From: Patescibacteria group bacterium
GTDB lineage: Bacteria; Patescibacteriota; Minisyncoccia; Phycocordibacterales; UBA918
DNA length: 64,000 bases
Direction: 5' to 3'
NCBI GenBank assembly: GCA_019752815.1
Contig: JAIELQ010000014.1
Span: 1,035-65,034 of the forward strand
Part shown: positions 1 through 64,000 of the stretch, one piece after another
How the letters are laid out: each line of letters opens with the position of its first letter
How positions within the stretch are numbered: position 1 is the first letter of the stretch
Position numbers and translations under genes: made by a program
The notes under the pieces: model-generated
The model's input: the letters and a program-made list of their open reading frames with translations, nothing else
The model's database searches: none
Told to the model about the DNA's origin: nothing

Positions 1-277
1 TGGGGCAGTCACGTGACTGCATCCCGGCCACTTGTTTATTGGTAACATGAATACCATCGAACGAAATAGCGTATTTCTGTGGGTCTGTTTGAATTTCTTG
101 GAAACCCGCTTGGGTGGCATTGCTTGGAGGCGCCACCAAGGTGGTAATTTCGGCACCGTGTTGACCGGCAAACGCTAGGGCGCTCGTTCGCGGAGCGCTC
201 TTTCCATCAAAAGTAGCAACAAGCAGTGGTCCCAGTTTGAATGTAAACGTGGGCTCGGTGATATTGACTAGTACCAT
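1..277 (-). CDS. hypothetical protein (5' part only; gene runs off window start)
   Basis: Reverse-strand ATG (revcomp of 275-277) preceded 6 nt upstream by GGAGGAA (revcomp of 284-290). Open frame to the window edge: MVLVNITEPTFTFKLGPLLVATFDGKSAPRTSALAFAGQHGAEITTLVAPP... Not in the ORF track because it is incomplete. No family recognised. Confidence 0.45.
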   Translation of the reverse strand, partial: MVLVNITEPTFTFKLGPLLVATFDGKSAPRTSALAFAGQHGAEITTLVAPPSNATQAGFQEIQTDPQKYAISFDGIHVTNKQVAGMQSRDCP

Positions 278-402
278 GTGGTCTTCCTCCCGTTTTTGTG
301 AACGTTCTGCAGAGATACTACCTGGTATAGGGGTAATGTCAACTAAGATTATTTAACGCATTTGTCTTTTTGGAATATAGCGTATAAGCTATAGTCACTA
401 GT

Positions 403-1695
403 ATGGACGACATTAAACACATCCACTTCATAGGTATCGGCGGTATTGGCATGAGTGCGCTCGCGCGACTGTTTTTGCACGACGGCAAAACTGTGTCCGG
501 TAGTGACCGCGCAGCCTCAGCGATAACTGATGCGCTGGTGCACGAAGGAGTTCAATTTTTTCCAACTCAAGAAGCCTCAAATATAAGTACGAGGCAAGAC
601 CTCGACCTGATTGTGTATACCGAGGCGATGGCGCACGATCATCCCGAGATGGTGGCGGCACGGGATCTTGGCGTGCCCATGGTGAATTATTTTGAAGCCC
701 TTGGGATGGTGGCCAACGAGTACTATTTAATTGCCGTTGCCGGTAGTCATGGGAAATCAACAACCACGTCGATGGTGGCTGATGTACTTGAAGAGGCGGG
801 GCTTGACCCAACAGTAATTGTGGGAACACTGCGGAGTAAAACTAAAAGTAACTACCGAGCCGGGAAGAGCAAGTACGCAGTGGTCGAAGCGTGTGAATAC
901 AAGCGAGATTTTTTGCATTTAAAACCTGAAGTGCTGGTGATCACGAATATCGACTACGAACACGTTGACTACTATACAGATTTGGCTGATGTCCAACGAG
1001 CGTTTGCAACACTGGCGCAATCAGTCCCAGAAGGGGGAGCAATTATCACTAATATTACTGACCTCAACATCGCGCCGGTACTTACGGGAGTGTCTGCAAC
1101 GGTTATTGATTATCGACCGTTGATTGACTTAACTATCACGTTACGTCAGCCCGGAATGCATAATCGCATGAACGCAGCAGCCGCGCGTGGCGTGGGGGAA
1201 TTTTTGAAAATCGAGCCCGCAACTATTAATGACGCACTTGAAAATTTCGCTGGTACGTGGCGGCGATTTGAATACAAAGGAGATGTACGCAATACTCCGG
1301 TGTATGATGACTATGCCCATCACCCTACTGAAGTGCGCGCCTCGCTCGCCGGTGCTCGGGAGCTATATCCTGATCGAAAAGTAATTGTCGTGACACAAAC
1401 TCATACGTACTCTCGGACAGCTGAATTATTTGCTGATTTCGTTTCAGCCTATGCGGCCGCTGATCAGGTGTACCTATTACCGATTTATGGGGCTCGTGAA
1501 GAAAATGTATCGGGAGTAACGAGTGAACAGCTAGCCGAAGCTATTACTGAAAAAGGCACTCCTGCTGTAGTCATGCAGACGGCTGCCGGAATTGCGCAAA
1601 CGGTCCGGGAATCACTTAATGAATCGGAACCAGCGGTAATTTTAATTATGGGGGCAGGGGACGTCACGCAGGTTGCTGGTGAATTGACTAAATAG
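403..1695 (+). CDS. murC: UDP-N-acetylmuramate--L-alanine ligase
   Basis: N-terminal HFIGIGGIGMSALA Mur-ligase motif, central GSHGKSTTTSM P-loop, MurC-like length and order. A -10-like TATAGT (390-395) lies 7 nt before the ATG and there is no SD. Confidence 0.9.
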   Translation: MDDIKHIHFIGIGGIGMSALARLFLHDGKTVSGSDRAASAITDALVHEGVQFFPTQEASNISTRQDLDLIVYTEAMAHDHPEMVAARDLGVPMVNYFEALGMVANEYYLIAVAGSHGKSTTTSMVADVLEEAGLDPTVIVGTLRSKTKSNYRAGKSKYAVVEACEYKRDFLHLKPEVLVITNIDYEHVDYYTDLADVQRAFATLAQSVPEGGAIITNITDLNIAPVLTGVSATVIDYRPLIDLTITLRQPGMHNRMNAAAARGVGEFLKIEPATINDALENFAGTWRRFEYKGDVRNTPVYDDYAHHPTEVRASLAGARELYPDRKVIVVTQTHTYSRTAELFADFVSAYAAADQVYLLPIYGAREENVSGVTSEQLAEAITEKGTPAVVMQTAAGIAQTVRESLNESEPAVILIMGAGDVTQVAGELTK

Positions 1696-1769
1696 CTAAA
1701 TTATAGTTGAATAATTACGGAATCAGCCGATGGTAGGGTGGTGACAATGGAGAAGTCGCGGTGACAAAG

Positions 1770-2360
1770 ATGTGGATACTAGTGCCGCTCTCAAACGATG
1801 CGGACAAATTTGAACCTCAGAGAAAATATATGGGGGTGGGACCAAACTCCAAACAACGGATAGCTGAAGCGGTTCAGTGGGCAGAAGAAAAAATTCCCAC
1901 CGAAGAAAAAGTTTGGGTATTTGGTGCCGGAACTCACTATGACTGGCGTCGTGGACAGACTCTCGGTGTCTGGTCAGAAGCGTTCCTGCGAACACTGCTC
2001 CAAAATCCGATCACGGTCATAGCAAACCATCACGACAAAAACTTCTACGGCACCCACGAAGAAATGAAGTGGGGCGTCCGGGCGGTACAGAAAGAACATT
2101 CACCCGGCACGGTAGTTTTTGTCTTCTTTGGTCCGCGCTGGCACTTGCTTCAAGCGCGTGTTGTCTGGCGACTGTTCTTTAAAGCGGATTGGGGCAGGGC
2201 TCGGTTTGTGGAAACCGCGGATGGTGCAGTACCCAGTTGGCCTCATGAAATCAAGAGATATCTCAAGATAGTGGGTCACTGGCTTTTTCCCAAGTGGGTA
2301 AAAACCCAAGACCAAACACCATACCCAGCGGCAGTGTCGCAGTTTGGTATGAGATGCTGA
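1770..2360 (+). CDS. hypothetical Trp-rich protein
   Basis: 197-aa ORF (track starts at GTG 1761; first ATG at 1770). A strong intrinsic terminator follows at 2371-2400. No confident family match; DUF218/YdcF-like is possible. Confidence 0.4.
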   Translation: MWILVPLSNDADKFEPQRKYMGVGPNSKQRIAEAVQWAEEKIPTEEKVWVFGAGTHYDWRRGQTLGVWSEAFLRTLLQNPITVIANHHDKNFYGTHEEMKWGVRAVQKEHSPGTVVFVFFGPRWHLLQARVVWRLFFKADWGRARFVETADGAVPSWPHEIKRYLKIVGHWLFPKWVKTQDQTPYPAAVSQFGMRC

Positions 2361-2370
2361 GTTACTGAGA

Positions 2371-2400
2371 GCGGGGCGAATTCATTCGCCCCGCTTTTTT
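2371..2400 (+). terminator. rho-independent terminator
   Basis: gcggggcgaa / ttcgccccgc: 10-bp GC-rich stem with a 4-nt loop, followed by TTTTTT (2395-2400). Confidence 0.75.
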
Positions 2401-2403
2401 GTA

Positions 2404-2432
2404 ACTTTTGTATCGTGGAGATGGTTTATATA
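2404..2432 (+). promoter_or_regulatory. candidate promoter for the metK leader
   Basis: -10 TATATA (2427-2432) with a weak -35 (ACTTTT/TTTTGT). This places the TSS near 2439, just 5' of the proposed riboswitch P1. Confidence 0.3.
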
Positions 2433-2444
2433 CGGACAACTTAA

Positions 2445-2595
2445 TATGTATCAGCGAGTGTGGACGAGGGATTTGACCCGACGACTCCATCCGCAACCTG
2501 TCATTGTTTTAGTGATAAGGTGCGACTGTCAACACAAATATTTTTGTGAACGATGCTTTACTCATACTGATACAGCGCGCAAGCGTTGTTTTTTT
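2445..2595 (+). promoter_or_regulatory. SAM-I (S-box) riboswitch with expression-platform terminator
   Basis: ATCAGCGAGTGTGGACGAGGGATTTGACCCGACGACTCCATCCGCAACC aligns to the SAM-I core ATCAAGAGAGGTGGAGGGACTGGCCCGATGAAACCCGGCAACC (GAGGGA, GNCCCGANGA and GCAACC conserved). P1 is TGTATCA (2447-2453) / TGATACA (2568-2574). P3 is CGCAACC / GGTGCG with an A bulge. A P4-like hairpin is CACAAA / TTTGTG (2533-2548). The terminator ACAGCGC-GCAA-GCGTTGT plus T7 (2572-2595) overlaps the 3' strand of P1. It lies directly upstream of metK. Confidence 0.55.
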
Positions 2596-2747
2596 GTTGT
2601 CAGAACCTCAAAAATGGCACGCTTCTTTATTGTTCTGCATAAAATTCTCCTCACCGTACAGTTGTACGACTCGTCAATTTTACTTGGACGCCTCGAATCG
2701 CATCCATTTTTGAGATTCTGAACTTTATAAATAATTTTTAAAATAAT

Positions 2748-3695
2748 ATGCTTAAAACAGCTGAATGTGTTTCTCCGGGACATCCCGATAAAATGTGTGA
2801 TCAAATCTCAGACGCCATTCTTGATGCGTATCTAGCCCAAGACCTAAAGAGTCGGGTAGCAATCGAATCTGTAGGGAGTCACGGGGAGGTCTGGGTAACA
2901 GGTGAGGTCACTTCAATGGCTACCGGTATTAATATTGAAGCGATAGTCACAAAAATTGCCGGTCCGGGATTATCTATCCGTACGCACATAGTTGAACAAA
3001 GTCTAGAGATTGCGCACGGAGTTGATACTGGAGGAGCGGGCGATCAGGGAATTATGACGGGTTACGCTACACGCGAGACGGCAACCTACATGCCACGAGA
3101 ATATGAGCTGGCACGAACCTTGTGTCAAAAAGTGTATGCGGAATTTCCGTACGATGGAAAAACGCAAGTAACAATTAATGAAGCGGGCAAGGTATTCTCG
3201 GTGGTCTGTAGTTTTCAAAATGCACCGCGACGGGAACTACAAGCATTAGTGCAGTCAGTTATTCCGGACGCTTCGGAATACCACATCAACCCAGCGGGGG
3301 ATTGGAATCAGGGTGGATTTGATGCTGATGCGGGACTAACAGGTAGAAAAATTATTATCGATAACTATGGACCAGAAATTGCTGTTGGGGGTGGGGCGTT
3401 TTCCGGCAAGGACCCAAGTAAGGTAGACAGGTCAGCTGCGTACATGGCACGCCGGATTGCCGTCGATTATTTAGAATCCCGTCCCAAGGCACAAACAGTA
3501 CTGGTTAAATTAGCGTACGCCATTGGACACCCACAGGCACTGATGGCTGTTGCTATTGTCGATGGTGTAGCGGAAGACGTTGTCGGGTATGATGTCACGC
3601 CCAAAGGCATCCGAGACTTTTTAGGACTCGACGCCCCGATTTATGGCCAGACTGCAGCTTGGGGGCATTTTGGTCGGGGCTTTAGTTGGAAGTAG
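2748..3695 (+). CDS. metK: S-adenosylmethionine synthetase (compact, 315 aa)
   Basis: SPGHPDKMCDQISDAILDA (MetK N-terminal motif), GGAGDQGIMTGYATRET, GGGAFSGKDPSKVDRSAAYMAR and C-terminal GHFGR. Shorter than E. coli MetK (384 aa) but all core motifs are present. Confidence 0.9.
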   Translation: MLKTAECVSPGHPDKMCDQISDAILDAYLAQDLKSRVAIESVGSHGEVWVTGEVTSMATGINIEAIVTKIAGPGLSIRTHIVEQSLEIAHGVDTGGAGDQGIMTGYATRETATYMPREYELARTLCQKVYAEFPYDGKTQVTINEAGKVFSVVCSFQNAPRRELQALVQSVIPDASEYHINPAGDWNQGGFDADAGLTGRKIIIDNYGPEIAVGGGAFSGKDPSKVDRSAAYMARRIAVDYLESRPKAQTVLVKLAYAIGHPQALMAVAIVDGVAEDVVGYDVTPKGIRDFLGLDAPIYGQTAAWGHFGRGFSWK

Positions 3696-3717
3696 AAATA
3701 ATTAATTATTAATTAAC

Positions 3718-3753
3718 AAAGACACACCCTTCGGACGGTGTGTCTTTACTTTT
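3718..3753 (+). terminator. rho-independent terminator after metK
   Basis: aaagacacacc / ggtgtgtcttt: 10-11 bp stem with loop cttcggac, followed by a T-rich tail. Confidence 0.65.
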
Positions 3754-3781
3754 ATAAAAAATATAGTATTGTTCGGACACT

Positions 3782-4459
3782 ATGCAAAAGCCGGGAACAC
3801 TCTATATCGTTGCGACGCCAATTGGAAACATGGAAGATATCACACTCCGCGCACTGCGTATTTTCCGCGAAGTTGAGTATGTGCTGTGTGAGGATACCCG
3901 AACAACAGGGAATCTCACCAAACACCATGGTATTAAAGCTAAGTTAAAGCGGTATGACGCGCACGCGAGTGAGGCGGTTCATGCCGCTATTATCGCTGAC
4001 CTCGAAGCAGGGCACAGTGTTGCCTTAGTGTCTGACGCCGGTACACCAGGTGTATCTGATCCGGGAGTAATGCTGGTACGGATGGCCCGGGCAGCCAATA
4101 TTCGCATTGATGCTATTCCCGGAGCCTCATCAATTACGGCTGCAATTTCCATTGCTGGCGTATCCGGAAATCAATTTAGTTTCCTCGGGTTTGTGCCAAG
4201 TAAAAAGGGACGAGAGACATTTTTTGCTGATTTAGAATTGTATGACCACCCGGTGGTTTTTTTGGAAGCGACTCACCGCATTATTAAGACGCTTGAGAGT
4301 TTAGTGGCGAGCTATCCGACCGCCACGTTGTACCTCGGTCGTGAGCTGACTAAAATGCACGAAGAAATGTTGGTAGGAACTCCAGCTGAGATTCTAGAAA
4401 TTCTGACAAAGTTTACAGTTAAACAAAAAGGGGAGTTTGTGCTCATTTTGAGTTTGTAG
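3782..4459 (+). CDS. rsmI: 16S rRNA (cytidine1402-2'-O)-methyltransferase
   Basis: LYIVATPIGNMEDITLRALRIFREVEYVLCEDTRTTGNL matches the RsmI/tetrapyrrole-methylase-family N-terminus. 225 aa. Confidence 0.85.
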   Translation: MQKPGTLYIVATPIGNMEDITLRALRIFREVEYVLCEDTRTTGNLTKHHGIKAKLKRYDAHASEAVHAAIIADLEAGHSVALVSDAGTPGVSDPGVMLVRMARAANIRIDAIPGASSITAAISIAGVSGNQFSFLGFVPSKKGRETFFADLELYDHPVVFLEATHRIIKTLESLVASYPTATLYLGRELTKMHEEMLVGTPAEILEILTKFTVKQKGEFVLILSL

Positions 4460-4537
4460 CTACCATTTTTAACTTTTCCGTTGTCTAGTTTGTTGTTATT
4501 TGTCTGTCAGACAGGCCTTGGGTTATACTAATCGGTA

Positions 4538-4780
4538 ATGAGCAAAGGCACGCTGGCATTTCTATTAGGTATACTGCTAATTCTACTTCCGTATCTCGGA
4601 ATTCCTTCAGTATGGAAGCAGTATGCGTATGTGGCACTGGGTATCATTCTCGTGTTGCTTGGGTATGCAATTAGACGCGCCCAATATTTTCATGAAATTG
4701 ATAACGGCAATGGTGAACGTGGGGGAGACACCTTTGTCGAAACAACACAAAACCTATTTTCTCAGAGTAAAGCAGAATAG
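4538..4780 (+). CDS. small membrane protein (2 predicted TM helices)
   Basis: Hydrophobic LAFLLGILLILLPYLGI and YVALGIILVLLGYAI segments. A -10-like TATACT sits 8 nt upstream of the ATG. Confidence 0.45.
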   Translation: MSKGTLAFLLGILLILLPYLGIPSVWKQYAYVALGIILVLLGYAIRRAQYFHEIDNGNGERGGDTFVETTQNLFSQSKAE

Positions 4781-4785
4781 GAGAT

Positions 4786-6105
4786 ATGGTATATAAAACG
4801 GTAATTGTCGCCCTCACAGTCTTGGGTCTTGTGGGTGTGTTTGTGTATGCAGCACCGATTGCTACCAAAGTTTCGTATGATGCGAGCGCCATTACGACTG
4901 CCCGAGAATTTACCGAACAGCGCAGTGAAGAAGCGGCTCCAACGGCTCCTGCGACTCCTGTACCTGATACCCGTCCTGTAGTCACACATGTGCCGATGCC
5001 CAAAGCTGTCAAGGCAATTTACATGTCATCGTGTGTCGCTGGCACGCCATCATTTCGTGCTGATTTAGTAAGATTAATTAATGAAACTGAAATCAATAGC
5101 GTGGTGATTGATATCAAAGATTACTCGGGCACCATTTCCTTTGCGCCAACCGACCCTGCCTGGCAGCCAGCTTGGGATAGTGCACGCTGTGGCGCACGTG
5201 ACATGAAAGAATTTATCAAAACACTCCATGATGCGAATATTTTTGTGATTGGTCGCATGACCGTGTTCCAGGACCCCTTTGAAGTTGAACGACGTCCAGA
5301 GTGGGCAGTTAAAAAGGCCGATGGAGTCACCACCTGGCGTGATGGTAAAGGCCTCGCCTTTATTGATGTGGCAGCAACCGGATACTGGGACCATATCATT
5401 AAGCTGGTAGTCGATTCGTACAATATTGGATTTGATGAAATTAACTTTGACTACGTGCGCTATCCCAGTGACGGGAACATGACTGATATCTCGTTTGTCC
5501 TCAGTAACCAATCTCCGTACGGCCGTGATAAACAAGCTAACCTCGAAGCCTTCTTTAAATATCTCAATGAAAAAATTGATGATGAGAAATTATTTTCAGC
5601 TGTTAAACATATAAACACCGGTCGCGCCTCTTCAACACCATATTCCACCGCAGATTTATTTGGAATGACGACGACTAATTATGATGATCTCTCAATCGGG
5701 CAGGTGCAGGAACGAGCAGTACCGTATTTTGATGCGGTGGCTCCGATGGTATACCCGTCGCATTACCCAAATAGTTTCTTGGGGCTGGGTAACCCGAACA
5801 ACTATCCGTATAAAGTCGTGCACTACGCTATGTCAGCCGGTGTGCGCCGACTACAGGCCTCAACCACACCCATGAACGGATTTTTACATACGCGGATTGG
5901 TACCACGACACCAGCTATGTATCAAAAGCCTGTGTATGGTCCTGACAAATTACGTACCTGGATTCAAGATTTTGATTATGGTGGTGATTACGATGCGGCC
6001 GATGTGCGAGCTCAGATTCAAGCCAGTTACGATGCGGGGGTAAACAGCTGGATGATTTGGGCACCAAGTAATCGCTACACCCAGGCGGCGTTACTGCCTG
6101 AGTAG
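4786..6105 (+). CDS. putative glycoside-hydrolase-like TIM-barrel protein (DUF4015/GHL-type), membrane anchored
   Basis: N-terminal TM helix. SVVIDIKDYSGTISF and GFDEINFDYVRYP motifs resemble the DUF4015 'putative glycosyl hydrolase' family. 439 aa. Confidence 0.45.
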   Translation: MVYKTVIVALTVLGLVGVFVYAAPIATKVSYDASAITTAREFTEQRSEEAAPTAPATPVPDTRPVVTHVPMPKAVKAIYMSSCVAGTPSFRADLVRLINETEINSVVIDIKDYSGTISFAPTDPAWQPAWDSARCGARDMKEFIKTLHDANIFVIGRMTVFQDPFEVERRPEWAVKKADGVTTWRDGKGLAFIDVAATGYWDHIIKLVVDSYNIGFDEINFDYVRYPSDGNMTDISFVLSNQSPYGRDKQANLEAFFKYLNEKIDDEKLFSAVKHINTGRASSTPYSTADLFGMTTTNYDDLSIGQVQERAVPYFDAVAPMVYPSHYPNSFLGLGNPNNYPYKVVHYAMSAGVRRLQASTTPMNGFLHTRIGTTTPAMYQKPVYGPDKLRTWIQDFDYGGDYDAADVRAQIQASYDAGVNSWMIWAPSNRYTQAALLPE

Positions 6106-6163
6106 TGTGACAAAATATAAAACGTATGGTTTAATTGCCCAAGGCAATTAGCGGGAGGTCGCC

Positions 6164-6385
6164 ATGGGTGAAAATATCGAAGCTAACGACTATGGTGCGT
6201 GGGAACGAGAACGGCAGGAGTATCTTGCAACATTGCGTTCACTGCCCGCTGAAATTTTTGCTGCTCTCACAATAGATCAGCTCGAAGATTGGCAATTGAA
6301 CTGCTATCAAGAGGTAAAATCTGAGCGCGCAGTGGGTGTCATTCGCTCCAATGTTACTGAGGAGTTGTTGTTCCATAGGGTGTAG
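6164..6385 (+). CDS. small acidic hypothetical protein
   Basis: GGGAGG SD 5 nt upstream of the ATG and a strong terminator immediately downstream. 73 aa. Confidence 0.45.
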   Translation: MGENIEANDYGAWERERQEYLATLRSLPAEIFAALTIDQLEDWQLNCYQEVKSERAVGVIRSNVTEELLFHRV

Positions 6386-6405
6386 CATCAATAGCAAACA
6401 GGTAG

Positions 6406-6436
6406 AATCGGCGACTCATAATCGCCGATTTTTTTT
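6406..6436 (+). terminator. rho-independent terminator
   Basis: aatcggcga / tcgccgatt: perfect 9-bp stem with a 7-nt loop, followed by T8. Confidence 0.8.
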
Positions 6437-6483
6437 GTGCACAGAGCAGGCTATCGCTCATTTTGGTGAGGTATACTAGAGAC

Positions 6484-8073
6484 ATGTACAACGAAGAGCC
6501 AATCGCTCGGCGCTTTTATGCCGTGAGCTATACCGATGATGAGCCCACTGTCTCACTTGGGGCTTTTATCCCACGGAGCAAAAAAACTACGCCTACTTCG
6601 CAAGCTACGCAGCGGTCACAAAAATCAATCTCCTTTACCCCGCAAATTGTAAACATTAATCGTCGAAATACCATCGCCAGTCCGTATGTGGCGACGGTAA
6701 AAATTGTGACGGTGTTTTTATCGGTAGCGCTTCTACTGTTTGTGTCACTATTGTCAGCACCGTTTATCAAAGAAACAGGAGGCTCTTTCCTCGCACAAAT
6801 TTTTGCTGCTACGCAATCGTCAGCACCAGTGATTGTAGAAAACCCGTATACCCAAGCCCAAACTGAATTAAATTACGGTGTGCAGATGTCATTTAGCCAA
6901 CCGAACTTTTTTGCGGAAACCCGCAATGCCTTTATTGCGCAATCAAAAACATTTGTTGAGGCCGACCTCACTACCATGCAGTTGCGCTATTTTAATGAAG
7001 GCATATTAGAGCTTCAGGTTCCGATTGTTGCCAAAGGAGCAAAAGGTTCATGGCTCGAAACACCAGCGGGGTTGTATGAAGTAAAAGCCAAAAAAGAAAA
7101 ACTCTATTCAACATTTGGACAAATGTATACACCATGGAGCATTACCTTCCAGGGTAACTTTATTATTCATGGTTGGCCGTATACGGAAAGCGGCGAAAAG
7201 GTACCAACCGAGTTCCAGGGTGGAGGAATTAGATTGTCTGACGCTGACGCCAAAGCAGTGTATGAGCTCGTTACTGCTGGTACGCCTATTCTCGTACATG
7301 AGGTACCAAGCGAACCTGACGAATTTGTCTATGAACCTAAAATTCCCGAACTTGATACCCCACATTATTTAATCGCTGATGTGGAGACCAATACAGTACT
7401 TGCGAGTTCAGATCTCGATAGCGTGGCTCCAATTGCGTCACTCACCAAACTCATGACCGCTCTTGTGGCGGCTGAGTATATCAATCTAGACGCACGGGTG
7501 TCAGTCGTGCAGCCAACCTTTGTGCAGTCATTGATTCCACGCCTGAGTGGTCTCGGTACGGTTTCAATGTATAGCCTCTTACAGTTACTTTTAGTTGAAT
7601 CATCCAACGAAGCGGCGGAAGTTATTGCCGCCCAAGTGGGACGAGAAAAGTTCATTGAACACATGAATGAAAAAGCCAAGGCGATTGGACTGCAGAATAC
7701 ACAGTTTGCAGATCCGTCAGGACTCAGTGCTGGTAATGCTTCGACCGTCCGTGATTTACTCGGCCTCATTAAGTACATCTATACCACTCGGCAATTTATT
7801 GTTGACCTGACTGCGAATCAAGATTTACCAACCGCCTACGTCAGTGGTGAATTTGGAACGTTGAGTAATTTTAACGAAGTGGAGGGCTTAGATAACTTTA
7901 TTGGGGGTAAAATCGGTGAGACAACTGCTGCAGGACAGACATCAGTGACGCTACATAAAATTACTGTTAAAGGTGATGAGCGAGTGATTGCGATTGTGCT
8001 CCTTGGGTCCGATAGTCGTAATGCAGATGTGACTGAGTTGTTAGGATACGCTACTGCTCGGTTCGGTTCTTAA
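6484..8073 (+). CDS. membrane-anchored fusion: L,D-transpeptidase-like (YkuD) domain plus D-alanyl-D-alanine carboxypeptidase (serine peptidase S11-like)
   Basis: The track starts at TTG 6463; the ATG at 6484 lies 5 nt after TATACT. One TM helix (VTVFLSVALLLFVSLLSA). YkuD-like block: TPAGLYEV...FIIHGWPY...QGGGIRLSDADAKAVYELV, with Gly where the catalytic Cys is expected. PBP5-like block: SLTKLM (SxxK), SSNEAA (SxN), GGKIGETTAAG (KTG-like). Confidence 0.7.
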   Translation: MYNEEPIARRFYAVSYTDDEPTVSLGAFIPRSKKTTPTSQATQRSQKSISFTPQIVNINRRNTIASPYVATVKIVTVFLSVALLLFVSLLSAPFIKETGGSFLAQIFAATQSSAPVIVENPYTQAQTELNYGVQMSFSQPNFFAETRNAFIAQSKTFVEADLTTMQLRYFNEGILELQVPIVAKGAKGSWLETPAGLYEVKAKKEKLYSTFGQMYTPWSITFQGNFIIHGWPYTESGEKVPTEFQGGGIRLSDADAKAVYELVTAGTPILVHEVPSEPDEFVYEPKIPELDTPHYLIADVETNTVLASSDLDSVAPIASLTKLMTALVAAEYINLDARVSVVQPTFVQSLIPRLSGLGTVSMYSLLQLLLVESSNEAAEVIAAQVGREKFIEHMNEKAKAIGLQNTQFADPSGLSAGNASTVRDLLGLIKYIYTTRQFIVDLTANQDLPTAYVSGEFGTLSNFNEVEGLDNFIGGKIGETTAAGQTSVTLHKITVKGDERVIAIVLLGSDSRNADVTELLGYATARFGS

Positions 8074-8090
8074 TTTGCTATACTACTTTT

Positions 8091-10220
8091 ATGAGTTTTG
8101 ACCCTGAGAAAATTACCTTTTTTGCTAAAACTGATGCCCGTGGGCAGAATTTGTCGTTTGGTATTAAAGCGCGCGATCGCCAGCGCCACATGTATATTGT
8201 GGGTAAAACAGGAATGGGTAAGTCGACTTTGCTCGAGAATATGGCCGTGCAAGACATTCAAAATGGCGAGGGGATGGCCTTTATTGACCCGCACGGTTCG
8301 GCAGCAGAACTATTACTCGAATACATTCCTGAACACCGGATTAATGACGTGATTTATTTTGCACCGTTTGATTTAGAAAACCCAATTTCTTTTAACGTGA
8401 TGGAAGACGTGGGGCATGATAAACGACACTTGGTCGTATCGGGTTTGATGTCGACGTTTAAGAAAATTTGGGTGGATGCTTGGAGTGCACGAATGGAGTA
8501 CATTTTAACCAATGCACTTTTAGTTTTAATTGAGTATCCGGATACGACACTGCTGTCAGTGAATCGCATTTTTAATGATAAAGCCTATCGTACTAAAGTG
8601 GTGGATTACTGTACTGACCCGGCGGTTAAATCGTTTTGGGTAGATGAGTTCGCAAATTACACTGAACGGTTTGCCGCCGAAGCCTTGCCGGCGATTCAAA
8701 ATAAAATTGGACAGTTTACCGGGAACCCACTGATTCGAAATATTATCGGTCAACCAAATTCTAGTTTTGATTTCCGTAAATGTATGGACGAGAAAAAAAT
8801 TGTCATCATGAACCTCTCCAAAGGATTAGTGGGGGAGACAAATGCCAACTTGCTCGGGTCCATGTTGACCACCCGCATTTACTTGGCGGCAATGAGTCGC
8901 GCTGATTTACCATTAGCTCAGATGAAGGTGATGCCGAACTTTTACTTCTACGTCGATGAGTTCCAAAGTTTTGCCAATGCCACCTTTGCGAACATTTTAT
9001 CCGAGGCTCGAAAATATCACCTTAACTTGATTATTGCGCACCAGTATATTGAACAAATGGAAGAGGAGGTGCGTGATGCGGTATTTGGTAACGTGGGAAC
9101 TACCATCTCCTTCCGGGTTGGTCCGTTTGATGCCGAAACACTCGAGACGGTATTCACACCGAGGTTCCTGGCGGCAGATTTAGTGAATCTCGGGTTTGCT
9201 CAAATTTATCTTACCCTGATGATTGATGGTATCGGCTCACAGCCGTTTTCTGCCCGTACCCTTGATCCAATTAAACCCCCGGCAATATCCTACAAAGACA
9301 TGGTGATTGCTGCTTCCCGTCGCAACTTCACCAAACCGCGCCTTGAGGTAGAAAAAATCGTTACCGATTTACACACCCCCGAAAAGATAGAAAAAAAAAG
9401 TCCCGTAGTAAAACCGAACCCGTCACCGAAACCACAAGCGGAAGTAAAGCCTCAGCCGAAGGAAGTATCGACCCCCGCGAACTCCGCTAGTGTAACCCCA
9501 GCTCCAATTTCGCCGCGTAATCCTGAACCGTCACCTCGACCGACCCCGGCCATCGCGCGACCAATTGAGCACAAGCCACGCGAAGACAAGCCAGTCCATA
9601 ACAAACGAGAGGAGCGACCGCAGCCACCAAAACCACGAACCGTACCAGCAGCTGAAGTGAAGCGACCAGCAGCGCCGGCCCCAAAGCCAATACCAAAAGT
9701 TGATGACTTACGTTCGATACTAGCCAAAATTGCCCAGTCTAATCAGGCTGATACTAAAAAGCCTGTTTCAGATAGTCCACAAACGACACCGGCAAAAAAC
9801 AACACGAGCCAATCAACGTTTAAAAAAATAGAGTCCAACATTACGCCACTGCAGGCAGCCTTGTCTGAGTTAAAAAAAGTCGGGAATGGCAATGTACCGC
9901 GCGAGTTGCCGCCCCGACCATTTCCGCTACCTCAGCCACAACCACAACCACAACCACAACCATCAGCCTTTACTCCTACTTCAGTTATTATAAAAACCGA
10001 AGCTGAGAACCTGCATTCGGAAATTGAGAGTGTGTTTGCAAACCTCGATAAACAAGTGCCAGCCAAAAATCAATCACCCACACCAGTTCACACTGAAGTA
10101 CCTCAGGCTGAAATTACACCAACACCAACACCAACACCAACACTAACAAATAATCTTGATAGTAAACAACTAGCAAAAATACTCCGCTCTGGTGCTCCCG
10201 AAAAATCGCCGTTCCGGTAA
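8091..10220 (+). CDS. T4SS coupling-protein-like (VirD4/TraG/TraD-type) P-loop NTPase with a ~300-aa Pro-rich disordered C-terminal tail
   Basis: Walker A YIVGKTGMGKSTLLE and Walker B FYFYVDEFQSF. The IIAHQYIEQMEE block resembles the T4CP HQS(L)xQL motif. The tail contains PEPSPRPTPAIARP, (PQ)n and (TP)n runs. TATACT lies 6 nt before the ATG. Confidence 0.5.
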   Translation: MSFDPEKITFFAKTDARGQNLSFGIKARDRQRHMYIVGKTGMGKSTLLENMAVQDIQNGEGMAFIDPHGSAAELLLEYIPEHRINDVIYFAPFDLENPISFNVMEDVGHDKRHLVVSGLMSTFKKIWVDAWSARMEYILTNALLVLIEYPDTTLLSVNRIFNDKAYRTKVVDYCTDPAVKSFWVDEFANYTERFAAEALPAIQNKIGQFTGNPLIRNIIGQPNSSFDFRKCMDEKKIVIMNLSKGLVGETNANLLGSMLTTRIYLAAMSRADLPLAQMKVMPNFYFYVDEFQSFANATFANILSEARKYHLNLIIAHQYIEQMEEEVRDAVFGNVGTTISFRVGPFDAETLETVFTPRFLAADLVNLGFAQIYLTLMIDGIGSQPFSARTLDPIKPPAISYKDMVIAASRRNFTKPRLEVEKIVTDLHTPEKIEKKSPVVKPNPSPKPQAEVKPQPKEVSTPANSASVTPAPISPRNPEPSPRPTPAIARPIEHKPREDKPVHNKREERPQPPKPRTVPAAEVKRPAAPAPKPIPKVDDLRSILAKIAQSNQADTKKPVSDSPQTTPAKNNTSQSTFKKIESNITPLQAALSELKKVGNGNVPRELPPRPFPLPQPQPQPQPQPSAFTPTSVIIKTEAENLHSEIESVFANLDKQVPAKNQSPTPVHTEVPQAEITPTPTPTPTLTNNLDSKQLAKILRSGAPEKSPFR
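9936..9962 (+). repeat. (CCACAA)4 hexanucleotide microsatellite inside the CDS, encoding (PQ)n
   Basis: Direct reading of ccacaaccacaaccacaaccacaacca. Confidence 0.9.
10116..10145 (+). repeat. (ACACCA)4-5 microsatellite inside the CDS, encoding (TP)n
   Basis: Direct reading of acaccaacaccaacaccaacaccaacacta. Confidence 0.9.
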
Positions 10221-10251
10221 CAAATCTGACACTACATCCGTTATATCCTGT

Positions 10252-10944
10252 ATGACCTCACAATCTCAATCTGATACACCTAAAATTCCAAAAATTATCC
10301 ACTACATCTGGGTGGGCGGTAAACCGTTGTCGCCCTTGGCCGAGCAGTGTTTAGCGAGCTGGAAAAAATATTTACCTGAGTACGAACTACGATTGTGGAA
10401 CGAACTCAACAGCCCGATGGCTCATCCCTATGTGGCTGAAATGTATGATCAAAAAAAATGGGCGTTTGTGTCCGACTATATTCGTTTTTGGGCCCTTAAA
10501 AATGAGGGAGGAATTTACCTCGATACCGATATGGAAATCCTCAAACCCCTGACTTCACTGATTGAGACTGTGAGCGGGGAAGGGTTTGTAGGTACCAGTC
10601 GTAGCGGGCAAATTGAATCAAGTATCATTGGAGCTGTAGCCGGGGCTTCATTTGTGAACGAGGCACTCAAATTTTACGAGACTACCCTCGTTTACTCTAC
10701 CAAAGAAACTTCGCCATTGGTACTTAGCCGAGCTATCAATGTAAACCCTGCTAACGTAACTATTTTTCCCGCCACCCATTTTTTTCCCTGCGAAGAAGGT
10801 GAGTACTGCGGACCAAAGAAACTACAAGGAGCCTACGGCCGCCACCACTGGGCCGAATCCTGGGTACCGTATGCCCGAACGAGAAAGGTGCTACGCCGGG
10901 TTGGCGTTATGGGGTTGCTTAAAAAAATAAAGAATCTATTTTAG
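10252..10944 (+). CDS. glycosyltransferase, GT32-like (DXD sugar-binding region)
   Basis: IPKIIHYIWVGGKPLSP...YELRLWNE...DYIRFWALKNEGGIYLDTDME matches the Gly_transf_sug/OCH1-like signature. The track ORF starts at GTG 10192, overlapping the upstream gene; first ATG at 10252. Confidence 0.6.
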   Translation: MTSQSQSDTPKIPKIIHYIWVGGKPLSPLAEQCLASWKKYLPEYELRLWNELNSPMAHPYVAEMYDQKKWAFVSDYIRFWALKNEGGIYLDTDMEILKPLTSLIETVSGEGFVGTSRSGQIESSIIGAVAGASFVNEALKFYETTLVYSTKETSPLVLSRAINVNPANVTIFPATHFFPCEEGEYCGPKKLQGAYGRHHWAESWVPYARTRKVLRRVGVMGLLKKIKNLF

Positions 10945-10950
10945 TAGTTA

Positions 10951-10983
10951 AAAAATCCTTAGAATTTAATTCTAAGGATTTTT
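10951..10983. terminator. bidirectional rho-independent terminator between convergent genes
   Basis: Perfect 16-bp inverted repeat aaaaatccttagaatt-t-aattctaaggattttt, with an A-run and a T-run on either side. Confidence 0.75.
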
Positions 10984-10985
10984 AA

Positions 10986-11936
10986 TTACATGAACGGACT
11001 GCCTTTAAAGTAATTATTCGAAGCCAGCAGTGCATCAAGCTCTTCTTTGGGCATACAGTGTAATTCAGAGCTGTAACCTTGGGGCGGAAGTGTCACACTG
11101 CCATCAATATTTCGATAGTGGATGGTGTACATTTCATTCTGCGCATCGTAGGAGACGCGATCTGATTCAGCGTACGCAATCATTTGTTCATGAGCTTTTT
11201 CCGAAATACGAGGTTCGCCGATATCAAACTTCAGTCCAAACCGGTCACGGTAAATCTCAAAAATATCAGCAATTTTCATGGCCGGTAATGCCGGTACCAC
11301 ACTCACACCGGTTTGCTGTAATGCATACTCTACACATTCAGCCGCTCGGCCACCCTCAATCATGAATCGGGTCATTTCCGTGCCGTAGAGTTTCAAGGTA
11401 TAACCCTTTTCGATTGAATCCCAAATCAAGGGAATGACCGAACCGGTTGAATTGAATACGTTGCCATAAATTACTGACGATAACCGGGTCGTTTCTTTTT
11501 CGGCATTGATGATAAATAGTTCACCCCCCACAAACTTCATCGCACCATACAGGGTAGTCGCAGCGCGACTTTTATCAGTTGAAATAAAGGTGGCGGCCTT
11601 CATCTTATGTTCCAGTGCTACTCGGCGTGAGTTCACTGCACCAATCACAATCGTATCGATAGCTTCCTCAATGTTTTGGTCAACCGCTTCGATTTGTTTG
11701 AGTGATGCGGCAAAAATTCCAATGGTGTGACCAGCACTGGCTTTGTGTAACCGCTCATAATTTTGTACATTGCCAATTACGCAATTTACTTTGGGAAACT
11801 GTTTTTTTATAAAATAGTGTTTGGCTTCGTCACGGCTGTAGACCGTAATTTCGTTGTCGTCGTAGTAGCGTTTGATGAGGTGCTTTCCTAAAAAACCTGC
11901 TCCGCCTGTGATAAATATTTTTTCGCCTTTGAGCAT
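10986..11936 (-). CDS. NAD-dependent sugar epimerase/dehydratase (CapD/PseB-like UDP-sugar 4,6-dehydratase family)
   Basis: IFITGGAGFLGKHL Rossmann motif, YSRDEAKH, short-chain dehydrogenase/epimerase layout. 316 aa. Confidence 0.65.
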   Translation of the reverse strand: MLKGEKIFITGGAGFLGKHLIKRYYDDNEITVYSRDEAKHYFIKKQFPKVNCVIGNVQNYERLHKASAGHTIGIFAASLKQIEAVDQNIEEAIDTIVIGAVNSRRVALEHKMKAATFISTDKSRAATTLYGAMKFVGGELFIINAEKETTRLSSVIYGNVFNSTGSVIPLIWDSIEKGYTLKLYGTEMTRFMIEGGRAAECVEYALQQTGVSVVPALPAMKIADIFEIYRDRFGLKFDIGEPRISEKAHEQMIAYAESDRVSYDAQNEMYTIHYRNIDGSVTLPPQGYSSELHCMPKEELDALLASNNYFKGSPFM

Positions 11937-11997
11937 AGGAATATGGAATTAAGTAGGGCTAGTATATCACTGAAAACAACGCTTTGCCTAGTCAAAA

Positions 11998-12027
11998 TTG
12001 GCTCTATGAGCCTGGTATATCTATGAT
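11998..12027 (+). promoter_or_regulatory. candidate sigma70-type promoter
   Basis: TTGGCT (11998-12003), 18-nt spacer, TATGAT (12022-12027), immediately upstream of the ATGs at 12028 and 12040. Implies a leaderless or very short leader mRNA. Confidence 0.35.
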
Positions 12028-12039
12028 ATGCTAAACATC

Positions 12040-12984
12040 ATGAGTAGCATCTGTATCACCGGTATAGGAGGATATTTGGGCCTAGCAACGGCCTTTAGAT
12101 TGGTGTCAGAGGGATATTCGGTCGTAGGAATCGGCAGTAATGAACAAGCTGCCGAAAACCTGCCACCGGGGGTAGTCTATGCCGGAATTGATATTCGTGA
12201 TCCAGAAGCTCTGGCACAGTTTTTCACTGCTCATCAGGTGACCACGGTCTATCATTTTGCCGCCATTAAATATGTAGGCCAGTGTGAAGCAGATCCGGTA
12301 CTGTGTTATGACATAAACACTAACGGAACAAAAGCGGTGTTGGCAGCAATGAAAACTGCAGCCGTACCGAAAATTATCTACGCCTCAACTTATGCCGTCT
12401 ACGATTGGTCCGGAGACACTATTACGCTCACGGAAAAATCGAGCACCAACCCAGCTACGGTGTATGGCAAATCAAAATTACAAAGCGAACAAATGATTGC
12501 TGAGGCACATACAGCGGGAGAAATTTCCCGGTACCATATTCTCCGGTATGGAAACATTGTAGGGGCGGTACCAGAATTACCTACCCACACTCCACAAAGT
12601 TTTCTCGATAAGATGCTCGTTGCCACAAAAACTGGCGAGACTATCTCACTTACTGGTGGCGATTACACAACTGTCGACGGCACAGTCGCGCGAGATTTTA
12701 TTGATATACGAGATGCGGCTGCCGCCAATGTTCAGGTGCTGTCTCATCCCGAATCAGGAATCTATAACGTCTCCTCATATAGGGCGACAACACTGAAACA
12801 GCTTATGCAGTTGTGCGAGACAGTAACTGGCACAAAAATTTCTGTAACGATTAATCCAAAAATAGGGAATGAACCGTCTTCAATTACTATAGACAATACG
12901 CAACTTATAACGACGTTAGGATTTCAACCGAAGTATTCTCTCATTGAAACTATAGAAGCACTCGCACAAAAGCTAACGAGCTAA
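12040..12984 (+). CDS. NAD-dependent epimerase/dehydratase family protein
   Basis: ICITGIGGYLGLATAFRL Rossmann motif, YxxxK region (YGKSKLQSE). Alternative start at ATG 12028. The 3' end overlaps the convergent gene by 12 nt. Confidence 0.65.
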   Translation: MSSICITGIGGYLGLATAFRLVSEGYSVVGIGSNEQAAENLPPGVVYAGIDIRDPEALAQFFTAHQVTTVYHFAAIKYVGQCEADPVLCYDINTNGTKAVLAAMKTAAVPKIIYASTYAVYDWSGDTITLTEKSSTNPATVYGKSKLQSEQMIAEAHTAGEISRYHILRYGNIVGAVPELPTHTPQSFLDKMLVATKTGETISLTGGDYTTVDGTVARDFIDIRDAAAANVQVLSHPESGIYNVSSYRATTLKQLMQLCETVTGTKISVTINPKIGNEPSSITIDNTQLITTLGFQPKYSLIETIEALAQKLTS

Positions 12985-13797
12985 GGAGCCAATTTCTTTG
13001 GCTGCTAAATCAAAAAATTGCCCTGTGTCCCAGGCGGTGTAGCCTAATACGGCAAGGTCATACACCATGACTTTAGCGGCTTCAGCTGCGGAAATCATAA
13101 ACAGTACTTCATTCGCTGGTAGATTTTTCTCTGTCACGACAGCTAATCCTTTTTGGGTTAACTCCTCGTATACTTGCCAGGCATCTGAAGACGGCCCCTC
13201 AATTAAAGTGGTGGATTTACCAAGTTTGATATCGGTAAATCGTTCGATATTAGAAGTGATGATTATGATGTGTTTGGTATCGAGGTAATTTTTAATCGCT
13301 GCAAAATCGATGTGAGGATTGTATTTAGGGTGAAATGCAAGGGCGTCACCGTACTGCTTGTCTGTCCGTAAAAATTTTTTAAGGATAACTTTAGCGGCAA
13401 TCCAAATAGGCCATTCATGAGCAATACCTTCATGTATAAATTGCTCATTAGATTTTGTAATGAAGGTGTGCGGAAAACAAAAAAGTGTATTACTGTCTTG
13501 ACCGTCTTTTAAAACCGTCTCAAGTTTTTTAGCAAATGCTCGATTGTAACGAAATTGCCAGTTATTAAAATAAATACTAGAACCAAACAAGTACCCAAAG
13601 GTACCATCACCAATTCGAATAATTGAACGATCTGTTTCTGTGATGGCGGTAATAGTTTGGGCACCAGATAAAAATTTATAGTTCAAATAGTCTTTGCTCT
13701 TGGTATCAGCAATGTGTCTCCAGTATAAATTGGTACGCAAAAATGTCAGTATTAAAATAGGATTATCAAGAAATTTTTTGACACGTTGTCTCCACAT
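12973..13797 (-). CDS. hypothetical protein, possibly a GT-D (DUF1792-like) glycosyltransferase
   Basis: 274 aa, last gene of the - strand glycan operon. IRIGDGTFGY resembles the GDGE-type motif of DUF1792 proteins. Weak support. Confidence 0.3.
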   Translation of the reverse strand: MWRQRVKKFLDNPILILTFLRTNLYWRHIADTKSKDYLNYKFLSGAQTITAITETDRSIIRIGDGTFGYLFGSSIYFNNWQFRYNRAFAKKLETVLKDGQDSNTLFCFPHTFITKSNEQFIHEGIAHEWPIWIAAKVILKKFLRTDKQYGDALAFHPKYNPHIDFAAIKNYLDTKHIIIITSNIERFTDIKLGKSTTLIEGPSSDAWQVYEELTQKGLAVVTEKNLPANEVLFMISAAEAAKVMVYDLAVLGYTAWDTGQFFDLAAKEIGSLAR

Positions 13798-13808
13798 AAC
13801 AAGTAACT

Positions 13809-14630
13809 CTATGACTTTTTTATAAATAAATGATCGTGATGTGAAGTTTTCTCAAGTTTGAAATTATACGCTGAGACTAATTGATTGACATCATCTGGAG
13901 TACTACTTTCAATCATGAGACATGATCCCGGCAACATGTTTGTTAACGTACGCGACATTCCTGCTAGTACCTCTAATTCAAAACCCTCGGTATCAATTTT
14001 TATAAAACTAATTTTTGAGGCTTTATCAATTGAAACCACGTCATCAAATACCCTAACAGGCACCTGCAGAATATTATCGCTTTGAATATCGACAATACGG
14101 CCGCCTCCCTTATGTAACGGGTCGCAGGTAAAAGAAACAGTGCTGGTATTGCTTCCTAAGGCATAGTCATGCACGGTAATTTTTTGCGTTAGATTATTTA
14201 AGGAAATATTCTCTCTAAGAATATGCACTACTTCTGGATTTGGTTCGAAGGCTATGACTTCAGCGTATGAATATCTAGTTGGGGCGATAATTGAATACAA
14301 ACCCCGATTGGCTCCAATATCAACAAATACATCTTGAGTTGTTGGGGTAGTAAGCCAGTCTCGAAGGTGTTCTTCAAAATAATCAGAACAGATAGTAGTA
14401 CTGTCATCAAAAGCTTCGACTGCAAAAATCCCAGTTTTGTTTTTAATAATAAATTTATTTTTGGGAAGGCGTGCCACAAGCATGTGAATGGCCGTATCTA
14501 ACATACTGCTTGTGCGCTGTAACAATGAGAAAAGCTTTGTGAGCCAAAACGTTAAAAAAAATGCTGTACGTGAACCGTCAAGAAGTTCCGTAGCTGAATA
14601 TGATTCCTGCAAAACTGATAATTTATTCAT
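13809..14630 (-). CDS. FkbM-family SAM-dependent methyltransferase
   Basis: VDIGANRGLYS...FEPNPEV...IKIDTEGFELEVLAGM (FkbM domain). Start chosen at MNKLSV, 7 nt downstream of the preceding gene's stop; the track ORF is longer (to 14723). Confidence 0.65.
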   Translation of the reverse strand: MNKLSVLQESYSATELLDGSRTAFFLTFWLTKLFSLLQRTSSMLDTAIHMLVARLPKNKFIIKNKTGIFAVEAFDDSTTICSDYFEEHLRDWLTTPTTQDVFVDIGANRGLYSIIAPTRYSYAEVIAFEPNPEVVHILRENISLNNLTQKITVHDYALGSNTSTVSFTCDPLHKGGGRIVDIQSDNILQVPVRVFDDVVSIDKASKISFIKIDTEGFELEVLAGMSRTLTNMLPGSCLMIESSTPDDVNQLVSAYNFKLEKTSHHDHLFIKKS

Positions 14631-14637
14631 AAATTTT

Positions 14638-15402
14638 TTACTTAATAAAGGCTCGGATGATACGCATTTTAACATACAGCCAAAAAAGTGGAGATAAGTA
14701 CAAATTACGTCCTGATGCCTCACGAATAATCGTGGGAATTAGTCGTAACTGATCACTGGTGGAGCGGGTGCGGAGATTTAGTCCCGTAGCGTCGTAGCCG
14801 CTAGTTAGAGTGGTAACAATTGGTTCGTAATAAAAACGAGTATATGTGCCCAGTTCAGCGTAGAATAACCACTCCTCGGCTTGTTTAATGGTGGTAGGGA
14901 AGCGAAGTTTGTGGGTGTCTTTTGTAAGGAGTGACGCGTTAACGCAGTGAGTGGCATCACCTTTGAACCGTCGAGTGATTAAATAATCCCAAATGTATGA
15001 GTACATTTTTTTACTTTCACCAGTGGTAGTTGGGGTAGATTCGTTAGTGCCCCGGGCAGTTACTATCCAGGGTGATGGAGAAGTAGCAATGAGTGCAGTC
15101 AGTTTCGCGAGGGCTTCTGGCGCAAGTGTGTCATCGTCATCAAGAAAAATCACCCAGACACTCTGGCTCGAAACTTTCTCTAGTCCGCGGTTGCGACTGT
15201 AGTTCACTCCTCGATTTGAATCATTTTCTAAAATATGAATCCGACTATCATAAAAAGCTTTAATAGCTTCGGTTGCCCCATCACCTGGATTGTCATTAAC
15301 AATAATCATCTCCCAGTCAGGTACCGATTGAGCTATGACTGACTGTACCGCTCGCATCAATTCACTAGGTCGTTTATAGGTAGGAGTAATGATGGTAAAC
15401 AT
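14638..15402 (-). CDS. glycosyltransferase family 2
   Basis: MFTIITPTYKRPSEL...VIFLDDDDTL (GT2 DxD). Confidence 0.8.
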   Translation of the reverse strand: MFTIITPTYKRPSELMRAVQSVIAQSVPDWEMIIVNDNPGDGATEAIKAFYDSRIHILENDSNRGVNYSRNRGLEKVSSQSVWVIFLDDDDTLAPEALAKLTALIATSPSPWIVTARGTNESTPTTTGESKKMYSYIWDYLITRRFKGDATHCVNASLLTKDTHKLRFPTTIKQAEEWLFYAELGTYTRFYYEPIVTTLTSGYDATGLNLRTRSTSDQLRLIPTIIREASGRNLYLSPLFWLYVKMRIIRAFIK

Positions 15403-15502
15403 AGAAAGGTGATAGAGGAATAGATTTGCATTTATCGCAGAAGTTATGCAGATTGTAAGTAAAGCTTCTGTGCAAGTTTGGTCATGTCACGTAGGTTATA
15501 TT

Positions 15503-16192
15503 TTACTCTTTGGAAAAGTTCCCTGCACTTTTCTCGCCCCAGATACCCATGTAATAATCCCCCTGATCATGTTTAGTGCCGCCAAAGGTGAGTGTCCATT
15601 CGGGGAATTGAGATTGCCACCAGGCTTTGGATCTGATGTGCCACATGCGTTGATGCCACGGTTTTTTCTCACTCCAACACTCAGAAAATGCTAGTACTGA
15701 TCCAGCGGGTGCGACTGCACAAATAGCCCGGCATATTTTTTCTACCTCTTTATCGCGCAGGTGACTCAGAACGCAGCCGGTGATAAATATTGCTGGTTCA
15801 GTCAGTCTAAGCGTAGGAAGTAACTCCTCAGCAAAGCCTTGGTGCCACGTAATATTCGGGTAGGATTCAGCAGGGTAGGCACGTTTAGAGATATCAATCG
15901 CAGCTGCTGAAGGTTCAAGTGCAATGACGTTTAGACCAAGAGAATGGACTGAAGCTGCTACCCAGCCAGTACCACTGCCAATATCAACAGCGGTTTTTAC
16001 ATTAGGATGTTTAGCGAGTAGGTCGCGAATGCCGAAATCAGGCCAGTTGATACGATCTTCTTGAATGTTCTTGTAGCCAGCATCACGATCTTGTTCGAAT
16101 TTTCCTGGAGCTTCGTATTGCGCATTGTGTCGTTTAAAACTCTCTTCCTGACCTTGAATAAATGTGCTAAGTGCTTTAAGAATTTTTTTCAT
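15503..16192 (-). CDS. class I SAM-dependent methyltransferase
   Basis: VDIGSGTGWVAASV motif I, Methyltransf_11/12-like. Confidence 0.6.
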   Translation of the reverse strand: MKKILKALSTFIQGQEESFKRHNAQYEAPGKFEQDRDAGYKNIQEDRINWPDFGIRDLLAKHPNVKTAVDIGSGTGWVAASVHSLGLNVIALEPSAAAIDISKRAYPAESYPNITWHQGFAEELLPTLRLTEPAIFITGCVLSHLRDKEVEKICRAICAVAPAGSVLAFSECWSEKKPWHQRMWHIRSKAWWQSQFPEWTLTFGGTKHDQGDYYMGIWGEKSAGNFSKE

Positions 16193-16200
16193 AATTATGT

Positions 16201-17907
16201 TTACTTACCCAGCCAAAAACGAACCTGCCGGTAGATTGCTTTGGCTACAATACGAATATTTTGTGTGTAATGTAGCTTATATAATACACGTCTTAGAGGA
16301 TGGGGGAATGGATTTGCTACCACATCGATATAAATTTCCTCAAAGCGTTTAATTTGATTAGTGAGCTCATAGTGATCAGTAAAGCGTTGGCGGGCATTTT
16401 GTGACGTTTCTGTATAGTATGTTGTGTCCTGCCTCAGTTTCGTTAACTCGGCTGCGTACTCATCAATGGTTTTGAGCACCTTACCACCGGTACCAATACA
16501 TTCAATGTGGCCATTATTTATTTCGGATACGTGACTCACAATTGGTAGTCCAAAATACATTCCTTCAGCCATAGCCTGAGAGTTTACTTCACCATCCTTG
16601 CGGCCATGTGCGTACACATTAAGCGTAGATAAGAATTTAAAAATAATTTCTGAATCTCCAGTTGTTGGTAGGAACGTAATATTTTTTATGCCAAGTTCCA
16701 ACGCTTGTTTTTGGTAGAGGGTACTTCCTCCGAGCATAATGAACCAGGTATTCTCATTTTCAATTTTTTTGTAGGCTGCTAATGGAAAGGGGGAGAAAAT
16801 ACTATCAGAAGCTCGTTGGTGCATACCGTATATAAATTTGTTATCAAGCGATAACTCAGATCGATAGGTACCGTAATCTCGTGTTTCGATATCAATAGGC
16901 AGAGAAATAATCCGAACTCGTTTGCTATCACCACCACTTTTTATCCATTGATCGGCACTCCACTGGCATATGTGCAGTGATCGCGCAATATTGTATTGGT
17001 TATCGCAACCAGCTTTAAGGGCGATAATTTCGAGGATAGGTGTGCGTTTGATTTTTGTGAATGGGTATTCAGGGTGTCCCGGGCGACCAGTCTGAATAAC
17101 GTCGTATTTTGTTTCGTCAAATTTTTCCCAAAAATCTGTACCGTGCCATGTCTGATACGGGTTAACCATATTTACTTCCCCTACGGTAAAGGGAACAAGA
17201 TTAACATTGTGCGCCTTCATGTATGCAAGCCGGAAAGGGTCAGTATCTGGGTAGTTATATGTAATGCCTCGAAACGGGCTGGCATTACAATAATAGTAGT
17301 CCACATCAAAACGGGTTTTGTCTAAATTAGCAGCAATGATCTGCAACATTTTTTCAGTTCCTCCGGCAGACATTCCACCATATTTCACAAACGCGATTTT
17401 AATTTTAGATGGTGTGTACTGGGTAAGTACTTCTTCGGGGTGGTCAGTGCTAATTAAAATAGTTTGCGCCAGCCCAAATTTCCTACCGGCATCAATATCT
17501 GTTTGACTATCACCAATGAGTATTGATCGTGCAGTATCAATAGGATACTTTGCGGCTGCTTGGCGCAATAGCCCGTCATTGGGTTTTCGGCAATCACACG
17601 TTCCATCTAAATGTGGGCAATAGAATACATCAAGAATAGTTATTCCGTGCTCTTTTAATCCAGTAATCATATGATCGTGAATGGCTGTAAGAGATGCTAA
17701 CGTCATTTTTCCACGAGCCACTCCTTGCTGATTTGTAACTACGATAAACTCAAACCCATCACGAGCAAGAGTTTTTAGTACATTAAATATTCCTTGATTA
17801 AAGACAAAATCACTAACAGAGGTTATGTACTCATGTGGGGGAGCATTGACGTTAATTACTCCATCACGGTCCAAAAAAGCAATTTTTTTAACCCTGACGT
17901 TTTTCAT
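16201..17907 (-). CDS. gmhB: bifunctional fusion: D,D-heptose 1,7-bisphosphate phosphatase (GmhB, HAD) plus GT-B (GT4-like) glycosyltransferase
   Basis: N-terminus: FLDRDGVINV, CDCRKPNDGLL and GDSQTDIDAG (GmhB signatures). C-terminus: YAHGRKDGEVNSQAMAEGMYFGLPIVS (GT4 EX7E region). 568 aa. Confidence 0.7.
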   Translation of the reverse strand: MKNVRVKKIAFLDRDGVINVNAPPHEYITSVSDFVFNQGIFNVLKTLARDGFEFIVVTNQQGVARGKMTLASLTAIHDHMITGLKEHGITILDVFYCPHLDGTCDCRKPNDGLLRQAAAKYPIDTARSILIGDSQTDIDAGRKFGLAQTILISTDHPEEVLTQYTPSKIKIAFVKYGGMSAGGTEKMLQIIAANLDKTRFDVDYYYCNASPFRGITYNYPDTDPFRLAYMKAHNVNLVPFTVGEVNMVNPYQTWHGTDFWEKFDETKYDVIQTGRPGHPEYPFTKIKRTPILEIIALKAGCDNQYNIARSLHICQWSADQWIKSGGDSKRVRIISLPIDIETRDYGTYRSELSLDNKFIYGMHQRASDSIFSPFPLAAYKKIENENTWFIMLGGSTLYQKQALELGIKNITFLPTTGDSEIIFKFLSTLNVYAHGRKDGEVNSQAMAEGMYFGLPIVSHVSEINNGHIECIGTGGKVLKTIDEYAAELTKLRQDTTYYTETSQNARQRFTDHYELTNQIKRFEEIYIDVVANPFPHPLRRVLYKLHYTQNIRIVAKAIYRQVRFWLGK

Positions 17908-18499
17908 TGCGGGCTTGTAAGTGATCGAAATAGTCTTGGAAATATTTAGTTAGTAAGTGCAATATTGCATGATGAACACTTTCCACAACAGTGTAATTCC
18001 CCGGTTCAGTTTTAATGACAATTTTCGCGTCAGCGAGTTCATTTAATTTGCCACCATCAAACCCTGATAAGCCAATGACTGGAACGTGACGTGATTTTGC
18101 AAGTTCTACAGCCTTGATAATGTTAGGTGATTTGCCAGAACTGCTAATCGCGATAATGCAGTCAGCTTCTTGGAGGTAGTTCTGAAGCGGTCCGGCAAAC
18201 ACCATATCAAAACCAATATCATTGGCCCAGGCTGACATTTCCTCTTCAGTAGACGGGAGTCTGATGGCTTGGAAACGACGAGTATGGCCTTCGAGGTTAT
18301 GACTAAAAACAGTTTTGTTAAAGTCACTTACCCAGTGTGTAGCAATCGCGAGTGAGCCTCCGTTACCAAAAATGTAAATTCTGCCATCACGTTCATACAC
18401 CGATTGAAGTATGTGTGTAGCTTTGGCAATTTCGTCAGCTGGAGCGTTTTTGAGGTGGACACAAACATCCTCCATAAAGTCTTCGATAAATTTATGCAT
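17888..18499 (-). CDS. gmhA: phosphoheptose isomerase (SIS domain)
   Basis: GRIYIFGNGGSLAIATHWVSDF...AISSSGKSPNII. Start chosen at MHKFIEDF, where ATGCATAA overlaps the hddA stop by 8 nt; the track ORF extends to 18556. Confidence 0.75.
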   Translation of the reverse strand: MHKFIEDFMEDVCVHLKNAPADEIAKATHILQSVYERDGRIYIFGNGGSLAIATHWVSDFNKTVFSHNLEGHTRRFQAIRLPSTEEEMSAWANDIGFDMVFAGPLQNYLQEADCIIAISSSGKSPNIIKAVELAKSRHVPVIGLSGFDGGKLNELADAKIVIKTEPGNYTVVESVHHAILHLLTKYFQDYFDHLQARNEKRQG

Positions 18500-19508
18500 G
18501 GTGTGAAAGTGAGTTAAATAATACATCTGCTCCAGATTGTGAGAAATCAAAATCAATTTTTTTGAATCCTTCCAAACCTAGTTTTGCTGAACGTTCGCGC
18601 AAGCCTGCTCCAATAGCAGCATGTTTTTCCGGTGGGGCAATAAAGAATAAGCAACCACCACCTCCGGCACCAAGCACCTTGCCACCCCAGGCACCTAAGT
18701 TGCGAGCCTCGGTGTACAGTTCGTCGATAGCTCCTGTTGAAATACCACCTGAGAGACTTTTTTTCCGCTCCCAACCTTCATGTAGCATTTCAGCCATACC
18801 CTTCATGTCACCGGCTACTAATTTATCTCGAAATACGAGTACCGAGTCAGACATTTGTTTGTAGGTTTCAAATTTATCGGCCATGGTTAATTTTTGTTCG
18901 CCTAATACCGCACTCGCAGAACGAGTAATGCCAGTAAAAAAGAGTACGACATGATCTTCTAAATCTGCACGTACTTTGTAATCAATAAAAATCGGATCAA
19001 CATCAACAGTTCCGTCAGGATTGAATTGAAATACGTTAAATCCACCGTACGCGGCCGCATATTGGTCTTGTTTACCAATTGGTTCTTTCAGAATATCTAT
19101 TTCAATTTCACACGCAAGCTTAGCTGCTTGTTCTTTACTCACGGGTATTTTATGGTGAGCATTAATGGCTTTAAGGAGAGCAACGGTAAAGCTAGACGAT
19201 GAACCCAATCCTGTATTGCCAGGCAAATCCGCAAACGAAGCAATCTCAAGTCCCGGCTCCACGACGTTTAAGTGCAGCATAGTCTCACGGAATCGTGTAT
19301 GTTTAAATTCCGAAGGATGTTTCGCTTGTTCTGTCTCTAGGTACTTTATGACAAAGGTATCAAGAAGTCGTCCGTAGTTAATAACGGTATACACATGTTT
19401 ATCAATGGTGGATGAAATGACACGTCCAGGGTATTTTTCATAAAAATCCTTGATATCAGTTCCTCCTCCTACAAAACTAATCCTAAGCGGTGCGCGGGTA
19501 ATTATCAT
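18492..19508 (-). CDS. hddA: D-glycero-D-manno-heptose 7-phosphate kinase (GHMP kinase)
   Basis: RAPLRISFVGGGTD N-terminus and GHMP motif LPGNTGLGSSSSFTVAL. Confidence 0.75.
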   Translation of the reverse strand: MIITRAPLRISFVGGGTDIKDFYEKYPGRVISSTIDKHVYTVINYGRLLDTFVIKYLETEQAKHPSEFKHTRFRETMLHLNVVEPGLEIASFADLPGNTGLGSSSSFTVALLKAINAHHKIPVSKEQAAKLACEIEIDILKEPIGKQDQYAAAYGGFNVFQFNPDGTVDVDPIFIDYKVRADLEDHVVLFFTGITRSASAVLGEQKLTMADKFETYKQMSDSVLVFRDKLVAGDMKGMAEMLHEGWERKKSLSGGISTGAIDELYTEARNLGAWGGKVLGAGGGGCLFFIAPPEKHAAIGAGLRERSAKLGLEGFKKIDFDFSQSGADVLFNSLSHHA

Positions 19509-19509
19509 A

Positions 19510-20280
19510 TTATTGTTTATTATTAGTACAAACAGCCACCATAAACCGGGATCGTTCGAGCCAGGCTGGATCGTCTTTCAAAATAATGTCAGACATCTCA
19601 AGTTCTGGTTTAATCCAGTTAATAATTTTAAGCTTGACGGTATTGTTTATTTTGTAGGGAATAATCCACTTAAAGGTAAAAAGTATTGGATTTACAATTC
19701 TCCAAATGAAATGGTCGTTGTAAACCGGAGTACGCTGTCCAAAGAGACTATCAACTATAAAGTACTCATTTAGTGCAGAGCGAAATTCAGGAATCGTCAT
19801 CTCAAATACGTGATGAGGATTAATTGGTTTTTTAGTACCAGGCGAATAGAGTGTTTTATTAGGTGTAGAGAGATACACTTTGCCGTTTGGTTTTAGTACT
19901 CGTTTAATTTCAGACAAAAATTTTCGCCAATCTGTTAGGTGTTCAAATACTTCAAAAGCAACCACTACATCAAATGTGCTATCTGCAAACGGAATATTCA
20001 TGGAATCACCAATTGAGAATTCAATATTTGGTTCTTGCCAATGTGCTTTAGCGTAATCAATAGCTTCAGTAGCCACGTCAACACCATGCACCTTTTTAAA
20101 TTTTTTAGATAATGTGTTACTGCCGTGTCCACTACCGCATCCAATATCAAGTACAACATGTTCCGTGTTGCCGGTGACAAATTCATACCGAATGATGTGC
20201 TCAAGCAAATTGTTTTTAGCTAAGGCGCTTTTACTGTCGAGACGTTCGCCCCCAAAACGGTTTGTATTAGTTGTTGTCAT
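19510..20280 (-). CDS. class I SAM-dependent methyltransferase
   Basis: VLDIGCGSGHGS...FDVVVAFEVFEHL. Confidence 0.7.
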   Translation of the reverse strand: MTTTNTNRFGGERLDSKSALAKNNLLEHIIRYEFVTGNTEHVVLDIGCGSGHGSNTLSKKFKKVHGVDVATEAIDYAKAHWQEPNIEFSIGDSMNIPFADSTFDVVVAFEVFEHLTDWRKFLSEIKRVLKPNGKVYLSTPNKTLYSPGTKKPINPHHVFEMTIPEFRSALNEYFIVDSLFGQRTPVYNDHFIWRIVNPILFTFKWIIPYKINNTVKLKIINWIKPELEMSDIILKDDPAWLERSRFMVAVCTNNKQ

Positions 20281-21022
20281 TGTTTTTAGTTTTAAAATTC
20301 ATTTGTTTGGGCAATGATTGAGCTTTAGTGTAGTTTTCGAGGTTGCCAATGTCAAGCAAAGTCTCGTCCATTTGGTACACCTGCAATACATCACCATTTT
20401 TTAGCAAAAAAGGGAAGACATGATGTCCAAAATCCAGTACATCATGATTAAGTTCGGATATGGTATGGAGAATACTTGGATCTACCACGTAAATGCCAGC
20501 ATTTGCGTAGTTGCTCGTAATTTGGTGAGGTTGTGGTTTTTCTATAAAGTTGCTAATAACAAATTCGTCATTGTGCTCGATGATGCCTTTCTGCTCAGGG
20601 TGGTGTTCATAGTAGCTTGCAATTGTTACTTTGGCATTCGATTGCTTGTGATGGTCAATCAATTTTTGGTAATCGATATCGGTGAGATTGTCACTGTAGA
20701 TTACTAAAAATGGTTCATCATCACCCAGCCATGACTGGTTCGCACGAATCGTGCCAGCGCTCCCTAATAGCTCTGGCTCATATATAGTACTAATCGACAA
20801 TCTCTTTGGTTGCTGTGATAAATATTCCGCCACAAATTCCTCCATTTGTTGAGAGAGGTAATGAGTGTTAATTCGAACTTCTGTGATGCCATGCTGAAAT
20901 AAATGGTCGAGATGATATGCAAGGAGCGGCTTACCGGCAACGGGTACCAACGGCTTAGGAGTAGTTTCTGTTAATGGCCTGAGACGAGTTCCAAGTCCAG
21001 CGGCGAGAATGAAAGCTTTCAT
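20267..21022 (-). CDS. sugar-phosphate nucleotidyltransferase (HddC-like heptose-1-P guanylyltransferase candidate)
   Basis: MKAFILAAGLGTRLRPLTETTPKPLVPVAGKPLL (NTP_transferase signature), located inside the gmhA/hddA/gmhB cluster. Confidence 0.65.
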   Translation of the reverse strand: MKAFILAAGLGTRLRPLTETTPKPLVPVAGKPLLAYHLDHLFQHGITEVRINTHYLSQQMEEFVAEYLSQQPKRLSISTIYEPELLGSAGTIRANQSWLGDDEPFLVIYSDNLTDIDYQKLIDHHKQSNAKVTIASYYEHHPEQKGIIEHNDEFVISNFIEKPQPHQITSNYANAGIYVVDPSILHTISELNHDVLDFGHHVFPFLLKNGDVLQVYQMDETLLDIGNLENYTKAQSLPKQMNFKTKNNDNN

Positions 21023-21024
21023 AG

Positions 21025-22002
21025 TTATCTTTTAAGTGACCTGTAGGCAGTTGCGATGATATCTTCAATATTGGTATATTGTGGTTTCCATGAAAGCTCA
21101 TTCATGGCTCCCGTGGCGTCAGCAATGAGGCGAGACGGGTCGCCAGGACGACGGTCTTTTTCAATATAGGTCAGTTTTGTACCAGTAATTTTTTCTGCCG
21201 TATCAATTAACTCTCTGACAGAGAAGCCTTTGTTAATACCAAGATTGTATTGTGTACATACTAGATCAGTATCTAATTTAGTAAGTGCACAAATATGGGC
21301 TTGGGCTAAATCAACTACATGAATGTAATCGCGAATACCGGTCCCGTCTGGAGTAGGGTAGTCGGTGCCAAATATTGAAAATGTCTCTCTCCGGCCGAGT
21401 ATTGTTTCAAGCATAGAGGGTATAACGTGAGTTTCAGGTGAATGATACTCTCCTAATTCACCATCAGGATCTGCTCCAGCAGCACAAAAATAGCGAAACG
21501 AAATTGAGGAAATGCTATATGCCGTAAAATACTCTTTGAGCATTTCTTCGGTTACTAGTTTTGTGCGGCCGTAGGGATTAGTGGGGTTTTTAGGATGGTC
21601 CTCTAAAATAATCTCACTTTGTGGCTCTCCGTAGACTGAGGCAGAGGATGAGAAAATAATTTTAGTACAGCCACTTACGCGCATTGCTTCGAGAATGTTG
21701 TAGCTACCCATTACATTAGTTTGGTAGTATTTTGCAGGATTCGTAACTGAATCAGGTACGTTAGCGATAGCCGCAAAATGAAACACGGTGTCAGGGGCGA
21801 GTTTTAGAAATAGCCTGGTCAGTTTTTCAGCATCACAAATATCAAGTTCGTGATACTCCACATTTGATCGAGTGAGGATATTGTTTCGTGATTGCGAAAA
21901 GTTATCAATGACATGAATCATGGTATCAGGCTGATCTGCAAGCAGTTTAACTAGGTGCGCACCAATAAAACCTGCTCCTCCCGTGACGATTATTTTTTTC
22001 AT
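21025..22002 (-). CDS. UDP-glucose 4-epimerase-like NAD-dependent epimerase
   Basis: KIIVTGGAGFIGAHL, YGRTKLVTEE (YxxxK). 325 aa. Confidence 0.8.
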   Translation of the reverse strand: MKKIIVTGGAGFIGAHLVKLLADQPDTMIHVIDNFSQSRNNILTRSNVEYHELDICDAEKLTRLFLKLAPDTVFHFAAIANVPDSVTNPAKYYQTNVMGSYNILEAMRVSGCTKIIFSSSASVYGEPQSEIILEDHPKNPTNPYGRTKLVTEEMLKEYFTAYSISSISFRYFCAAGADPDGELGEYHSPETHVIPSMLETILGRRETFSIFGTDYPTPDGTGIRDYIHVVDLAQAHICALTKLDTDLVCTQYNLGINKGFSVRELIDTAEKITGTKLTYIEKDRRPGDPSRLIADATGAMNELSWKPQYTNIEDIIATAYRSLKR

Positions 22003-22973
22003 TTTTTTATTTTTTTGATTAGGTTTTTGATGCCTTTTGGAATGTAACGATTTACAACATAAATTAGTCGTTGATGACGGTGATAATATTTTTGAATCCA
22101 GTTACGCTTATCAGGGATGTCATTTGGCCAAACATAGTCCCAGATATCAAGCCAATACAGGTTGTCAGCTGAGTACGTAGCAATGAATTCGAGGGCCTTA
22201 CTCACATGCCATTGTGAGCTATCGGCTTTGATACTATATGAAGGATAACCGACTAGCCAATTTTTTGGGGTGTCAGCAAGCCTAAGTCCGACCTCATCTT
22301 TATACTCGTAGTATTTGTTGTTTAATATAAACGATTTAAGAAATATGGGTTGCGTATAGTGTCCAAATTCAAGCAGTTTTGCCCAGCGTTGTTTGCGAAG
22401 GATGCGTTCAAAGTCGACAAATTGGTAGTGTAAAACTTTAATGTGAGGAATACTTATAGCTTTAAATACTAAGCTTTCAGGAATAATCGACAAGTGCGCA
22501 AAGCCCGGTTCAAAATTTACTTTACGGTCGTCAATAAACGCAAATGGTCGGTCAAAATCAGTCCATACCGAACCCTTATCATTACGATATTTGTCCTCAC
22601 TTCTCCATAGTTGCACCCACTGAAACGAAAACGCCGTCCCCGGTTCTTTGTCTTTCACCATTTCGTCAAAAACAAGCGGGTCTAATATATTGGCTGAAAA
22701 AATTTCATCAGCAGCTAAGTGGGCAATAAAGTTATAGCCTTCAATTTTTCGAGCCGCATCAAGAAGGATTTGACGTCTATTACCCTCGTCATATGTCTTA
22801 GCCTCGTTCTGGAAGTATGTAACTTTTGGAAACTTTTTATAAATATTAGGTGTATCATCGGTGCTCTTTTCGTCGGCAATAATGATGTGATCAAAAAATA
22901 GACTGGCACACGTTAGTGTGTGTTCAAGAATCCATTCTTCGTTCTTGATAGGGATAATTAATATTTTTTTCAT
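21999..22973 (-). CDS. glycosyltransferase family 2-like (Glyco_tranf_2_4-type)
   Basis: IIPIKNEEWILEHTL...DHIIIADEKSTDDT. 4-nt ATGA overlap with the downstream epimerase. Confidence 0.5.
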   Translation of the reverse strand: MKKILIIPIKNEEWILEHTLTCASLFFDHIIIADEKSTDDTPNIYKKFPKVTYFQNEAKTYDEGNRRQILLDAARKIEGYNFIAHLAADEIFSANILDPLVFDEMVKDKEPGTAFSFQWVQLWRSEDKYRNDKGSVWTDFDRPFAFIDDRKVNFEPGFAHLSIIPESLVFKAISIPHIKVLHYQFVDFERILRKQRWAKLLEFGHYTQPIFLKSFILNNKYYEYKDEVGLRLADTPKNWLVGYPSYSIKADSSQWHVSKALEFIATYSADNLYWLDIWDYVWPNDIPDKRNWIQKYYHRHQRLIYVVNRYIPKGIKNLIKKIKK

Positions 22974-23029
22974 AAAAGAGATGTGAGTTGAAATAATGGC
23001 AATTAATGTAGCGTAATTTTACTATAAAA

Positions 23030-24310
23030 TCAGCTTATTTTCCGAGTGTTCAATTTTTGCCTAATAGAACTATAGAAAAACGGAATAATTGGTGCGACTG
23101 AATAGGATATGACAGTAGCCCAAGCCGCTCCCGCTCCACCATATTCTGGAATCCATAATAGGTTTAAAATAACATTTAAGACCATAGGTAGAAAGCCAAC
23201 CATGATTTGAATGCGGCGTTTGTTTTCGGTAGCTAGTATGTTACTGATTAAAAAACCAGCTACTACACCGAATAATGACCATACATAAATTTGCACTAAT
23301 GGAATACTGGCAGTGAAGGCCTCACCATAGATTATGGGAATCAACATTGGAGCAAGCAACGTAGTTGCGAGTGAGGCAGTGAGACTGTATCCGCCAATGA
23401 GAACGGTCAGTGCAAGTATCCGTTTACCGTAGTTATTGTCTGCCGCATGGGCGTTTACTAAAGCGGGCAAGAGTGATGCTAGTAATATCATTGGGAGGAC
23501 TTGCCAAATTTCAGTTAGCTGGACGGCAACGCTGTAGTAACCAACAGCAGCGGTATCAAGAAAATGTTTCAAGAGCACCTGATCGATGCGTCCACTTATA
23601 ACAATCGACATTGAGATAAACACAAACGGAATAGAATCGAGTGCTAACCTTTTTGCGTAACTGAGATCAACATACCATTCTCGAATTGAAATGCCGGTAT
23701 ATTTTGTATACATATATACTGTAATAGTGGCAGTGAGCATTTGTTCTAAGAGCATAATACCAGCCAGTACTAAAACTCCTTGGTTTTGAGTCATGGCGAT
23801 TATTTTCATAATACTGATAGTGATATGGACAACTAACTGCATGACAGAAAGATACTTCGTGTCTGCTTTGGCGTAAAAAATATTTTGTGCAACAGTAAAT
23901 GATGAGAGAATTTGGGCAAGACATAATAATCCCACCACAAAAAATGTGATGTCATTGTGTGGAAGATAAAATGTGAGACCAAATACACCTACTATCGTCA
24001 CAAGTGTTCCCAGAACCATGAGTACCCAACCTGTACCTAAAATACTTCGTTGGTTTACTTCTTCTCGTACTAAGTCTCGTACTACTACCGTTGCACTCGC
24101 TATCGCACTAAAAAAGGCGAGTAAGTTTACGATACTGACAGCGTAGCTAAGTTCACCTAAATTTTGGGGTCCTAACGTACGGGCAATATAAAAAGTTGCT
24201 GCCAAAGAGACTATGATGCTGAGAAATTTTGAAATTGTTATCCAGAGTGCTCCCTTTAGATAGCGTTTAGGACTTTTTGCACCCAGGGCAGTGAGGAGTT
24301 TGGTTACCAT
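23030..24310 (-). CDS. polysaccharide flippase (Wzx/MOP superfamily), about 12 TM helices
   Basis: 426 aa, fully hydrophobic multi-helix profile. First gene of the - strand operon, which runs on to the GT-D-like gene. TATACT lies 11 nt upstream of the start on the - strand. Confidence 0.65.
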   Translation of the reverse strand: MVTKLLTALGAKSPKRYLKGALWITISKFLSIIVSLAATFYIARTLGPQNLGELSYAVSIVNLLAFFSAIASATVVVRDLVREEVNQRSILGTGWVLMVLGTLVTIVGVFGLTFYLPHNDITFFVVGLLCLAQILSSFTVAQNIFYAKADTKYLSVMQLVVHITISIMKIIAMTQNQGVLVLAGIMLLEQMLTATITVYMYTKYTGISIREWYVDLSYAKRLALDSIPFVFISMSIVISGRIDQVLLKHFLDTAAVGYYSVAVQLTEIWQVLPMILLASLLPALVNAHAADNNYGKRILALTVLIGGYSLTASLATTLLAPMLIPIIYGEAFTASIPLVQIYVWSLFGVVAGFLISNILATENKRRIQIMVGFLPMVLNVILNLLWIPEYGGAGAAWATVISYSVAPIIPFFYSSIRQKLNTRKIS

Positions 24311-24423
24311 ATGTAATGTGAAGTATAACCTATGTATTAAAGCTGAAGTTACATTTTATAGCTAAGAAACTAAAAGCGCCGCGATTTGTAGATTTTACTT
24401 TTTACCGCTACTATTGCCAGTAT

Positions 24424-25332
24424 ATGAAATTATTCCGGACCGTGGCTGAAGTGATTTTTATCCTAATTCATCCAATTTTTAAACCAGAGTGGGTGCAGTT
24501 ATTTTTGCGACGATTTATTGCATTGCCATATAGTATGGTCAAGTTTTTGGATTACCAAGGAGTAGTACCGTTTGTGGTAAATGGTAAAGAGTTATTTATG
24601 CGGTCGTACAATACCCCCATTGAGATCACAGTGTTTTGGCGGGGAATATTTAACGGTCGCGAAGGGATGGAACTTTCGGTGTGGTCAGACTTATCAAAGA
24701 GTGCAACAACGGCGATTGATATCGGGGCCAATAACGGTATTTATGCGTTGGTATCAAGTGCGTATCCGAATATAAAAATCCATGCGTTTGAACCAGTGCC
24801 AAATGTTTTTGACATGTTGCTTGAGAACAGATTTTTAAATCCTACCAGTAACATCATGCCGCATCAGATGGTGGTGAGTAATCAAAATGGAACGCAAACA
24901 TTGTATGTTCCAAAAGTGGGCTGGGTAGATGTAGCATCACTCGACAAAGAATTTGCCAGTCGCTATACCGAAGGTCGGGAGCTGGTGCAGATTCAGTGTC
25001 GGGCAATCACTCTCGATACATTTTTAACACAAGAGGCCGTGACAGTGGGTGAGCGAGTGATTTGTAAAATTGATGTTGAAGGCGCCGAACCACTTATTTT
25101 GGCGGGAGCGAAAGAAGCCATCGAAAAATATAACGTAGCCTTTTTAATTGAAGCGCTCGATACGTCGGCTTTTGATGAGATTAAAAAGTTCTTCCCCAGT
25201 GACTATCAAATTTACGGTGTCGATAGTAAGTATAAAAAATTATTTAAGACACAAGTTTCATCTGATCGGGCCAATAACTATTTGTTTATCAAACAATTAC
25301 CAACTGAGTTGGTTGGGCATGTAGGGGAGTAG
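24424..25332 (+). CDS. FkbM-family SAM-dependent methyltransferase (second copy)
   Basis: AIDIGANNGIYAL...FEPVPNV...KIDVEGAEPLILAG. Divergent from the flippase operon. Confidence 0.7.
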   Translation: MKLFRTVAEVIFILIHPIFKPEWVQLFLRRFIALPYSMVKFLDYQGVVPFVVNGKELFMRSYNTPIEITVFWRGIFNGREGMELSVWSDLSKSATTAIDIGANNGIYALVSSAYPNIKIHAFEPVPNVFDMLLENRFLNPTSNIMPHQMVVSNQNGTQTLYVPKVGWVDVASLDKEFASRYTEGRELVQIQCRAITLDTFLTQEAVTVGERVICKIDVEGAEPLILAGAKEAIEKYNVAFLIEALDTSAFDEIKKFFPSDYQIYGVDSKYKKLFKTQVSSDRANNYLFIKQLPTELVGHVGE

Positions 25333-25379
25333 AGTATACGTGTATGCAAAAGTATGGCTCAAATTAAGCCTTGTTTTAC

Positions 25380-25408
25380 TTGATTTTTTAGATAAATTGT
25401 GCTATAGT
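25380..25408 (+). promoter_or_regulatory. sigma70-type promoter with extended -10
   Basis: TTGATT (25380-25385), 17-nt spacer, TGC-TATAGT (25400-25408). About 29-nt leader with purine-rich SD AGAAGAGAAG before ATG 25444. Confidence 0.5.
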
Positions 25409-25443
25409 TTTTTTAGTTTCCATTGGCTAGAAGAGAAGAAATA

Positions 25444-26103
25444 ATGGCTGATTATGGATTGGTTCCTTCGTATGAATTACCCCCTGAGTTCCAGTCAGTC
25501 TGGGACGAGATTACTACCTCCAACTTTTACCCACACCGGGCTGAAGCGGTAGTGATTTTTCCTGGACTGCTTAATCCTAATGTGCGTGACACATTTGAAA
25601 TGGTGTGGCTGGATGTTCTGATAAAATTTACGCACCGTTTCATCGCCGGTATTCATACGCCCCACGGGCAGGCAGAGATGAGCACCTTGAGCAAGGCCTC
25701 AGATTGGGCAATCTGGCAGGTTGAAGCCTGGAACACTCCTGATCAGGCGCGATGGACTATCGGGCAGTTGCAGCACGGAGGCATGAACTCTGTTGCGCTT
25801 TACGCACCGAAGTTTCATTTGCCGCGGGCGACGATGACGCTTATCAAAGCCGCTACGGATGCGGGCTGGCAGGGCAAGATCTATCCCCGTGGCTGGTATC
25901 CTGGCAAGGGCAAGCTGGTTCTGGCCGGTTTCGACAATCTGGCTACGCATGATGAACTCATTCCTGGTGAACAAGCCAGGTGGGTGAATTACACGACAAA
26001 GGGAGATGTTGCGACTCCTGAACAGTGGGCGACATTTCGGCCAGAATTACCGCGTAATTCAGTCTCTCGCATGTTTGCAGATTCGCACTGTGGTGATGGA
26101 TAG
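25444..26103 (+). CDS. hypothetical protein (no family recognised)
   Basis: The track starts at 25423; the ATG at 25444 follows the SD. Own promoter and own terminator. Higher GC than the neighbouring glycan genes. 219 aa. Confidence 0.5.
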   Translation: MADYGLVPSYELPPEFQSVWDEITTSNFYPHRAEAVVIFPGLLNPNVRDTFEMVWLDVLIKFTHRFIAGIHTPHGQAEMSTLSKASDWAIWQVEAWNTPDQARWTIGQLQHGGMNSVALYAPKFHLPRATMTLIKAATDAGWQGKIYPRGWYPGKGKLVLAGFDNLATHDELIPGEQARWVNYTTKGDVATPEQWATFRPELPRNSVSRMFADSHCGDG

Positions 26104-26150
26104 TTCATTATAAAACGAGTTCCAAACTTATTCTTAAAAATGCGACGCAA

Positions 26151-26178
26151 AAGCGCGACCCCTGGGCCGCGCTTTTTT
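26151..26178 (+). terminator. rho-independent terminator
   Basis: aagcgcg / cgcgctt stem with a 10-nt loop, followed by TTTTTT (26173-26178). Confidence 0.6.
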
Positions 26179-26220
26179 CTATTCGTTTCTTTTTTAGCGC
26201 GAGAGTTGTTGTATGTATAT

Positions 26221-27222
26221 ATGCAACCTCCGAAAAAAAAGATTGTGGTAATAGGCGGCGGTACGGGAACGTATACGTTACTGCGGGGGTTAAAAGCGTA
26301 CGCTCATGCGGTTGATATAACGGCGATTGTGACGATGGCTGATTCGGGTGGTTCAACCGGACGATTGCGGGATGAGTTTGGTGGTTTGCCTATGGGTGAT
26401 GCTCGGATGGCGCTGTGTGCACTGGCTGACGATGTTGATGCCGATGCCGACGTGCTGCGGGAATTATTTTTATATCGATTTGCTAAAGGGGAGGGTCTAT
26501 CCGGACATAATTTTGGAAATTTACTTTTGACGGCCTTGACTGAAATTGTAGGAGATACAAGTACGGCAATTGAAACCGCGGGAAAAATTTTACGAATTAA
26601 AGGGTCAGTGATTCCGGTGACGAGCGACAACGTACAGTTAGTGGCTACCTATACCAATGGTGTCGTAGTGACGGGAGAACATTATATTGATACACCTCCA
26701 GTTGAAATGCATGATTATCGGATTATTAATTTAGCGGTGACCCCCAAGGCTACGATTAATCCCAAAGCGGCGACTGCAATTACCGAGGCGGATATGGTAG
26801 TACTTGGTCCCGGAGATTTGTATACCAGCATTTTGGCGAACTGTGTGGTTGATGGGGTACAAGAGGCGGTGAGTGCAAGCAACGCAACGATGGTGTACGT
26901 GTGTAACTTGATGTCACGCAGTGGGCAAACAATTGGTATGCATAGTAGGGAGTATGTACATGAAATCGCACAATACGCCGGAGTGATGCCGCAGCATGTC
27001 ATTTATAATACAGCACCATTTTCGCCAACACTGCTCGCCTCATATTCACAGGAAGGCAACCATCAGGTTTTAAATAATATGGATTCGGATTTGTGTACCG
27101 TCCATGAGATAGATGTCGTGTCGACGCAGGCGTATGTAACCAAAGCGGGTGATACTGTCACGCGCAGTTTAATTCGGCATGACAGTGAAAAATTATCTCA
27201 GGCAATTATTAACTTATTGTAG
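26221..27222 (+). CDS. yvcK: YvcK/CofD-family gluconeogenesis factor-like protein (UDP-sugar binding)
   Basis: KKKIVVIGGGTGTYTLLRGLK...AIVTMADSGGSTGRLRDEFG (UPF0052 signature). The track ORF starts upstream, inside the terminator; the ATG at 26221 is preferred. Confidence 0.8.
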   Translation: MQPPKKKIVVIGGGTGTYTLLRGLKAYAHAVDITAIVTMADSGGSTGRLRDEFGGLPMGDARMALCALADDVDADADVLRELFLYRFAKGEGLSGHNFGNLLLTALTEIVGDTSTAIETAGKILRIKGSVIPVTSDNVQLVATYTNGVVVTGEHYIDTPPVEMHDYRIINLAVTPKATINPKAATAITEADMVVLGPGDLYTSILANCVVDGVQEAVSASNATMVYVCNLMSRSGQTIGMHSREYVHEIAQYAGVMPQHVIYNTAPFSPTLLASYSQEGNHQVLNNMDSDLCTVHEIDVVSTQAYVTKAGDTVTRSLIRHDSEKLSQAIINLL

Positions 27223-27276
27223 TTTATTAAGTTCGAGTATTTTTTACGCGCGTAAGTCGCGGTATACTAGTGTCAA

Positions 27277-28602
27277 ATGTCTGATCCTTCTCACTTATCA
27301 AAATTTGATGTCACACAACGCCAAAAGGCGACATTGCAGTACGTGATTGCCGAGGAAGAAAGTGTTAAAAAGCGAGGAGCGGTTGGTCCAAAAGTATCAA
27401 TTGCCGAAGCGCGGCAAGGCGCAACACACTATCAAGCAGTGTCAGATCGTGAGACGACACGTTTACTTTTTATTTCTCAAGAAACATCACTCCTTAATCA
27501 AACGACGCAGAGTCTTGATGGGTATCTCAATATGTCGGACGTGTTTGATGAGGTACATATTTTGGTGATTCAGGTTGGTAAAGCAATCCGCAATCCGGTG
27601 TTACGGGTGACGGATAATGTGTGGCTCTATACGGTATCAGCTCCTGCCGGATTGGCGCTTATGGCGGCAGCTAAAGACATGATTAAACAGCAGCTTGAAT
27701 TTGCAGATGGATTCAGAGCCGATTTGATTGTGGCCCGAGACCCGCTTCTGTCAGGGTATCTCGCACTGTGGGCGAGTCGACACTACGACCGTCCGGCACA
27801 ACTACACATGGTTGAAGATTTTACCCAAAAAAAGCGTTTCCAAAAATTTTCCCACCCGCGACTAATGTCCTGGTTGTACTCGTATGTCTGCAAACAGTTT
27901 GATAGTATTCGAACGAATACCGATAGTCTGACCCAAAAATTGCAGGCCAAGTACCCGCACAAAACCGACATTAAAACCTTGCCGCGGTTTCACAATTTTG
28001 CCAGTTTAGCTCAAGGGGTAGCAACGATAAATATTAAAGACAAGTATCGCCAGTTTTCATTTATTATTCTGTACGTTGGTCAACTTAATTTTGAGTCAAA
28101 AGCGTACCAAGCAATTGATGCGGCACGGAACCTGATGCGCAGTCCGAAGGTGGGATTGGTTATTCTCGGTGATGGTGATGCTCGTGCAGAGTTTATTAAA
28201 CGAGCAGAATTATTGGGTATTGGATCGCAAGTGGTGTTTGAAAAATCAGCTGTTGACGTGTATAGCTATTTAAAATCAGCTGATGTGTTGCTAGTGCCTG
28301 ATACTGATGAAGAGAGTGATGAGCTGGCCATTCAAGCAGCTGCGGCAGGAATTCCGGTTGTTATGGCCGAGTCTCCAAACCGGCATGATTTATTTTTAGC
28401 TGATGAGGCGGCATTATATTTTAATGGGAATGACATTAATGGTATGTCGAATCAAATGAAAAAAGTATTAAATGATCCGGGTGTCAGGCAAGACTTGGTG
28501 CGCCACGCTCGTGACACGGTGGCACTAAAATTACATGAAGATCCGCTCGCGTATCGGTTGGCGTATCGGGACTCAATCGAAGCAGCCCTCTTCACCGAAT
28601 AA
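27277..28602 (+). CDS. glycosyltransferase family 4 (GT-B)
   Basis: C-terminal Glycos_transf_1 region ...LLVPDTDEESDELAIQAAAAGIPVVMAE. TATACT lies 8 nt before the ATG. Confidence 0.75.
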   Translation: MSDPSHLSKFDVTQRQKATLQYVIAEEESVKKRGAVGPKVSIAEARQGATHYQAVSDRETTRLLFISQETSLLNQTTQSLDGYLNMSDVFDEVHILVIQVGKAIRNPVLRVTDNVWLYTVSAPAGLALMAAAKDMIKQQLEFADGFRADLIVARDPLLSGYLALWASRHYDRPAQLHMVEDFTQKKRFQKFSHPRLMSWLYSYVCKQFDSIRTNTDSLTQKLQAKYPHKTDIKTLPRFHNFASLAQGVATINIKDKYRQFSFIILYVGQLNFESKAYQAIDAARNLMRSPKVGLVILGDGDARAEFIKRAELLGIGSQVVFEKSAVDVYSYLKSADVLLVPDTDEESDELAIQAAAAGIPVVMAESPNRHDLFLADEAALYFNGNDINGMSNQMKKVLNDPGVRQDLVRHARDTVALKLHEDPLAYRLAYRDSIEAALFTE

Positions 28603-28872
28603 AACGCCCAAAAATGTTTAATTTCTGCGTTGCGCTGCGGTAAAATATTTCTCACCGTACGTTGGGTACGGCTCGCAATATTTTCCTTGCGCGCCTTGAA
28701 CTTAAATCATTTTTGAACGTTTTATTGTTTGTTGACATCAAGAACCAAGTATTTTTTGGTATAAATGGATGTAATGAATTGCATTCAATTCTGAAACTCC
28801 TACTGCACATAAATGGTACTGAGGATAGCGACAGAGTAATTTGCCAAGTAAATAGAATATACTAGTTACAAT

Positions 28873-29700
28873 ATGCACGTTCAAAAAAATGCTCCCCAAT
28901 TTATTGGTATTGGTGGTAAAGGGTGTGGGCTGGCGCTCGTGACCGACCTCCTTGATGTCCATCCACAAATTAATAGCCCAATTCCGTCGCTACGGTTTTT
29001 TAGTGGGAGCGCCTATACTGAAAATGATTTATCAAAATACGTTGAGGCGTTATGTTTGGTGCCACCGCCGGCGGTGTGTGGCGAATCATGTCCTGAATAC
29101 TTAACCACGAGCGGAGTGGCAGAGAGAATTGCCCATACCTACCCCGATACCAAATTATTTGTAGTAGTACGAAACCCAATTGATCGGGCGATTGTTGAGT
29201 ACCAGCATGCGCGAGCTGCTCAAAAGATTCCAAAAAACATGACGTGTGCGCAGTATCTGACGAATCATCCTGAAGCTCAGACTGACGGTTTCTTTGGACG
29301 ACACCTGACACAATATTTCACCATTTACACGTCGCTTCAATTGTATGTGATGGTCTATGAAGATTTTGTAAAAGAACCTTTGAAATCAATGCAGAAACTG
29401 TATGATTTTTTAGAGATTGATAAAGAGTTTGTCCCCAAACGATTAGCCGCCTATGCGCCACCCCCGGAAGAACCAAAACATCCAGGACGCATCAAGAGGC
29501 TCTTTAGGTTGATAGGGAAGTTGCTGAAAAAAATTCATCCCAAAAAAGAGTTTGGTCCGCTCACGCCACCGGCACCTACTCATCTTAATTATTTTAGCGA
29601 GGCTGAGCTCGCAGTGTTTAAAAGAACCTTTGCTGCGGATGCGGCACAGTTGTCTAATTTGGTGCATAGAGACATGGTGGTTGAATGGAGTTTGGAGTAG
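28873..29700 (+). CDS. sulfotransferase-family protein (putative)
   Basis: FIGIGGKGCG (5'-PSB-like K loop), VVVRNPIDRAIVEY (3'-PB RNPxDR motif), YEDFVKEPLKSMQKLYDFLEI. TATACT lies 9 nt before the ATG. Confidence 0.5.
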   Translation: MHVQKNAPQFIGIGGKGCGLALVTDLLDVHPQINSPIPSLRFFSGSAYTENDLSKYVEALCLVPPPAVCGESCPEYLTTSGVAERIAHTYPDTKLFVVVRNPIDRAIVEYQHARAAQKIPKNMTCAQYLTNHPEAQTDGFFGRHLTQYFTIYTSLQLYVMVYEDFVKEPLKSMQKLYDFLEIDKEFVPKRLAAYAPPPEEPKHPGRIKRLFRLIGKLLKKIHPKKEFGPLTPPAPTHLNYFSEAELAVFKRTFAADAAQLSNLVHRDMVVEWSLE

Positions 29701-29876
29701 TTGCCTCTAAAAACGAAGTATTTCGTTGTTGCATTTCAAAAAATAATATTCAACGTACAAAAAGTACGCCTCATATTATTTTTTTCATGCGCCTAGAACT
29801 ACACTCGTTTTTAAAGACAACTTTCGACTAATTTATGTTAATGACTGGGTTTTTATCTAGTTTTGCACTGACTGTG

Positions 29877-29905
29877 GCACCTCGTCTAGGGTGGGGTGCT
29901 TTTTT
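29877..29905 (+). terminator. weak candidate terminator
   Basis: gcacc / ggtgc 5-bp stem followed by TTTTTT. Confidence 0.3.
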
Positions 29906-29991
29906 GGATATGGTATATTTATCACTATTATGAACTCAGGGTCACCTGAGGGCACAGGTATAGTATCCATTAATTATAATTTATAAAGAGT

Positions 29992-32208
29992 ATGTCGAAC
30001 CAAACACAAAAGTCACAAAATGGCATCGCTGATATTTTAAAAGGAATAATTTTTATTGGTTTGTTTGCGGTCCCGTTTTTGACACTCTATGTCGAAAATG
30101 ATTTTTTCTTTCCTTTTATTACCGGTAAAAACTTTTTGTTTCGGATTATTGTAGAAATTGTGTTGGCGGCTTGGGTAGTGTTGGCACTCTATGATACGCG
30201 GTACCGTCCAAAGTTTTCCTGGATTCTGGGAACGTTTGGGATTTTAATTGCAGTGATGTTAGCTGCGAACTTGCAGGCCGAGCACGTGCTGACTGCTATC
30301 TGGAGTAACTTTGAACGAATGGATGGGTACGTCACACTGGTGCACGTGTTCGCCTATTTTGTGGTGCTCGGTACTATGCTCCAAACACCAAAGGCCTGGT
30401 CGTATTTCCTCCATACGACGGTAGTGGTGGCTGGTATTGTAGCGTTGAAGGGGCTTTCACAGTTATCGGGTAGTGCGACTCGGGTAGATAGTACGCTTGG
30501 TAACGCAGCCTACATGGCCGTGTACATGTTGTTCCATATCTTCTTTTTGTTCTATCTGTTTATCCAAACTAAGGTCACGCCCTATCGTGTTGTCTACGTG
30601 TTGTTGGCCATCCTCTTTATGTATGTGTTGCTGCAAACCGGAACACGGGGGACAGCAATTGGATTAGTGACCGGTTCGATTGCGATGGTGGGGTACATTG
30701 CGTTGTTTGGTTCACGATTTAAACAAGCGCGAAAATATGCGTTGGGGGCACTTGTGGGTATTGTGCTTTTGTCAGCTGGGTTTATGGCTGCACGAGACAC
30801 GGCATTTATTCAAAATAACCCGTCTCTCTCACGTGTTGCCAATATTGACTTAGGGAACGACCTGCGCATTCGATCTATTATTTGGGGGATGTCAGTCGAA
30901 GGTATCAAAGAAAAACCATTGCTCGGCTGGGGTCAAGGTAACTTCAACTACGTTTTTAATGAGCAGTACGATCCGCGCCTCTTCCAGCAAGAACAATGGT
31001 TCGATCGCGTGCACAACATTGTGTTTGACTGGTTGATTGCAGGTGGTATTATCGGACTCGTATCATACTTCTCGATTTTTGCAGCTCTGTTCTACTATCT
31101 AGTAATCAAGCCAATTCGTCATCCCGATACATCGATGACAGTGATTGAACGAGGGGTGCTCGTGGGGTTGATTGTGGGCTACGTTACGCACAATTTGGTG
31201 GTATTTGATAATATCGTCAGTTACATTTTCTTTGGTACTATCATTGCGCTCATTCACAGCAAGATTAGTACACCGATACCAAAAGTGATGGCGTTTAAAA
31301 TGCCATCAGTTCTCGTGACACAAATTGTGTTGCCGGCGATGATTGTCGTTACAGGAGCAGTTGTCTATTTTGTGAACATTCCGAGTATGCAAGCAGCGGG
31401 TGATGTGATTGTTGCGTTCCAAGGAACAACACTTGAAGCGCGGTACGATGGATTTGATGTGGCACTTAATCGTGATTCATTTGCTAAACAAGAAATTGTT
31501 GAACAATTTGCGCAACAAGCAATGGGTATTGCCCAAACGACTGAAGGTGTGGATCCGGCTACAAAAGAAAAATTCATGACCCGGGCTGAGACAGAGTTGC
31601 TTAAGATGGTAGAAGAAAAACCAGGCGATGCTCGACTCCATGTATTTCTAGCAAGTTACTACCGGGCTACGGGAAATATTGAGAAGGCTAAAGAACAAAT
31701 GGCTACCGCACGGTCTCTTTCGCCAGGTAAGCAAGCAATTATCCTACAACAAGGGGCAATTGAATTGTCGTTGGGTAACAACACTGGCGCGCGGGATTTC
31801 TTTAAAGAAGCGTACGAGCTCGATACAACCAATGACGAAGCCAAAGAGTATTACATTGCATCGTTGTTCTATACCAAAGAGCCAGCAATGGCACAAACAC
31901 TCATTACTGAATCAACTCCCGAGTTCACGGCTCGATTGGCAGCAAGCGACTTTGTTTTAAGTGCTGTGAATGCAGCGGGCGAATATGCCACCCTCGCCAC
32001 ACTCTACGAAGCGCGTGTTACAAACAATGGTAGTAATGCCCAGGACTGGGCGAGCCTTGCCTTTGTGTACTACCAACTTAAACAAAACGATAAAGCTATC
32101 GAGACACTAACGCGCGCTAAAACAGCCGTGCCGTCGTTTAGTACTGCCGCAGAGTGTTTCAGTGCTAACATTGCAAAAGGAGTGTCTCCAGAAGTTGGTT
32201 GTCAGTAG
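29992..32208 (+). CDS. O-antigen-ligase/Wzy-like polytopic membrane protein with C-terminal TPR domain
   Basis: About 12 TM helices in the first 460 aa, then soluble TPR-like repeats (HVFLASYYRATGNIEKAKEQ..., AFVYYQLKQNDKAIE). A perfect TATAAT lies upstream. Confidence 0.55.
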   Translation: MSNQTQKSQNGIADILKGIIFIGLFAVPFLTLYVENDFFFPFITGKNFLFRIIVEIVLAAWVVLALYDTRYRPKFSWILGTFGILIAVMLAANLQAEHVLTAIWSNFERMDGYVTLVHVFAYFVVLGTMLQTPKAWSYFLHTTVVVAGIVALKGLSQLSGSATRVDSTLGNAAYMAVYMLFHIFFLFYLFIQTKVTPYRVVYVLLAILFMYVLLQTGTRGTAIGLVTGSIAMVGYIALFGSRFKQARKYALGALVGIVLLSAGFMAARDTAFIQNNPSLSRVANIDLGNDLRIRSIIWGMSVEGIKEKPLLGWGQGNFNYVFNEQYDPRLFQQEQWFDRVHNIVFDWLIAGGIIGLVSYFSIFAALFYYLVIKPIRHPDTSMTVIERGVLVGLIVGYVTHNLVVFDNIVSYIFFGTIIALIHSKISTPIPKVMAFKMPSVLVTQIVLPAMIVVTGAVVYFVNIPSMQAAGDVIVAFQGTTLEARYDGFDVALNRDSFAKQEIVEQFAQQAMGIAQTTEGVDPATKEKFMTRAETELLKMVEEKPGDARLHVFLASYYRATGNIEKAKEQMATARSLSPGKQAIILQQGAIELSLGNNTGARDFFKEAYELDTTNDEAKEYYIASLFYTKEPAMAQTLITESTPEFTARLAASDFVLSAVNAAGEYATLATLYEARVTNNGSNAQDWASLAFVYYQLKQNDKAIETLTRAKTAVPSFSTAAECFSANIAKGVSPEVGCQ

Positions 32209-32219
32209 GTCTCACAGTC

Positions 32220-33230
32220 ATGTCGTATCAGGTTCAATCAAAGGTGGCTTTGGCACCGTACACGACATTAAAAACGGGTGGCGATGCTGAATACTTTGTT
32301 ACCGTTGAAAATACCGAAGATCTAAAAAAGGCAGTTGCGTTTGCAAAGCAAGCGCAACTGCCTTTTTGTGTCCTTGGTGGTGGTTCAAATATGCTGGTAC
32401 CTGACGCAGGCTACCCGGGGGTAGTGATACAGATGAAGCTGGCTGGAGTGACCTATACGACTTTGGATGAGACCACGTACACGGTGACCGTGGCAGCCGG
32501 GGAAGTGCTTGATGTGCTCGTGGAAGCTACAGTAGCGAGACAATTGTGGGGCCTCGAAAACCTGTCTCATATTCCCGGGAGTGTGGGTGCGACGCCAGTA
32601 CAAAATGTTGGAGCCTACGGCGTTGAAGTTGCTGATGTGATTAGTGAAGTAATAGTATTCGACACAAATACAAATAAAATTATCACACTACAAAATTCTG
32701 ATTGTCAGTTTTCGTATCGACATTCAATCTTTAAAGAAAAAAATAATCTAATCATATTGAGTGTTACGTTCATACTGCACAAAAATCCCAATCCAAAAAT
32801 TGCGTATGCAGATTTAGCACAGCGGACACCAAAGAATCCATTCCCACGTGATGTGCGCACTACGGTCATTGCCATCCGTGCAGAGAAATTTCCTGACTGG
32901 ACTATTGTGGGCACGGCCGGTTCGTTTTTTAAAAACCCCATGGTACCCCACGCGCATGCACAGGAGTTAGCATTAAAATACCCTGCATTACCAATGTATC
33001 CGAGCAGCGATGGACAGACTAAAATATCGTTAGGCTATGTGCTGGATAAAATTTGTGGACTCAAAGGTTTTGCAATTGGTCCAGTACGATTGTATGAGAA
33101 GCAGGCGTTAGTGTTGGTGGCAGAAGCTGGTGCAACAACTACGGACATAAAAAATTTTGTAAAAATAATTTCTGAAAAAGTTTTTGCACACACCGCAATA
33201 AAAATTTCTCAAGAAGTGACTGAAATATAA
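32220..33230 (+). CDS. murB: UDP-N-acetylenolpyruvoylglucosamine reductase
   Basis: LAPYTTLKTGGDAEYF, FCVLGGGSNML (FAD-binding MurB signatures). ATG at 32220; the track starts at an upstream alternative start codon. Confidence 0.85.
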   Translation: MSYQVQSKVALAPYTTLKTGGDAEYFVTVENTEDLKKAVAFAKQAQLPFCVLGGGSNMLVPDAGYPGVVIQMKLAGVTYTTLDETTYTVTVAAGEVLDVLVEATVARQLWGLENLSHIPGSVGATPVQNVGAYGVEVADVISEVIVFDTNTNKIITLQNSDCQFSYRHSIFKEKNNLIILSVTFILHKNPNPKIAYADLAQRTPKNPFPRDVRTTVIAIRAEKFPDWTIVGTAGSFFKNPMVPHAHAQELALKYPALPMYPSSDGQTKISLGYVLDKICGLKGFAIGPVRLYEKQALVLVAEAGATTTDIKNFVKIISEKVFAHTAIKISQEVTEI

Positions 33231-33294
33231 TTTTAAAAAAATAAAAAATATTTTTTACAAAAAAATCTTATCCACATTTTTATTTTAAAAAAAA

Positions 33295-33323
33295 TTGTGC
33301 TAACTATTTTTACGAGGGATAAT
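33295..33323 (+). promoter_or_regulatory. candidate sigma70 promoter
   Basis: TTGTGC, 17-nt spacer, GATAAT, in an AT-rich spacer after murB. Confidence 0.4.
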
Positions 33324-33423
33324 ACTAGTAAGCAGACATTTCTCATTGATAAGTTCTTTGAAAAATAAAGAGGGTGTCATGCGGTCGAAATTTAATCACT
33401 AAAAATCTCACCACAAAAATTTT

Positions 33424-33585
33424 ATGGCAGTAGCAAAAAAGAAGGTAGCCAAGAAAGCGGTAAAGAAAGTAGCTAAGAAGGCTGTAAAGAAAGTAGCCAA
33501 GAAAGCGGTAAAGAAAGTAGCAAAAAAAGCTACTAAGAAAGTAGTAAAGAAGGCAGCAAAAAAAGCACCAGCACGCAAGAAATAA
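33424..33585 (+). CDS. small lysine/alanine-rich tandem-repeat protein (histone H1/Hc1/HU-tail-like nucleoid protein)
   Basis: MAVAKKKVAKKAVKKVAKKAVKKVAKKAVKKVAKKATKKVVKKAAKKAPARKK. About 4.5 tandem 24-nt units of gcggtaaagaaagtagcyaagaar. Terminator immediately downstream. Below the 60-aa ORF-track cutoff. The 60-aa - strand ORF over the same DNA is judged to be its antisense shadow. Confidence 0.5.
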   Translation: MAVAKKKVAKKAVKKVAKKAVKKVAKKAVKKVAKKATKKVVKKAAKKAPARKK

Positions 33586-33613
33586 AACATTTGCGCGTGC
33601 GCTTTATAGCATA

Positions 33614-33644
33614 ATCGCTCCTCCGGGAGCGATTTTGCTTTTTT
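33614..33644 (+). terminator. rho-independent terminator
   Basis: atcgctcc / ggagcgat 8-bp stem with loop tccg, followed by tttgctttttt. Confidence 0.75.
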
Positions 33645-33680
33645 GTGTTTAGGTTCAAAACCATATATACTAGGCGGATT

Positions 33681-36197
33681 ATGTCATTTTTAGATAAATT
33701 TTTTGGTCCAAGCTACGAGCGTGAGTTGGCGCTTTTAGCACCGTTAGTGGTCGCGATTAATGCGCAAGAGACTGACACTGTGAAGTTAACTGATGCTGAG
33801 CTTGTTGCCCGCACTCAATCGCTTAAGGAGCGTGTGCAAAACGGTGAGTCACTTGATGATGTGCTCGTCGAGGCATTTGCGCTGGTGCGCGAATCGAGCA
33901 AGCGAACGATGAGCATGCGACATTTTGATGTACAGCTCTTAGGAGGTATTTTGTTGCATCAGGGAAAAATTACTGAAATGCGTACCGGAGAAGGTAAGAC
34001 CCTCGTTGGGACGTTGCCGGCGTATTTAAATGCCCTTAGTGGTAATGGAGTTCATGTCGTAACTGTGAACGATTACTTGGCACGACGTGACGGGGTGTGG
34101 ATGGGACAAATCTATGCTGCCTTGGGCTTGAGTGTCGGTATTATCAATGGCAGCGGATCATATTTGTATGACCCAACACATTCAGAGCAAGATGCACAGC
34201 GTGATGAGACCGGTTCATTTAAAATTGTGTATGATTTTCTGCGTCCGTGTACTCGCAAAGAAGCCTACGCTGCTGATATTACCTACGGTACCAATAGTGA
34301 GTTTGGGTTTGACTACCTTCGTGACAATATTGAATTTGAGGCAGAGCATGTACGACAACGCGGCCATCACTTCGCCATTATTGACGAAATCGACTCAATT
34401 TTAATTGATGAGGCCCGAACACCATTAATTATTTCAGCTCCGGCAGCAGACTCAGAAAATCTCTATGAGCTGTTTGCTTCCATTGCCCGGAATTTAAAAA
34501 AAGACGAACACTTTACTGTAGATGAAAAACTCCGTAGCGCTACGCTAACTGATGCGGGGATCGAAGCGGCCGAAAAAATGCTGGGTGTTGAAAATATTTA
34601 TACCGACAAAGGTATTAAGTATGTGCACCATTTGGAAACAGCGGTCAAAGCCAAGGCTCTATATAACGCTGATAAAGAGTACGTGGTGCGTGATAACGAG
34701 ATAGTTATTGTTGATGAGTTTACAGGACGTATGCAACCGGGTCGTCGCTGGTCTGATGGGTTGCACCAAGCCGTTGAAGCCAAAGAAGGAGTGCAGATAC
34801 AACGTGAATCACGTACCTATGCCTCGGTAACCTACCAAAACTATTTCCGTATGTATGATAAGTTGGCAGGCATGACGGGAACGGCCCTTACCTCACAAGA
34901 AGAGTTTTATACCGTGTATAAACTAGAAGTAGTACCAGTGCCAACTCACCGTAAGGTACAGCGAACTGACTTAAACGATTTAATCTACCAAAATGAAGCC
35001 GGGAAATTTACCGCTATTATTAATCGGGTGAAGGAGGTGAATGCGACCAAACAGCCGCTCTTGATTGGTACCGCATCCATTGAATCAAACGAACGGTTGT
35101 CGGCAGCACTTTCTAAAGCCGGAGTACAACATGAGATGCTTAACGCTAAAAATCACGAACGAGAAGGTGAAATTATTGCGGGCGCCGGGAGAATGGGTGC
35201 CGTAACGCTCGCCACCAACATGGCCGGTCGTGGGGTAGATATTAAGCTCGGTGGCCCAACTGCGACTGAAGAAGAAGCAGCCGCTGTTAAAGCGCTCGGT
35301 GGGCTATTTGTCCTCGGTACTGAGCGACACGAAGCGCGTCGCATCGATAACCAGTTACGCGGCCGTTCAGGACGGCAGGGAGATTTAGGAACGACTCAAT
35401 TTTTCGTTTCGATGGAAGACTCGCTCATGCGTATTTTTGGTGGGGAGCGTGTTAAACGCCTCATGGGCACATTTGGTATTCCAGAAGATCAACCTATTGA
35501 AATGAAGATGATATCGCGGCAACTTGAATCAGCCCAAACGCGTATTGAAGGTTTCCACTTTGATGCCCGCAAGCAAGTGTTGGCGTACGATGATATTCTA
35601 AATCAGCAACGTATCGCAACCTATGCTCGCAGACGAAAATTACTCGTCGGTGACGAAGAAGAAGTGGCTGCAGTGTTGTCGGAATTGATTGCCCTTTCGG
35701 ATGAGGCAGCGGCTGCAGTAGCAGCCAAACGAGCTGAATTAGGTGAAGAGCAATTCATGAAGCTTTTCCAGCGACTGGCCCTGCAAATGATTGATACCCT
35801 GTGGGTAGAGCATCTTGAAGTAATGAACTACACTCGTAACAGTGTGAATTTGCGCGCCTACGGTCAACGTGATCCACTGGTTGAATACCGCACTGAAGGT
35901 ACCCGATTATTTGCTGAAATGAAAGCAGCAGTCCTTTCCCGCATAATGGAAGTGCTACCAAAAATGGTGCCACAAATTGTTGAACGTGAAGCAGCGGCAC
36001 TGCAAAAACAAGCCGAAGCAGTTATCGCCAGTAGTACCCAAAAGAGCGAAACCGCACCAACGAACAAGCCTGCAGTGGCACCTGATGAACCAAATCGCAA
36101 TGATATCGTTACCATTACCAATGGAACAGAAACAAAAGAATTAAAGTATAAAAAAGCGGCTGAGTTTATCGCTAACGGATGGGTACTCAAAAAGTAG
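33681..36197 (+). CDS. secA: preprotein translocase ATPase SecA
   Basis: HFDVQLLGGILLHQGKITEMRTGEGKTLV (DEAD motor Walker A), LAGMTGTA, TNMAGRGVDIKLGG. TATACT lies 9 nt before ATG 33681. Confidence 0.9.
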   Translation: MSFLDKFFGPSYERELALLAPLVVAINAQETDTVKLTDAELVARTQSLKERVQNGESLDDVLVEAFALVRESSKRTMSMRHFDVQLLGGILLHQGKITEMRTGEGKTLVGTLPAYLNALSGNGVHVVTVNDYLARRDGVWMGQIYAALGLSVGIINGSGSYLYDPTHSEQDAQRDETGSFKIVYDFLRPCTRKEAYAADITYGTNSEFGFDYLRDNIEFEAEHVRQRGHHFAIIDEIDSILIDEARTPLIISAPAADSENLYELFASIARNLKKDEHFTVDEKLRSATLTDAGIEAAEKMLGVENIYTDKGIKYVHHLETAVKAKALYNADKEYVVRDNEIVIVDEFTGRMQPGRRWSDGLHQAVEAKEGVQIQRESRTYASVTYQNYFRMYDKLAGMTGTALTSQEEFYTVYKLEVVPVPTHRKVQRTDLNDLIYQNEAGKFTAIINRVKEVNATKQPLLIGTASIESNERLSAALSKAGVQHEMLNAKNHEREGEIIAGAGRMGAVTLATNMAGRGVDIKLGGPTATEEEAAAVKALGGLFVLGTERHEARRIDNQLRGRSGRQGDLGTTQFFVSMEDSLMRIFGGERVKRLMGTFGIPEDQPIEMKMISRQLESAQTRIEGFHFDARKQVLAYDDILNQQRIATYARRRKLLVGDEEEVAAVLSELIALSDEAAAAVAAKRAELGEEQFMKLFQRLALQMIDTLWVEHLEVMNYTRNSVNLRAYGQRDPLVEYRTEGTRLFAEMKAAVLSRIMEVLPKMVPQIVEREAAALQKQAEAVIASSTQKSETAPTNKPAVAPDEPNRNDIVTITNGTETKELKYKKAAEFIANGWVLKK

Positions 36198-36577
36198 CTC
36201 TCGAACTTTCTCAAACGGTGAATGAAGAAACGAGCGTAGCGATTATTCTGAATTTCACCACAAGGGCATACCCATTTTTATGGTCGAGCAAAGCTCTTCC
36301 TAAAAATTAGATAATGTCCCGATTTTTCCTCCTAAGGAAAATCGCTGGACCGCATTTCGTCGATATTTCCCTTGCCCTTCTTACAGAAGCTGTCCACTCA
36401 TTGGCTAGGTTGTTTCTCAAGTTCACAACCTAACTCAATGAGTCTTGCGGAAGCTCTTTAGTTCGCTTCCTCACCTAGAACTTTAGTCATTTATTGAAGG
36501 TTTGACCGTAGCCTAAAATCGCGGAAAATAAGCCGAGTCATTGCTAATTCGGTATATTAATGGTATTACTTAGGGCT

Positions 36578-37546
36578 ATGTTTGTAGATCAATTAACACT
36601 ATTTGCCAAAGCCGGTAAGGGAGGGGACGGGGTAGAACGGTGGCGACATGAAAAATTCGTTGCTATGGCAGGGCCGGCGGGTGGCGATGGGGGAAATGGG
36701 GGCGACATTTATGTCGAGGCTGTTCGTGATCTAGGGCTCCTTTCTAAGTATACGGGTGACCCTGTATTTGAAGCTGATAACGGTGAGGATGGACAAAACG
36801 GCAGTAAACACGGCCGTAGTGCCAAGGACCTGACTATTAAAGTTCCTGTAGGGTCCATTGTGACTGATGTTAAACGTAACCGTACCTACGAGTTTTTTAC
36901 CGAGGGTGTGCGTGAGCGAGTGTTTAAAGGTGGTCAGGGAGGCTTGGGTAATGAACACTTTAAATCATCTACTAACCGATCACCAAAAGAAACTACAAAA
37001 GGGAAGCCTGGCGAAGAGGGAGAGCTCAAAGTTGAGCTGACGCTCGTCGTTGATGTTGGGTTAATTGGGCAACCAAATGCCGGCAAGTCGACGCTTTTAA
37101 ATACCTTTACCAACGCCAAGAGTGCTGTCGGAGCGTACCCGTTTACCACCTTACAACCACACCTAGGAGATTTATTTGGGTTTGTTATTGCGGACATCCC
37201 AGGTCTTATTGAGGGTGCTTCACAGGGGAAGGGGTTGGGGCATACGTTCCTGCGTCACGTTACTCGAACAAAAATGCTCATGCACCTCGTGTCACTCGAG
37301 CATGAAGACCCAGTAAAAGAGTACTACACCATTTTAAATGAGCTATCTTCATACCACAAAGACTTGCTAGAAAAAGAAGAATGGATTATTTTTACTAAAA
37401 AAGACCTTGCAAATCAACACCAATTAGACGCTATACAAAAGTTTATTGACAGCTCTGAGAAACGTGTCTTTGTTATATCTACAGAAAGTGGAGAAGGAGT
37501 AAAAAATCTCCAGGATACCCTTGTGCAGCACTTACGTACCGCGTAA
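36578..37546 (+). CDS. obg: GTPase Obg
   Basis: MFVDQLTLFAKAGKGGDGVERWRHEKF...GGDGGNGGDIYV Obg fold, then VGLIGQPNAGKSTLL and DIPGLIEGAS G-domain motifs. Confidence 0.9.
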   Translation: MFVDQLTLFAKAGKGGDGVERWRHEKFVAMAGPAGGDGGNGGDIYVEAVRDLGLLSKYTGDPVFEADNGEDGQNGSKHGRSAKDLTIKVPVGSIVTDVKRNRTYEFFTEGVRERVFKGGQGGLGNEHFKSSTNRSPKETTKGKPGEEGELKVELTLVVDVGLIGQPNAGKSTLLNTFTNAKSAVGAYPFTTLQPHLGDLFGFVIADIPGLIEGASQGKGLGHTFLRHVTRTKMLMHLVSLEHEDPVKEYYTILNELSSYHKDLLEKEEWIIFTKKDLANQHQLDAIQKFIDSSEKRVFVISTESGEGVKNLQDTLVQHLRTA

Positions 37547-37556
37547 AATTACCCCC

Positions 37557-38960
37557 ATGTACACACCAACGATCGGACTTGAAGTCCATGCCGAATTAAA
37601 AACACTTAGTAAAATGTTTTGCGGATGTAAAAATAGTCCACACGACAGCGAACCAAACCAAAATATTTGTCCCGTCTGCATGGCACACCCTGGCACACTT
37701 CCGGTGGCGAACGAAACTGCCATCGCACACGTGCTTCTTTTCGGAAAAGCCGTCGGGGGGACGCTCGCTTCCTACGCTGAGTTTGACCGAAAAAATTATT
37801 TTTATCCGGACATCCCAAAGGCCTACCAGATTAGTCAGTACGCATTTCCATTTGTAACGGGCGGAGAATTGGGTGGAGTCAAATTAACACGAGTCCATCT
37901 AGAAGAAGACACGGCTCGCAGTCAACATGATAAAGGGGAGGAGAGTCTGGTTGATTTTAACCGGGCCGGGGTTCCACTGATGGAACTGGTGACTGAACCG
38001 GTAATCCATGACGCCAAGACAGCTGGAAATTTTGCAAAAGAGTTGCAATTATTATTACGGACTTTAGGCATCTCGGACGCCAATATGGAGAAGGGGGAGA
38101 TGCGCGTTGAAGCTAATATTTCTATTAGCGCTGATGCCACCTTGGGTACAAAAGTTGAGGTAAAAAATCTAAACTCATTTAAATCAGTGGAGGGGGCAAT
38201 TGCATTTGAGATCGAACGGCAAAAAGAACTGCTCGAGAAAGGGGAGACAATTGCCCAAGAGACTCGTGGGTGGGATGAAGTCAAAGGCAAGACATTCAGT
38301 CAGCGCTCAAAAGAAACAGCTAAAGACTATCGATACTTCCCAGATCCAGACCTGCCAAAGATGAAAATTGACGTTTATGAGGCATTTTCAGACACTCGTC
38401 TAGCCGAGATAATGCCAGAATTACCACAAGAAAAGCGTTTAAAATATAGTGATATCGGATTAACGAGTAATCAAGTAGAGGTTTTGATGCAAAGTGATGT
38501 CCTCGTTAGATATTTTGATGCGTTGGTGGACTTACAATTATCGAATGAAGTGTTAGTGGTTGCGGCTAATTATTTACTTACCGACTTTTCGCAAATGCTT
38601 TTGGGAGCTTCGGCTGATGATGCTGTACTTAGCCCGACGAATTTTGGACTGCTGATCACTATGGTTCATGCTAAAAAGATTTCGTCACGCGTGGCTAAAG
38701 ATATCATTATTGCGATAGGTTTACAGGATACTGACCCGGTTGTGTATGCTAATGAGCACAACCTTCTGTCATCATTTACTCCAGAACAATTACTCGGTTT
38801 GGTACGGGATATTATCGATGCTCACCCAACGGTGGTGACTGAATATAAAGGTGGCAAAGTAGCATCCCTACAGTTCCTCTTGGGTCAGGCGATGAAGCAG
38901 ACAAAAGGAGCGGTAGATCCCGTCACACTTAAGACCACTTTTGAAACCGAGTTAGCCTAA
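37557..38960 (+). CDS. gatB: Asp-tRNA(Asn)/Glu-tRNA(Gln) amidotransferase subunit B
   Basis: MYTPTIGLEVHAELKTLSKMFCGC...ICPVCMAHPGTLPV (GatB N-terminus), then FDRKNYFYPDIPKAYQISQ. Confidence 0.9.
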   Translation: MYTPTIGLEVHAELKTLSKMFCGCKNSPHDSEPNQNICPVCMAHPGTLPVANETAIAHVLLFGKAVGGTLASYAEFDRKNYFYPDIPKAYQISQYAFPFVTGGELGGVKLTRVHLEEDTARSQHDKGEESLVDFNRAGVPLMELVTEPVIHDAKTAGNFAKELQLLLRTLGISDANMEKGEMRVEANISISADATLGTKVEVKNLNSFKSVEGAIAFEIERQKELLEKGETIAQETRGWDEVKGKTFSQRSKETAKDYRYFPDPDLPKMKIDVYEAFSDTRLAEIMPELPQEKRLKYSDIGLTSNQVEVLMQSDVLVRYFDALVDLQLSNEVLVVAANYLLTDFSQMLLGASADDAVLSPTNFGLLITMVHAKKISSRVAKDIIIAIGLQDTDPVVYANEHNLLSSFTPEQLLGLVRDIIDAHPTVVTEYKGGKVASLQFLLGQAMKQTKGAVDPVTLKTTFETELA

Positions 38961-39038
38961 ACAAGATAAATAGATTTATCAACACTAAACACCAGCCATC
39001 TCGGCTAGGTGTTTTTTGTTTCTGGTATACTAACGGTA

Positions 39039-40052
39039 ATGGAAACTATTGAAGATAATGGAGTTACCTACGTAAAAGCGACTGCTCTTGCAAAAAAGCA
39101 CCGTTATACTACAGACTATATCGGCCAACTGTGTCGGAGTGGCAAAGTTGACGCTAAACTAATCGGGCGTGCCTGGTTTGTAAATGAAGTCACGCTTCAA
39201 AGTCACAAAAGTGATCGATATTCTACGCCTCGTTCAGCCGAGATAACTATAAATAAAAGCCTAGTTTCAGATCGTGCTGCTCACCCAGTAGCATTACGCC
39301 GTGAAGTGCGACCAGTGCTTTCAAAGTCAGTTCATCGATCATTATTGCAAAATTCAGAACCTAAAACGTATAATTTTGAATCACGTGGTGCTGGTCTAGT
39401 CTCTACCTATCATCAGGACGAAGAATTACTTGAACCCCATGTGTCTATAAAACCAAAGCCTGAAGTTGCACACAATCCTGCTGAGTTGGAAACTAAAACA
39501 ATTGAAAAAGCACAAAAAATAAGTGTTTCTTTAGGTGAAAAAGCTTCACAAAAGCTTGCATTTGAAGAATTGCCCGAGGTGTTGTTGCGGGGCGATTTAA
39601 AGGTCGATTCGCTCGATGACCCTGATTTGTTCACTGAAGTTGAGCCGGTTAGGGCCGAGCATATTCAATTTGCACCTCAATCTGTTCTAAAAACAGCTGT
39701 AATCGCTACAAATCCCGATCAAACAGGGGTCACGCATCCAAAAGTGAGGGTTCATCACGTTGAGTCTAGGCAAGTACCTAAAAACCAGGTACGCAATGTA
39801 GTTCCACCTCTCAAAGTTGCTACTGTAATTTATCAGCCTGTGGTAGCACGTGCAGAAACAAATGACATTCCAAAACCGGCAGTGCGATTCATTGTGGTGC
39901 CCGTGTTAGTCACTACTGCGCTGGTAGTTTGTGTAGTGATGTTGGGTCTCGTCAGTTATGCAGAAACCGACGGTTTGCAGTTTCGTCAGTCAGTGAAATT
40001 TTCACCCGCAACTGTCATTGAAGCGGTCTCAAAAATAGTAGAAAGTTATTAA
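39039..40052 (+). CDS. membrane-anchored protein with N-terminal excisionase/MerR-type HTH (HTH_17-like); paralog A
   Basis: YVKATALAKKHRYTTDYIGQLCRSGKVDAKLIGRAWFV fits the HTH_17 pattern (..a..l.vs..ti.rl.r.GkipavkiGrrwri). A long charged linker, then a C-terminal TM (VVPVLVTTALVVCVVMLGLV). TATACT lies 7 nt before the ATG. Confidence 0.5.
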   Translation: METIEDNGVTYVKATALAKKHRYTTDYIGQLCRSGKVDAKLIGRAWFVNEVTLQSHKSDRYSTPRSAEITINKSLVSDRAAHPVALRREVRPVLSKSVHRSLLQNSEPKTYNFESRGAGLVSTYHQDEELLEPHVSIKPKPEVAHNPAELETKTIEKAQKISVSLGEKASQKLAFEELPEVLLRGDLKVDSLDDPDLFTEVEPVRAEHIQFAPQSVLKTAVIATNPDQTGVTHPKVRVHHVESRQVPKNQVRNVVPPLKVATVIYQPVVARAETNDIPKPAVRFIVVPVLVTTALVVCVVMLGLVSYAETDGLQFRQSVKFSPATVIEAVSKIVESY

Positions 40053-40111
40053 CATTAGGGGGCATCAAAATTACCGTTTTACCTATAAAATAATAGGTAT
40101 AACAGTTTTTT

Positions 40112-40828
40112 ATGTCTGCGAAAAGTTTAGTAAAAAAATCTGACTCGATACCGCTCTCGGTAGCAGTCACACTCGTCTCATACTCGCGTGATTACATCGG
40201 TCGACTGGCTCGCGAAGGCAAGATTGTTGCCGAGCAAATTGATCGTGAATGGTACGTCAGTCGAGCGTCACTTTTAAACTTCGCAGAACATTCAACTCTT
40301 GAAGATTCGGTCAAGAAAAAAATCCTTAGTTTGTCGCGAAAAAATGATTTAGAGGTTAAAGATTTTTATACTCAAAAAGTTTCAAATATTAACACTCGTC
40401 AATATTTGGCCCGCACTCAAAGTCTGGTGTTAACGCTTATTATGCTTTTGGGAGGATCATTTCCTGGCTATCTTTTTTACACAAACGCTAATTTGCTTAC
40501 AGGTGCAAAGCCAGTTTCGATTGCAGAAACTCTCGGTTATCTTGATGTCGTCGGGTCTACACAAAGTGCTTTGGTGCCTGCTTCCTCACGGGAAAATGCC
40601 GCGGTGTGGACCGAGGGGTTGGTCGTTGAATCACAAGAATCTATCCCGATGGATGGGGGAATTGTCTTGTTTCCAACCCTGCAACCAAGCGACAAAGCAA
40701 CGGTTGAGGATCTGTTTTCGGATGATGTGACCGTGGTAATAACCAGTACGACAACTGGTTTTGTGCGTTCGGCTGATGGTACGTCCGAGCTACCGTTTGT
40801 GCGCGTGCCTGAGACTACGTCTTTTTAA
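40112..40828 (+). CDS. membrane-anchored protein with N-terminal excisionase/MerR-type HTH; paralog B
   Basis: VTLVSYSRDYIGRLAREGKIVAEQIDREWYV, paralogous to 39039. Central TM (LVLTLIMLLGGSFPGYLFY) then about 110 extracytoplasmic residues. Its stop is 3 nt before the ATG of the giant gene. Confidence 0.5.
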   Translation: MSAKSLVKKSDSIPLSVAVTLVSYSRDYIGRLAREGKIVAEQIDREWYVSRASLLNFAEHSTLEDSVKKKILSLSRKNDLEVKDFYTQKVSNINTRQYLARTQSLVLTLIMLLGGSFPGYLFYTNANLLTGAKPVSIAETLGYLDVVGSTQSALVPASSRENAAVWTEGLVVESQESIPMDGGIVLFPTLQPSDKATVEDLFSDDVTVVITSTTTGFVRSADGTSELPFVRVPETTSF

Positions 40829-40831
40829 AAT

Positions 40832-43800
40832 ATGAGTTTTTACCCGTCAAAAAATAAATCACGTACCGTACTGATAGCCTCAGGACTCCTTTTGATTTTA
40901 GGGATTTATTTCATGGCGAGTTTGGTGAGTGTAGTATGGGCGGCGCCTAATTTGCAGATTAACTACCAAGGTAAACTCACTAACGCCAGCAACGTCGCCG
41001 TCGCAGACGCCGGGTACCAAATGGAATTTAGCTTGTACACGACTGACGTCGGTGGGACTGCCATCTGGACAGAAACCCGTACCGGTGTGAATGAAGTAAT
41101 TGTCGACAACGGTCTGTTCTCAGTAATGCTCGGTAGTGTCAATTCGCTTGCCGGCGTTGATTTTAATCAAACGCTGTATCTGGGAGTAACCGTTGAGGCT
41201 GATTCAGAAATGACCCCGCGCAAGGTCCTAGGTGCAACACCAGCTGCCTTTGAGGCAAATAACGCGACTACGGTAGGTGGAGTAGCCTCAACATCATTGT
41301 TGCGAAATGATCGCATTGGTACGATCGCAACCACCTCAGCATCAACCCTGCTTACTATTACGCAAAGCGGCACCGGTGATATTTTAAATTTGTTTGATGG
41401 CGGTACTGAAGTCTTTAGTGTGCTCGATGGTGGAAATGTTGGGATTGGCTCAACCTCACCATCAGCTAGATTAACAGTGGGTGGGAATGCCTTTATCGCG
41501 GGTAACCTCACCGCTACCGGCTCTCTGAACATTGCTGGCACCTCCACCCTCGCCACTACCACTGTCTCTTCGCTCGCTATCGGTTCACTATCAGGTCTCT
41601 TGTTCGGTACCGCAGGCAACGTATCTACCATCGCTACCTCAACCCTCGCGATTGCACTCGCAGACACCACCGGCACCTTAGCTGCTACTCGTGGCGGAAC
41701 CGGACTCTCCACCATTACCCAAAACCAACTGCTGATTGGTGGAGCCGGTAACACCTGGACACAAGTGGCGACGAGTTCATTGGGGCTCTCCGCTGCCTTC
41801 ACCACCATTGCGCAACTCGACACCCTCATCACTGACGTGACCGGCGTGACCGGTACCGGCAGCTTTGTATTGTCGGCGTCACCGACATTCACCGGCACCA
41901 GTATCTTTGCTAACTCCAGTACCACCAATGCCACCACTACCAACGCCACCACCACGAACTTCACTATTACCGGGCTGACTTCTGGCCGGGTACCGTTTAT
42001 CACAACTGGTGGACGACTTACTGATTCGGCGAACTTGGCGTTTGATGGGACACGTTTGTCGACAGTTAACTTTGGTGCGAGTGGCACGTCATCGCTTTTA
42101 GGTGCTGTTTCAATCGGAACATCCACCCAGCCCTATCTCCTCACGGTGGCGGGTACATTTGGGGTAGTTTCATCGAGTCTCAGTCCAGTGTTTACGGCTG
42201 ATGCGACTACCGGTCGCGTTGCTATTGGCACCAGTACAGCTTCAACTACTGAGACGCTGACGATTGCCGGGGGTTCAATTGATGTACTTCCAAGCGGGCT
42301 CCGTATTGTCGGACAGCTCGACACACTCACTGATAGTCAGGCCGGTCTCGTAGTTGAAGATGGCATTGTGTATGGAGTATCTAATAATCCAGCGACTGAT
42401 TTACATATTGTTGACGCTAGTAATCCACAAAGCCCACGTATCCTTAGTGAGACTAGTGCACCGAGTTCGGGGGATCTAGTTAAAGTTGGAAATTACTTGT
42501 ATATGTTTGGTGGACTCAGTTCTATTGGCGAAGTTGAAGACATTTCTAATCCAAGTGCACCAGTCACAGTCGGAACATTTGATATGGGACAAACAACGCG
42601 AGAAGCAGTTGTGGATGGAAACTACATTTTTGTGGGCACTAATAGTGCGACGACATCTGTGGTTGTGTATGACATCACAAACCGTATCAACCCACAACAA
42701 ATTGCCATCATTAATGCAGGAGCAGCGGTCACTGATTTATCAGTACACCAAAACAAACTCTATCTTGCACTTGCGAGTACTACCGCTGCTTTGCGCATTT
42801 ATAATATTCAAAATCCTGTCGTGCCGACTCTCCTGGGTACGGCTGCTGCCTCATCAACACCAACTGCTATTACCGCGACTAACGACCGGGTGTACCTCGG
42901 TGCGAACGTCAGTGGTAACCGAGAATTGTATGTCTACCAAACGACTAACCCGACTAGTATCCAACTCTTGACCTCGATTGATATTACGACCTCGGTCAGT
43001 GACATGATGGCGGTGGACGAGACCTTATATGTGACGGGTAACTCAGTCCGGGCTTTTATCGCGTATGATATTTCTTCGAGTACGCAGATTATTGAGCAGG
43101 GTCGAGTAAGTCTTGGAGCCAGCACGATCTATGATTTTGATATTGAAGGGCAGTATGCCTATGTGGGTGGACAGGTTCCGACTCAGGGCTTAGCAATTAT
43201 CAAACTATCTGGACTCACTGCACCATCTGTTCAATCGGGCGCCCTCTACGCTGAACAATTACGTGCCCTGCAAGCAAATATTTCCGGCAATCTTAATGTC
43301 GCTGGTCGAGTCGCTTTTGGTCTCGATGCTTCAATTGCCCGAAGGCTTGATGTCGGAACGTCTCTAACAATCGGTACCACGTCAACTTCAAGTAACGCAC
43401 TGACGGTGGCTGGAAACGCGGCATTATTTGGCAATCTCACAATAACTGGTACCACCACCATCTCTAACCTCGCCCTCACCGGCGTCTTCCGCGACGCCAC
43501 CAACGCCTCCGGCACCCTCGGCCAAATCCTCCAATCAACCGGCACTTCAACTCGCTGGGTCGCCACCTCATCACTCGGCCTCCTTACTTCTGCTATCACC
43601 GGTATTGGTCCAGCTGGTCAAATCCAATCAGGCCCAACTATCACCCTTGCCACCTCAACCGGCTCATTTAACGGTCTCACCCTTGGTACCACCATCACCG
43701 CCACCGGCAACACCATCACCTACACCCCAAGTATCACTGGAGCGCTCACCAATGCCGGCATCGCCACCCCATGGTTATCATTTGCAACCACCAGTACCGG

Positions 43801-46800
43801 ATCAGATATTAGTTTCAGTAGTGCCTCATCAACTCTTGGTGGTACCGTTACCCTTAATATTCCGAACGCCGGCCCGTCTGCACGTGGACTCTTAACCAGT
43901 GCTGACTGGACTACCTTTAACGGCAAGATCTCCAGTACCTCACTTGATACCATTGCGGAACTCGACACCCTCATCACTGACGTGACCGGCGTGACCGGTA
44001 CCGGCAGCTTTGTGCTTTCAACCTCACCGACATTTACAGGGACCGCATCATTTGCGAGTACTACGAACTCCGGACAACTCACCGTGACTGGTACTTCAAC
44101 TCTCGCTACAACTAGCGTTTCCTCCCTCGCGATCGGTTCACTCTCTGGTCTCTTATTTGGTACCGCAGGCAACGTATCTACCATCGCTACCTCAACCCTC
44201 GGTATCGCGCTGTCTGACACCACCGGCACACTGGCTGCTACTCGTGGTGGAACCGGACTTTCCTCATATGCTACTGGTGATTTGATTTATGCCTCTGGCG
44301 CGAACACACTCGCTAATCGAACTATCGGCTCAACCGGTAATGTACTCTCGGTGGTTGGTGGGGTGCCAACGTGGGTGGCTACCTCGACACTTGGTTTGAG
44401 TGGGTTGTCGACGTTCCTCGGGCTAACTGATACACCATCTTCATACACTGCCAACCGTATCTTCTTTACTAATTCAGGGGCTACCGCGGTGACTGACAGT
44501 GCGAACTTTACCTTTGATGGGACACGATTGTCGACACTTAATCTCGCAGTAACTGGCACTTCAACATTCACTGGCACCTCAACCTTTGCCACCAGTACTT
44601 TTAGTCGAATTAACATCGGCACCACAACATCAGCAGGATTGATTACACTCGCCGGTGGCGGTGTGGTCGCTACTACGCCTAATAATCTTCGTGTCGCGGG
44701 CACCTTTAACACGAGTGGGAGTGCAAACGGAGTAGCGGTTTCTGGACGCTATGCGTACGTGGCTGATAGTTCTGCTGGTCTGCAGATTATAGATATCTCG
44801 CGACCAAGTAGCCCGTCTCTTGAGGGTACCTTTAATACGTCTGGTAACGCATATGACGTGAAAGTGGTTGGACGCTATGCGTACGTCGCAGATGGTGCGA
44901 GCGGTCTACAGATTATTGATATTAGTAATCCAGCCAGTACGACATTGGTTGGAACATATGATACAAATAACGCCGAAGGTCTTGATGTGTCTGGCCGGTA
45001 CGCGTACATCGCTGATGCAACCACTGGTTTAGTAATTGTTGATATCAGTAACCCAAGTAACCCAACCTTGGTAGTGAGTTATGACACTACGGGTATATTT
45101 GCAACTGATGTGGCGGTGGTTGGCCGCTACGCATATGTCGCAGATGGACTTGCCGGTCTTCAGATTATTGATGTGACCAATCCAGCGGTACCGGTTTTGA
45201 TGAGTACGTTTAATACTGCTGATAATGCGACGGGTGTGTATGTTGTGGGCCGCTATGCGTACGTCGCAGATGGTGGTTCGGGTCTGCAAATCGTAGATAT
45301 TAGTAATCCAGCAATTCCAACCCTCGCTGGTTCAGTTGATACACCAGGCACCGCTAACGATGTGGTGGTAGCGGGTGGTATTGCATATCTCTCAGACTTC
45401 TCAAGTAGTCTCCAGGTGATTGATGTTTCAAATGCAACTTCTCCATTTATTCTCCAGTCATTTGTTACAACTGGAATTATGAACAATGTCGCCATCGCGG
45501 GTCGGTATTTGTATGCTGGTGACAATACAGCTGGACTCCAGATTGTCGATATTAACGGCTCTGATTTCTCGTCACTATTTGCGGGTGCTCTGGGAGCAAC
45601 GGAGGCAAATTTCGATAGTAATTTGATCGTTGGAAACGACATTACTGTTGGAGGCAAACTGTCAGTCGGGCATGATTCGATAATTAACGGCGGACTTACC
45701 ATTATAGGTACCGCGTCTTCTACATTGCTCGGTAATAACACTGGTCCTGGTTTGGTGGTTGCCACTGGCAACGTCGGCATCGGCTCAACCTCACCATCGG
45801 CAAAACTTACCGTTGCAGGTGCTGGATTCTTTGGTGGTAACCTCACTGCTACCGGATCCCTCGCTATTTTCGGAACCAGCACCCTCGCCACCACTTCTAT
45901 CGCTCGACTCGCTCTCGCTGGAGCGTTCCTTGATTCAACGAATGACAGTGGCACTTCTGGTATGGTCTTGCAATCATCCGGCACCTCAACTCGCTGGGTT
46001 GCTACCTCAACGCTTGGTTTTGCAACCGGGGTTTCAAACTTCCTTGCTCTCTCCGACACACCGGATGTATTTACCGCTAATCGAATTCCATTTACGAATG
46101 GTGCAGCGACTGCCTTAGTTGATAATGACAACTTTACTTACTCAAGTAGTACCCAGTTCCTCACTCTAGGGGGTAATCCTTCACTTGAGTATGGTATCAA
46201 CTTTGGCGGAGCGGGCAGAATTTATGGAACAAATTCGTTAGGCACTGAAGATCTTGTTATGATTAGTTCAAACAATATTTTCTTGGCTAGTGGTGATGAT
46301 TCTAGTAGTATTGATGTGAGTCTCGGAGGCGTATTTAGTATCTTCGCAGCCACTTCGACTACTATAATTAGTCCAGTCATTACTGCATTGGGTGACCTTA
46401 CTGTAACAGGATCTCTTGGTATCTCAGGCACCACCACCCTCGCCACCACTACCGTGACAGATTTGTTTGTCTCGGCTGCACTGCGTGACACAACAAATTC
46501 GGCGGGTACCCTTGGTCAAATCCTCCAATCAACCGGCACCTCAACTCGTTGGGTTGCCACTTCAACCCTCGGCTTTTCTGCCGCCTTCACCACCATCGCT
46601 CAACTCGACGCCCTCATCTCAGACGTGACCGGAGTGACTGGTACTGGAAGCTTTGTGTTATCAGCGTCACCGACGTTTACCGGCACCAGTATCTTCGCGA
46701 ACTCAAGCACCACAAACGCGACAACGACTAACGCCACTACAACTAACTTTGCGATTACCGGACTGACTTCAGGTCGGGTGCCGTTTATTACTACTGGAGG

Positions 46801-49800
46801 GCGACTAACAGACTCGACAAACTTTACCTTTGATGGTTCACGACTCTCAACCCTCAACCTTAATGTGACCGGCACCTCAACATTTACCGGTACTTCGACG
46901 TTTGCGGGGAATGTGGGGATAGGTACTACTACCCCTAGTAGTGTGTTAAGTATTGTAGGGTCACTTGCTCAGCAGGAGTTTGGATTCGGGGATGCCCAAT
47001 ATATTCTTAGAGGTACAAATAGCTCAACAGGTCGTGCTTTCTTTGCTGGTGTGGCCGGTAACGGAGCGTCTGAGCGAGCGGGATATATGAGTGTTGGTTT
47101 AACTGAGATGGTAGTAGGGACACAAAGTTTAGGAGGTAGTATCCCACTCCGTTTTATGACTAATGATGCGATGCGTATGACTATTGATACTAATGGCAAT
47201 ATTGGTATTGGTACAACGACACCAGCATCACGGCTTGATGTATGGGGTGATTTCCGCGTTGGGACAAGTAGTAGCGCGTTAGTGTATGCCAATACACTAA
47301 ATCGACAATTTGTAGTGGGAAGTTCGAGTCTCATAACCGAGAACAATAATGGAGACATTCCACGTATGGCCATTGTTGGTACCCGCACTTCTGGCCGGCC
47401 AACAATGCTCTTAATTGAAGAGGAGGGTGTGGGCCAATTTGAGTCTGCAGCACTGCAATTTGATCGGGCTACTCCATTAACAAATTCCAGCATGGGCCAG
47501 ATAAACTTTATGGATGCGGGGAGTATTGATGCCTGGACTGATGTGGGAGATAATGCCGCTGGTTCACTTCGCTTTAATACTGATACACCAAGTGCAGGTG
47601 GTGTTGTTGAGCAAATGCGCATTACCTCTAGTGGTAATGTTGGAATCGGTACTACAACACCAAATTCACGCCTCACCGTCTCAGGTAACACCTTCCTCGG
47701 TGGCAACCTCACCGCCACTGGCACGCTCGCAATCCTCGGCACCTCAACCCTTGCCACCACTTCTATCACTCGACTGGCTCTCGCCGGCGCCTTCCTCGAT
47801 TCAACTAATGCTTCAGGTACCTTGGGTATGGTGTTGCAGTCAACGGGTACTAGTACTCGCTGGGTGGCAACTTCGACACTTGGTTTCTCAGGTGGCGGAG
47901 CGTCTACCTTCCTCGCTTTAACTGATACTCCGTCTTCATACACCGCCAATCGGGTAATGTTTACTAATGGAGGAGCGACTGCCTTGACGGATAGTGCGAA
48001 CTTCACTTTTGATGGTTCACGACTCTCAACCCTCAATCTAAATGTGACCGGTACAAGTACATTTATTGGTACGACAACCCTCGCTACTACAACTATTAAC
48101 GGTTTAGTGCAGATGGGCACCACCTCAGTAGATTCGCGATTTAATTTGGATGTAAACAATTTTGCGGTGGCTGGTACAGCGGGACTTAACCGCTACTACA
48201 CATCGACCAATGCAGCGAGTGGTACCGTACAATTTGGTGAGTTGGCGTACAGCCGACTCAATACAACTGCTACCACAACGTATGTCGGTAGTATGTTCCG
48301 CGTGGAAGACAGTACGACACGGGGTAATACGGTGCGAGGACTCGAAGTGCAAACCAACCGGGGCTCAAATACCCAAGGTGAAAACACGGCACTCTCTGGA
48401 TTTGCACGAACATTCGGTGTTCGTGGATTCACCAGTGCCGACGCGGGTAGTGTGTTTGAACCAGCAGGAGGATACTTTGAAACGGGCGGTACAACGCAAG
48501 GTAACGCCATTCGCGGATACTCATCAACGATCACGAGTGCCGGATTGCTCTCGTTGTTCCAGGATACTTCAGTGTTTTCAGGAACTGGTTTGACGATGAA
48601 TCTGGGTAACGGTACCGGTTCATTTACGGGTAAGTTCGTGGATTTACAAGTGGCAGGATCAAGTCGTTTCAACGTTGCGTCTACCGGAACAATGTTTACG
48701 CTCGGTGATATTAGTATCAATTCAACCAACACTGACCCAGCCGCTAATAATGTGGTGGGAATGTACCTCGGAGCTAATGGTTTTGCTAGTATCAACCGTT
48801 CAGCGAATCCAGCGATGAATCTCGGTCGCAGTAACGACGGCGCTGTCTTACAGTTCTACAGTGCGGGTGCAGTCCAAGGCAGTGTCAGTATCGCTGGCGC
48901 AACAGTGTCATACAACGCGTTTACCGGTAGTCACTTTGGGCTTACGGGCAGTACAACCTACCCAATGGGTACACTGATGCAATTGTCAGGTGATAATCAA
49001 AGTTACAACGATGATCCAGCCTCAGAAATCCTCTACGGCATGGAAGAAACAACCGAAGAAAATAGTAGTCTCGTCATTGGATCATACCTCTCGGTGCTCG
49101 AACCATCACAAGCAGAATCAACGGCAAACCCAACTCTCGTCATGGCGGTGGGTAACGGAGCGCTGTGGGTGGCTGATCAAGGTGAAGATATTACACGCGG
49201 TGATTACTTGATCTCATCAAATATTGCCGGACATGCCGAGCGTGATCCACAAACAGCCCCAACTAGTTACATCATCGCCCGGGCATCAGAAGATATTAAC
49301 TGGAACGAAGTAACGACTGAAATTAATGGTGTGAAGCATAAGCGCATTACGGTCTTCTTTGAAAACTTCACTAGGTCAAATATTGACTTGGCACTGATTG
49401 CTTCAAGTACGGTTGAACTAGCAGACATTACCGAAGAATCACAAACCGGACAATTTATGACAGGACTATTTGCGAAGTTAACCGAATGGTTTGGTAGTGC
49501 GCAAAACGGTATCGAAGATATGTATGCGAACGTCTTTAATGCGAGTGAACGCATCTGTGTTGATGGTGAATGTCTCACCGCGGACGATATCCGCGACCTC
49601 AAGGATGCGTTGCAAGGCGGAGGAAGTAATAACCCGCCACCACAAAATAGTGGCGACGGAGGTGGGTCTGGTGAGAGTGGTGACACGGGCGGAGAAACTC
49701 CACCACCAAGTGACGAAGGAGGTGGAGAGGCAGGAGGTGGTGGTGATGAAATTCCACCACCAGCTGAGGGTGGTGACACGGGCGGAGAAACTCCACCACC

Positions 49801-49876
49801 AAGTGACGAAGGAGGAAGTGTCGGAGGGGATGGAAGTAGTGAAGGCGGGACAGGAGGAGACGGTAGTGGCGTATAA
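40832..49876 (+). CDS. giant surface protein (3014 aa): signal/TM anchor, fibre-like repeats, two LVIVD-repeat beta-propellers, acidic Gly/Pro-rich C-terminal tail
   Basis: N-terminal hydrophobic segment. Repeated GN(L)TATGSLxIxGTSTLATTS and TSTRWVATS modules. Canonical LVIVD repeats RYAYVADxxxGLQIIDISNPxxPxLxGTxxT, 9 copies or more (about 44.7-45.6 kb). C-terminus GGETPPPSDEGG repeats. Confidence 0.7.
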   Translation: MSFYPSKNKSRTVLIASGLLLILGIYFMASLVSVVWAAPNLQINYQGKLTNASNVAVADAGYQMEFSLYTTDVGGTAIWTETRTGVNEVIVDNGLFSVMLGSVNSLAGVDFNQTLYLGVTVEADSEMTPRKVLGATPAAFEANNATTVGGVASTSLLRNDRIGTIATTSASTLLTITQSGTGDILNLFDGGTEVFSVLDGGNVGIGSTSPSARLTVGGNAFIAGNLTATGSLNIAGTSTLATTTVSSLAIGSLSGLLFGTAGNVSTIATSTLAIALADTTGTLAATRGGTGLSTITQNQLLIGGAGNTWTQVATSSLGLSAAFTTIAQLDTLITDVTGVTGTGSFVLSASPTFTGTSIFANSSTTNATTTNATTTNFTITGLTSGRVPFITTGGRLTDSANLAFDGTRLSTVNFGASGTSSLLGAVSIGTSTQPYLLTVAGTFGVVSSSLSPVFTADATTGRVAIGTSTASTTETLTIAGGSIDVLPSGLRIVGQLDTLTDSQAGLVVEDGIVYGVSNNPATDLHIVDASNPQSPRILSETSAPSSGDLVKVGNYLYMFGGLSSIGEVEDISNPSAPVTVGTFDMGQTTREAVVDGNYIFVGTNSATTSVVVYDITNRINPQQIAIINAGAAVTDLSVHQNKLYLALASTTAALRIYNIQNPVVPTLLGTAAASSTPTAITATNDRVYLGANVSGNRELYVYQTTNPTSIQLLTSIDITTSVSDMMAVDETLYVTGNSVRAFIAYDISSSTQIIEQGRVSLGASTIYDFDIEGQYAYVGGQVPTQGLAIIKLSGLTAPSVQSGALYAEQLRALQANISGNLNVAGRVAFGLDASIARRLDVGTSLTIGTTSTSSNALTVAGNAALFGNLTITGTTTISNLALTGVFRDATNASGTLGQILQSTGTSTRWVATSSLGLLTSAITGIGPAGQIQSGPTITLATSTGSFNGLTLGTTITATGNTITYTPSITGALTNAGIATPWLSFATTSTGSDISFSSASSTLGGTVTLNIPNAGPSARGLLTSADWTTFNGKISSTSLDTIAELDTLITDVTGVTGTGSFVLSTSPTFTGTASFASTTNSGQLTVTGTSTLATTSVSSLAIGSLSGLLFGTAGNVSTIATSTLGIALSDTTGTLAATRGGTGLSSYATGDLIYASGANTLANRTIGSTGNVLSVVGGVPTWVATSTLGLSGLSTFLGLTDTPSSYTANRIFFTNSGATAVTDSANFTFDGTRLSTLNLAVTGTSTFTGTSTFATSTFSRINIGTTTSAGLITLAGGGVVATTPNNLRVAGTFNTSGSANGVAVSGRYAYVADSSAGLQIIDISRPSSPSLEGTFNTSGNAYDVKVVGRYAYVADGASGLQIIDISNPASTTLVGTYDTNNAEGLDVSGRYAYIADATTGLVIVDISNPSNPTLVVSYDTTGIFATDVAVVGRYAYVADGLAGLQIIDVTNPAVPVLMSTFNTADNATGVYVVGRYAYVADGGSGLQIVDISNPAIPTLAGSVDTPGTANDVVVAGGIAYLSDFSSSLQVIDVSNATSPFILQSFVTTGIMNNVAIAGRYLYAGDNTAGLQIVDINGSDFSSLFAGALGATEANFDSNLIVGNDITVGGKLSVGHDSIINGGLTIIGTASSTLLGNNTGPGLVVATGNVGIGSTSPSAKLTVAGAGFFGGNLTATGSLAIFGTSTLATTSIARLALAGAFLDSTNDSGTSGMVLQSSGTSTRWVATSTLGFATGVSNFLALSDTPDVFTANRIPFTNGAATALVDNDNFTYSSSTQFLTLGGNPSLEYGINFGGAGRIYGTNSLGTEDLVMISSNNIFLASGDDSSSIDVSLGGVFSIFAATSTTIISPVITALGDLTVTGSLGISGTTTLATTTVTDLFVSAALRDTTNSAGTLGQILQSTGTSTRWVATSTLGFSAAFTTIAQLDALISDVTGVTGTGSFVLSASPTFTGTSIFANSSTTNATTTNATTTNFAITGLTSGRVPFITTGGRLTDSTNFTFDGSRLSTLNLNVTGTSTFTGTSTFAGNVGIGTTTPSSVLSIVGSLAQQEFGFGDAQYILRGTNSSTGRAFFAGVAGNGASERAGYMSVGLTEMVVGTQSLGGSIPLRFMTNDAMRMTIDTNGNIGIGTTTPASRLDVWGDFRVGTSSSALVYANTLNRQFVVGSSSLITENNNGDIPRMAIVGTRTSGRPTMLLIEEEGVGQFESAALQFDRATPLTNSSMGQINFMDAGSIDAWTDVGDNAAGSLRFNTDTPSAGGVVEQMRITSSGNVGIGTTTPNSRLTVSGNTFLGGNLTATGTLAILGTSTLATTSITRLALAGAFLDSTNASGTLGMVLQSTGTSTRWVATSTLGFSGGGASTFLALTDTPSSYTANRVMFTNGGATALTDSANFTFDGSRLSTLNLNVTGTSTFIGTTTLATTTINGLVQMGTTSVDSRFNLDVNNFAVAGTAGLNRYYTSTNAASGTVQFGELAYSRLNTTATTTYVGSMFRVEDSTTRGNTVRGLEVQTNRGSNTQGENTALSGFARTFGVRGFTSADAGSVFEPAGGYFETGGTTQGNAIRGYSSTITSAGLLSLFQDTSVFSGTGLTMNLGNGTGSFTGKFVDLQVAGSSRFNVASTGTMFTLGDISINSTNTDPAANNVVGMYLGANGFASINRSANPAMNLGRSNDGAVLQFYSAGAVQGSVSIAGATVSYNAFTGSHFGLTGSTTYPMGTLMQLSGDNQSYNDDPASEILYGMEETTEENSSLVIGSYLSVLEPSQAESTANPTLVMAVGNGALWVADQGEDITRGDYLISSNIAGHAERDPQTAPTSYIIARASEDINWNEVTTEINGVKHKRITVFFENFTRSNIDLALIASSTVELADITEESQTGQFMTGLFAKLTEWFGSAQNGIEDMYANVFNASERICVDGECLTADDIRDLKDALQGGGSNNPPPQNSGDGGGSGESGDTGGETPPPSDEGGGEAGGGGDEIPPPAEGGDTGGETPPPSDEGGSVGGDGSSEGGTGGDGSGV

Positions 49877-49926
49877 AATTAATCACGACAAAACAAAAGT
49901 CAGCATCTAGAACATTACACATATAT

Positions 49927-50694
49927 ATGTACAGCAATCAAACACAATCACTCAATCATCTCGTACACAGAGTATTTTCTGTGTGGATTTTTGTACTGTT
50001 AGTACTGATGTTCGGGGTATGTCTCTCATTTTTGGTGGTACACAATGATGCATATGCTGCCGGTGTTGACTCCTGGGCCACCCCATCAGCTGCTGGTGAT
50101 AATGATATTTGGAATAGCGTGACCTTCGGTAATGGAGTATATGTTGCAGTGGCGTCAAGTACTGTTGCCGGGGGTAATAATGCGGTGATGTATTCTAGTG
50201 ACGGTATCACCTGGGCCACGACTTCAGTGTCTGGTGATAATGATATTTGGAATAGCGTGACCTTCGGTAACGGTCTTTTTCTAGCAGTGGGAGCAGGGTT
50301 GGGTATCGACCGGGTCATGTATTCTGATAATGGTATCACCTGGGCCACGACTTCTGCCGCTGGTAATAACGATCTTTGGAATGATGTTACCTATGGTAAT
50401 GGTGTATATGTTGCGGTGGCGTCAAGTACCGTAGCGGGAGGTAATCATGCAGTGATGTACTCCAGTGATGGTGTTACCTGGACTACTGCCACGGCCGCTG
50501 ATGATAATGACTATTGGGAAAGTGTCACTTTTGGCAACGGTCGTTTTGTGGCCGTTGGTCGTGGTGGTGACCGAGTCATGTATTCGAGTAACGGTATTGC
50601 CTGGACCGCTGCGACCCCTGCCGGTAATGATGATACTTGGATGTCTGTTACCTACGGCAACGGTCGATATGTGGCGGTGAACCGGGGCCGATAG
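49927..50694 (+). CDS. N-terminal fragment of second giant surface protein (TM anchor plus BNR/Asp-box repeats); frame broken at 50686-50694
   Basis: YSSDGITWATTS...GDNDIWNSVTFGNGV repeats (SxDGxTW Asp-box). The same repeat continues in the +1 frame in the next ORF. Confidence 0.55.
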   Translation: MYSNQTQSLNHLVHRVFSVWIFVLLVLMFGVCLSFLVVHNDAYAAGVDSWATPSAAGDNDIWNSVTFGNGVYVAVASSTVAGGNNAVMYSSDGITWATTSVSGDNDIWNSVTFGNGLFLAVGAGLGIDRVMYSDNGITWATTSAAGNNDLWNDVTYGNGVYVAVASSTVAGGNHAVMYSSDGVTWTTATAADDNDYWESVTFGNGRFVAVGRGGDRVMYSSNGIAWTAATPAGNDDTWMSVTYGNGRYVAVNRGR

Positions 50695-50698
50695 AGTC

Positions 50699-53600
50699 AT
50701 GTACTCAAACGATGGTATTACCTGGGCCACCTCAAGTGCCGCCGGTAATAATGATAGCTGGATATCGGTCACGTATGGTAATGGGCATTATGTGGGAGTT
50801 GGTAATTCTGGTGACCGAGTCATGTACTCAAACGATGGTATTACCTGGGCCACCACCACTGCTTCCGGTGATAATGATAGCTGGAATAGTATCACGTACA
50901 TAAATGGTCGATTTACGGTAGTCGGATCTGGACCGGGTACTAACCGAGTCATGTACGCGAATGCTTTTAATATTCTAGAACAAACGGCGTTTCGTTTCCG
51001 GGCTGATGACGGCAGTGAAATTGCGGCCAGTTATCGTGGAGGGCAAAACCAAAACCTCACCACTCCTACCAGTACCGCATTTCGATTGCGTGCTCAGGTA
51101 GCATCAACCATTGATCAGAATCTCCTTGGTGGATTTAAACTGCAGTACCGAGAAACTACTGATGATAGCTGGTTTGATGTCGGAGTTGATCAGGGTGCGC
51201 CATCAATTGTGGCGGCCACTTCAAGTCGTACTGCTGGGGACGTGCTCTCTCGTACTGTCGCGTTACCGACTTGTACGGCCGGAAATCTTTTGTTAGCGGT
51301 CGTTAGTTATGATGGTGTCGGTTCGGCAACTACCACGCTTTCTCAGGGTTGGACCAAATTTGCGGAACGCTCCAATGCACTTGTCGTATCGAGTGTGCTG
51401 TTTTGGAAATATTCGACGGGGAACGATACTCTCACTGTGCAAACCCCGGTGTCGGAGGAAAGTTCACATGTTGTGTACTGTATTGCAAATGCTGGTGCCC
51501 CATCAGCTTCGGGGGCTGATAGTAGTGGTACCGGCAGTAATCCACCCTTACATCGCGCCGGGCCAACCAGACAGCATCTCTGGATTGTGGTCCGTTCGGG
51601 TGATGCGCAAATACAGGCGACGGCGGCACCAACAGGCTATACAGCACCCATTGTGATAACGGCCAATACCCTTACTGGTGCTTCAACGTATACAGCATTC
51701 TCCATGTTCCTGTCTTCGACAACTGACCCCGGTACTTTTACGAATGCGGTTGAAGAGTGGGTGGCCTGGACGATTGCGGTGCCGCCACGACATACACCAG
51801 TCGTGGGGACGGCTGGCATGATGACCCATGCGACTGCAACCGGTGCCAATAATACCCAATATGGTTCGATTGCCTGGACTAATCCAAACAATGCTCGTTC
51901 ATCTGATAATGCTCGGGCGACCTTGACGGTCTCTAGTACGACAGCTTCTAACAACCTAACGGTTTCAAGTCTTGGTTTTGCAATTCCAGCCGGAGCAACC
52001 ATTCTGGGGATTGAGGCTGAAGTAGAAAAAACTCAGACGGGTGGTGCAGCAGGTAATGTGCGTGACAACAGTATCCGACTGCTAAAAAATGGTACGACTA
52101 CAGGTATTGCCAATCTTGCTCAGACAGCCACCAACTGGCTGTTGACCACCGATTACCTTATTACCTACGGGAGTACAACCGAGTTGTGGGGGACGACGTG
52201 GACGCCTGCTGATATTAACAACTCGGGCTTCGGTCTCGCAATTGCCGTCCAGGGTGCTGCTGTGGGAGCTAACCGGGTGGCTAACATTGATAACGTGATT
52301 ATCCGTGTACACTACCGCTTACCGGGTAGTATTGCGCTGGCCTCATCAACGTTTATAGCCAGTGGGGCACCGTCAACCACTGCACAACTGCTAACCCCGG
52401 GCACCATTGCCGCTACCTCAACCGGCTTTTCGGCTGGTCGGGTGACCGATGATGTGGCCGTGCTCAATCAGTTGTCAGTCGTTACCAGTCGTTATACCGA
52501 ACTCGAGTGGACACTGGTTGCTACGGGTACGGCCACGACCGGTTCACAATATTTACTTCGGGTGGTTTCTGAGAATGGGGACCCACTGCAAGCCTACAAG
52601 ACAACACCATTTGTACGTATCAGCAACGCAACCACTACCGGAGTGATAAACATTTCAGGCAGAGTGCTCGGTCCAACCGGTTCTGCAACCATACCAGCAG
52701 GTGTACCGATTGTGGCTGCGGTAGGGCAATTAAATCCTGTGCTATACGCCACTACCACCTCCGCCACTGGTGCGTATACATTTTCCATAGCTACCGGGAC
52801 CACACCGGGTGCGAGCTGGGATGGAGTATCAGCTGTGGGTAATAATGATATCTGGCAAAGTGTGACCTACGGCAATGGTCTCTTTGTGGCCGTGGGTAGT
52901 ACATCAGTTGATAATGTTATGATTTCAACTGACGGAATCGCCTGGGCTACTACTTCAGCGGTCGGTAACAACGACTCGTGGGAGAGTGTAACCTACGGCA
53001 ACGGCCGCTTTGTGGCAGTGGGTGATGCCGGGGATCGGGTGATGTATTCAGATGAGGGTATTGTCTGGAACACCACCTCAGTGGCTGGCAATAATGATAG
53101 TTGGCGAAGTGTAACCTACGGCAACGGCCGCTTCGTAGCGGTGGGTAGTGCTGGTGACCGGGTGATGTATTCAGACGATGGTATATCCTGGACTGTAGTG
53201 ACGGCTCTTGGTAATAATGATTTCTGGCAAAGTGTAACCTACGGCAACGGCCGCTTCGTAGCGGTGGGTGATTACCTGCAGCCTGGAGATGGGGTGATGT
53301 ATTCAGACGATGGTATATCCTGGACTGTAGTTTCAGCTGCTGGAAGTGACGATACGTGGCGATCGGTAACCTACGGCAACGGCCGCTTTGTAGCGGTGGG
53401 TGAGGGTGGTGACACTCGTGTCATGTATTCGACTGACGGTATCTCTTGGACTACCGCTTCTGCTTTAGGAAACAACGATACTTGGACATCAATAACCTAC
53501 GGCAACGGCCGGTTTGTAGCGGTGGGTGTTGGTGATGTTGTCAGTGAACAGGCGATGTATTCGACTGACGGCATCTCTTGGACGGTAGCGTCTGCACCAG

Positions 53601-56600
53601 CAGGAGCTAATACGTGGCGATCGGTAACCTACGGCAACGGCCGCTTTGTAGCGGTCAGTGCTTCTGGTCAGCCAGTGATGCTTTCTGATGCCGGTATTGG
53701 CGACACTACTCCTGCCGTCGTCTACACCAATAACGCCACTACCAGTGCAGCGGGTTTTATGATGGGACTCTCTGGCACCACCAGTCAAAGTAATGTCGTA
53801 CTGTATCAAAATGATGTCACCGTATTAAATGCCACCACCTCAGCGACCTCTAGTATTACCAAACTCGATGACATGACTTTCTTTGACAGTTCATTTGATA
53901 GTAATGTGGGCTATAGTGCGTCCCGAGACGGTACCCTCACCTTCACAGATGACCTCCGGGTTGCGACCGGCACTGCTCAGTTTTTGGGTAGAGATTTTAG
54001 AGTCGAGCAAGAAGTTGAGATTCAAGGGGTATTAGATTTATTTGGAACAGCATCAAACACGATTAATAGTCTCGTAGTCGCTACATCAGGTCGACTGGTG
54101 GGAACGCGTAATGGTTTGATAGTCGGCAGCTACAACAATAATGGGACGGTGGTTACGAATGGGGCGACTACGACCTTTGTTGGTTTAACTGGATACAACA
54201 CGCAGTATCCCGTGTTTCAAACCAGTACGACCACCGAATCTGTAGGTAGCACAATGAATGGTATTGCTATGTCTGAAGATGGGACAAAGTTTTTCTATAC
54301 TAACTTTGACCAAGTAAAAGAAGTGACGCTCAGTGTCCCGTACGACCTGCGGACTGGTTCCATCACTCATACTGTAGATCTAGAGAATGGATTTTATATT
54401 ACGACTGAAAGTCTGCATGTGGTGCAGGATGGTCGCAAAATGTATGTCAGTGGCTGGCAAAATGACACGATTAAAGAATACACCCTGAGCGTGCCATGGA
54501 ATCTCTCCACTGCCACGTTTACGGCAAGTACTAGTTTGGGGGCAAATAACTTCCCGCATTCAGTCTTTGTGTCAGACGATGGTCAACATTTGTACTCGAC
54601 CGTGCGGTCGCCAGAGCGAATTCGGCAATACCGCTTTGCGGTGCCGTACGATATCACGAGTCTCGTTTTCGTAGCTTCAACCAGTAATAATGAACGAATT
54701 GCAAGTAACGCTATTTGGGCCAGTCCCGATGGCGAATTTCTGATACAAGCAGGCGCTCAGGGGTCTATTAATCGCTTGCGGATGACGACGCCGTGGGATA
54801 TCACATCCCTAGTGACAGATAACAGTGGCAACAGTGTTTTGACTGAGTTAATCACAGACAATAATCGAGATGTGGAGGGTTTTTGGTTTGATCGTACCGG
54901 TACCAAAATGGTGGCCATAACTGCTGATCGAATCGCGGCCCTCTACACCCTCGGGGCAGACATTGGTGGTAATCTCACGGGGTCATCATCACTTGGTAGT
55001 GTTGTGTTTGACGGTGGGAAGAGCACGTTTGTCTCGTCAGCGAGTACTACCAATTTGCACGTCAATCCGAACGCAATTTTGGTGGCTCCGACGACTACGC
55101 TTAGCATAGCAGGTAATTACCTCAACACAGGTGAGTTTGATCATGCGAGTTTTAACGGTACCGTGGTATTAAGTGGTACAAGTAGTAGTATTACTGGGAG
55201 TACTACCGGTACCAGTAGCTTGAATAATCTGGTAGTAACGGGGAATTATTCGTTTGCTGGGGCCGGTACTACATCGGTGCGTAATATGACGGTGGTACCA
55301 GGTGCAACGCTTAATTTTGTAGCTAATAGTGGACTTGAGGTAGCGGAGAATTATACAAATAATGGTACTACAACTCTCCCAACCACACGCATAGTCGCTA
55401 CTGGTCGGGGGTTTGACTTGTCTCAGGCCCCACTGGGGAACGAATATTCTGTAGGGGCGCAAACCTTTGAACCTCGTGGAATTGAGTTTTCAGCTACCGG
55501 AAGCCTCATGTACATCACTGAGACTAGTTCAAATCAAATATTGGCCTACCGTTTAGGTATTCCGTGGGAGGTGTCAACCGCTAGTTATCTATATGCCACC
55601 AGTGTCGGAGCGGTCTCTTCAAATGTGACCTCGATTAGGTTTAAGCCGGATGGGATGCGCTTATTTGTCACAAATTATGATAATGATTTCATTGCCGAAT
55701 ATGCCCTCTCAGTGCCGTGGGATATCCGTACGACGTCGTTTCTGGCTACGACTTCGTCAGCCTTTAACATAACTAGTATTGATTTCTCTCGTGATGGTAC
55801 GAGGTTCTATGTACATGGTATCCAAAACAATGGCGTAACAAAGCAGTATACCCTGGGTGTCCCGTGGGACCTCAGTACACAAACGTACACTGACGGGTAT
55901 TATAGTACTCCAGCATTTACCTTGGCTAGTACCATTAGTGCTGATGGGACCAGCTTCTTCCAAAAAGTGGGAAGCGCTATAAGACAGTATCGGTTATTGG
56001 TACCACATGACTTTAATACCGTCCAAATTGTCGGTGATTTTGATTTGTCGCCATTTATGGATCATAACGGTGTCGAAGAAATGACCTTTGATAATGATGG
56101 TACACGGATGTACCTCACGAGTAACTTTACTGACAGTGTCTTTCAATTTAATCTGATTGACTCGCAAACGTTCGGAGGCACTATGACCGGCACTTCATCT
56201 CTGGCTAACTTCCGCGCCTCCAGCACGCTGCCGCTAACATTTGCCGCGACCGCTTCCACGAGTGACTTTACGATTGTGCCTGGCGCAGTAGTATACGCTC
56301 CAACCTCTACCCTGATTGTGTCAGGTAATTTCACTAATGCTGGCACCTTTATCCCGCGTGCTGGTACTACTACACTCTCTGGTACTGCTAGAACTATCAC
56401 CGGGAATATCACCTCATTGGACTCTGTCACCAACAGTCCTGACTACGGTCTTGCCAATATTACTGGAACCTATACATATATAGGTAACGGTACGACTTCA
56501 GCGCTCACGATTAATTCCGGTGCGTCTTTGACAGCTCCGAGTAACGGTAGACTAATGATTGCGCATGATTTTATCAATCGCGGTACGTATACCAATAACG

Positions 56601-59600
56601 GTGCGACGACTACGCTTGGGGGTAACTTGCGCTCGGCTGCGACGGGGACTAATGCGCTCGGGAACACTGTTATTGATGCTCGGAGTCAGGGGCAAAACTG
56701 GCAGGCGCTGACACCGGCGGGAAATAATGATGCCTGGATGGATGTCACCTATGGAGAAGGTCGTTTTGTAGCAGTGAGTCAGTTTAGTGGTGACAAAGTG
56801 ATGTACTCAGATGATGGGGTGTCGTGGACCGCATCGGCTGGTACGGCAGGCGATTGGAATGCCGTTACCTACGGCAACGGCCGTTTTGTCGCGGTGGGGT
56901 TTGCAGGCTCTAACCGGGTGATGTATTCCGATGATGGTATCACCTGGAACGCGGTATCGGTTTTCGGTGATAATGACAGCTGGGTGAGTATCACTTACGG
57001 CAACGGCCGTTTCGTAGCCGGGGCGTCTAGTGGCGATAACCGGGTGATGTATTCGGACGATGGTATCTCGTGGAATGCAGTTTCGGTGTTTGGTAATAAC
57101 GATGAATGGAATGCCGTCACCTACGGCAACGGCCGCTTTGTGGCGGTAGGTGCTGATTGTGGTTCGAGTCCTAGTATGATGTATTCCGCTGACGGAATTA
57201 ATTGGGCATCTTCAACTATTGGTATATGTAAAGTGTACGGTGTCACCTACGGTAACGGCCGCTTCGTGGCGGTGGGAGCATTCAGCGGTACCCCAATTCA
57301 GTATAGTGAGGATGGTGTCACCTGGACCCCAACCACAATCTCTTCAGGTAATTGGTATGATGTCACCTACGGTAACGGCCGCTTCGTGGCGGTTGGTAAT
57401 TTTGCGGCGGGTGACGGTTTGGCATATTCGTCTGATGGTGTTAATTGGGCAACCTCATCAGTTGCCGGAAACGACGAATGGTGGCAGGGTATTGCCTACG
57501 GCAACGGCCGTTTCGTAGCAGTGGCTGAAGACGGCACAAATCGTGCAATGGTTGCTCTCCCGCAAACGATATTCAACCAAAACGCCTCCACCACTAACCT
57601 CACCATTACCGGTAGCTCAACGTTAAACGCCTCTGGTACTACAGTCTCTGTTGCTGGCAACTACCAAAACCTCGGTACGCTCACAGCCTCCACTTCGACC
57701 TTTGTATTTAACGGTACTGGACCACAAGTCGCCAGCGGTACGATGTCAGCGAGCAGTAGCTTCCGCAACCTAACCCTCAGTAACACCTCCGGCAACGGCA
57801 CCACCTCACGTTCGATTACCTTTGGCGCACCACTCTCAGTCACGGGAACTTCGACGATTACCGCGAGTACCTCGGTAGCCTTCCAAGCGGGCGCCACCTC
57901 GACGTTCTCGCAGGTGTCGTGGCAGGGGACAGCAGGATCGCCCGTATGGCTACGATCAACTGCCACTGGTACACCATGGAACCTCACCATTACCGGTAAT
58001 AAAACTGTGGATTATGTTAATGTGCGTGATAGTAACGCAACCTCGACGGTGGGTGGTATTACACCTACAAATAGTACGAATGCCGGCAATAATACCAACT
58101 GGATCTTTGGTGGTGGACCGGTAGCGCAGGTTTGGAACGCAACAGATTGGACCTTGTTCGATACCATTACTATTCAAGAAGAAAACATCGATGCCACCCT
58201 CACTGATTTCCCGGTGTACGTTAATCTCGCTGATCTCAGTAGTACATTCTGGAGTACTACACCTGCGGGAGCTGCCTTGGTTGGTACGGACATTCGCGTA
58301 ACAACTGCTGATAATATCGAGATACCTCGTGAACTGGTGTTTGCATCTTCGACACTTGATACGGGTGAGCTACACTTTAGAGCGCCACAGATTTTATCGA
58401 CTACTGATACCACATTTAAGATTTGGTACAACGGGACAACGACGGGGGATTATGCTCGCACCGCCACCTACGGAACTGAGAATGTGTGGACGAATGATTA
58501 TGTAGCCGTCCTTCACCTTAATGAAGTGGGTAACAGCACTGCAAACGGCTATCTCGATTCAACAACAAATGGTTTTGATGGTACCGGTATCTCTATGACA
58601 GCCACTAGTTCGGTTACTGGAAAGTTAGGTGTTGCTCAAGATCTTGACGGTGTCAGTGACTATATCGATTTGGTTGGAAGTGTCACCTTGGGTAGTTCAA
58701 CCATTAGTACGTGGGTTAATGTTGCCAGTGCAGATCTTCAGCCGTGTGATGGTCTGGTTTTCTCACGCGGGACAAATGTGAGTGGTATTAATGTCGGAAA
58801 CTGTTCCGATGGTTTAAATGTCGGCTATCACTGGAATGATGCACAGTTTGGATGGGCTACCGGTTCGCCAGTGGTGACAAACCGATGGTCCTATATAGCA
58901 CTTGCAGTTGGGGCAGATAGAGCTACTACGTTCAGTAATGGTACATCAACAACAAATGTAGCCACGCACGCAACTTCAACATTTGATGATATACGCATTG
59001 GTGAAGATGAATTTAATGACCGACGATTCAATGGTCAGGTTGATGAGGTTCGCATAGCCTCTACTACTCGTTCGGCAGCTTGGCTCAAAGCTGAGTACAC
59101 AAACCAATCCACCACCACCAACTTCTACACCGTTAACTTGTCTGGGGTAGTTGGCTCGTCTACAATCAGTAACTCCGTCGCGGGGCAGGTTGGGAACGCC
59201 TTCACCTCCCAGAACGTGACCGACGGTACGCTCTATAGCTTCAGGGTAGTACCAAATAGTGGTACAGCTGATGCCACCGAAGTGAGAATTGACGTTACCG
59301 GCCTCCAGAACGTTAACCCTGAAAACTTTAGTAACATGCGGATAGCGTGGGACTTTAATGAAAATGGAACTTTCGACGTTGAAGATTTTGTGATTGTCGA
59401 CAGCGGCCTCTTTACCGCAAATGGTCAAAACGGTTCAATCGCATTTGATGATAATAACGTAACCTTTGGTGGCTCAAATACTCTAACCGGACCAATTAAC
59501 CTGCTTATAATCGCTAACTGGACTGCTCCGCAGAACGGATCGTTTATGACTCTCCGCTTGAATCCTAGTGGACTGACCCTTGTTGATGGTAACGGTGTGC

Positions 59601-60247
59601 AACAAATATTCGGTTCAGTATCGAGTGTTCAGCACTTCCGTAATAATCGTGGTGGTGGTGGCAGTAGTGCTAGTGCTGGCGGTAACGCGCCAGCTGGAGC
59701 AGGGAACGTGGGTGGTGGTGGCAGTACGGGTGGAGAAAATATTGGCAATGATCCAGATTTCTTCTCACCAAGTAGTAATAGTGGATCGTGGTCAAGTGGC
59801 GCCAATGCCTATGACGGTGTTGACGGCACGTATGCCACAACGAGTGCCGCCTACAATCATAGTTACAGTAATCATGGTTTTGGTATCCCAGGCACCAACG
59901 TGATTAGTGGAATTATTGTGAAGTTAGAGTTATCTGGTTCAACTGCGGCTGGAACAGTTAATGTGCAATTGTCATGGGATGGAGGTAATACCTGGACTAC
60001 TGCCAAGACCAGTCCAACCCTCACGACTGCTGATGCGGTCAGAACCTTTGGTTCTCCGAGTGATCTCTGGGGTCGTGCGTGGAGTGCGAGTGAATTTACC
60101 AACCCTAACTTTGCGGTGCGCATTGCCGGTAATCCAAGTAGTAATACCGTGAGGCTCGACGCGATACAGGTTCGGGTATACCACACCGCCGGTGGTGGTG
60201 GGGCCGGAGGAGGAGGTGGAGCAGGTGGTGGCGGGGGAGGAATCTAA
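50699..60247 (+). CDS. second giant surface protein, main part (3182 aa): BNR/Asp-box propeller repeats, SVPWDxxT repeat module, LamG/ConA-like domain, poly-Gly C-terminus
   Basis: 12 or more copies of VMYSxDGIxWxxxS...NDxWxSVTYGNGRFVAVG. LamG-like: FDGTGISMTATSS...DGVSDYIDLVG...RFNGQVDEVRIASTTRSAAWLKAEY. C-terminus AGGGGAGGGGGAGGGGGGI. Confidence 0.65.
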   Translation: MYSNDGITWATSSAAGNNDSWISVTYGNGHYVGVGNSGDRVMYSNDGITWATTTASGDNDSWNSITYINGRFTVVGSGPGTNRVMYANAFNILEQTAFRFRADDGSEIAASYRGGQNQNLTTPTSTAFRLRAQVASTIDQNLLGGFKLQYRETTDDSWFDVGVDQGAPSIVAATSSRTAGDVLSRTVALPTCTAGNLLLAVVSYDGVGSATTTLSQGWTKFAERSNALVVSSVLFWKYSTGNDTLTVQTPVSEESSHVVYCIANAGAPSASGADSSGTGSNPPLHRAGPTRQHLWIVVRSGDAQIQATAAPTGYTAPIVITANTLTGASTYTAFSMFLSSTTDPGTFTNAVEEWVAWTIAVPPRHTPVVGTAGMMTHATATGANNTQYGSIAWTNPNNARSSDNARATLTVSSTTASNNLTVSSLGFAIPAGATILGIEAEVEKTQTGGAAGNVRDNSIRLLKNGTTTGIANLAQTATNWLLTTDYLITYGSTTELWGTTWTPADINNSGFGLAIAVQGAAVGANRVANIDNVIIRVHYRLPGSIALASSTFIASGAPSTTAQLLTPGTIAATSTGFSAGRVTDDVAVLNQLSVVTSRYTELEWTLVATGTATTGSQYLLRVVSENGDPLQAYKTTPFVRISNATTTGVINISGRVLGPTGSATIPAGVPIVAAVGQLNPVLYATTTSATGAYTFSIATGTTPGASWDGVSAVGNNDIWQSVTYGNGLFVAVGSTSVDNVMISTDGIAWATTSAVGNNDSWESVTYGNGRFVAVGDAGDRVMYSDEGIVWNTTSVAGNNDSWRSVTYGNGRFVAVGSAGDRVMYSDDGISWTVVTALGNNDFWQSVTYGNGRFVAVGDYLQPGDGVMYSDDGISWTVVSAAGSDDTWRSVTYGNGRFVAVGEGGDTRVMYSTDGISWTTASALGNNDTWTSITYGNGRFVAVGVGDVVSEQAMYSTDGISWTVASAPAGANTWRSVTYGNGRFVAVSASGQPVMLSDAGIGDTTPAVVYTNNATTSAAGFMMGLSGTTSQSNVVLYQNDVTVLNATTSATSSITKLDDMTFFDSSFDSNVGYSASRDGTLTFTDDLRVATGTAQFLGRDFRVEQEVEIQGVLDLFGTASNTINSLVVATSGRLVGTRNGLIVGSYNNNGTVVTNGATTTFVGLTGYNTQYPVFQTSTTTESVGSTMNGIAMSEDGTKFFYTNFDQVKEVTLSVPYDLRTGSITHTVDLENGFYITTESLHVVQDGRKMYVSGWQNDTIKEYTLSVPWNLSTATFTASTSLGANNFPHSVFVSDDGQHLYSTVRSPERIRQYRFAVPYDITSLVFVASTSNNERIASNAIWASPDGEFLIQAGAQGSINRLRMTTPWDITSLVTDNSGNSVLTELITDNNRDVEGFWFDRTGTKMVAITADRIAALYTLGADIGGNLTGSSSLGSVVFDGGKSTFVSSASTTNLHVNPNAILVAPTTTLSIAGNYLNTGEFDHASFNGTVVLSGTSSSITGSTTGTSSLNNLVVTGNYSFAGAGTTSVRNMTVVPGATLNFVANSGLEVAENYTNNGTTTLPTTRIVATGRGFDLSQAPLGNEYSVGAQTFEPRGIEFSATGSLMYITETSSNQILAYRLGIPWEVSTASYLYATSVGAVSSNVTSIRFKPDGMRLFVTNYDNDFIAEYALSVPWDIRTTSFLATTSSAFNITSIDFSRDGTRFYVHGIQNNGVTKQYTLGVPWDLSTQTYTDGYYSTPAFTLASTISADGTSFFQKVGSAIRQYRLLVPHDFNTVQIVGDFDLSPFMDHNGVEEMTFDNDGTRMYLTSNFTDSVFQFNLIDSQTFGGTMTGTSSLANFRASSTLPLTFAATASTSDFTIVPGAVVYAPTSTLIVSGNFTNAGTFIPRAGTTTLSGTARTITGNITSLDSVTNSPDYGLANITGTYTYIGNGTTSALTINSGASLTAPSNGRLMIAHDFINRGTYTNNGATTTLGGNLRSAATGTNALGNTVIDARSQGQNWQALTPAGNNDAWMDVTYGEGRFVAVSQFSGDKVMYSDDGVSWTASAGTAGDWNAVTYGNGRFVAVGFAGSNRVMYSDDGITWNAVSVFGDNDSWVSITYGNGRFVAGASSGDNRVMYSDDGISWNAVSVFGNNDEWNAVTYGNGRFVAVGADCGSSPSMMYSADGINWASSTIGICKVYGVTYGNGRFVAVGAFSGTPIQYSEDGVTWTPTTISSGNWYDVTYGNGRFVAVGNFAAGDGLAYSSDGVNWATSSVAGNDEWWQGIAYGNGRFVAVAEDGTNRAMVALPQTIFNQNASTTNLTITGSSTLNASGTTVSVAGNYQNLGTLTASTSTFVFNGTGPQVASGTMSASSSFRNLTLSNTSGNGTTSRSITFGAPLSVTGTSTITASTSVAFQAGATSTFSQVSWQGTAGSPVWLRSTATGTPWNLTITGNKTVDYVNVRDSNATSTVGGITPTNSTNAGNNTNWIFGGGPVAQVWNATDWTLFDTITIQEENIDATLTDFPVYVNLADLSSTFWSTTPAGAALVGTDIRVTTADNIEIPRELVFASSTLDTGELHFRAPQILSTTDTTFKIWYNGTTTGDYARTATYGTENVWTNDYVAVLHLNEVGNSTANGYLDSTTNGFDGTGISMTATSSVTGKLGVAQDLDGVSDYIDLVGSVTLGSSTISTWVNVASADLQPCDGLVFSRGTNVSGINVGNCSDGLNVGYHWNDAQFGWATGSPVVTNRWSYIALAVGADRATTFSNGTSTTNVATHATSTFDDIRIGEDEFNDRRFNGQVDEVRIASTTRSAAWLKAEYTNQSTTTNFYTVNLSGVVGSSTISNSVAGQVGNAFTSQNVTDGTLYSFRVVPNSGTADATEVRIDVTGLQNVNPENFSNMRIAWDFNENGTFDVEDFVIVDSGLFTANGQNGSIAFDDNNVTFGGSNTLTGPINLLIIANWTAPQNGSFMTLRLNPSGLTLVDGNGVQQIFGSVSSVQHFRNNRGGGGSSASAGGNAPAGAGNVGGGGSTGGENIGNDPDFFSPSSNSGSWSSGANAYDGVDGTYATTSAAYNHSYSNHGFGIPGTNVISGIIVKLELSGSTAAGTVNVQLSWDGGNTWTTAKTSPTLTTADAVRTFGSPSDLWGRAWSASEFTNPNFAVRIAGNPSSNTVRLDAIQVRVYHTAGGGGAGGGGGAGGGGGGI

Positions 60248-60337
60248 GATATGTGATATCCCCAGACCATACGTACAACGTAAAATTATTACTAAAAAGG
60301 TTGCTAAAATAATAATAAATAAATTAATAAAAAATAT

Positions 60338-61027
60338 ATGAAGTCAACATTAACTCTTACCGTAACAATCAAGCAGGCGTTTGTTACCGCACTTATCGCT
60401 ATGGTTATCAGCGCAGTTTCATTTGGTATACTAGAGCCAGCGCTTGGGCACGCCCAAACTGATGAATTTCTTGTCACCCAAACGATCACAAGTGAAATTT
60501 CATTTGTTGCCTCTACATCGGATGTGGTAATGACACCCAACCTTCAGTCTCTCACCGGAGGAACTAGTCTTGGTACTACGACAGTGGTGATTCGTACCAA
60601 CGACAATGACGGATATAACTTGACGATTCATTTCTCGAGTACTACAGCTATGGCTAGAAATGGCGGTGGTGGCGTAATCAATAACTATGTCGCGACAGCA
60701 ACACCTGACTTTGCGTATAATACCGGACAAGTGTTTGGTCAGCTAGCCTACCGGGTTACTGGTGCACAGGCGGCTGATGTTGACCCGACCTTCCGAGACA
60801 ATGGTGCCGCGTGTGGTACTGGAGGCGGTAACACCTACGGCGCTTGCTGGATGGGTCCGGAAACAGCCGGTAATGCCGAAATGATTATTAACCGGGCCTC
60901 TTCGACACCTGGTGGCGGATCAACTACAACATTAAACTTTAGAGTGACTATTCCAGCTAACCCAAACCCAACTATTCCTGACGGAGTGTACGTAGCTACT
61001 TCTACATTGACTGCCGTTACCAACTAA
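60338..61027 (+). CDS. secreted Cys-loop protein, WxL-domain-like (paralog 1)
   Basis: Signal peptide. CGTGGGNTYGAC loop. C-terminal GVYVATSTLTAVTN resembles the WxL distal motif GxYxGxLTWTL with W replaced by L. Confidence 0.4.
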   Translation: MKSTLTLTVTIKQAFVTALIAMVISAVSFGILEPALGHAQTDEFLVTQTITSEISFVASTSDVVMTPNLQSLTGGTSLGTTTVVIRTNDNDGYNLTIHFSSTTAMARNGGGGVINNYVATATPDFAYNTGQVFGQLAYRVTGAQAADVDPTFRDNGAACGTGGGNTYGACWMGPETAGNAEMIINRASSTPGGGSTTTLNFRVTIPANPNPTIPDGVYVATSTLTAVTN

Positions 61028-61051
61028 CGTACACTGGCACTAACATAGGTT

Positions 61052-62098
61052 ATGTCCAGTCTCACCTTCAGACTCCAGTTCGTCACGTTTGCGCTATTTG
61101 CAATGTTACTGATGCCAGGAATCATTCTTGCGCAAACTGCTACTACTACACCAACTGCTTCTACCACTCCTGTTGCTGCACCAGTACCTGATACGGTACT
61201 ACCTGATACATATCGCATTGAACAATTGTTTGGTGACGAGGTGGTAGGTGACTTTGTGGTAGGACCAGGCAAGGTGGAATTACAAATAGCGCCTGGACAG
61301 AGTAAAACGGTAACAATTAGTGTATCCAATCGTACCGGAGCAGCCAAGCTCTTTAAGCTAGAAATGGAAGATGCGGCTGGCTCACAAGATCCCAACACAC
61401 CGATTGTTCTCCTTGGTGAACAAACGGGACCATATACGATGAAAGATTTCATTAGGGTAGCTGATGATTCTTTTATCATTGAGCACAACAAGCGTGTGCA
61501 GATTCCCGTAACGATTACACTGCCTGTTAATGCTGAGCCGGGAGGACTGTATGGGAGCCTCTTGGTAACTACTAGTTCGCTCACTCCAGAAACTGAATCT
61601 GGTGCGCCTCGTTCAGCGATTGTCAGTCGAATTGGTACATTGTTTTTTATCACCGTACCAGGTGCTGTTGAACGAAGTGGAGAAATGATTGATTTTTCAA
61701 CTGTCCCTGAGAAAAAGTTTTACACAAAAGGACCAGTCACCATGGGTGTTTTATTTGAGAACACTGGTTCAATGCATCTCAATCCCTACGGTTCGATAAC
61801 AGTCAAAAATACCTTTGGTGAAGAAGTTGGTTTCGTTGAAATTGAACCGTGGTTTGTGATGCCTAAGTCATTGCGTTTGCGTGAGATAACCTGGGACAGA
61901 GAGTTATTGTTTGGGCGCTACGCCATTACTGCTGAAATTAATCGGGGGTATGATGATGTGGTTGATACCAAAGTTATGTATATTTGGGTCTTACCATGGC
62001 CAGTTATGTTGGGGTTGTTTACAACGGTGTTCCTTATGTTTATCTTTATTAAATTCATTGCCAGTCGATTTGAATTCAAGCGTAAATCAGTACGCTAA
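61052..62098 (+). CDS. surface protein with N-terminal signal peptide and C-terminal TM anchor plus basic tail (DUF916/DUF3324 CscA-like topology)
   Basis: MSSLTFRLQFVTFALFAMLLMPGIILAQT... ends PWPVMLGLFTTVFLMFIFIKFIASRFEFKRKSVR. Confidence 0.45.
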   Translation: MSSLTFRLQFVTFALFAMLLMPGIILAQTATTTPTASTTPVAAPVPDTVLPDTYRIEQLFGDEVVGDFVVGPGKVELQIAPGQSKTVTISVSNRTGAAKLFKLEMEDAAGSQDPNTPIVLLGEQTGPYTMKDFIRVADDSFIIEHNKRVQIPVTITLPVNAEPGGLYGSLLVTTSSLTPETESGAPRSAIVSRIGTLFFITVPGAVERSGEMIDFSTVPEKKFYTKGPVTMGVLFENTGSMHLNPYGSITVKNTFGEEVGFVEIEPWFVMPKSLRLREITWDRELLFGRYAITAEINRGYDDVVDTKVMYIWVLPWPVMLGLFTTVFLMFIFIKFIASRFEFKRKSVR

Positions 62099-62101
62099 AC
62101 T

Positions 62102-62866
62102 ATGGTCCAGATAGTCACCCGTTCTTTCTTGTATGCGGTAAGTACCACTCTTTTAGTGGTTCTTTTGCTTGATGTGGGGAGTGCGCAGGTGATGGAAAGT
62201 AATAATTATAAAATGCAAAGTGACAGCCTCAATGCTGGTGGGGGACTGTCTAACTCAGAGTCCTTTAAAATGGAGGATACAGTCGGTGAGATTGCTACCG
62301 GTAATAGCACGAGCACCAGTTTTAATCTCAGAGCCGGCTATCAGCAAATGCAGGAAGTGTTTCTGGGTCTATCGGCGATTCCAGATGCTATTTTGTCACC
62401 AAATCTCGGAGGAGTGACAGGAGGTACTTCAACTGGGTCGACAACGTTTGTGGTAACTACTGATAGTCCGTCAGGATATACAGCGACGATTGAGGGTTCA
62501 AATAGTCCTGCAATGCGCAGTGGTAGTAATTCAATTGCAGATTATGTCCCAGTAGGCGGTGTGCCCGATTTTGCCCTGATTACTGATTCAAACGAAGCTC
62601 ATTTGGCCTATAGTCCTGAAGGGACTGATATTGCTGTGCGATTTCAAGATGCGGGTAGTGTCTGTGGTGTCGCCGGTAGCGATACACCCAATCGGTGTTA
62701 TCAAGGATTATCCACGACCCCGGTGGAGATAGTGCGGCGTACGACCCCTAATCATCCTGCTGGTTCCACTACTACCATTAAGTTTAGTGTTGGTATTGGT
62801 GGTACTATAGATGTACCCGAGGGTGTGTATGTAGCGACGACCACCATCACGGCGTTGCCATTATGA
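62102..62866 (+). CDS. secreted Cys-loop protein, WxL-domain-like (paralog 2)
   Basis: Signal peptide. CGVAGSDTPNRC loop. C-terminal EGVYVATTTITALPL, paralogous to 60338. Confidence 0.4.
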   Translation: MVQIVTRSFLYAVSTTLLVVLLLDVGSAQVMESNNYKMQSDSLNAGGGLSNSESFKMEDTVGEIATGNSTSTSFNLRAGYQQMQEVFLGLSAIPDAILSPNLGGVTGGTSTGSTTFVVTTDSPSGYTATIEGSNSPAMRSGSNSIADYVPVGGVPDFALITDSNEAHLAYSPEGTDIAVRFQDAGSVCGVAGSDTPNRCYQGLSTTPVEIVRRTTPNHPAGSTTTIKFSVGIGGTIDVPEGVYVATTTITALPL

Positions 62867-64000
62867 TGACACTCCAAAAATTTTGCTATGGGCTTTTGGT
62901 ACTAACGCTCTTTACACCTGGCGCACTGTTTGCAGTTGGTGATGATATTACCATTTCACAACAAATTGGAATTGATACTGCGCCACCGACTACCCCAATT
63001 TTACAAACCGTGGTTCCGGTTGCTACAACCCAAATTGATGTGACTTGGTCAGCCTCGACTGACGATATTGCAGTAGCAGGGTATCGGTTATTCCGCGGAG
63101 GAGTACAAATCGCAACCACCACGCTATTGTCCTATAGTGATACCGGACTTACACCTAGTACGACGTATCAGTATACCGTTGATGCGTTTGATACTTCTTT
63201 TAACTTTTCCTCCACATCACCGCAAGTCTCAACCACTACCTTAAATATAGTCGTCACGCCAACCCCTTCAAGTACAGGAACTACGAGTGGCTCTTCTGGT
63301 ACTCGGACGGCACCAAATGTCGTATCTTTTCAAATTACCACCACTGAACGAAGTGCATTTTTTACTTGGGAAACAAGTAATCCTACCCAGTATGTCATCG
63401 CCTGGGGGCGTACGACCGCCTATGAATTAGGGTCAGTATCAGGTAGTACATACAAACAAAATCACACTACGGTAATTGATGCGCTTGAGCCGGGTACTCG
63501 GTACTATTATGAGTTACGAGCAATCAATGTCCGTGGCATAACTACTGTTCTGTCAGCTGACAGCTTTACTACTAAAAGCGCGGTGACTACAGGTACACTG
63601 CCAAACGTACAGGGCTTTATCGCCCAAGCGCGAGACACTGACGTTGTCTTGTCCTGGAGGAATGTCTTTTCAAATCCTGACTATTATGTTCGGATTGTGC
63701 GAAGCCATTTCTTTTACCCCAGCAACATTCAAGGTGGGGCAGTAGTGTATGAAGGTAAGGGAGAGTCTTTTACCGATCGTGACGCACTGGCGTTGCGCTC
63801 GCCCCAGTATTACACGATTTTTGTACGTAATACCTCGGGTGACGTCTCGTCGGGTGCAATTGCCCGAGCGTTCAAAATGATTGAGGGAGGGAATGGTCAG
63901 CCCACTGGTACGCAGTCAACGAATACTCAAGCAACGAGCACTATTCCCGCTGATATTGGTGACGATACCATTTTGCGGGCTATCGACATCACTATTGTGC
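62866..64000 (+). CDS. secreted protein with 3 or more fibronectin-type-III-like domains (3' end beyond window)
   Basis: ATG 62866 overlaps the upstream stop (TGATG). Signal peptide, then FN3-like units (TQIDVTWSASTDDIAVAGYRLFRGG...TTYQYTVDAFD; FFTWETSNPTQYVIAWG...GTRYYYELRAIN). Not in the ORF track because it is incomplete. Confidence 0.55.
   Translation, partial: MTLQKFCYGLLVLTLFTPGALFAVGDDITISQQIGIDTAPPTTPILQTVVPVATTQIDVTWSASTDDIAVAGYRLFRGGVQIATTTLLSYSDTGLTPSTTYQYTVDAFDTSFNFSSTSPQVSTTTLNIVVTPTPSSTGTTSGSSGTRTAPNVVSFQITTTERSAFFTWETSNPTQYVIAWGRTTAYELGSVSGSTYKQNHTTVIDALEPGTRYYYELRAINVRGITTVLSADSFTTKSAVTTGTLPNVQGFIAQARDTDVVLSWRNVFSNPDYYVRIVRSHFFYPSNIQGGAVVYEGKGESFTDRDALALRSPQYYTIFVRNTSGDVSSGAIARAFKMIEGGNGQPTGTQSTNTQATSTIPADIGDDTILRAIDITIV

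Follow-up and report, generated by a model that had tools for sequence, protein, structure and literature searches.

Two adjacent reading frames of a Patescibacteria bacterium as the probable halves of one frameshifted gene for a giant surface protein

Results and Discussion

Two neighboring reading frames, here termed ORF A and ORF B (Table 1), in a 64,000-nt stretch of DNA (hereafter "the window") from an uncultured Patescibacteria bacterium are the halves of one gene of ~3,440 codons, in which a +1 change of frame occurs within ten nucleotides. This one-gene interpretation is strongly supported by the combination of orthologue comparison, the periodicity of the encoded repeat, and a fold model of the domain in which the break is located. 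The product is predicted to be a giant surface protein, either exported or anchored in the membrane. As to the nature of the break, our leading interpretation, to which we assign about even chances, is that the metagenome-assembled genome (MAG) has captured a real and very recent loss-of-function lesion or a dominant strain variant, and no regulated switch.

Table 1. Coordinates of the features discussed in the text (positions in the window)
Feature	Position	Strand	Remarks
ORF A, 5' part of giant gene	49927..50694	+	255 aa, premature TAG end; propeller blades 1-5
Frameshift interval AACCGGGGCC	50680..50689	+	sole stretch outside orthologue alignment in both frames
Premature TAG, frame A	50692..50694	+	stop arising from the frameshift
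Frame B, 3' part of giant gene	50681..60247	+	blades 6-7, closing strand, ~3,090 more residues
38-nt exact direct repeat, copy 1 (GAGTCATGTACTCAAACGATGGTATTACCTGGGCCACC)	50694..50731	+	starts 5 nt past shift interval
38-nt exact direct repeat, copy 2	50817..50854	+	at start of blade 7
N-terminal seven-bladed beta-propeller	50056..50986	+	repaired residues 44-352, spans frameshift

The junction and the two reading frames

An earlier reading of the window, made from the sequence only, had reported that ORF A ends with ...VAVNRGR and a stop codon, and that its repeat carries on in the +1 frame into a 3182-aa ORF; both observations are borne out. At the break, frame A reads AAC CGG GGC CGA TAG, while the +1 frame reads TGADRVMYSNDGITWAT and is open immediately after a TGA codon (50678-50680). 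ORF B as listed starts from ATG 50699 and extends over 3182 aa to the end of this frame, which includes a second propeller among its further residues. There are exactly two copies of GGTGACCGAGTCATG in the window (50566-50580 and 50810-50824), against a chance expectation of 0, and both occupy equivalent points in the two repeat units that neighbor the break. The continuation of the repeat across the two frames is not a product of chance. The flanks of the junction may be written as the DNA pattern TATGTGGCGGTGAAC-N(3-12)-GATAGAGTCATGTAC, and if the frames were joined, the junction peptide would be ...YVAVNRG(A)DRVMYSNDGITWATSSAAGNNDSWISVTYGNGHYVGVGNSGDR.

The two parts differ in their beginnings. 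At its N-terminus (aa 1-45, ...HNDAYA/AG), ORF A has a hydrophobic signal or anchor; no signal peptide or hydrophobic N-terminus was found in ORF B. The ATG at 50699 encodes the conserved Met of the repeat motif DRVMYS and is preceded by GC-rich coding sequence, whereas the starts of other genes in the window have AT-rich sequence upstream. On these three grounds ORF B is not a free-standing gene. We also considered an alternative genetic code and rejected it: the stop codons (TAA 22, TAG 14, TGA 4) fit code 11, and readthrough of TAG or TGA yields only out-of-frame nonsense.

Comparison with the orthologue

A scan of a genome collection revealed a sole orthologue, encoded in another Patescibacteria MAG (L002, JAZKFU010000001.1) as a single ORF of 3472 aa that is collinear with A and B together, starts with the same MYSN... 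as ORF A, and is followed by the same 227/349-aa genes as in the window. Residues 1-1373 of the repaired protein are 48% identical to residues 1-1364 of the orthologue, and residues 2122-3420 are 58% identical to residues 2154-3457. In a tblastn search of the window with the orthologous protein, 49927-50679 in frame +1 (covered by orthologue residues 1-248) and 50690-52009 in frame +2 were recovered as one linked hit (E 2e-177). At the position of the break the orthologue has an unrelated, in-frame loop of 8 residues and no G-tract. The sequence-only reading had named two separate genes in orthologues as the finding that would indicate a genuine split; the one orthologue available carries a single ORF instead.

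Three of the features sought in a single gene disrupted by a frameshift are present, namely one continuous ORF in the orthologue (one orthologue), a break inside a structural domain, and a downstream part that has neither its own start context nor a targeting signal. In comparison with frameshift-disrupted coding sequences in general, whether pseudogenised or misassembled, i.e. adjacent ORFs in different frames that jointly align to one orthologous protein, with a break within a domain and a 3' ORF devoid of start and export signals, we noted no substantive difference. Coding sequences of this type receive the label "frameshifted" from NCBI PGAP and similar annotation pipelines. The numbering of the GenBank proteins, with three accessions between the flanking genes, suggests that A and B were annotated separately and that the frameshift was left unflagged in the source annotation, probably for want of a close full-length homologue.

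This separate annotation would agree with a genuine functional split, i.e. two genes whose products act separately or reassemble, and the position of the ATG only 5 nt past the stop would allow a coupled restart. Such a split is nevertheless very improbable. It would cut through a closed propeller, separating blade 5 from blade 6, instead of falling between domains; an export signal is missing from B; the two frames overlap out of register, in the way an indel leaves them; and the layout with two ORFs has been seen in none of the related genomes so far, the orthologue being one ORF.

Two further candidates for comparison were discarded. A gene first taken for an orthologue without the N-terminal propeller (P0002/L001) proved to be a paralogue-like gene of 1184 aa in a different context, beside a Y1 transposase-like gene; it is uninformative with respect to the junction. 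The split orthologue of the other giant gene of the window (giant gene 1) in L002 (1844 + 1148 aa) suggested a recurrent frameshift, but the split is due to a stretch of N in that entry. An exact-sequence look-up of A, B, and giant gene 1 in a protein collection and gene index returned none of them, and hence yielded no further assembly of this organism; a literature search with the source accessions gave nothing relevant.

The propeller domain

In an AlphaFold2 model of the repaired N-terminal domain (pLDDT 86.2, pTM 0.89, 27 strands), the polypeptide is predicted to form a closed ring of seven four-stranded blades of about 43 aa each, and the break maps to a tight turn that connects blade 5 with blade 6. 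The top PDB matches in a Foldseek search were the seven-bladed propellers of Ycf48 (E 8e-12, TM about 0.7), and virginiamycin B lyase was matched with TM 0.83-0.87; a profile search of PDB sequences also identified Ycf48 (E 5.6e-6). Among the 120 best homologues of the domain, 67 are continuous over the break, with at least 285 of the 309 residues covered in one HSP.

Analysis of the repeat class reveals a resemblance to Ycf48/EPTP-like propellers, with a Pfam EPTP match of 29.8 bits (cut-off 21), the top Foldseek match, and seven blades. The identity to Ycf48 is, however, just 14-15%, and the functional contexts differ, Ycf48 being a photosystem II assembly factor and the propeller described here the head of a bacterial surface protein of 3,440 aa. 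The label "Asp-box", given to the repeat on the first reading, is only partly apt. The Asp-box-like motif S-x-D-G-x-T-W is indeed present; the canonical motif, S-x-D-x-G-x-T-W, is one residue longer. The repeat is not a canonical member of the BNR/Asp-box sialidase class, as Pfam gives EPTP only, with no BNR listed at E <= 0.01.

Size and placement of the lesion

The start-to-start spacings of the blade repeats are 129, 138, 123, 121, 123, and 129 nt, among which that of the unit holding the break (121 nt) is the only one that is not a multiple of 3. Likewise, the stretch from GNG to ATGTAY measures 49 nt at the break versus 51 nt in both neighboring units. According to the blade spacings, the net lesion would be either +1 nt or -2 nt (e.g. 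GGCGCC to GGCC), and an extra G is not required. Of the earlier proposal that the G-tract holds one base too many, the +1 frame change stands, but the exact placement is not secure, since a deletion of 2 nt fits equally well; it matches the neighboring units at least as well as an insertion of 1 nt does. If there is a surplus of 1 nt, it could reside in the CC as well as in the GGGG.

Real lesion or consensus error

Taken at face value, the allele would be non-functional. An unprogrammed indel would shift the frame in the turn that links blade 5 to blade 6, and translation from the real start would then end at the premature TAG and yield an exported fragment of 255 aa, in which five of the seven blades would not suffice for closure of the propeller. 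Were translation to restart at ATG 50699, the product would begin in the middle of a domain and lack a signal peptide.

The competing explanation is that the gene of ~3,440 codons is intact in the organism, and that a surplus of 1 nt or a deficit of 2 nt stems from the sequencing, the assembly, or the consensus, i.e. from the building of the contig. We regard this as a substantial possibility, though short of an even chance. The source is a MAG, the site is embedded in repeat units of 121-138 nt arranged in tandem, with the exact 38-nt repeat beginning 5 nt downstream, and local assembly faults are likeliest in internally repetitive DNA; moreover, frame B is flawless over 3,182 codons and the orthologue is intact. 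On the other hand, repeat-mediated misjoins go in register and keep the frame, and the shift is situated a few bases outside the exact repeat, where the sequence is unique. G4 or CC is also too short for typical homopolymer miscalls, and many longer runs show no visible damage: the window contains 38 A/T runs of at least 7 bases, and its longest G/C run is 6. These A/T runs are the first places that an assembly prone to homopolymer errors would hit. Finally, a Pfam scan of 20 neighboring or overlapping ORFs revealed no split domain. As no other gene checked in the window looks broken, a real lesion is slightly favored over a fault in base calling or assembly.

A real lesion would probably be recent, as no stop interrupts the 3,182 codons of frame B and homology extends along them. 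Secondary lesions are completely absent from its approximately 9.5 kb, an absence that would be equally expected from an artefact. The ancestral, uninterrupted state is supported by a single orthologue of 48-58% identity.

Slipped-strand phase variation

The sequence-only reading had also raised the possibility that slippage at the G-tract switches a surface protein ON and OFF, an idea that is not supported. Genes for surface proteins are a class often phase-variable in pathogens, and a short G run does adjoin the frameshift, so that the arrangement resembles the OFF state of simple sequence repeat (SSR) contingency loci of Neisseria, Haemophilus, and Campylobacter, with an early frameshift beside a G run in a surface-protein gene. 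The cut-offs for phase-variable tracts are, however, at least 7 G/C, at least 10 A/T, or at least 6 dinucleotide units (PMC6321876), and the tract in question, G4 followed by C2, is far below the hypermutable length. Nor is the tract special, because the window has 108 runs of G4 and 40 of G5, and this gene by itself accounts for 30 of the G4 runs. The orthologue, in contrast to what would be expected of a conserved contingency tract, has none at this position, and the lesion may be a deletion of 2 nt and not a change of tract length at all. We therefore find slipped-strand switching highly unlikely.

Programmed frameshifting

Another conceivable explanation is that ribosomes on the shifted mRNA make a programmed +1 change of frame, as with prfB (RF2), and in this way produce the full-length protein. 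There are similarities to prfB, namely the +1 change, an in-frame stop at the shift site (TAG directly after CGA, the last sense codon in the overlap), the G-rich, Shine-Dalgarno-like GGGG just upstream, and the intact frame B. The slow A-site codon carries little weight, since any frameshift mutation soon yields a stop. There are also differences from prfB: there is no slippery P-site codon of the CUU-U type, each of the possible slips (CGA to GAU, GGC to GCC, CGG to GGG) loses a base pair, GGGG is 1 nt and not 3 nt from the CGA codon, and neither CGG nor CGA is a rare codon. No use of Shine-Dalgarno sequences was seen at gene starts in the window, and judging from these starts the lineage appears to lack Shine-Dalgarno-led initiation. 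As regards other stimulatory elements, the RNA downstream of the site is no more stable than shuffled sequences (z = +0.69), and a search for an Rfam recoding element at the site gave no match. The arrangement is missing from the orthologue, which is simply in frame. All in all, a programmed shift seems extremely improbable.

A related variant, with a real frameshift and the full-length protein still made, through low-level +1 recoding at CGA-TAG or through reversion in a subpopulation, has barely any probability in our estimation. If true, it would mean that an episymbiotic lineage of Patescibacteria uses a short GC-rich site as an unconventional, leaky dimmer of a giant attachment protein. 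As it stands, nothing at the junction suggests a switch or recoding device.

Implications and turnover of the locus

The main consequence concerns annotation, in that two GenBank proteins would correspond to one frameshifted gene of ~3,440 codons, and the "proteins" of 255 aa and 3182 aa are unfit to be treated as independent members of families. Mechanistically there is nothing new, this being an ordinary frameshift. If the lesion is real, it adds a further case in which giant surface proteins of Patescibacteria are quickly gained and lost.

The conserved downstream gene of 229 aa is 76-85% identical in relatives. The upstream giant gene is a different one in L011, is absent from L005-L010, and is truncated at a contig end in L012. 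L003, syntenic with the window at 74-83% nucleotide identity, ends in gatB, short of the giant genes. At this locus relatives keep just the C-terminal ~340 aa of the giant gene together with the downstream genes. From this pattern we judge the locus to be probably one of fast turnover of surface proteins, and because different giant genes occupy it in related genomes while the C-terminal module alone is kept, the turnover points to strong diversifying or phage-/host-driven selection.

Two reading frames of one giant gene

ORF A and ORF B, the adjacent frames at the centre of this analysis, are one gene. The sequence-only reading had described a repeat that runs out of ORF A into the +1 frame, and this is borne out at the junction: ORF A ends with ...YVAVNRGR* at a TAG, the +1 frame, closed by the TGA at 50678-50680, is open from 50681 to 60247 (starting TGADRVMYSNDGITWAT...) and carries the repeat on into ORF B, and the motif GGTGACCGAGTCATG, quoted from the neighbouring units, is present in exactly two copies in the window, at equivalent points of the repeat units flanking the break. 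That observation is therefore correct. The start-to-start spacings of the blade repeats, which build an N-terminal seven-bladed beta-propeller, are 129, 138, 123, 121, 123 and 129 nt, and only the unit holding the break (121 nt) is not a multiple of three.

Coordinates of the features discussed (window positions unless a contig is named)
Feature	Position	Strand	Remarks
ORF A	49927-50694	+	255 aa; C-terminus ...YVAVNRGR*; stop TAG at 50692-50694
ORF B	50699-60247	+	3182 aa, listed ORF
GGTGACCGAGTCATG motif	50566-50580, 50810-50824
Exact 38-nt direct repeat	50694-50731, 50817-50854		start of blades 6 and 7
Giant gene 1	40832-49876		3014 aa, LVIVD repeats; unrelated to A+B
Conserved C-terminal module	59150-60247; L011 8860-9914; L012 32-730		last ~340 residues of ORF B; L011 and L012 are relatives' loci
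709-aa protein	8091-10220
Low-GC block	10000-32200		GC 0.385-0.44

The only orthologue found, in the Patescibacteria MAG contig JAZKFU010000001.1 (L002), is one continuous 3472-aa ORF rather than two genes, which begins MYSN... as ORF A does, and the same genes (227 and 349 aa) lie downstream of it. Its collinearity with the frame-corrected fusion of A and B covers residues 1-1373 of the latter (against 1-1364, 48% identity) and 2122-3420 (against 2154-3457, 58% identity). In a tblastn search of the window, a single linked match (E 2e-177) joins residues 1-248 of the orthologue, aligned in frame +1 with 49927-50679, to its residues 257-700, aligned in frame +2 with 50690-52009, which confines the shift to 50680-50689 (AACCGGGGCC). 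Among the best 120 homologues, 67 align in one HSP over at least 285 of the 309 domain residues, and so are continuous across the break site. An AlphaFold2 model of the repaired residues 44-352 (pLDDT 86.2, pTM 0.89) has 27 strands forming seven blades; its best structural matches in the PDB are the seven-bladed propellers of Ycf48 (E 8e-12), and virginiamycin B lyase superimposes with a TM of 0.83-0.87. Blades 5 and 6 are joined by a tight turn, and the break is located there, so that, judging from the model, neither ORF would be able to close the propeller on its own.

A genuine split into two genes is contradicted by this mid-domain position, by the single ORF in L002, and by the distribution of export signals: ORF A has a hydrophobic signal/anchor (VFSVWIFVLLVLMFGVCLSFLVV...AYA/AG), and ORF B has none. 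No promoter or terminator was found at the A/B junction, and the ATG of ORF B is the Met of DRVMYS, a motif that recurs, and follows GC-rich coding sequence. The practical value of the result is a correction of the annotation, from two proteins to one gene.

Size and nature of the lesion

The distance from GNG to the next ATGTAY in successive units is 66, 57, 66, 51, 49 and 51 nt, and the affected unit (49 nt) thus comprises 48 + 1 or 51 - 2 bases. Since the unit on either side measures 51 nt and no other loop of the domain would be as short as 48 nt, a 2-nt deletion (e.g. GGCGCC -> GGCC) is at least as plausible as a 1-nt insertion in the G-tract, and the CC could equally be the site of a 1-nt surplus. 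From the earlier proposal of one extra base in the G-tract we thus retain the single +1 frame change and regard its placement as insecure. Just past the break, D and R are encoded by GAT AGA where the neighbours have GAC CGA, a purely synonymous difference, which shows that frame B was under selection as far as the break itself.

Slipped-strand ON/OFF switching, also put forward from the sequence, is unlikely: the tract is just G4 + C2, against a cut-off of at least 7 G/C, taken from experimental data, in programs that catalogue phase-variable loci (PMC6321876); the window contains 108 G4 runs, 30 of them within this gene, and 40 G5 runs; and the break site corresponds in the L002 orthologue to an in-frame loop of eight residues with a different sequence. 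Programmed +1 frameshifting, by which a full-length protein would still be made, is likewise unlikely. The overlap AAC CGG GGC CGA TAG, in which CGA runs straight into a stop and a G-rich element lies upstream, resembles prfB, but the likeness is superficial: no codon of the overlap can re-pair in +1, the G run is separated from the shift codon by 1 nt instead of 3, neither CGG nor CGA is rare, the RNA downstream shows no excess of stability over shuffled sequences (z = +0.69), there is no Rfam match, and the L002 gene is in frame. Nor is Shine-Dalgarno use seen at gene starts of this genome; upstream of the ~40 genes of the window there are no such motifs, and the AT-rich character of these regions suggests that initiation in this lineage may be SD-independent. 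We are dealing with a frameshift-disrupted gene of the ordinary kind, for which a new mechanism is unnecessary.

That the disruption is a real, very recent null allele has, in our estimate, about an even chance. A consensus or assembly artefact is a substantial possibility, short of probable: the source is a MAG, frame B is free of flaws through 3,182 codons, and the surrounding DNA is repetitive, with the exact 38-nt repeat, a risk point in short-read assembly, beginning 5 nt 3' of the site. However, no domain was split between adjacent ORFs among the 20 neighbouring or overlapping window ORFs scanned with Pfam (ten of them suspicious overlapping ones), an assembly prone to homopolymer errors would hit the 38 A/T runs of at least 7 bases first, and repeat-mediated misjoins are in register and keep the frame, whereas the shift is in unique sequence. 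The units holding the 38-nt repeat are otherwise 78% identical, and the repeat may be a recent gene-conversion tract.

Turnover of the locus and its surroundings

A relative with a 76%-identical downstream protein carries a different 3430-aa giant gene, which has only the last ~340 residues in common with ORF B, and relatives at 81% downstream-protein identity have unrelated genes upstream; the giant-gene locus thus turns over quickly, which also favours a real lesion and is a small added data point on the turnover of giant surface proteins in Patescibacteria. At this locus, related Patescibacteria have giant genes that are otherwise unrelated but end in the shared C-terminal module (57-70% identity), and in every case the same three small conserved genes come next, as they do after ORF B; these are of ~230, ~348 and ~254 aa, the second being related to DUF916/WxL-interacting proteins. 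The arrangement resembles an exchangeable "head" mounted on a constant anchor, with putative partner proteins.

In the product of giant gene 1, a signal peptide is accompanied by numerous LVIVD repeats (Pfam E 1e-89) and by long repeats rich in T, S, A and G; a comparison with A+B at E 1e-20 revealed no similarity. Two ORFs 5' of the L002 orthologue have 63-77% identity to parts of giant gene 1. The orthologue of giant gene 1 in L002 looks split into ORFs of 1844 and 1148 aa. We rejected a frameshift as the cause: at the break the L002 record has a run of N (~5590-5600), which gives X in both translations, and the apparent split is therefore an artefact of a gap or of masking.

The window comes from the chromosome of an uncultured Patescibacteria bacterium (locus tags K2P47_04xxx, proteins MBY0538598-616), with a Wzy_C (O-antigen ligase family) protein, murB, secA, obg and gatB among the neighbouring genes, and its stop usage (TAA 22, TAG 14, TGA 4) is consistent with the standard bacterial code. 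Weak matches of the 709-aa protein to coupling proteins of the TrwB/TraG type and to HerA-like ATPase domains hint that this Patescibacteria chromosome retains a remnant of a conjugation or DNA-translocation system. The low-GC block is a polysaccharide/glycosylation cluster encoding GT2 and GT1 glycosyltransferases, FkbM methyltransferases, a sulfotransferase, SIS, GHMP kinase and HAD proteins, and an O-antigen-ligase-like Wzy_C protein that bears TPR repeats. Its 3' part (from ~23 kb) is syntenic with JAHZTJ010008501.1 at 74-83% nucleotide identity, the latter having NYN, Fic/RhuM and CofD gene insertions.

Follow-up and report, generated by a model that had tools for sequence, protein, structure and literature searches.

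A compact operon of Paceibacteria-type CPR bacteria that probably encodes a surface fibre assembled with a WxLIP-like chaperone and without an usher

The Pam pilus was described in Ca. Mycosynbacter amalyticus, a CPR bacterium (Troman et al., bioRxiv 2026, 10.64898/2026.03.03.709456). The model put forward there comprises a tip (PamT), pilins, an anchor (PamR) and membrane-anchored chaperones, with an N-terminal strand of PamR proposed to enter the final pilin; furthermore, paired cysteines were described in PamA and PamB. WxL/Csc clusters are known from Lactobacillales and Listeria and encode CscA/WxLIP, a small WxL protein (CscB), a large WxL protein (CscC) and an LPXTG protein (CscD). For these, an AlphaFold2 prediction has a hairpin of WxLIP becoming ordered and inserting into WxL, completing its sandwich (PMC10599100). 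Here, we describe an operon of four genes (P1-P2-P3-P4, 60338-64000, all on the + strand) from a 64,000-nucleotide stretch of DNA, referred to as the window, and we consider it likely that P1-P4 form a compact Paceibacteria-type CPR operon for a thin, adhesive surface fibre, which is built by donor-strand exchange with the help of a chaperone and needs no usher. The operon and its surroundings contain the following features:

39009-40828, +, two paralogous proteins with helix-turn-helix and membrane segments, 347 aa and 238 aa (weak HTH_17 match)
40832-49876, +, second of the giant surface proteins (3014 aa), containing LVIVD/beta-propeller repeats (Pfam LVIVD)
49927-50694, +, ORF of 255 aa whose hydrophobic N-terminus is signal-like and which, in another reading frame, has the repeats of the 3182-aa protein
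50699-60247, +, repeat-rich giant surface protein, 3182 aa (ORF), immediately upstream of P1
60338-61027, +, P1, 229-aa small subunit (ORF; paralogue of P3)
60458-60505, +, P1 N-terminal strand, putative donor strand (residues 41-56, TDEFLVTQTITSEISF)
60812-60847, +, P1 Cys-x10-Cys loop, C159-C170 (both cysteines invariant in the family)
61052-62098, +, P2, 348 aa, WxLIP/CscA (DUF916) homologue (Pfam PF06030, Foldseek, hhalign)
61580-61627, +, P2 hairpin loop (residues ~177-192), low-confidence, flanked by two long strands where domain 1 ends
61997-62071, +, P2 C-terminal transmembrane helix (residues 316-340, AlphaFold2 helix H316-340), followed by FEFKRKSVR
62102-62866, +, P3, 254 aa, PamT-like subunit (NCBIfam PamT, E 1.3e-12)
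62192-62353, +, P3 N-terminal extension (residues ~31-84) with three tandem [ST]xNYx[IL] repeats
62663-62698, +, P3 Cys-x10-Cys loop, C188-C199 (both invariant in 60 sequences)
62863-64000, +, P4, FN3-repeat protein (Pfam fn3), 5' part, 379 of about 525 codons
62938-62970, +, P4 mature N-terminal strand GDDITISQQIG (family consensus from 54 homologues)

A first-pass annotation had recognized two paralogous secreted proteins, a 348-aa protein with signal peptide, C-terminal transmembrane segment and KRK tail between them, and an FN3-repeat protein following. ORFs and BLASTP agree on the former pair (P1 and P3), P2 has the described topology and position, and P4 matches Pfam fn3 (E 1.8e-10, 2 stretches), with its gene continuing past the window end. 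The tight packing of 0-4 nt noted at the same time holds for P2/P3 (gap of 3 nt) and P3/P4 (4-nt overlap, ATGA), but not for P1/P2, which are separated by 24 nt. The layout of small subunit, chaperone-like protein, second or large subunit and anchored protein mirrors that of Csc/WxL clusters, as had been proposed. This order is kept wherever the contig permits among 80 species-level CPR genomes, which belong to Kaiserbacteria, Paceibacteria and relatives, one large branch of these ultra-small bacteria. In 66 of the 80 species-representative genomes P1-P2-P3-P4 recurs on the same strand, and the remaining loci are interrupted by contig ends or, in 2 cases, have an additional P1 copy. Such a recurrence is far beyond chance. 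Gene fusions occur as well: two loci (L094 and L095) carry the P3 module at the C-terminus of a 2187-aa and a 670-aa protein, respectively, and in another variant P2 and P3 are joined in one ORF.

In P2, a signal peptide and a Thr/Pro-rich linker precede two beta-sandwich domains, and a membrane helix with a KRK tail forms the C-terminus. P2 is a true homologue of WxLIP/CscA. PF06030 matches P2 with 27.1 bits (E 4.7e-6), just under the cut-off of 27.3 bits, and matches all 63 of 63 P2 family members. The profile-profile comparison with DUF916 suggested earlier returned a probability of 95.4% (E 1.9e-8, hhalign) between the P2 family and Firmicutes WxLIPs, and the solved EfmWxLIP1 of E. faecium is matched by the family profile with E 7.5e-7. 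The protein already bears the NCBI name 'DUF916 domain-containing protein'. Furthermore, the AlphaFold2 model of P2 (pLDDT 87) finds WxLIP 9i25_C as its top Foldseek match in the PDB (E 5.6e-12), together with 9i1y, then RbmA and then the chaperones CfaA, CsuC, CupB2, Caf1M, PapD and FimC (E 1e-8 to 4e-6). The reading of P2 as a DUF916/DUF3324 CscA protein stands for DUF916, but the second domain lacks a DUF3324 sequence match. NCBIfam gave no hit for P2 itself (E <= 10), and none of its Pam-named models was hit by the P2 family (E <= 1). Within the hairpin block, where pLDDT falls to 61, the loop aligns with the EfmWxLIP1 segment that follows the GRVLAGIHVS strand; it is a candidate for the strand donated to a subunit. 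The residues F340, E341, F342 and R344 are invariant across the family. We propose that P2 is a membrane-anchored chaperone.

P1 and P3 are paralogous across their C-terminal ~165 residues (38% identity, E 6e-21, BLASTP). P1 is built from a signal peptide, an N-terminal strand and a beta domain that reaches the protein's C-terminus (DGVYVATSTLTAVTN), while in P3 three SxNYx[IL] repeats lie between the signal peptide and the C-terminal domain shared with P1 (ending in EGVYVATTTITALPL). The Cys-x(9-10)-Cys loop described earlier is conserved in both, with a spacing of exactly 10 in each; C159, C170 and W171 are invariant in the P1 family alignment, and C159-C170 is a probable disulphide. Both proteins relate to Pam subunits. 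PamT is matched by 60/60 P3 family members, and in P3 this match falls on the N-terminal repeat extension; Pam_pilin_C is weakly matched by 3/55 P1 family members (best E 6.8e-4), and the matches of both families to this C-domain are weak but collinear. All Pam matches lie below the NCBIfam cut-offs (47.7 vs 240 bits; 14.6 vs 55 bits), and that of P3 to PamT is accordingly under the equivalog cut-off. The P1 family diverges faster than the P3 family (mean column identity 43% vs 63%). We propose P1 as the repeating fibre subunit and P3 as a tip or adaptor subunit.

In the AlphaFold2 monomer model, the N-terminal extension of P3 is disordered (pLDDT <50, residues 29-82), and the C-terminal domain is modelled with a pLDDT of ~90, its last strand spanning residues 247-253 of 254. 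Nearly all fold matches are subunits of donor-strand fibres, and the best ones of P3 in the PDB (CanA cannulae, TasA and TasA-like fibres, PapE, the PapG pilin domain, FimF/G, CfaB, CsuA/B) assemble in this way without exception; these matches are weak, none reaching E <= 1e-3. Three [ST]xNYx[IL] copies are present in 61/80 P3 family members. A motif directly after the signal peptide is common to P1 and P4, with three related copies in P3. Its consensus is [ST]-D-x-F-T-[IV]-[TRS]-Q-x-I-T-x-E-I-S-F in the P1 family, where F and I/V are found in 100%, Q in 98% and E in 96% of 54 members, and [TS]-[SD]-D-F-x-[IV]-[RQS]-x-[FL]-[VI]-G-x-D-T-T-P-P-T-T-P in P4 (54 homologues). Extended strand motifs were found at the N-termini of 35/74 P4, 52/80 P3 and 22/72 P1 proteins, compared with 4/423 other ORFs. 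In P1, this strand may act as donor strand. P4 is invariably located downstream of P3, and full-length homologues end in a C-terminal transmembrane helix with a KRRR tail (L001:10762-12330, L003:10774-12360). We thus propose that P4, with its PamR-like topology, is membrane anchor and terminator.

Upstream of the operon, the 3182-aa protein ends with a conserved ~110-aa domain followed by the tail ...VYHTAGGGGAGGGGGAGGGGGGI, and a giant with the same C-terminal domain and poly-Gly tail is encoded upstream of P1 in 26/80 loci, mostly at a distance of ~40-260 nt. It is probably an adhesin displayed by the P1-P4 system, a functional link to which synteny and the fused variants point. The 255-aa ORF is probably an N-terminal part split off from the giant gene, as related loci hold these repeats within single long ORFs. 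The 3014-aa protein matches Pfam LVIVD with E 1.4e-89 over 7 stretches. Homologues of the helix-turn-helix proteins are found directly upstream of P1 in 17/80 loci without intervening giant (mostly 72-175 nt off), and the 347-aa and 238-aa proteins are possibly membrane-bound regulators of the locus.

Considering the homologies, predicted folds, topologies, synteny and fusions together, we infer strand donation, polymerisation and the following order of assembly. P1, P2, P3 and P4 would be exported by the Sec pathway, and P2 would be kept in the membrane by its C-terminal helix. As in WxLIP and in PapD/FimC-type chaperones, a hairpin strand from the first Ig-like domain of P2 could then fill the open beta-sandwich of P1 and P3 after their export; each of the two terminates exactly at its last strand. 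The PamT-like P3 would initiate the fibre and carry or dock an adhesin, which in some genomes is joined to the N-terminus of P3 and for which the upstream 3182-aa protein is the likely partner here. P1 subunits would join singly, the N-terminal strand of each displacing the chaperone strand, until P4, whose mature N-terminus resembles the P1 strand, caps the last subunit and its C-terminal helix ties the fibre to the membrane.

A stable chaperone-subunit complex that does not polymerise, which is the current interpretation of WxLIP-WxL, fits most of the same data. P2 would then permanently and non-covalently hold P1 and P3 at the cell surface, as a platform presenting adhesins or binding the wall. 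The WxLIP homology of P2, the crystallised stable complex of WxLIP and long WxL (entry 9i25), the shared cluster layout and a literature that describes an anchoring platform rather than a fibre (PMC9772566, PMC10599100) all speak for it. [quoted passage not shown] Their only family matches are subunits of a filament observed by cryo-EM, and a static complex leaves both the N-terminal strand motif common to P1, P3 and P4 and the constant presence of a separate membrane-anchored P4 unexplained. We therefore regard this arrangement as possible but rather unlikely, and the WxL/Csc reading of the cluster as half right, since P2 is WxLIP/CscA-like whereas P1 and P3 match PamT and the Pam pilin C-domain instead. 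A match to an unrelated family such as pilins had been named as an outcome against that reading; P1 and P3 do match Pam pilin families, but these may not be unrelated to WxL, because in both systems a membrane-anchored two-Ig-domain protein completes the subunit fold with a strand.

It appears improbable that P1 and P3 polymerise alone into a TasA- or cannula-like fibre next to an unrelated Ig-like surface protein or adhesin P2. While the best folds of P3 include the Pyrodictium cannula subunit (9h8b, E 0.013), TLP-1b and TasA, whose fibres need no PapD-like chaperone, chaperone-usher pilins score at least as well in this list. Moreover, P2 lies between P1 and P3 wherever the contig holds both flanks, is fused to P3 in one ORF, and has fold matches to proteins that use a strand to cap subunits. 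Sortase-dependent pili, type IV pili and S-layers are what monoderm and CPR cells usually carry as fibres and surface layers. Type IV pili have also been documented in Saccharibacteria (cited within 10.64898/2026.03.03.709456). We nevertheless give such structures very little credence here: P1, P3 and P4 lack LPXTG motifs and the cluster lacks a sortase, no class III signal peptide, ATPase or platform gene adjoins the operon, and Pfam and NCBIfam yielded no such matches. Donor-strand exchange assisted by P2 remains our preferred reading.

Compared with classical and archaic chaperone-usher pili (Pap, Fim, CFA/I, Csu), the operon shares a chaperone with two Ig-like domains (Foldseek E 1e-8 to 4e-6), an N-terminal extension as candidate donor strand, and subunits that finish at the last strand with the tail G-x-Y-x-A-T-x-T-[LI]-T-A, which is similar to the pattern of the C-terminal strand in fimbrial subunits. 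However, outer membrane and usher are missing, its chaperone is membrane-anchored rather than soluble, sequence similarity is not detectable and the subunit fold match is weak (E 0.03-0.1). With WxL/Csc clusters it shares a WxLIP homologue in sequence and fold, the gene layout, subunit domains at the extreme C-terminus in small and large (adhesin-fused) forms, and, in the E. mundtii clusters examined, an N-terminal strand motif common to the small subunit and the anchored protein. It differs in that P1 and P3 have neither WxL motifs nor similarity to PF13731, the second domain of P2 has no DUF3324 sequence match, the conserved NQIDKxxxYFDLK motif is absent, the anchor combines a membrane helix with FN3 repeats instead of being a small LPXTG protein, and the phylum is another.

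The Pam pilus and the operon are both limited to CPR bacteria. They have in common Sec-exported subunits with an incomplete C-terminal Ig-like domain and paired cysteines, a PamT homologue (P3, E 1.3e-12), a basal FnIII protein whose C-terminus forms a membrane helix, and the lack of an usher; P2 also resembles PamC/PamD by description (signal peptide, two Ig domains, C-terminal membrane helix). However, P1 and P3 are single-domain proteins with a short N-terminal extension, whereas PamA, PamB and PamE have an N-terminal beta-sandwich domain, and the operon has one chaperone and four genes compared to two chaperones and seven or more genes. It occurs in Paceibacteria/Kaiserbacteria rather than Saccharimonadia/Microgenomatia, next to giant adhesins, helix-turn-helix membrane proteins and pentose-phosphate genes rather than ATP synthase genes. 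Furthermore, its chaperone P2 is detectably DUF916, a link that the Pam preprint does not make (10.64898/2026.03.03.709456). The parts of this operon thus connect two systems that have been described separately, the WxL/Csc surface clusters found in lactic acid bacteria and the Pam pili known from CPR bacteria, and a common ancestry of both is plausible.

The region 60338-64000 of the ORF listing contains four co-directional genes, P1 to P4:

60338-61027, + strand: P1, ORF of 229 aa, small secreted protein paralogous to P3
61052-62098, + strand: P2, ORF of 348 aa, chaperone-like protein
62102-62866, + strand: P3, ORF of 254 aa, small secreted protein paralogous to P1
62863 to past the window end, + strand: P4, FN3-repeat ORF, 5' part within the window

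P1 and P2 are separated by 24 nt and P2 and P3 by 3 nt, and P3 and P4 overlap by 4 nt. The first-pass annotation had described the genes as tightly packed, with stop/start overlaps of 0-4 nt; the gap between P1 and P2 corrects this point, and its description of the cluster is otherwise accurate. Proteins identical to P1, P2, and P3 are on record at NCBI, two of them with locus tags (K2P47_04430 and K2P47_04440), and P2 already carries the NCBI name 'DUF916 domain-containing protein'. Within the window, the subunit domain is found only in P1 and P3; the upstream ORFs of 347, 238, and 255 aa were checked as further copies of the module, and none of them is one. A promoter and terminator scan of 60150-64000 yielded counts that did not differ from those of shuffled sequence.

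Relatives of P3 were sought by a pattern scan with one genome per species, which revealed 231 genomes with relatives, the best 80 of which were analyzed. These 80 are labeled as Kaiserbacteria, Paceibacteria/Paceibacterota, Nomurabacteria, Taylorbacteria, Parcubacteria, and uncultured 'Saccharibacteria', with one contig labeled Nanoarchaeia. P1-P2-P3-P4 lie on one strand in 66 of these best 80 loci, while the others are cut by contig ends (12/80) or contain an extra P1 (2/80). P3 is far more conserved than P1 (mean column identity of 63% vs 43%), and its length is nearly always 254 among the homologues. An 8-kb contig from a bin named 'Candidatus Nanoarchaeia archaeon' (locus L053, DATGWK010000115.1) harbors the whole P1-P2-P3-P4 operon with approximately 50% identity to the CPR versions, for which misbinning is likelier than an archaeal copy. 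Downstream of P4, gap, rpiB, rpe, and split transketolase genes occur in loci from distant genomes (L001, L003, L004), and the chromosomal position of the operon is therefore stable.

P2 is a homologue of WxLIP/CscA, the DUF916 protein of WxL/Csc clusters, with a chaperone-like fold, because Pfam, profile, hhalign, and PDB fold matches agree; this bears out the role that the first-pass annotation had proposed for it. The two beta-sandwich domains of the protein are accompanied by a signal sequence, a Thr/Pro-rich linker, and a helix (316-340) followed by FEFKRKSVR, and with its signal peptide, C-terminal TM helix, KRK tail, and 348 aa it corresponds to the WxLIP/CscA pattern (320-380 aa). P2 itself scores 27.1 bits against Pfam PF06030 (WxLIP_PGBD, formerly DUF916; cut-off 27.3), and the same model matches 63/63 sampled members of the P2 family, with a best E of 1.7e-9. 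The family profile identified the solved Enterococcus faecium WxLIP (EfmWxLIP1) at E 7.5e-7, and an hhalign comparison of the family with eight Firmicutes WxLIPs from plasmids gave a probability of 95.4% (E 1.9e-8). Furthermore, the best PDB fold matches of the AlphaFold2 model (pLDDT 87) in Foldseek were 9i25_C (E 5.6e-12), entitled 'WxLIP from E. faecium locus A bound to long WxL', and then 9i1y, followed by RbmA and the chaperones CfaA, CsuC, CupB2, Caf1M, PapD, and FimC at E 1e-8 to 4e-6. DUF3324 (PF11797) was matched by sequence in 0/63 family members; the second beta-sandwich is present in the model, and the Foldseek alignment to 9i25_C covers 268 columns. The conserved N-terminal WxLIP motif NQIDKxxxYFDLK is absent in the P2 family, with GDFVVGPGKVEL at the aligned position. 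AlphaFold2 puts the hairpin strand of WxLIP into the gap of the WxL sandwich (Hassan et al., PMC10599100), and P2 has a hairpin modeled with low confidence (residues ~177-192) at the aligned position. An unannotated stretch with 74% identity to E. faecium WxLIP1 is also present in a record labeled as a Klebsiella pneumoniae plasmid (CP069367.1, 102183-102480); such a sequence is unusual in a Gram-negative host, and contamination or mislabeling of the record may account for it.

P1 and P3 are paralogous over approximately 165 C-terminal residues (38% identity, E 6e-21), with a Cys-x10-Cys loop that is invariant in both, and end in GVYVATSTLTAVTN and GVYVATTTITALPL, respectively. Neither matches a Pfam family. 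P3 matches the NCBIfam model 'CPR-type pilus protein PamT' (NF058579) at E 1.3e-12 and 47.7 bits over model positions 8-129 of 241, below the equivalog cut-off of 240 bits, and this model also matches 60/60 members of the P3 family. At the level of sequence, P3 is a homologue of PamT and not an equivalog. P3 additionally shows a weak match to the 'Pam pilus system pilin subunit' (NF058581; 14.6 bits, E 0.027, collinear over positions 15-146 of 148), below the 55-bit cut-off of this pilin C-terminal domain, for which the best E values were 0.0021 in the P3 family and 6.8e-4 in the P1 family, with 3/55 P1-family members matching. The extension ahead of the C-terminal domain comprises just 15-55 residues in P1 and P3, which differ in this from the two-domain build of Pam pilins. 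In the AlphaFold2 model of P3, the C-terminal domain (85-254) has a pLDDT of ~90 and a last strand at 247-253, while the N-terminal extension (29-82) is disordered. A PDB fold search with this model gave no match at E 1e-3 or better, and the top of the weak list consists mostly of donor-strand fibre subunits, its names including Pyrodictium cannulae, TasA, TasA-like fibres, PapE, the PapG pilin domain, FimF/G, CfaB, and CsuA/B. The P3 family yielded nothing against PDB sequences at E <= 10.

The first-pass annotation had read P1 and P3 as diverged WxL proteins within a Csc-like surface complex, and it is worth noting that their gene context agrees with the rules for WxL clusters (PMC9772566, PMC10599100): the P1/P3-type domain lies at the extreme C-terminus, a DUF916/WxLIP gene is adjacent, and small and large forms exist. 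Two stretches are also collinear by eye, V-x-V-x-T-[ND]-x-x-x-G-Y-x-[LA]-T in P1/P3 with V-x-V-x-D-x-R-G-x-x-x-G-W-x-L in WxL, and G-x-Y-x-A-T-x-T-[LI]-T-A with A-x-x-Y-x-T-T-L-T-W-x-L. However, the hallmark of WxL proteins is two Trp-x-Leu motifs on adjacent strands, and at both collinear positions Trp is missing in P1 and P3, which have G-Y-N-L-T / G-Y-T-A-T and T-L-T-A / T-I-T-A there. Pfam WxL (PF13731) matched neither P1 nor P3 (E <= 10) nor any of 60 P3-family members (E <= 1). For profile comparison, annotated WxL proteins, both small and large, encoded on plasmids of Enterococcus, Lactococcus, and Lactiplantibacillus were aligned. The domains were trimmed and the families kept apart, and hhalign was run both locally and globally alongside reversed and shuffled controls. 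In comparisons with 9 Firmicutes WxL domains, the P1 and P3 families reached probabilities of 0.2-1.4% (P 0.035-0.37), similar to the reversed template, whereas the chaperone pair of P2 and WxLIP reaches 95% by this method. The solved WxL chain 9i25_A is present in the fold library and lies outside the top 50 fold matches of P3. Membership of P1 and P3 in the WxL family is not supported by these comparisons, with no hhalign signal above the reversed control; a very distant relationship to WxL may exist. Conversely, an NCBIfam scan of Firmicutes WxL and WxLIP proteins gave no Pam match.

P4 carries FN3 repeats (Pfam), and its full-length homologues comprise 522-528 residues and end in a membrane helix with a KRRR tail. 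Its mature N-terminus, [TS]-[SD]-D-F-x-[IV]-[RQS]-x-[FL]-[VI]-G followed by a PPTTP linker, can be set beside that of P1, a conserved strand [ST]-D-x-F-T-[IV]-[TRS]-Q-x-I-T-x-E-I-S-F, and three tandem [ST]-x-N-Y-x-[IL] repeats are present in P3 of 61/80 homologues. An extended strand motif occurs in 31-65% of P1, P3, and P4 N-termini, compared to 1% of other ORFs in the same loci. The WxL clusters of Enterococcus mundtii follow the same logic as CPR P1 and P4, with a strand common to the small WxL and the LPXTG protein, in this case the N-terminal stretch EVRxVxTxGxIxFT. In the corresponding plasmid loci (L009:4551-5712 and L012:4532-5747), the NCBIfam model EF0750_LPXTG also matches the N-terminus of the small WxL protein (E 1.4e-5).

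Two-domain tip adhesins of chaperone-usher pili are built like a further group of proteins, which in some CPR genomes hold the position of P3 and end in a complete P3 module of repeats and domain. Large WxL proteins share this arrangement (PMC9772566). Examples of these proteins and a fusion are:

L094:5187-11750: large P3-module protein (2187 aa), SNY repeats and domain at its end
L095:3266-5278: large P3-module protein (670 aa), SNY repeats and domain at its end
L093:385-2034: P2-P3 fusion (protein P0339, 549 aa), P2-like chaperone including the membrane helix, and complete P3

The latter, on a 2.3-kb contig, is either a natural fusion or the result of a lost stop codon.

The conserved locus extends beyond the region flagged in the first-pass annotation, because genes for giant and helix-turn-helix (HTH) proteins recur upstream of P1. 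In the window, these neighbors are:

39009-40052 and 40112-40828: two paralogous HTH proteins, each with an N-terminal helix-turn-helix, a membrane segment, and a C-terminal ...FSD(E/D)V... domain
40832-49876: 3014-aa LVIVD-repeat protein, at least 7 LVIVD repeats, beta-propeller similarity
49927-50694: 255-aa ORF in another reading frame, hydrophobic N-terminus/signal sequence, 'VMYSxDGITW' repeats as in the 3182-aa protein
50699-60247: 3182-aa repeat protein, upstream of P1

In 26/80 loci, a giant protein encoded upstream of P1 has the same C-terminal domain and poly-Gly tail as the 3182-aa protein (...VYHxxGGGGxGGGGxI), and its gene lies approximately 40-260 nt from P1 in most cases. These protein ends (window 59900-60247; L016, L017, L021, L031, L035, L070, and others) consist of a conserved domain of ~110 aa and an almost invariant VYH-x-x-GGGG-x-GGGG-x-(I/L)-COOH. 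This tail could be a sorting, processing, or docking signal, and we know of no described equivalent. The 3182-aa protein itself has no signal peptide, and together with the 255-aa ORF it gives the impression of a single gene divided by a frameshift, which may be real or due to an assembly error. The 3014-aa protein ends in an acidic, Gly/Pro-rich low-complexity tail, unlike that of the 3182-aa protein. Since homologues of the HTH proteins directly precede P1 in 17/80 loci, these proteins may regulate the operon from the membrane.

The homologies, predicted folds, topologies, synteny, and fusions observed here are best accounted for by a compact, usher-independent relative of the Pam pilus. P2 would be a membrane-anchored chaperone, P3 a tip or adaptor, P1 the repeating subunit, and P4 the membrane anchor, with the giant adhesins as likely cargo; we infer strand donation, polymerisation, and the order of assembly. 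A static WxL-like complex in place of a fibre is a serious rival, which the WxLIP homology of P2 and the WxL-like gene context would suit as well; the PamT homology of P3 and the donor-strand fibre subunits in its fold list point to the pilus relative. Readings as a sortase-dependent pilus, a type IV pilus, or an S-layer were discarded, since the locus shows none of their hallmarks; neither a sortase nor an ATPase gene was found alongside the operon. Attachment to host cells is the presumed way of life of CPR bacteria, and the operon is a concrete candidate for the attachment apparatus of Paceibacteria-type lineages, since it occurs in at least 231 species-level genomes, usually beside giant adhesin genes.

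Chaperone-usher pili use an outer-membrane usher, whereas an usher gene was found neither in this operon or the rest of the window nor at the 80 related loci, and CPR cells are not known to have an outer membrane. In enterococci, listeriae, and lactobacilli, WxL/Csc clusters have been associated with virulence and colonization, and the recognizable WxLIP chaperone offers a testable route to re-read them as donor-strand assembly systems. The Pam comparison rests on a June 2026 preprint (10.64898/2026.03.03.709456), from which the NCBIfam Pam models stem and in which two filaments of Ca. Mycosynbacter amalyticus were solved. It proposes that PamT forms the tip and that donor-strand exchange links the pilins PamA, PamB, and PamE; PamC and PamD, which carry a C-terminal membrane helix, would act as PapD-like chaperones, and PamR, an FnIII protein with a membrane helix, as the anchor (10.64898/2026.03.03.709456). 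By these descriptions, P2, likewise PapD-like with a C-terminal membrane helix, resembles PamC/PamD, and the P4 homologues, FnIII proteins with a C-terminal membrane helix, resemble PamR. In contrast, a Pam pilin combines an N-terminal sandwich of 9 strands with a linker donor strand and a C-terminal domain, and this sandwich is lacking in P1 and P3. The Pam neighbors are ATP synthase genes according to the preprint, whereas gap, rpiB, rpe, and split transketolase genes follow the operon in the distant genomes mentioned above. The operon would carry the Pam principle over to a further large CPR class, in a form reduced to four genes.

Because its chaperone is a WxLIP homologue and its subunit a PamT homologue, the operon suggests that WxL clusters and Pam pili are related; the literature searched held no paper linking WxL/DUF916 to CPR pili or donor-strand exchange. 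A broader proposal, which we regard as possible while leaning slightly against it, is that WxL/Csc of Firmicutes, Pam of Saccharimonadia/Microgenomatia, and the Paceibacteria operon represent separate branches of a single ancient assembly system in bacteria with one membrane. A membrane-anchored PapD-like chaperone (WxLIP/CscA, P2, or PamC/D) would cap incomplete Ig-like subunits (WxL, P1/P3, or the Pam C-terminal domains), these would be joined by N-terminal donor strands, and a wall- or membrane-anchored protein with the same strand (the LPXTG protein CscD of WxL/Csc clusters, P4, or PamR) would end the chain. The operon in the window would be the sequence-level bridge, as its chaperone matches DUF916 and its subunit PamT, and WxL proteins, if the proposal is true, would be pilin-like subunits and not mere peptidoglycan binders.
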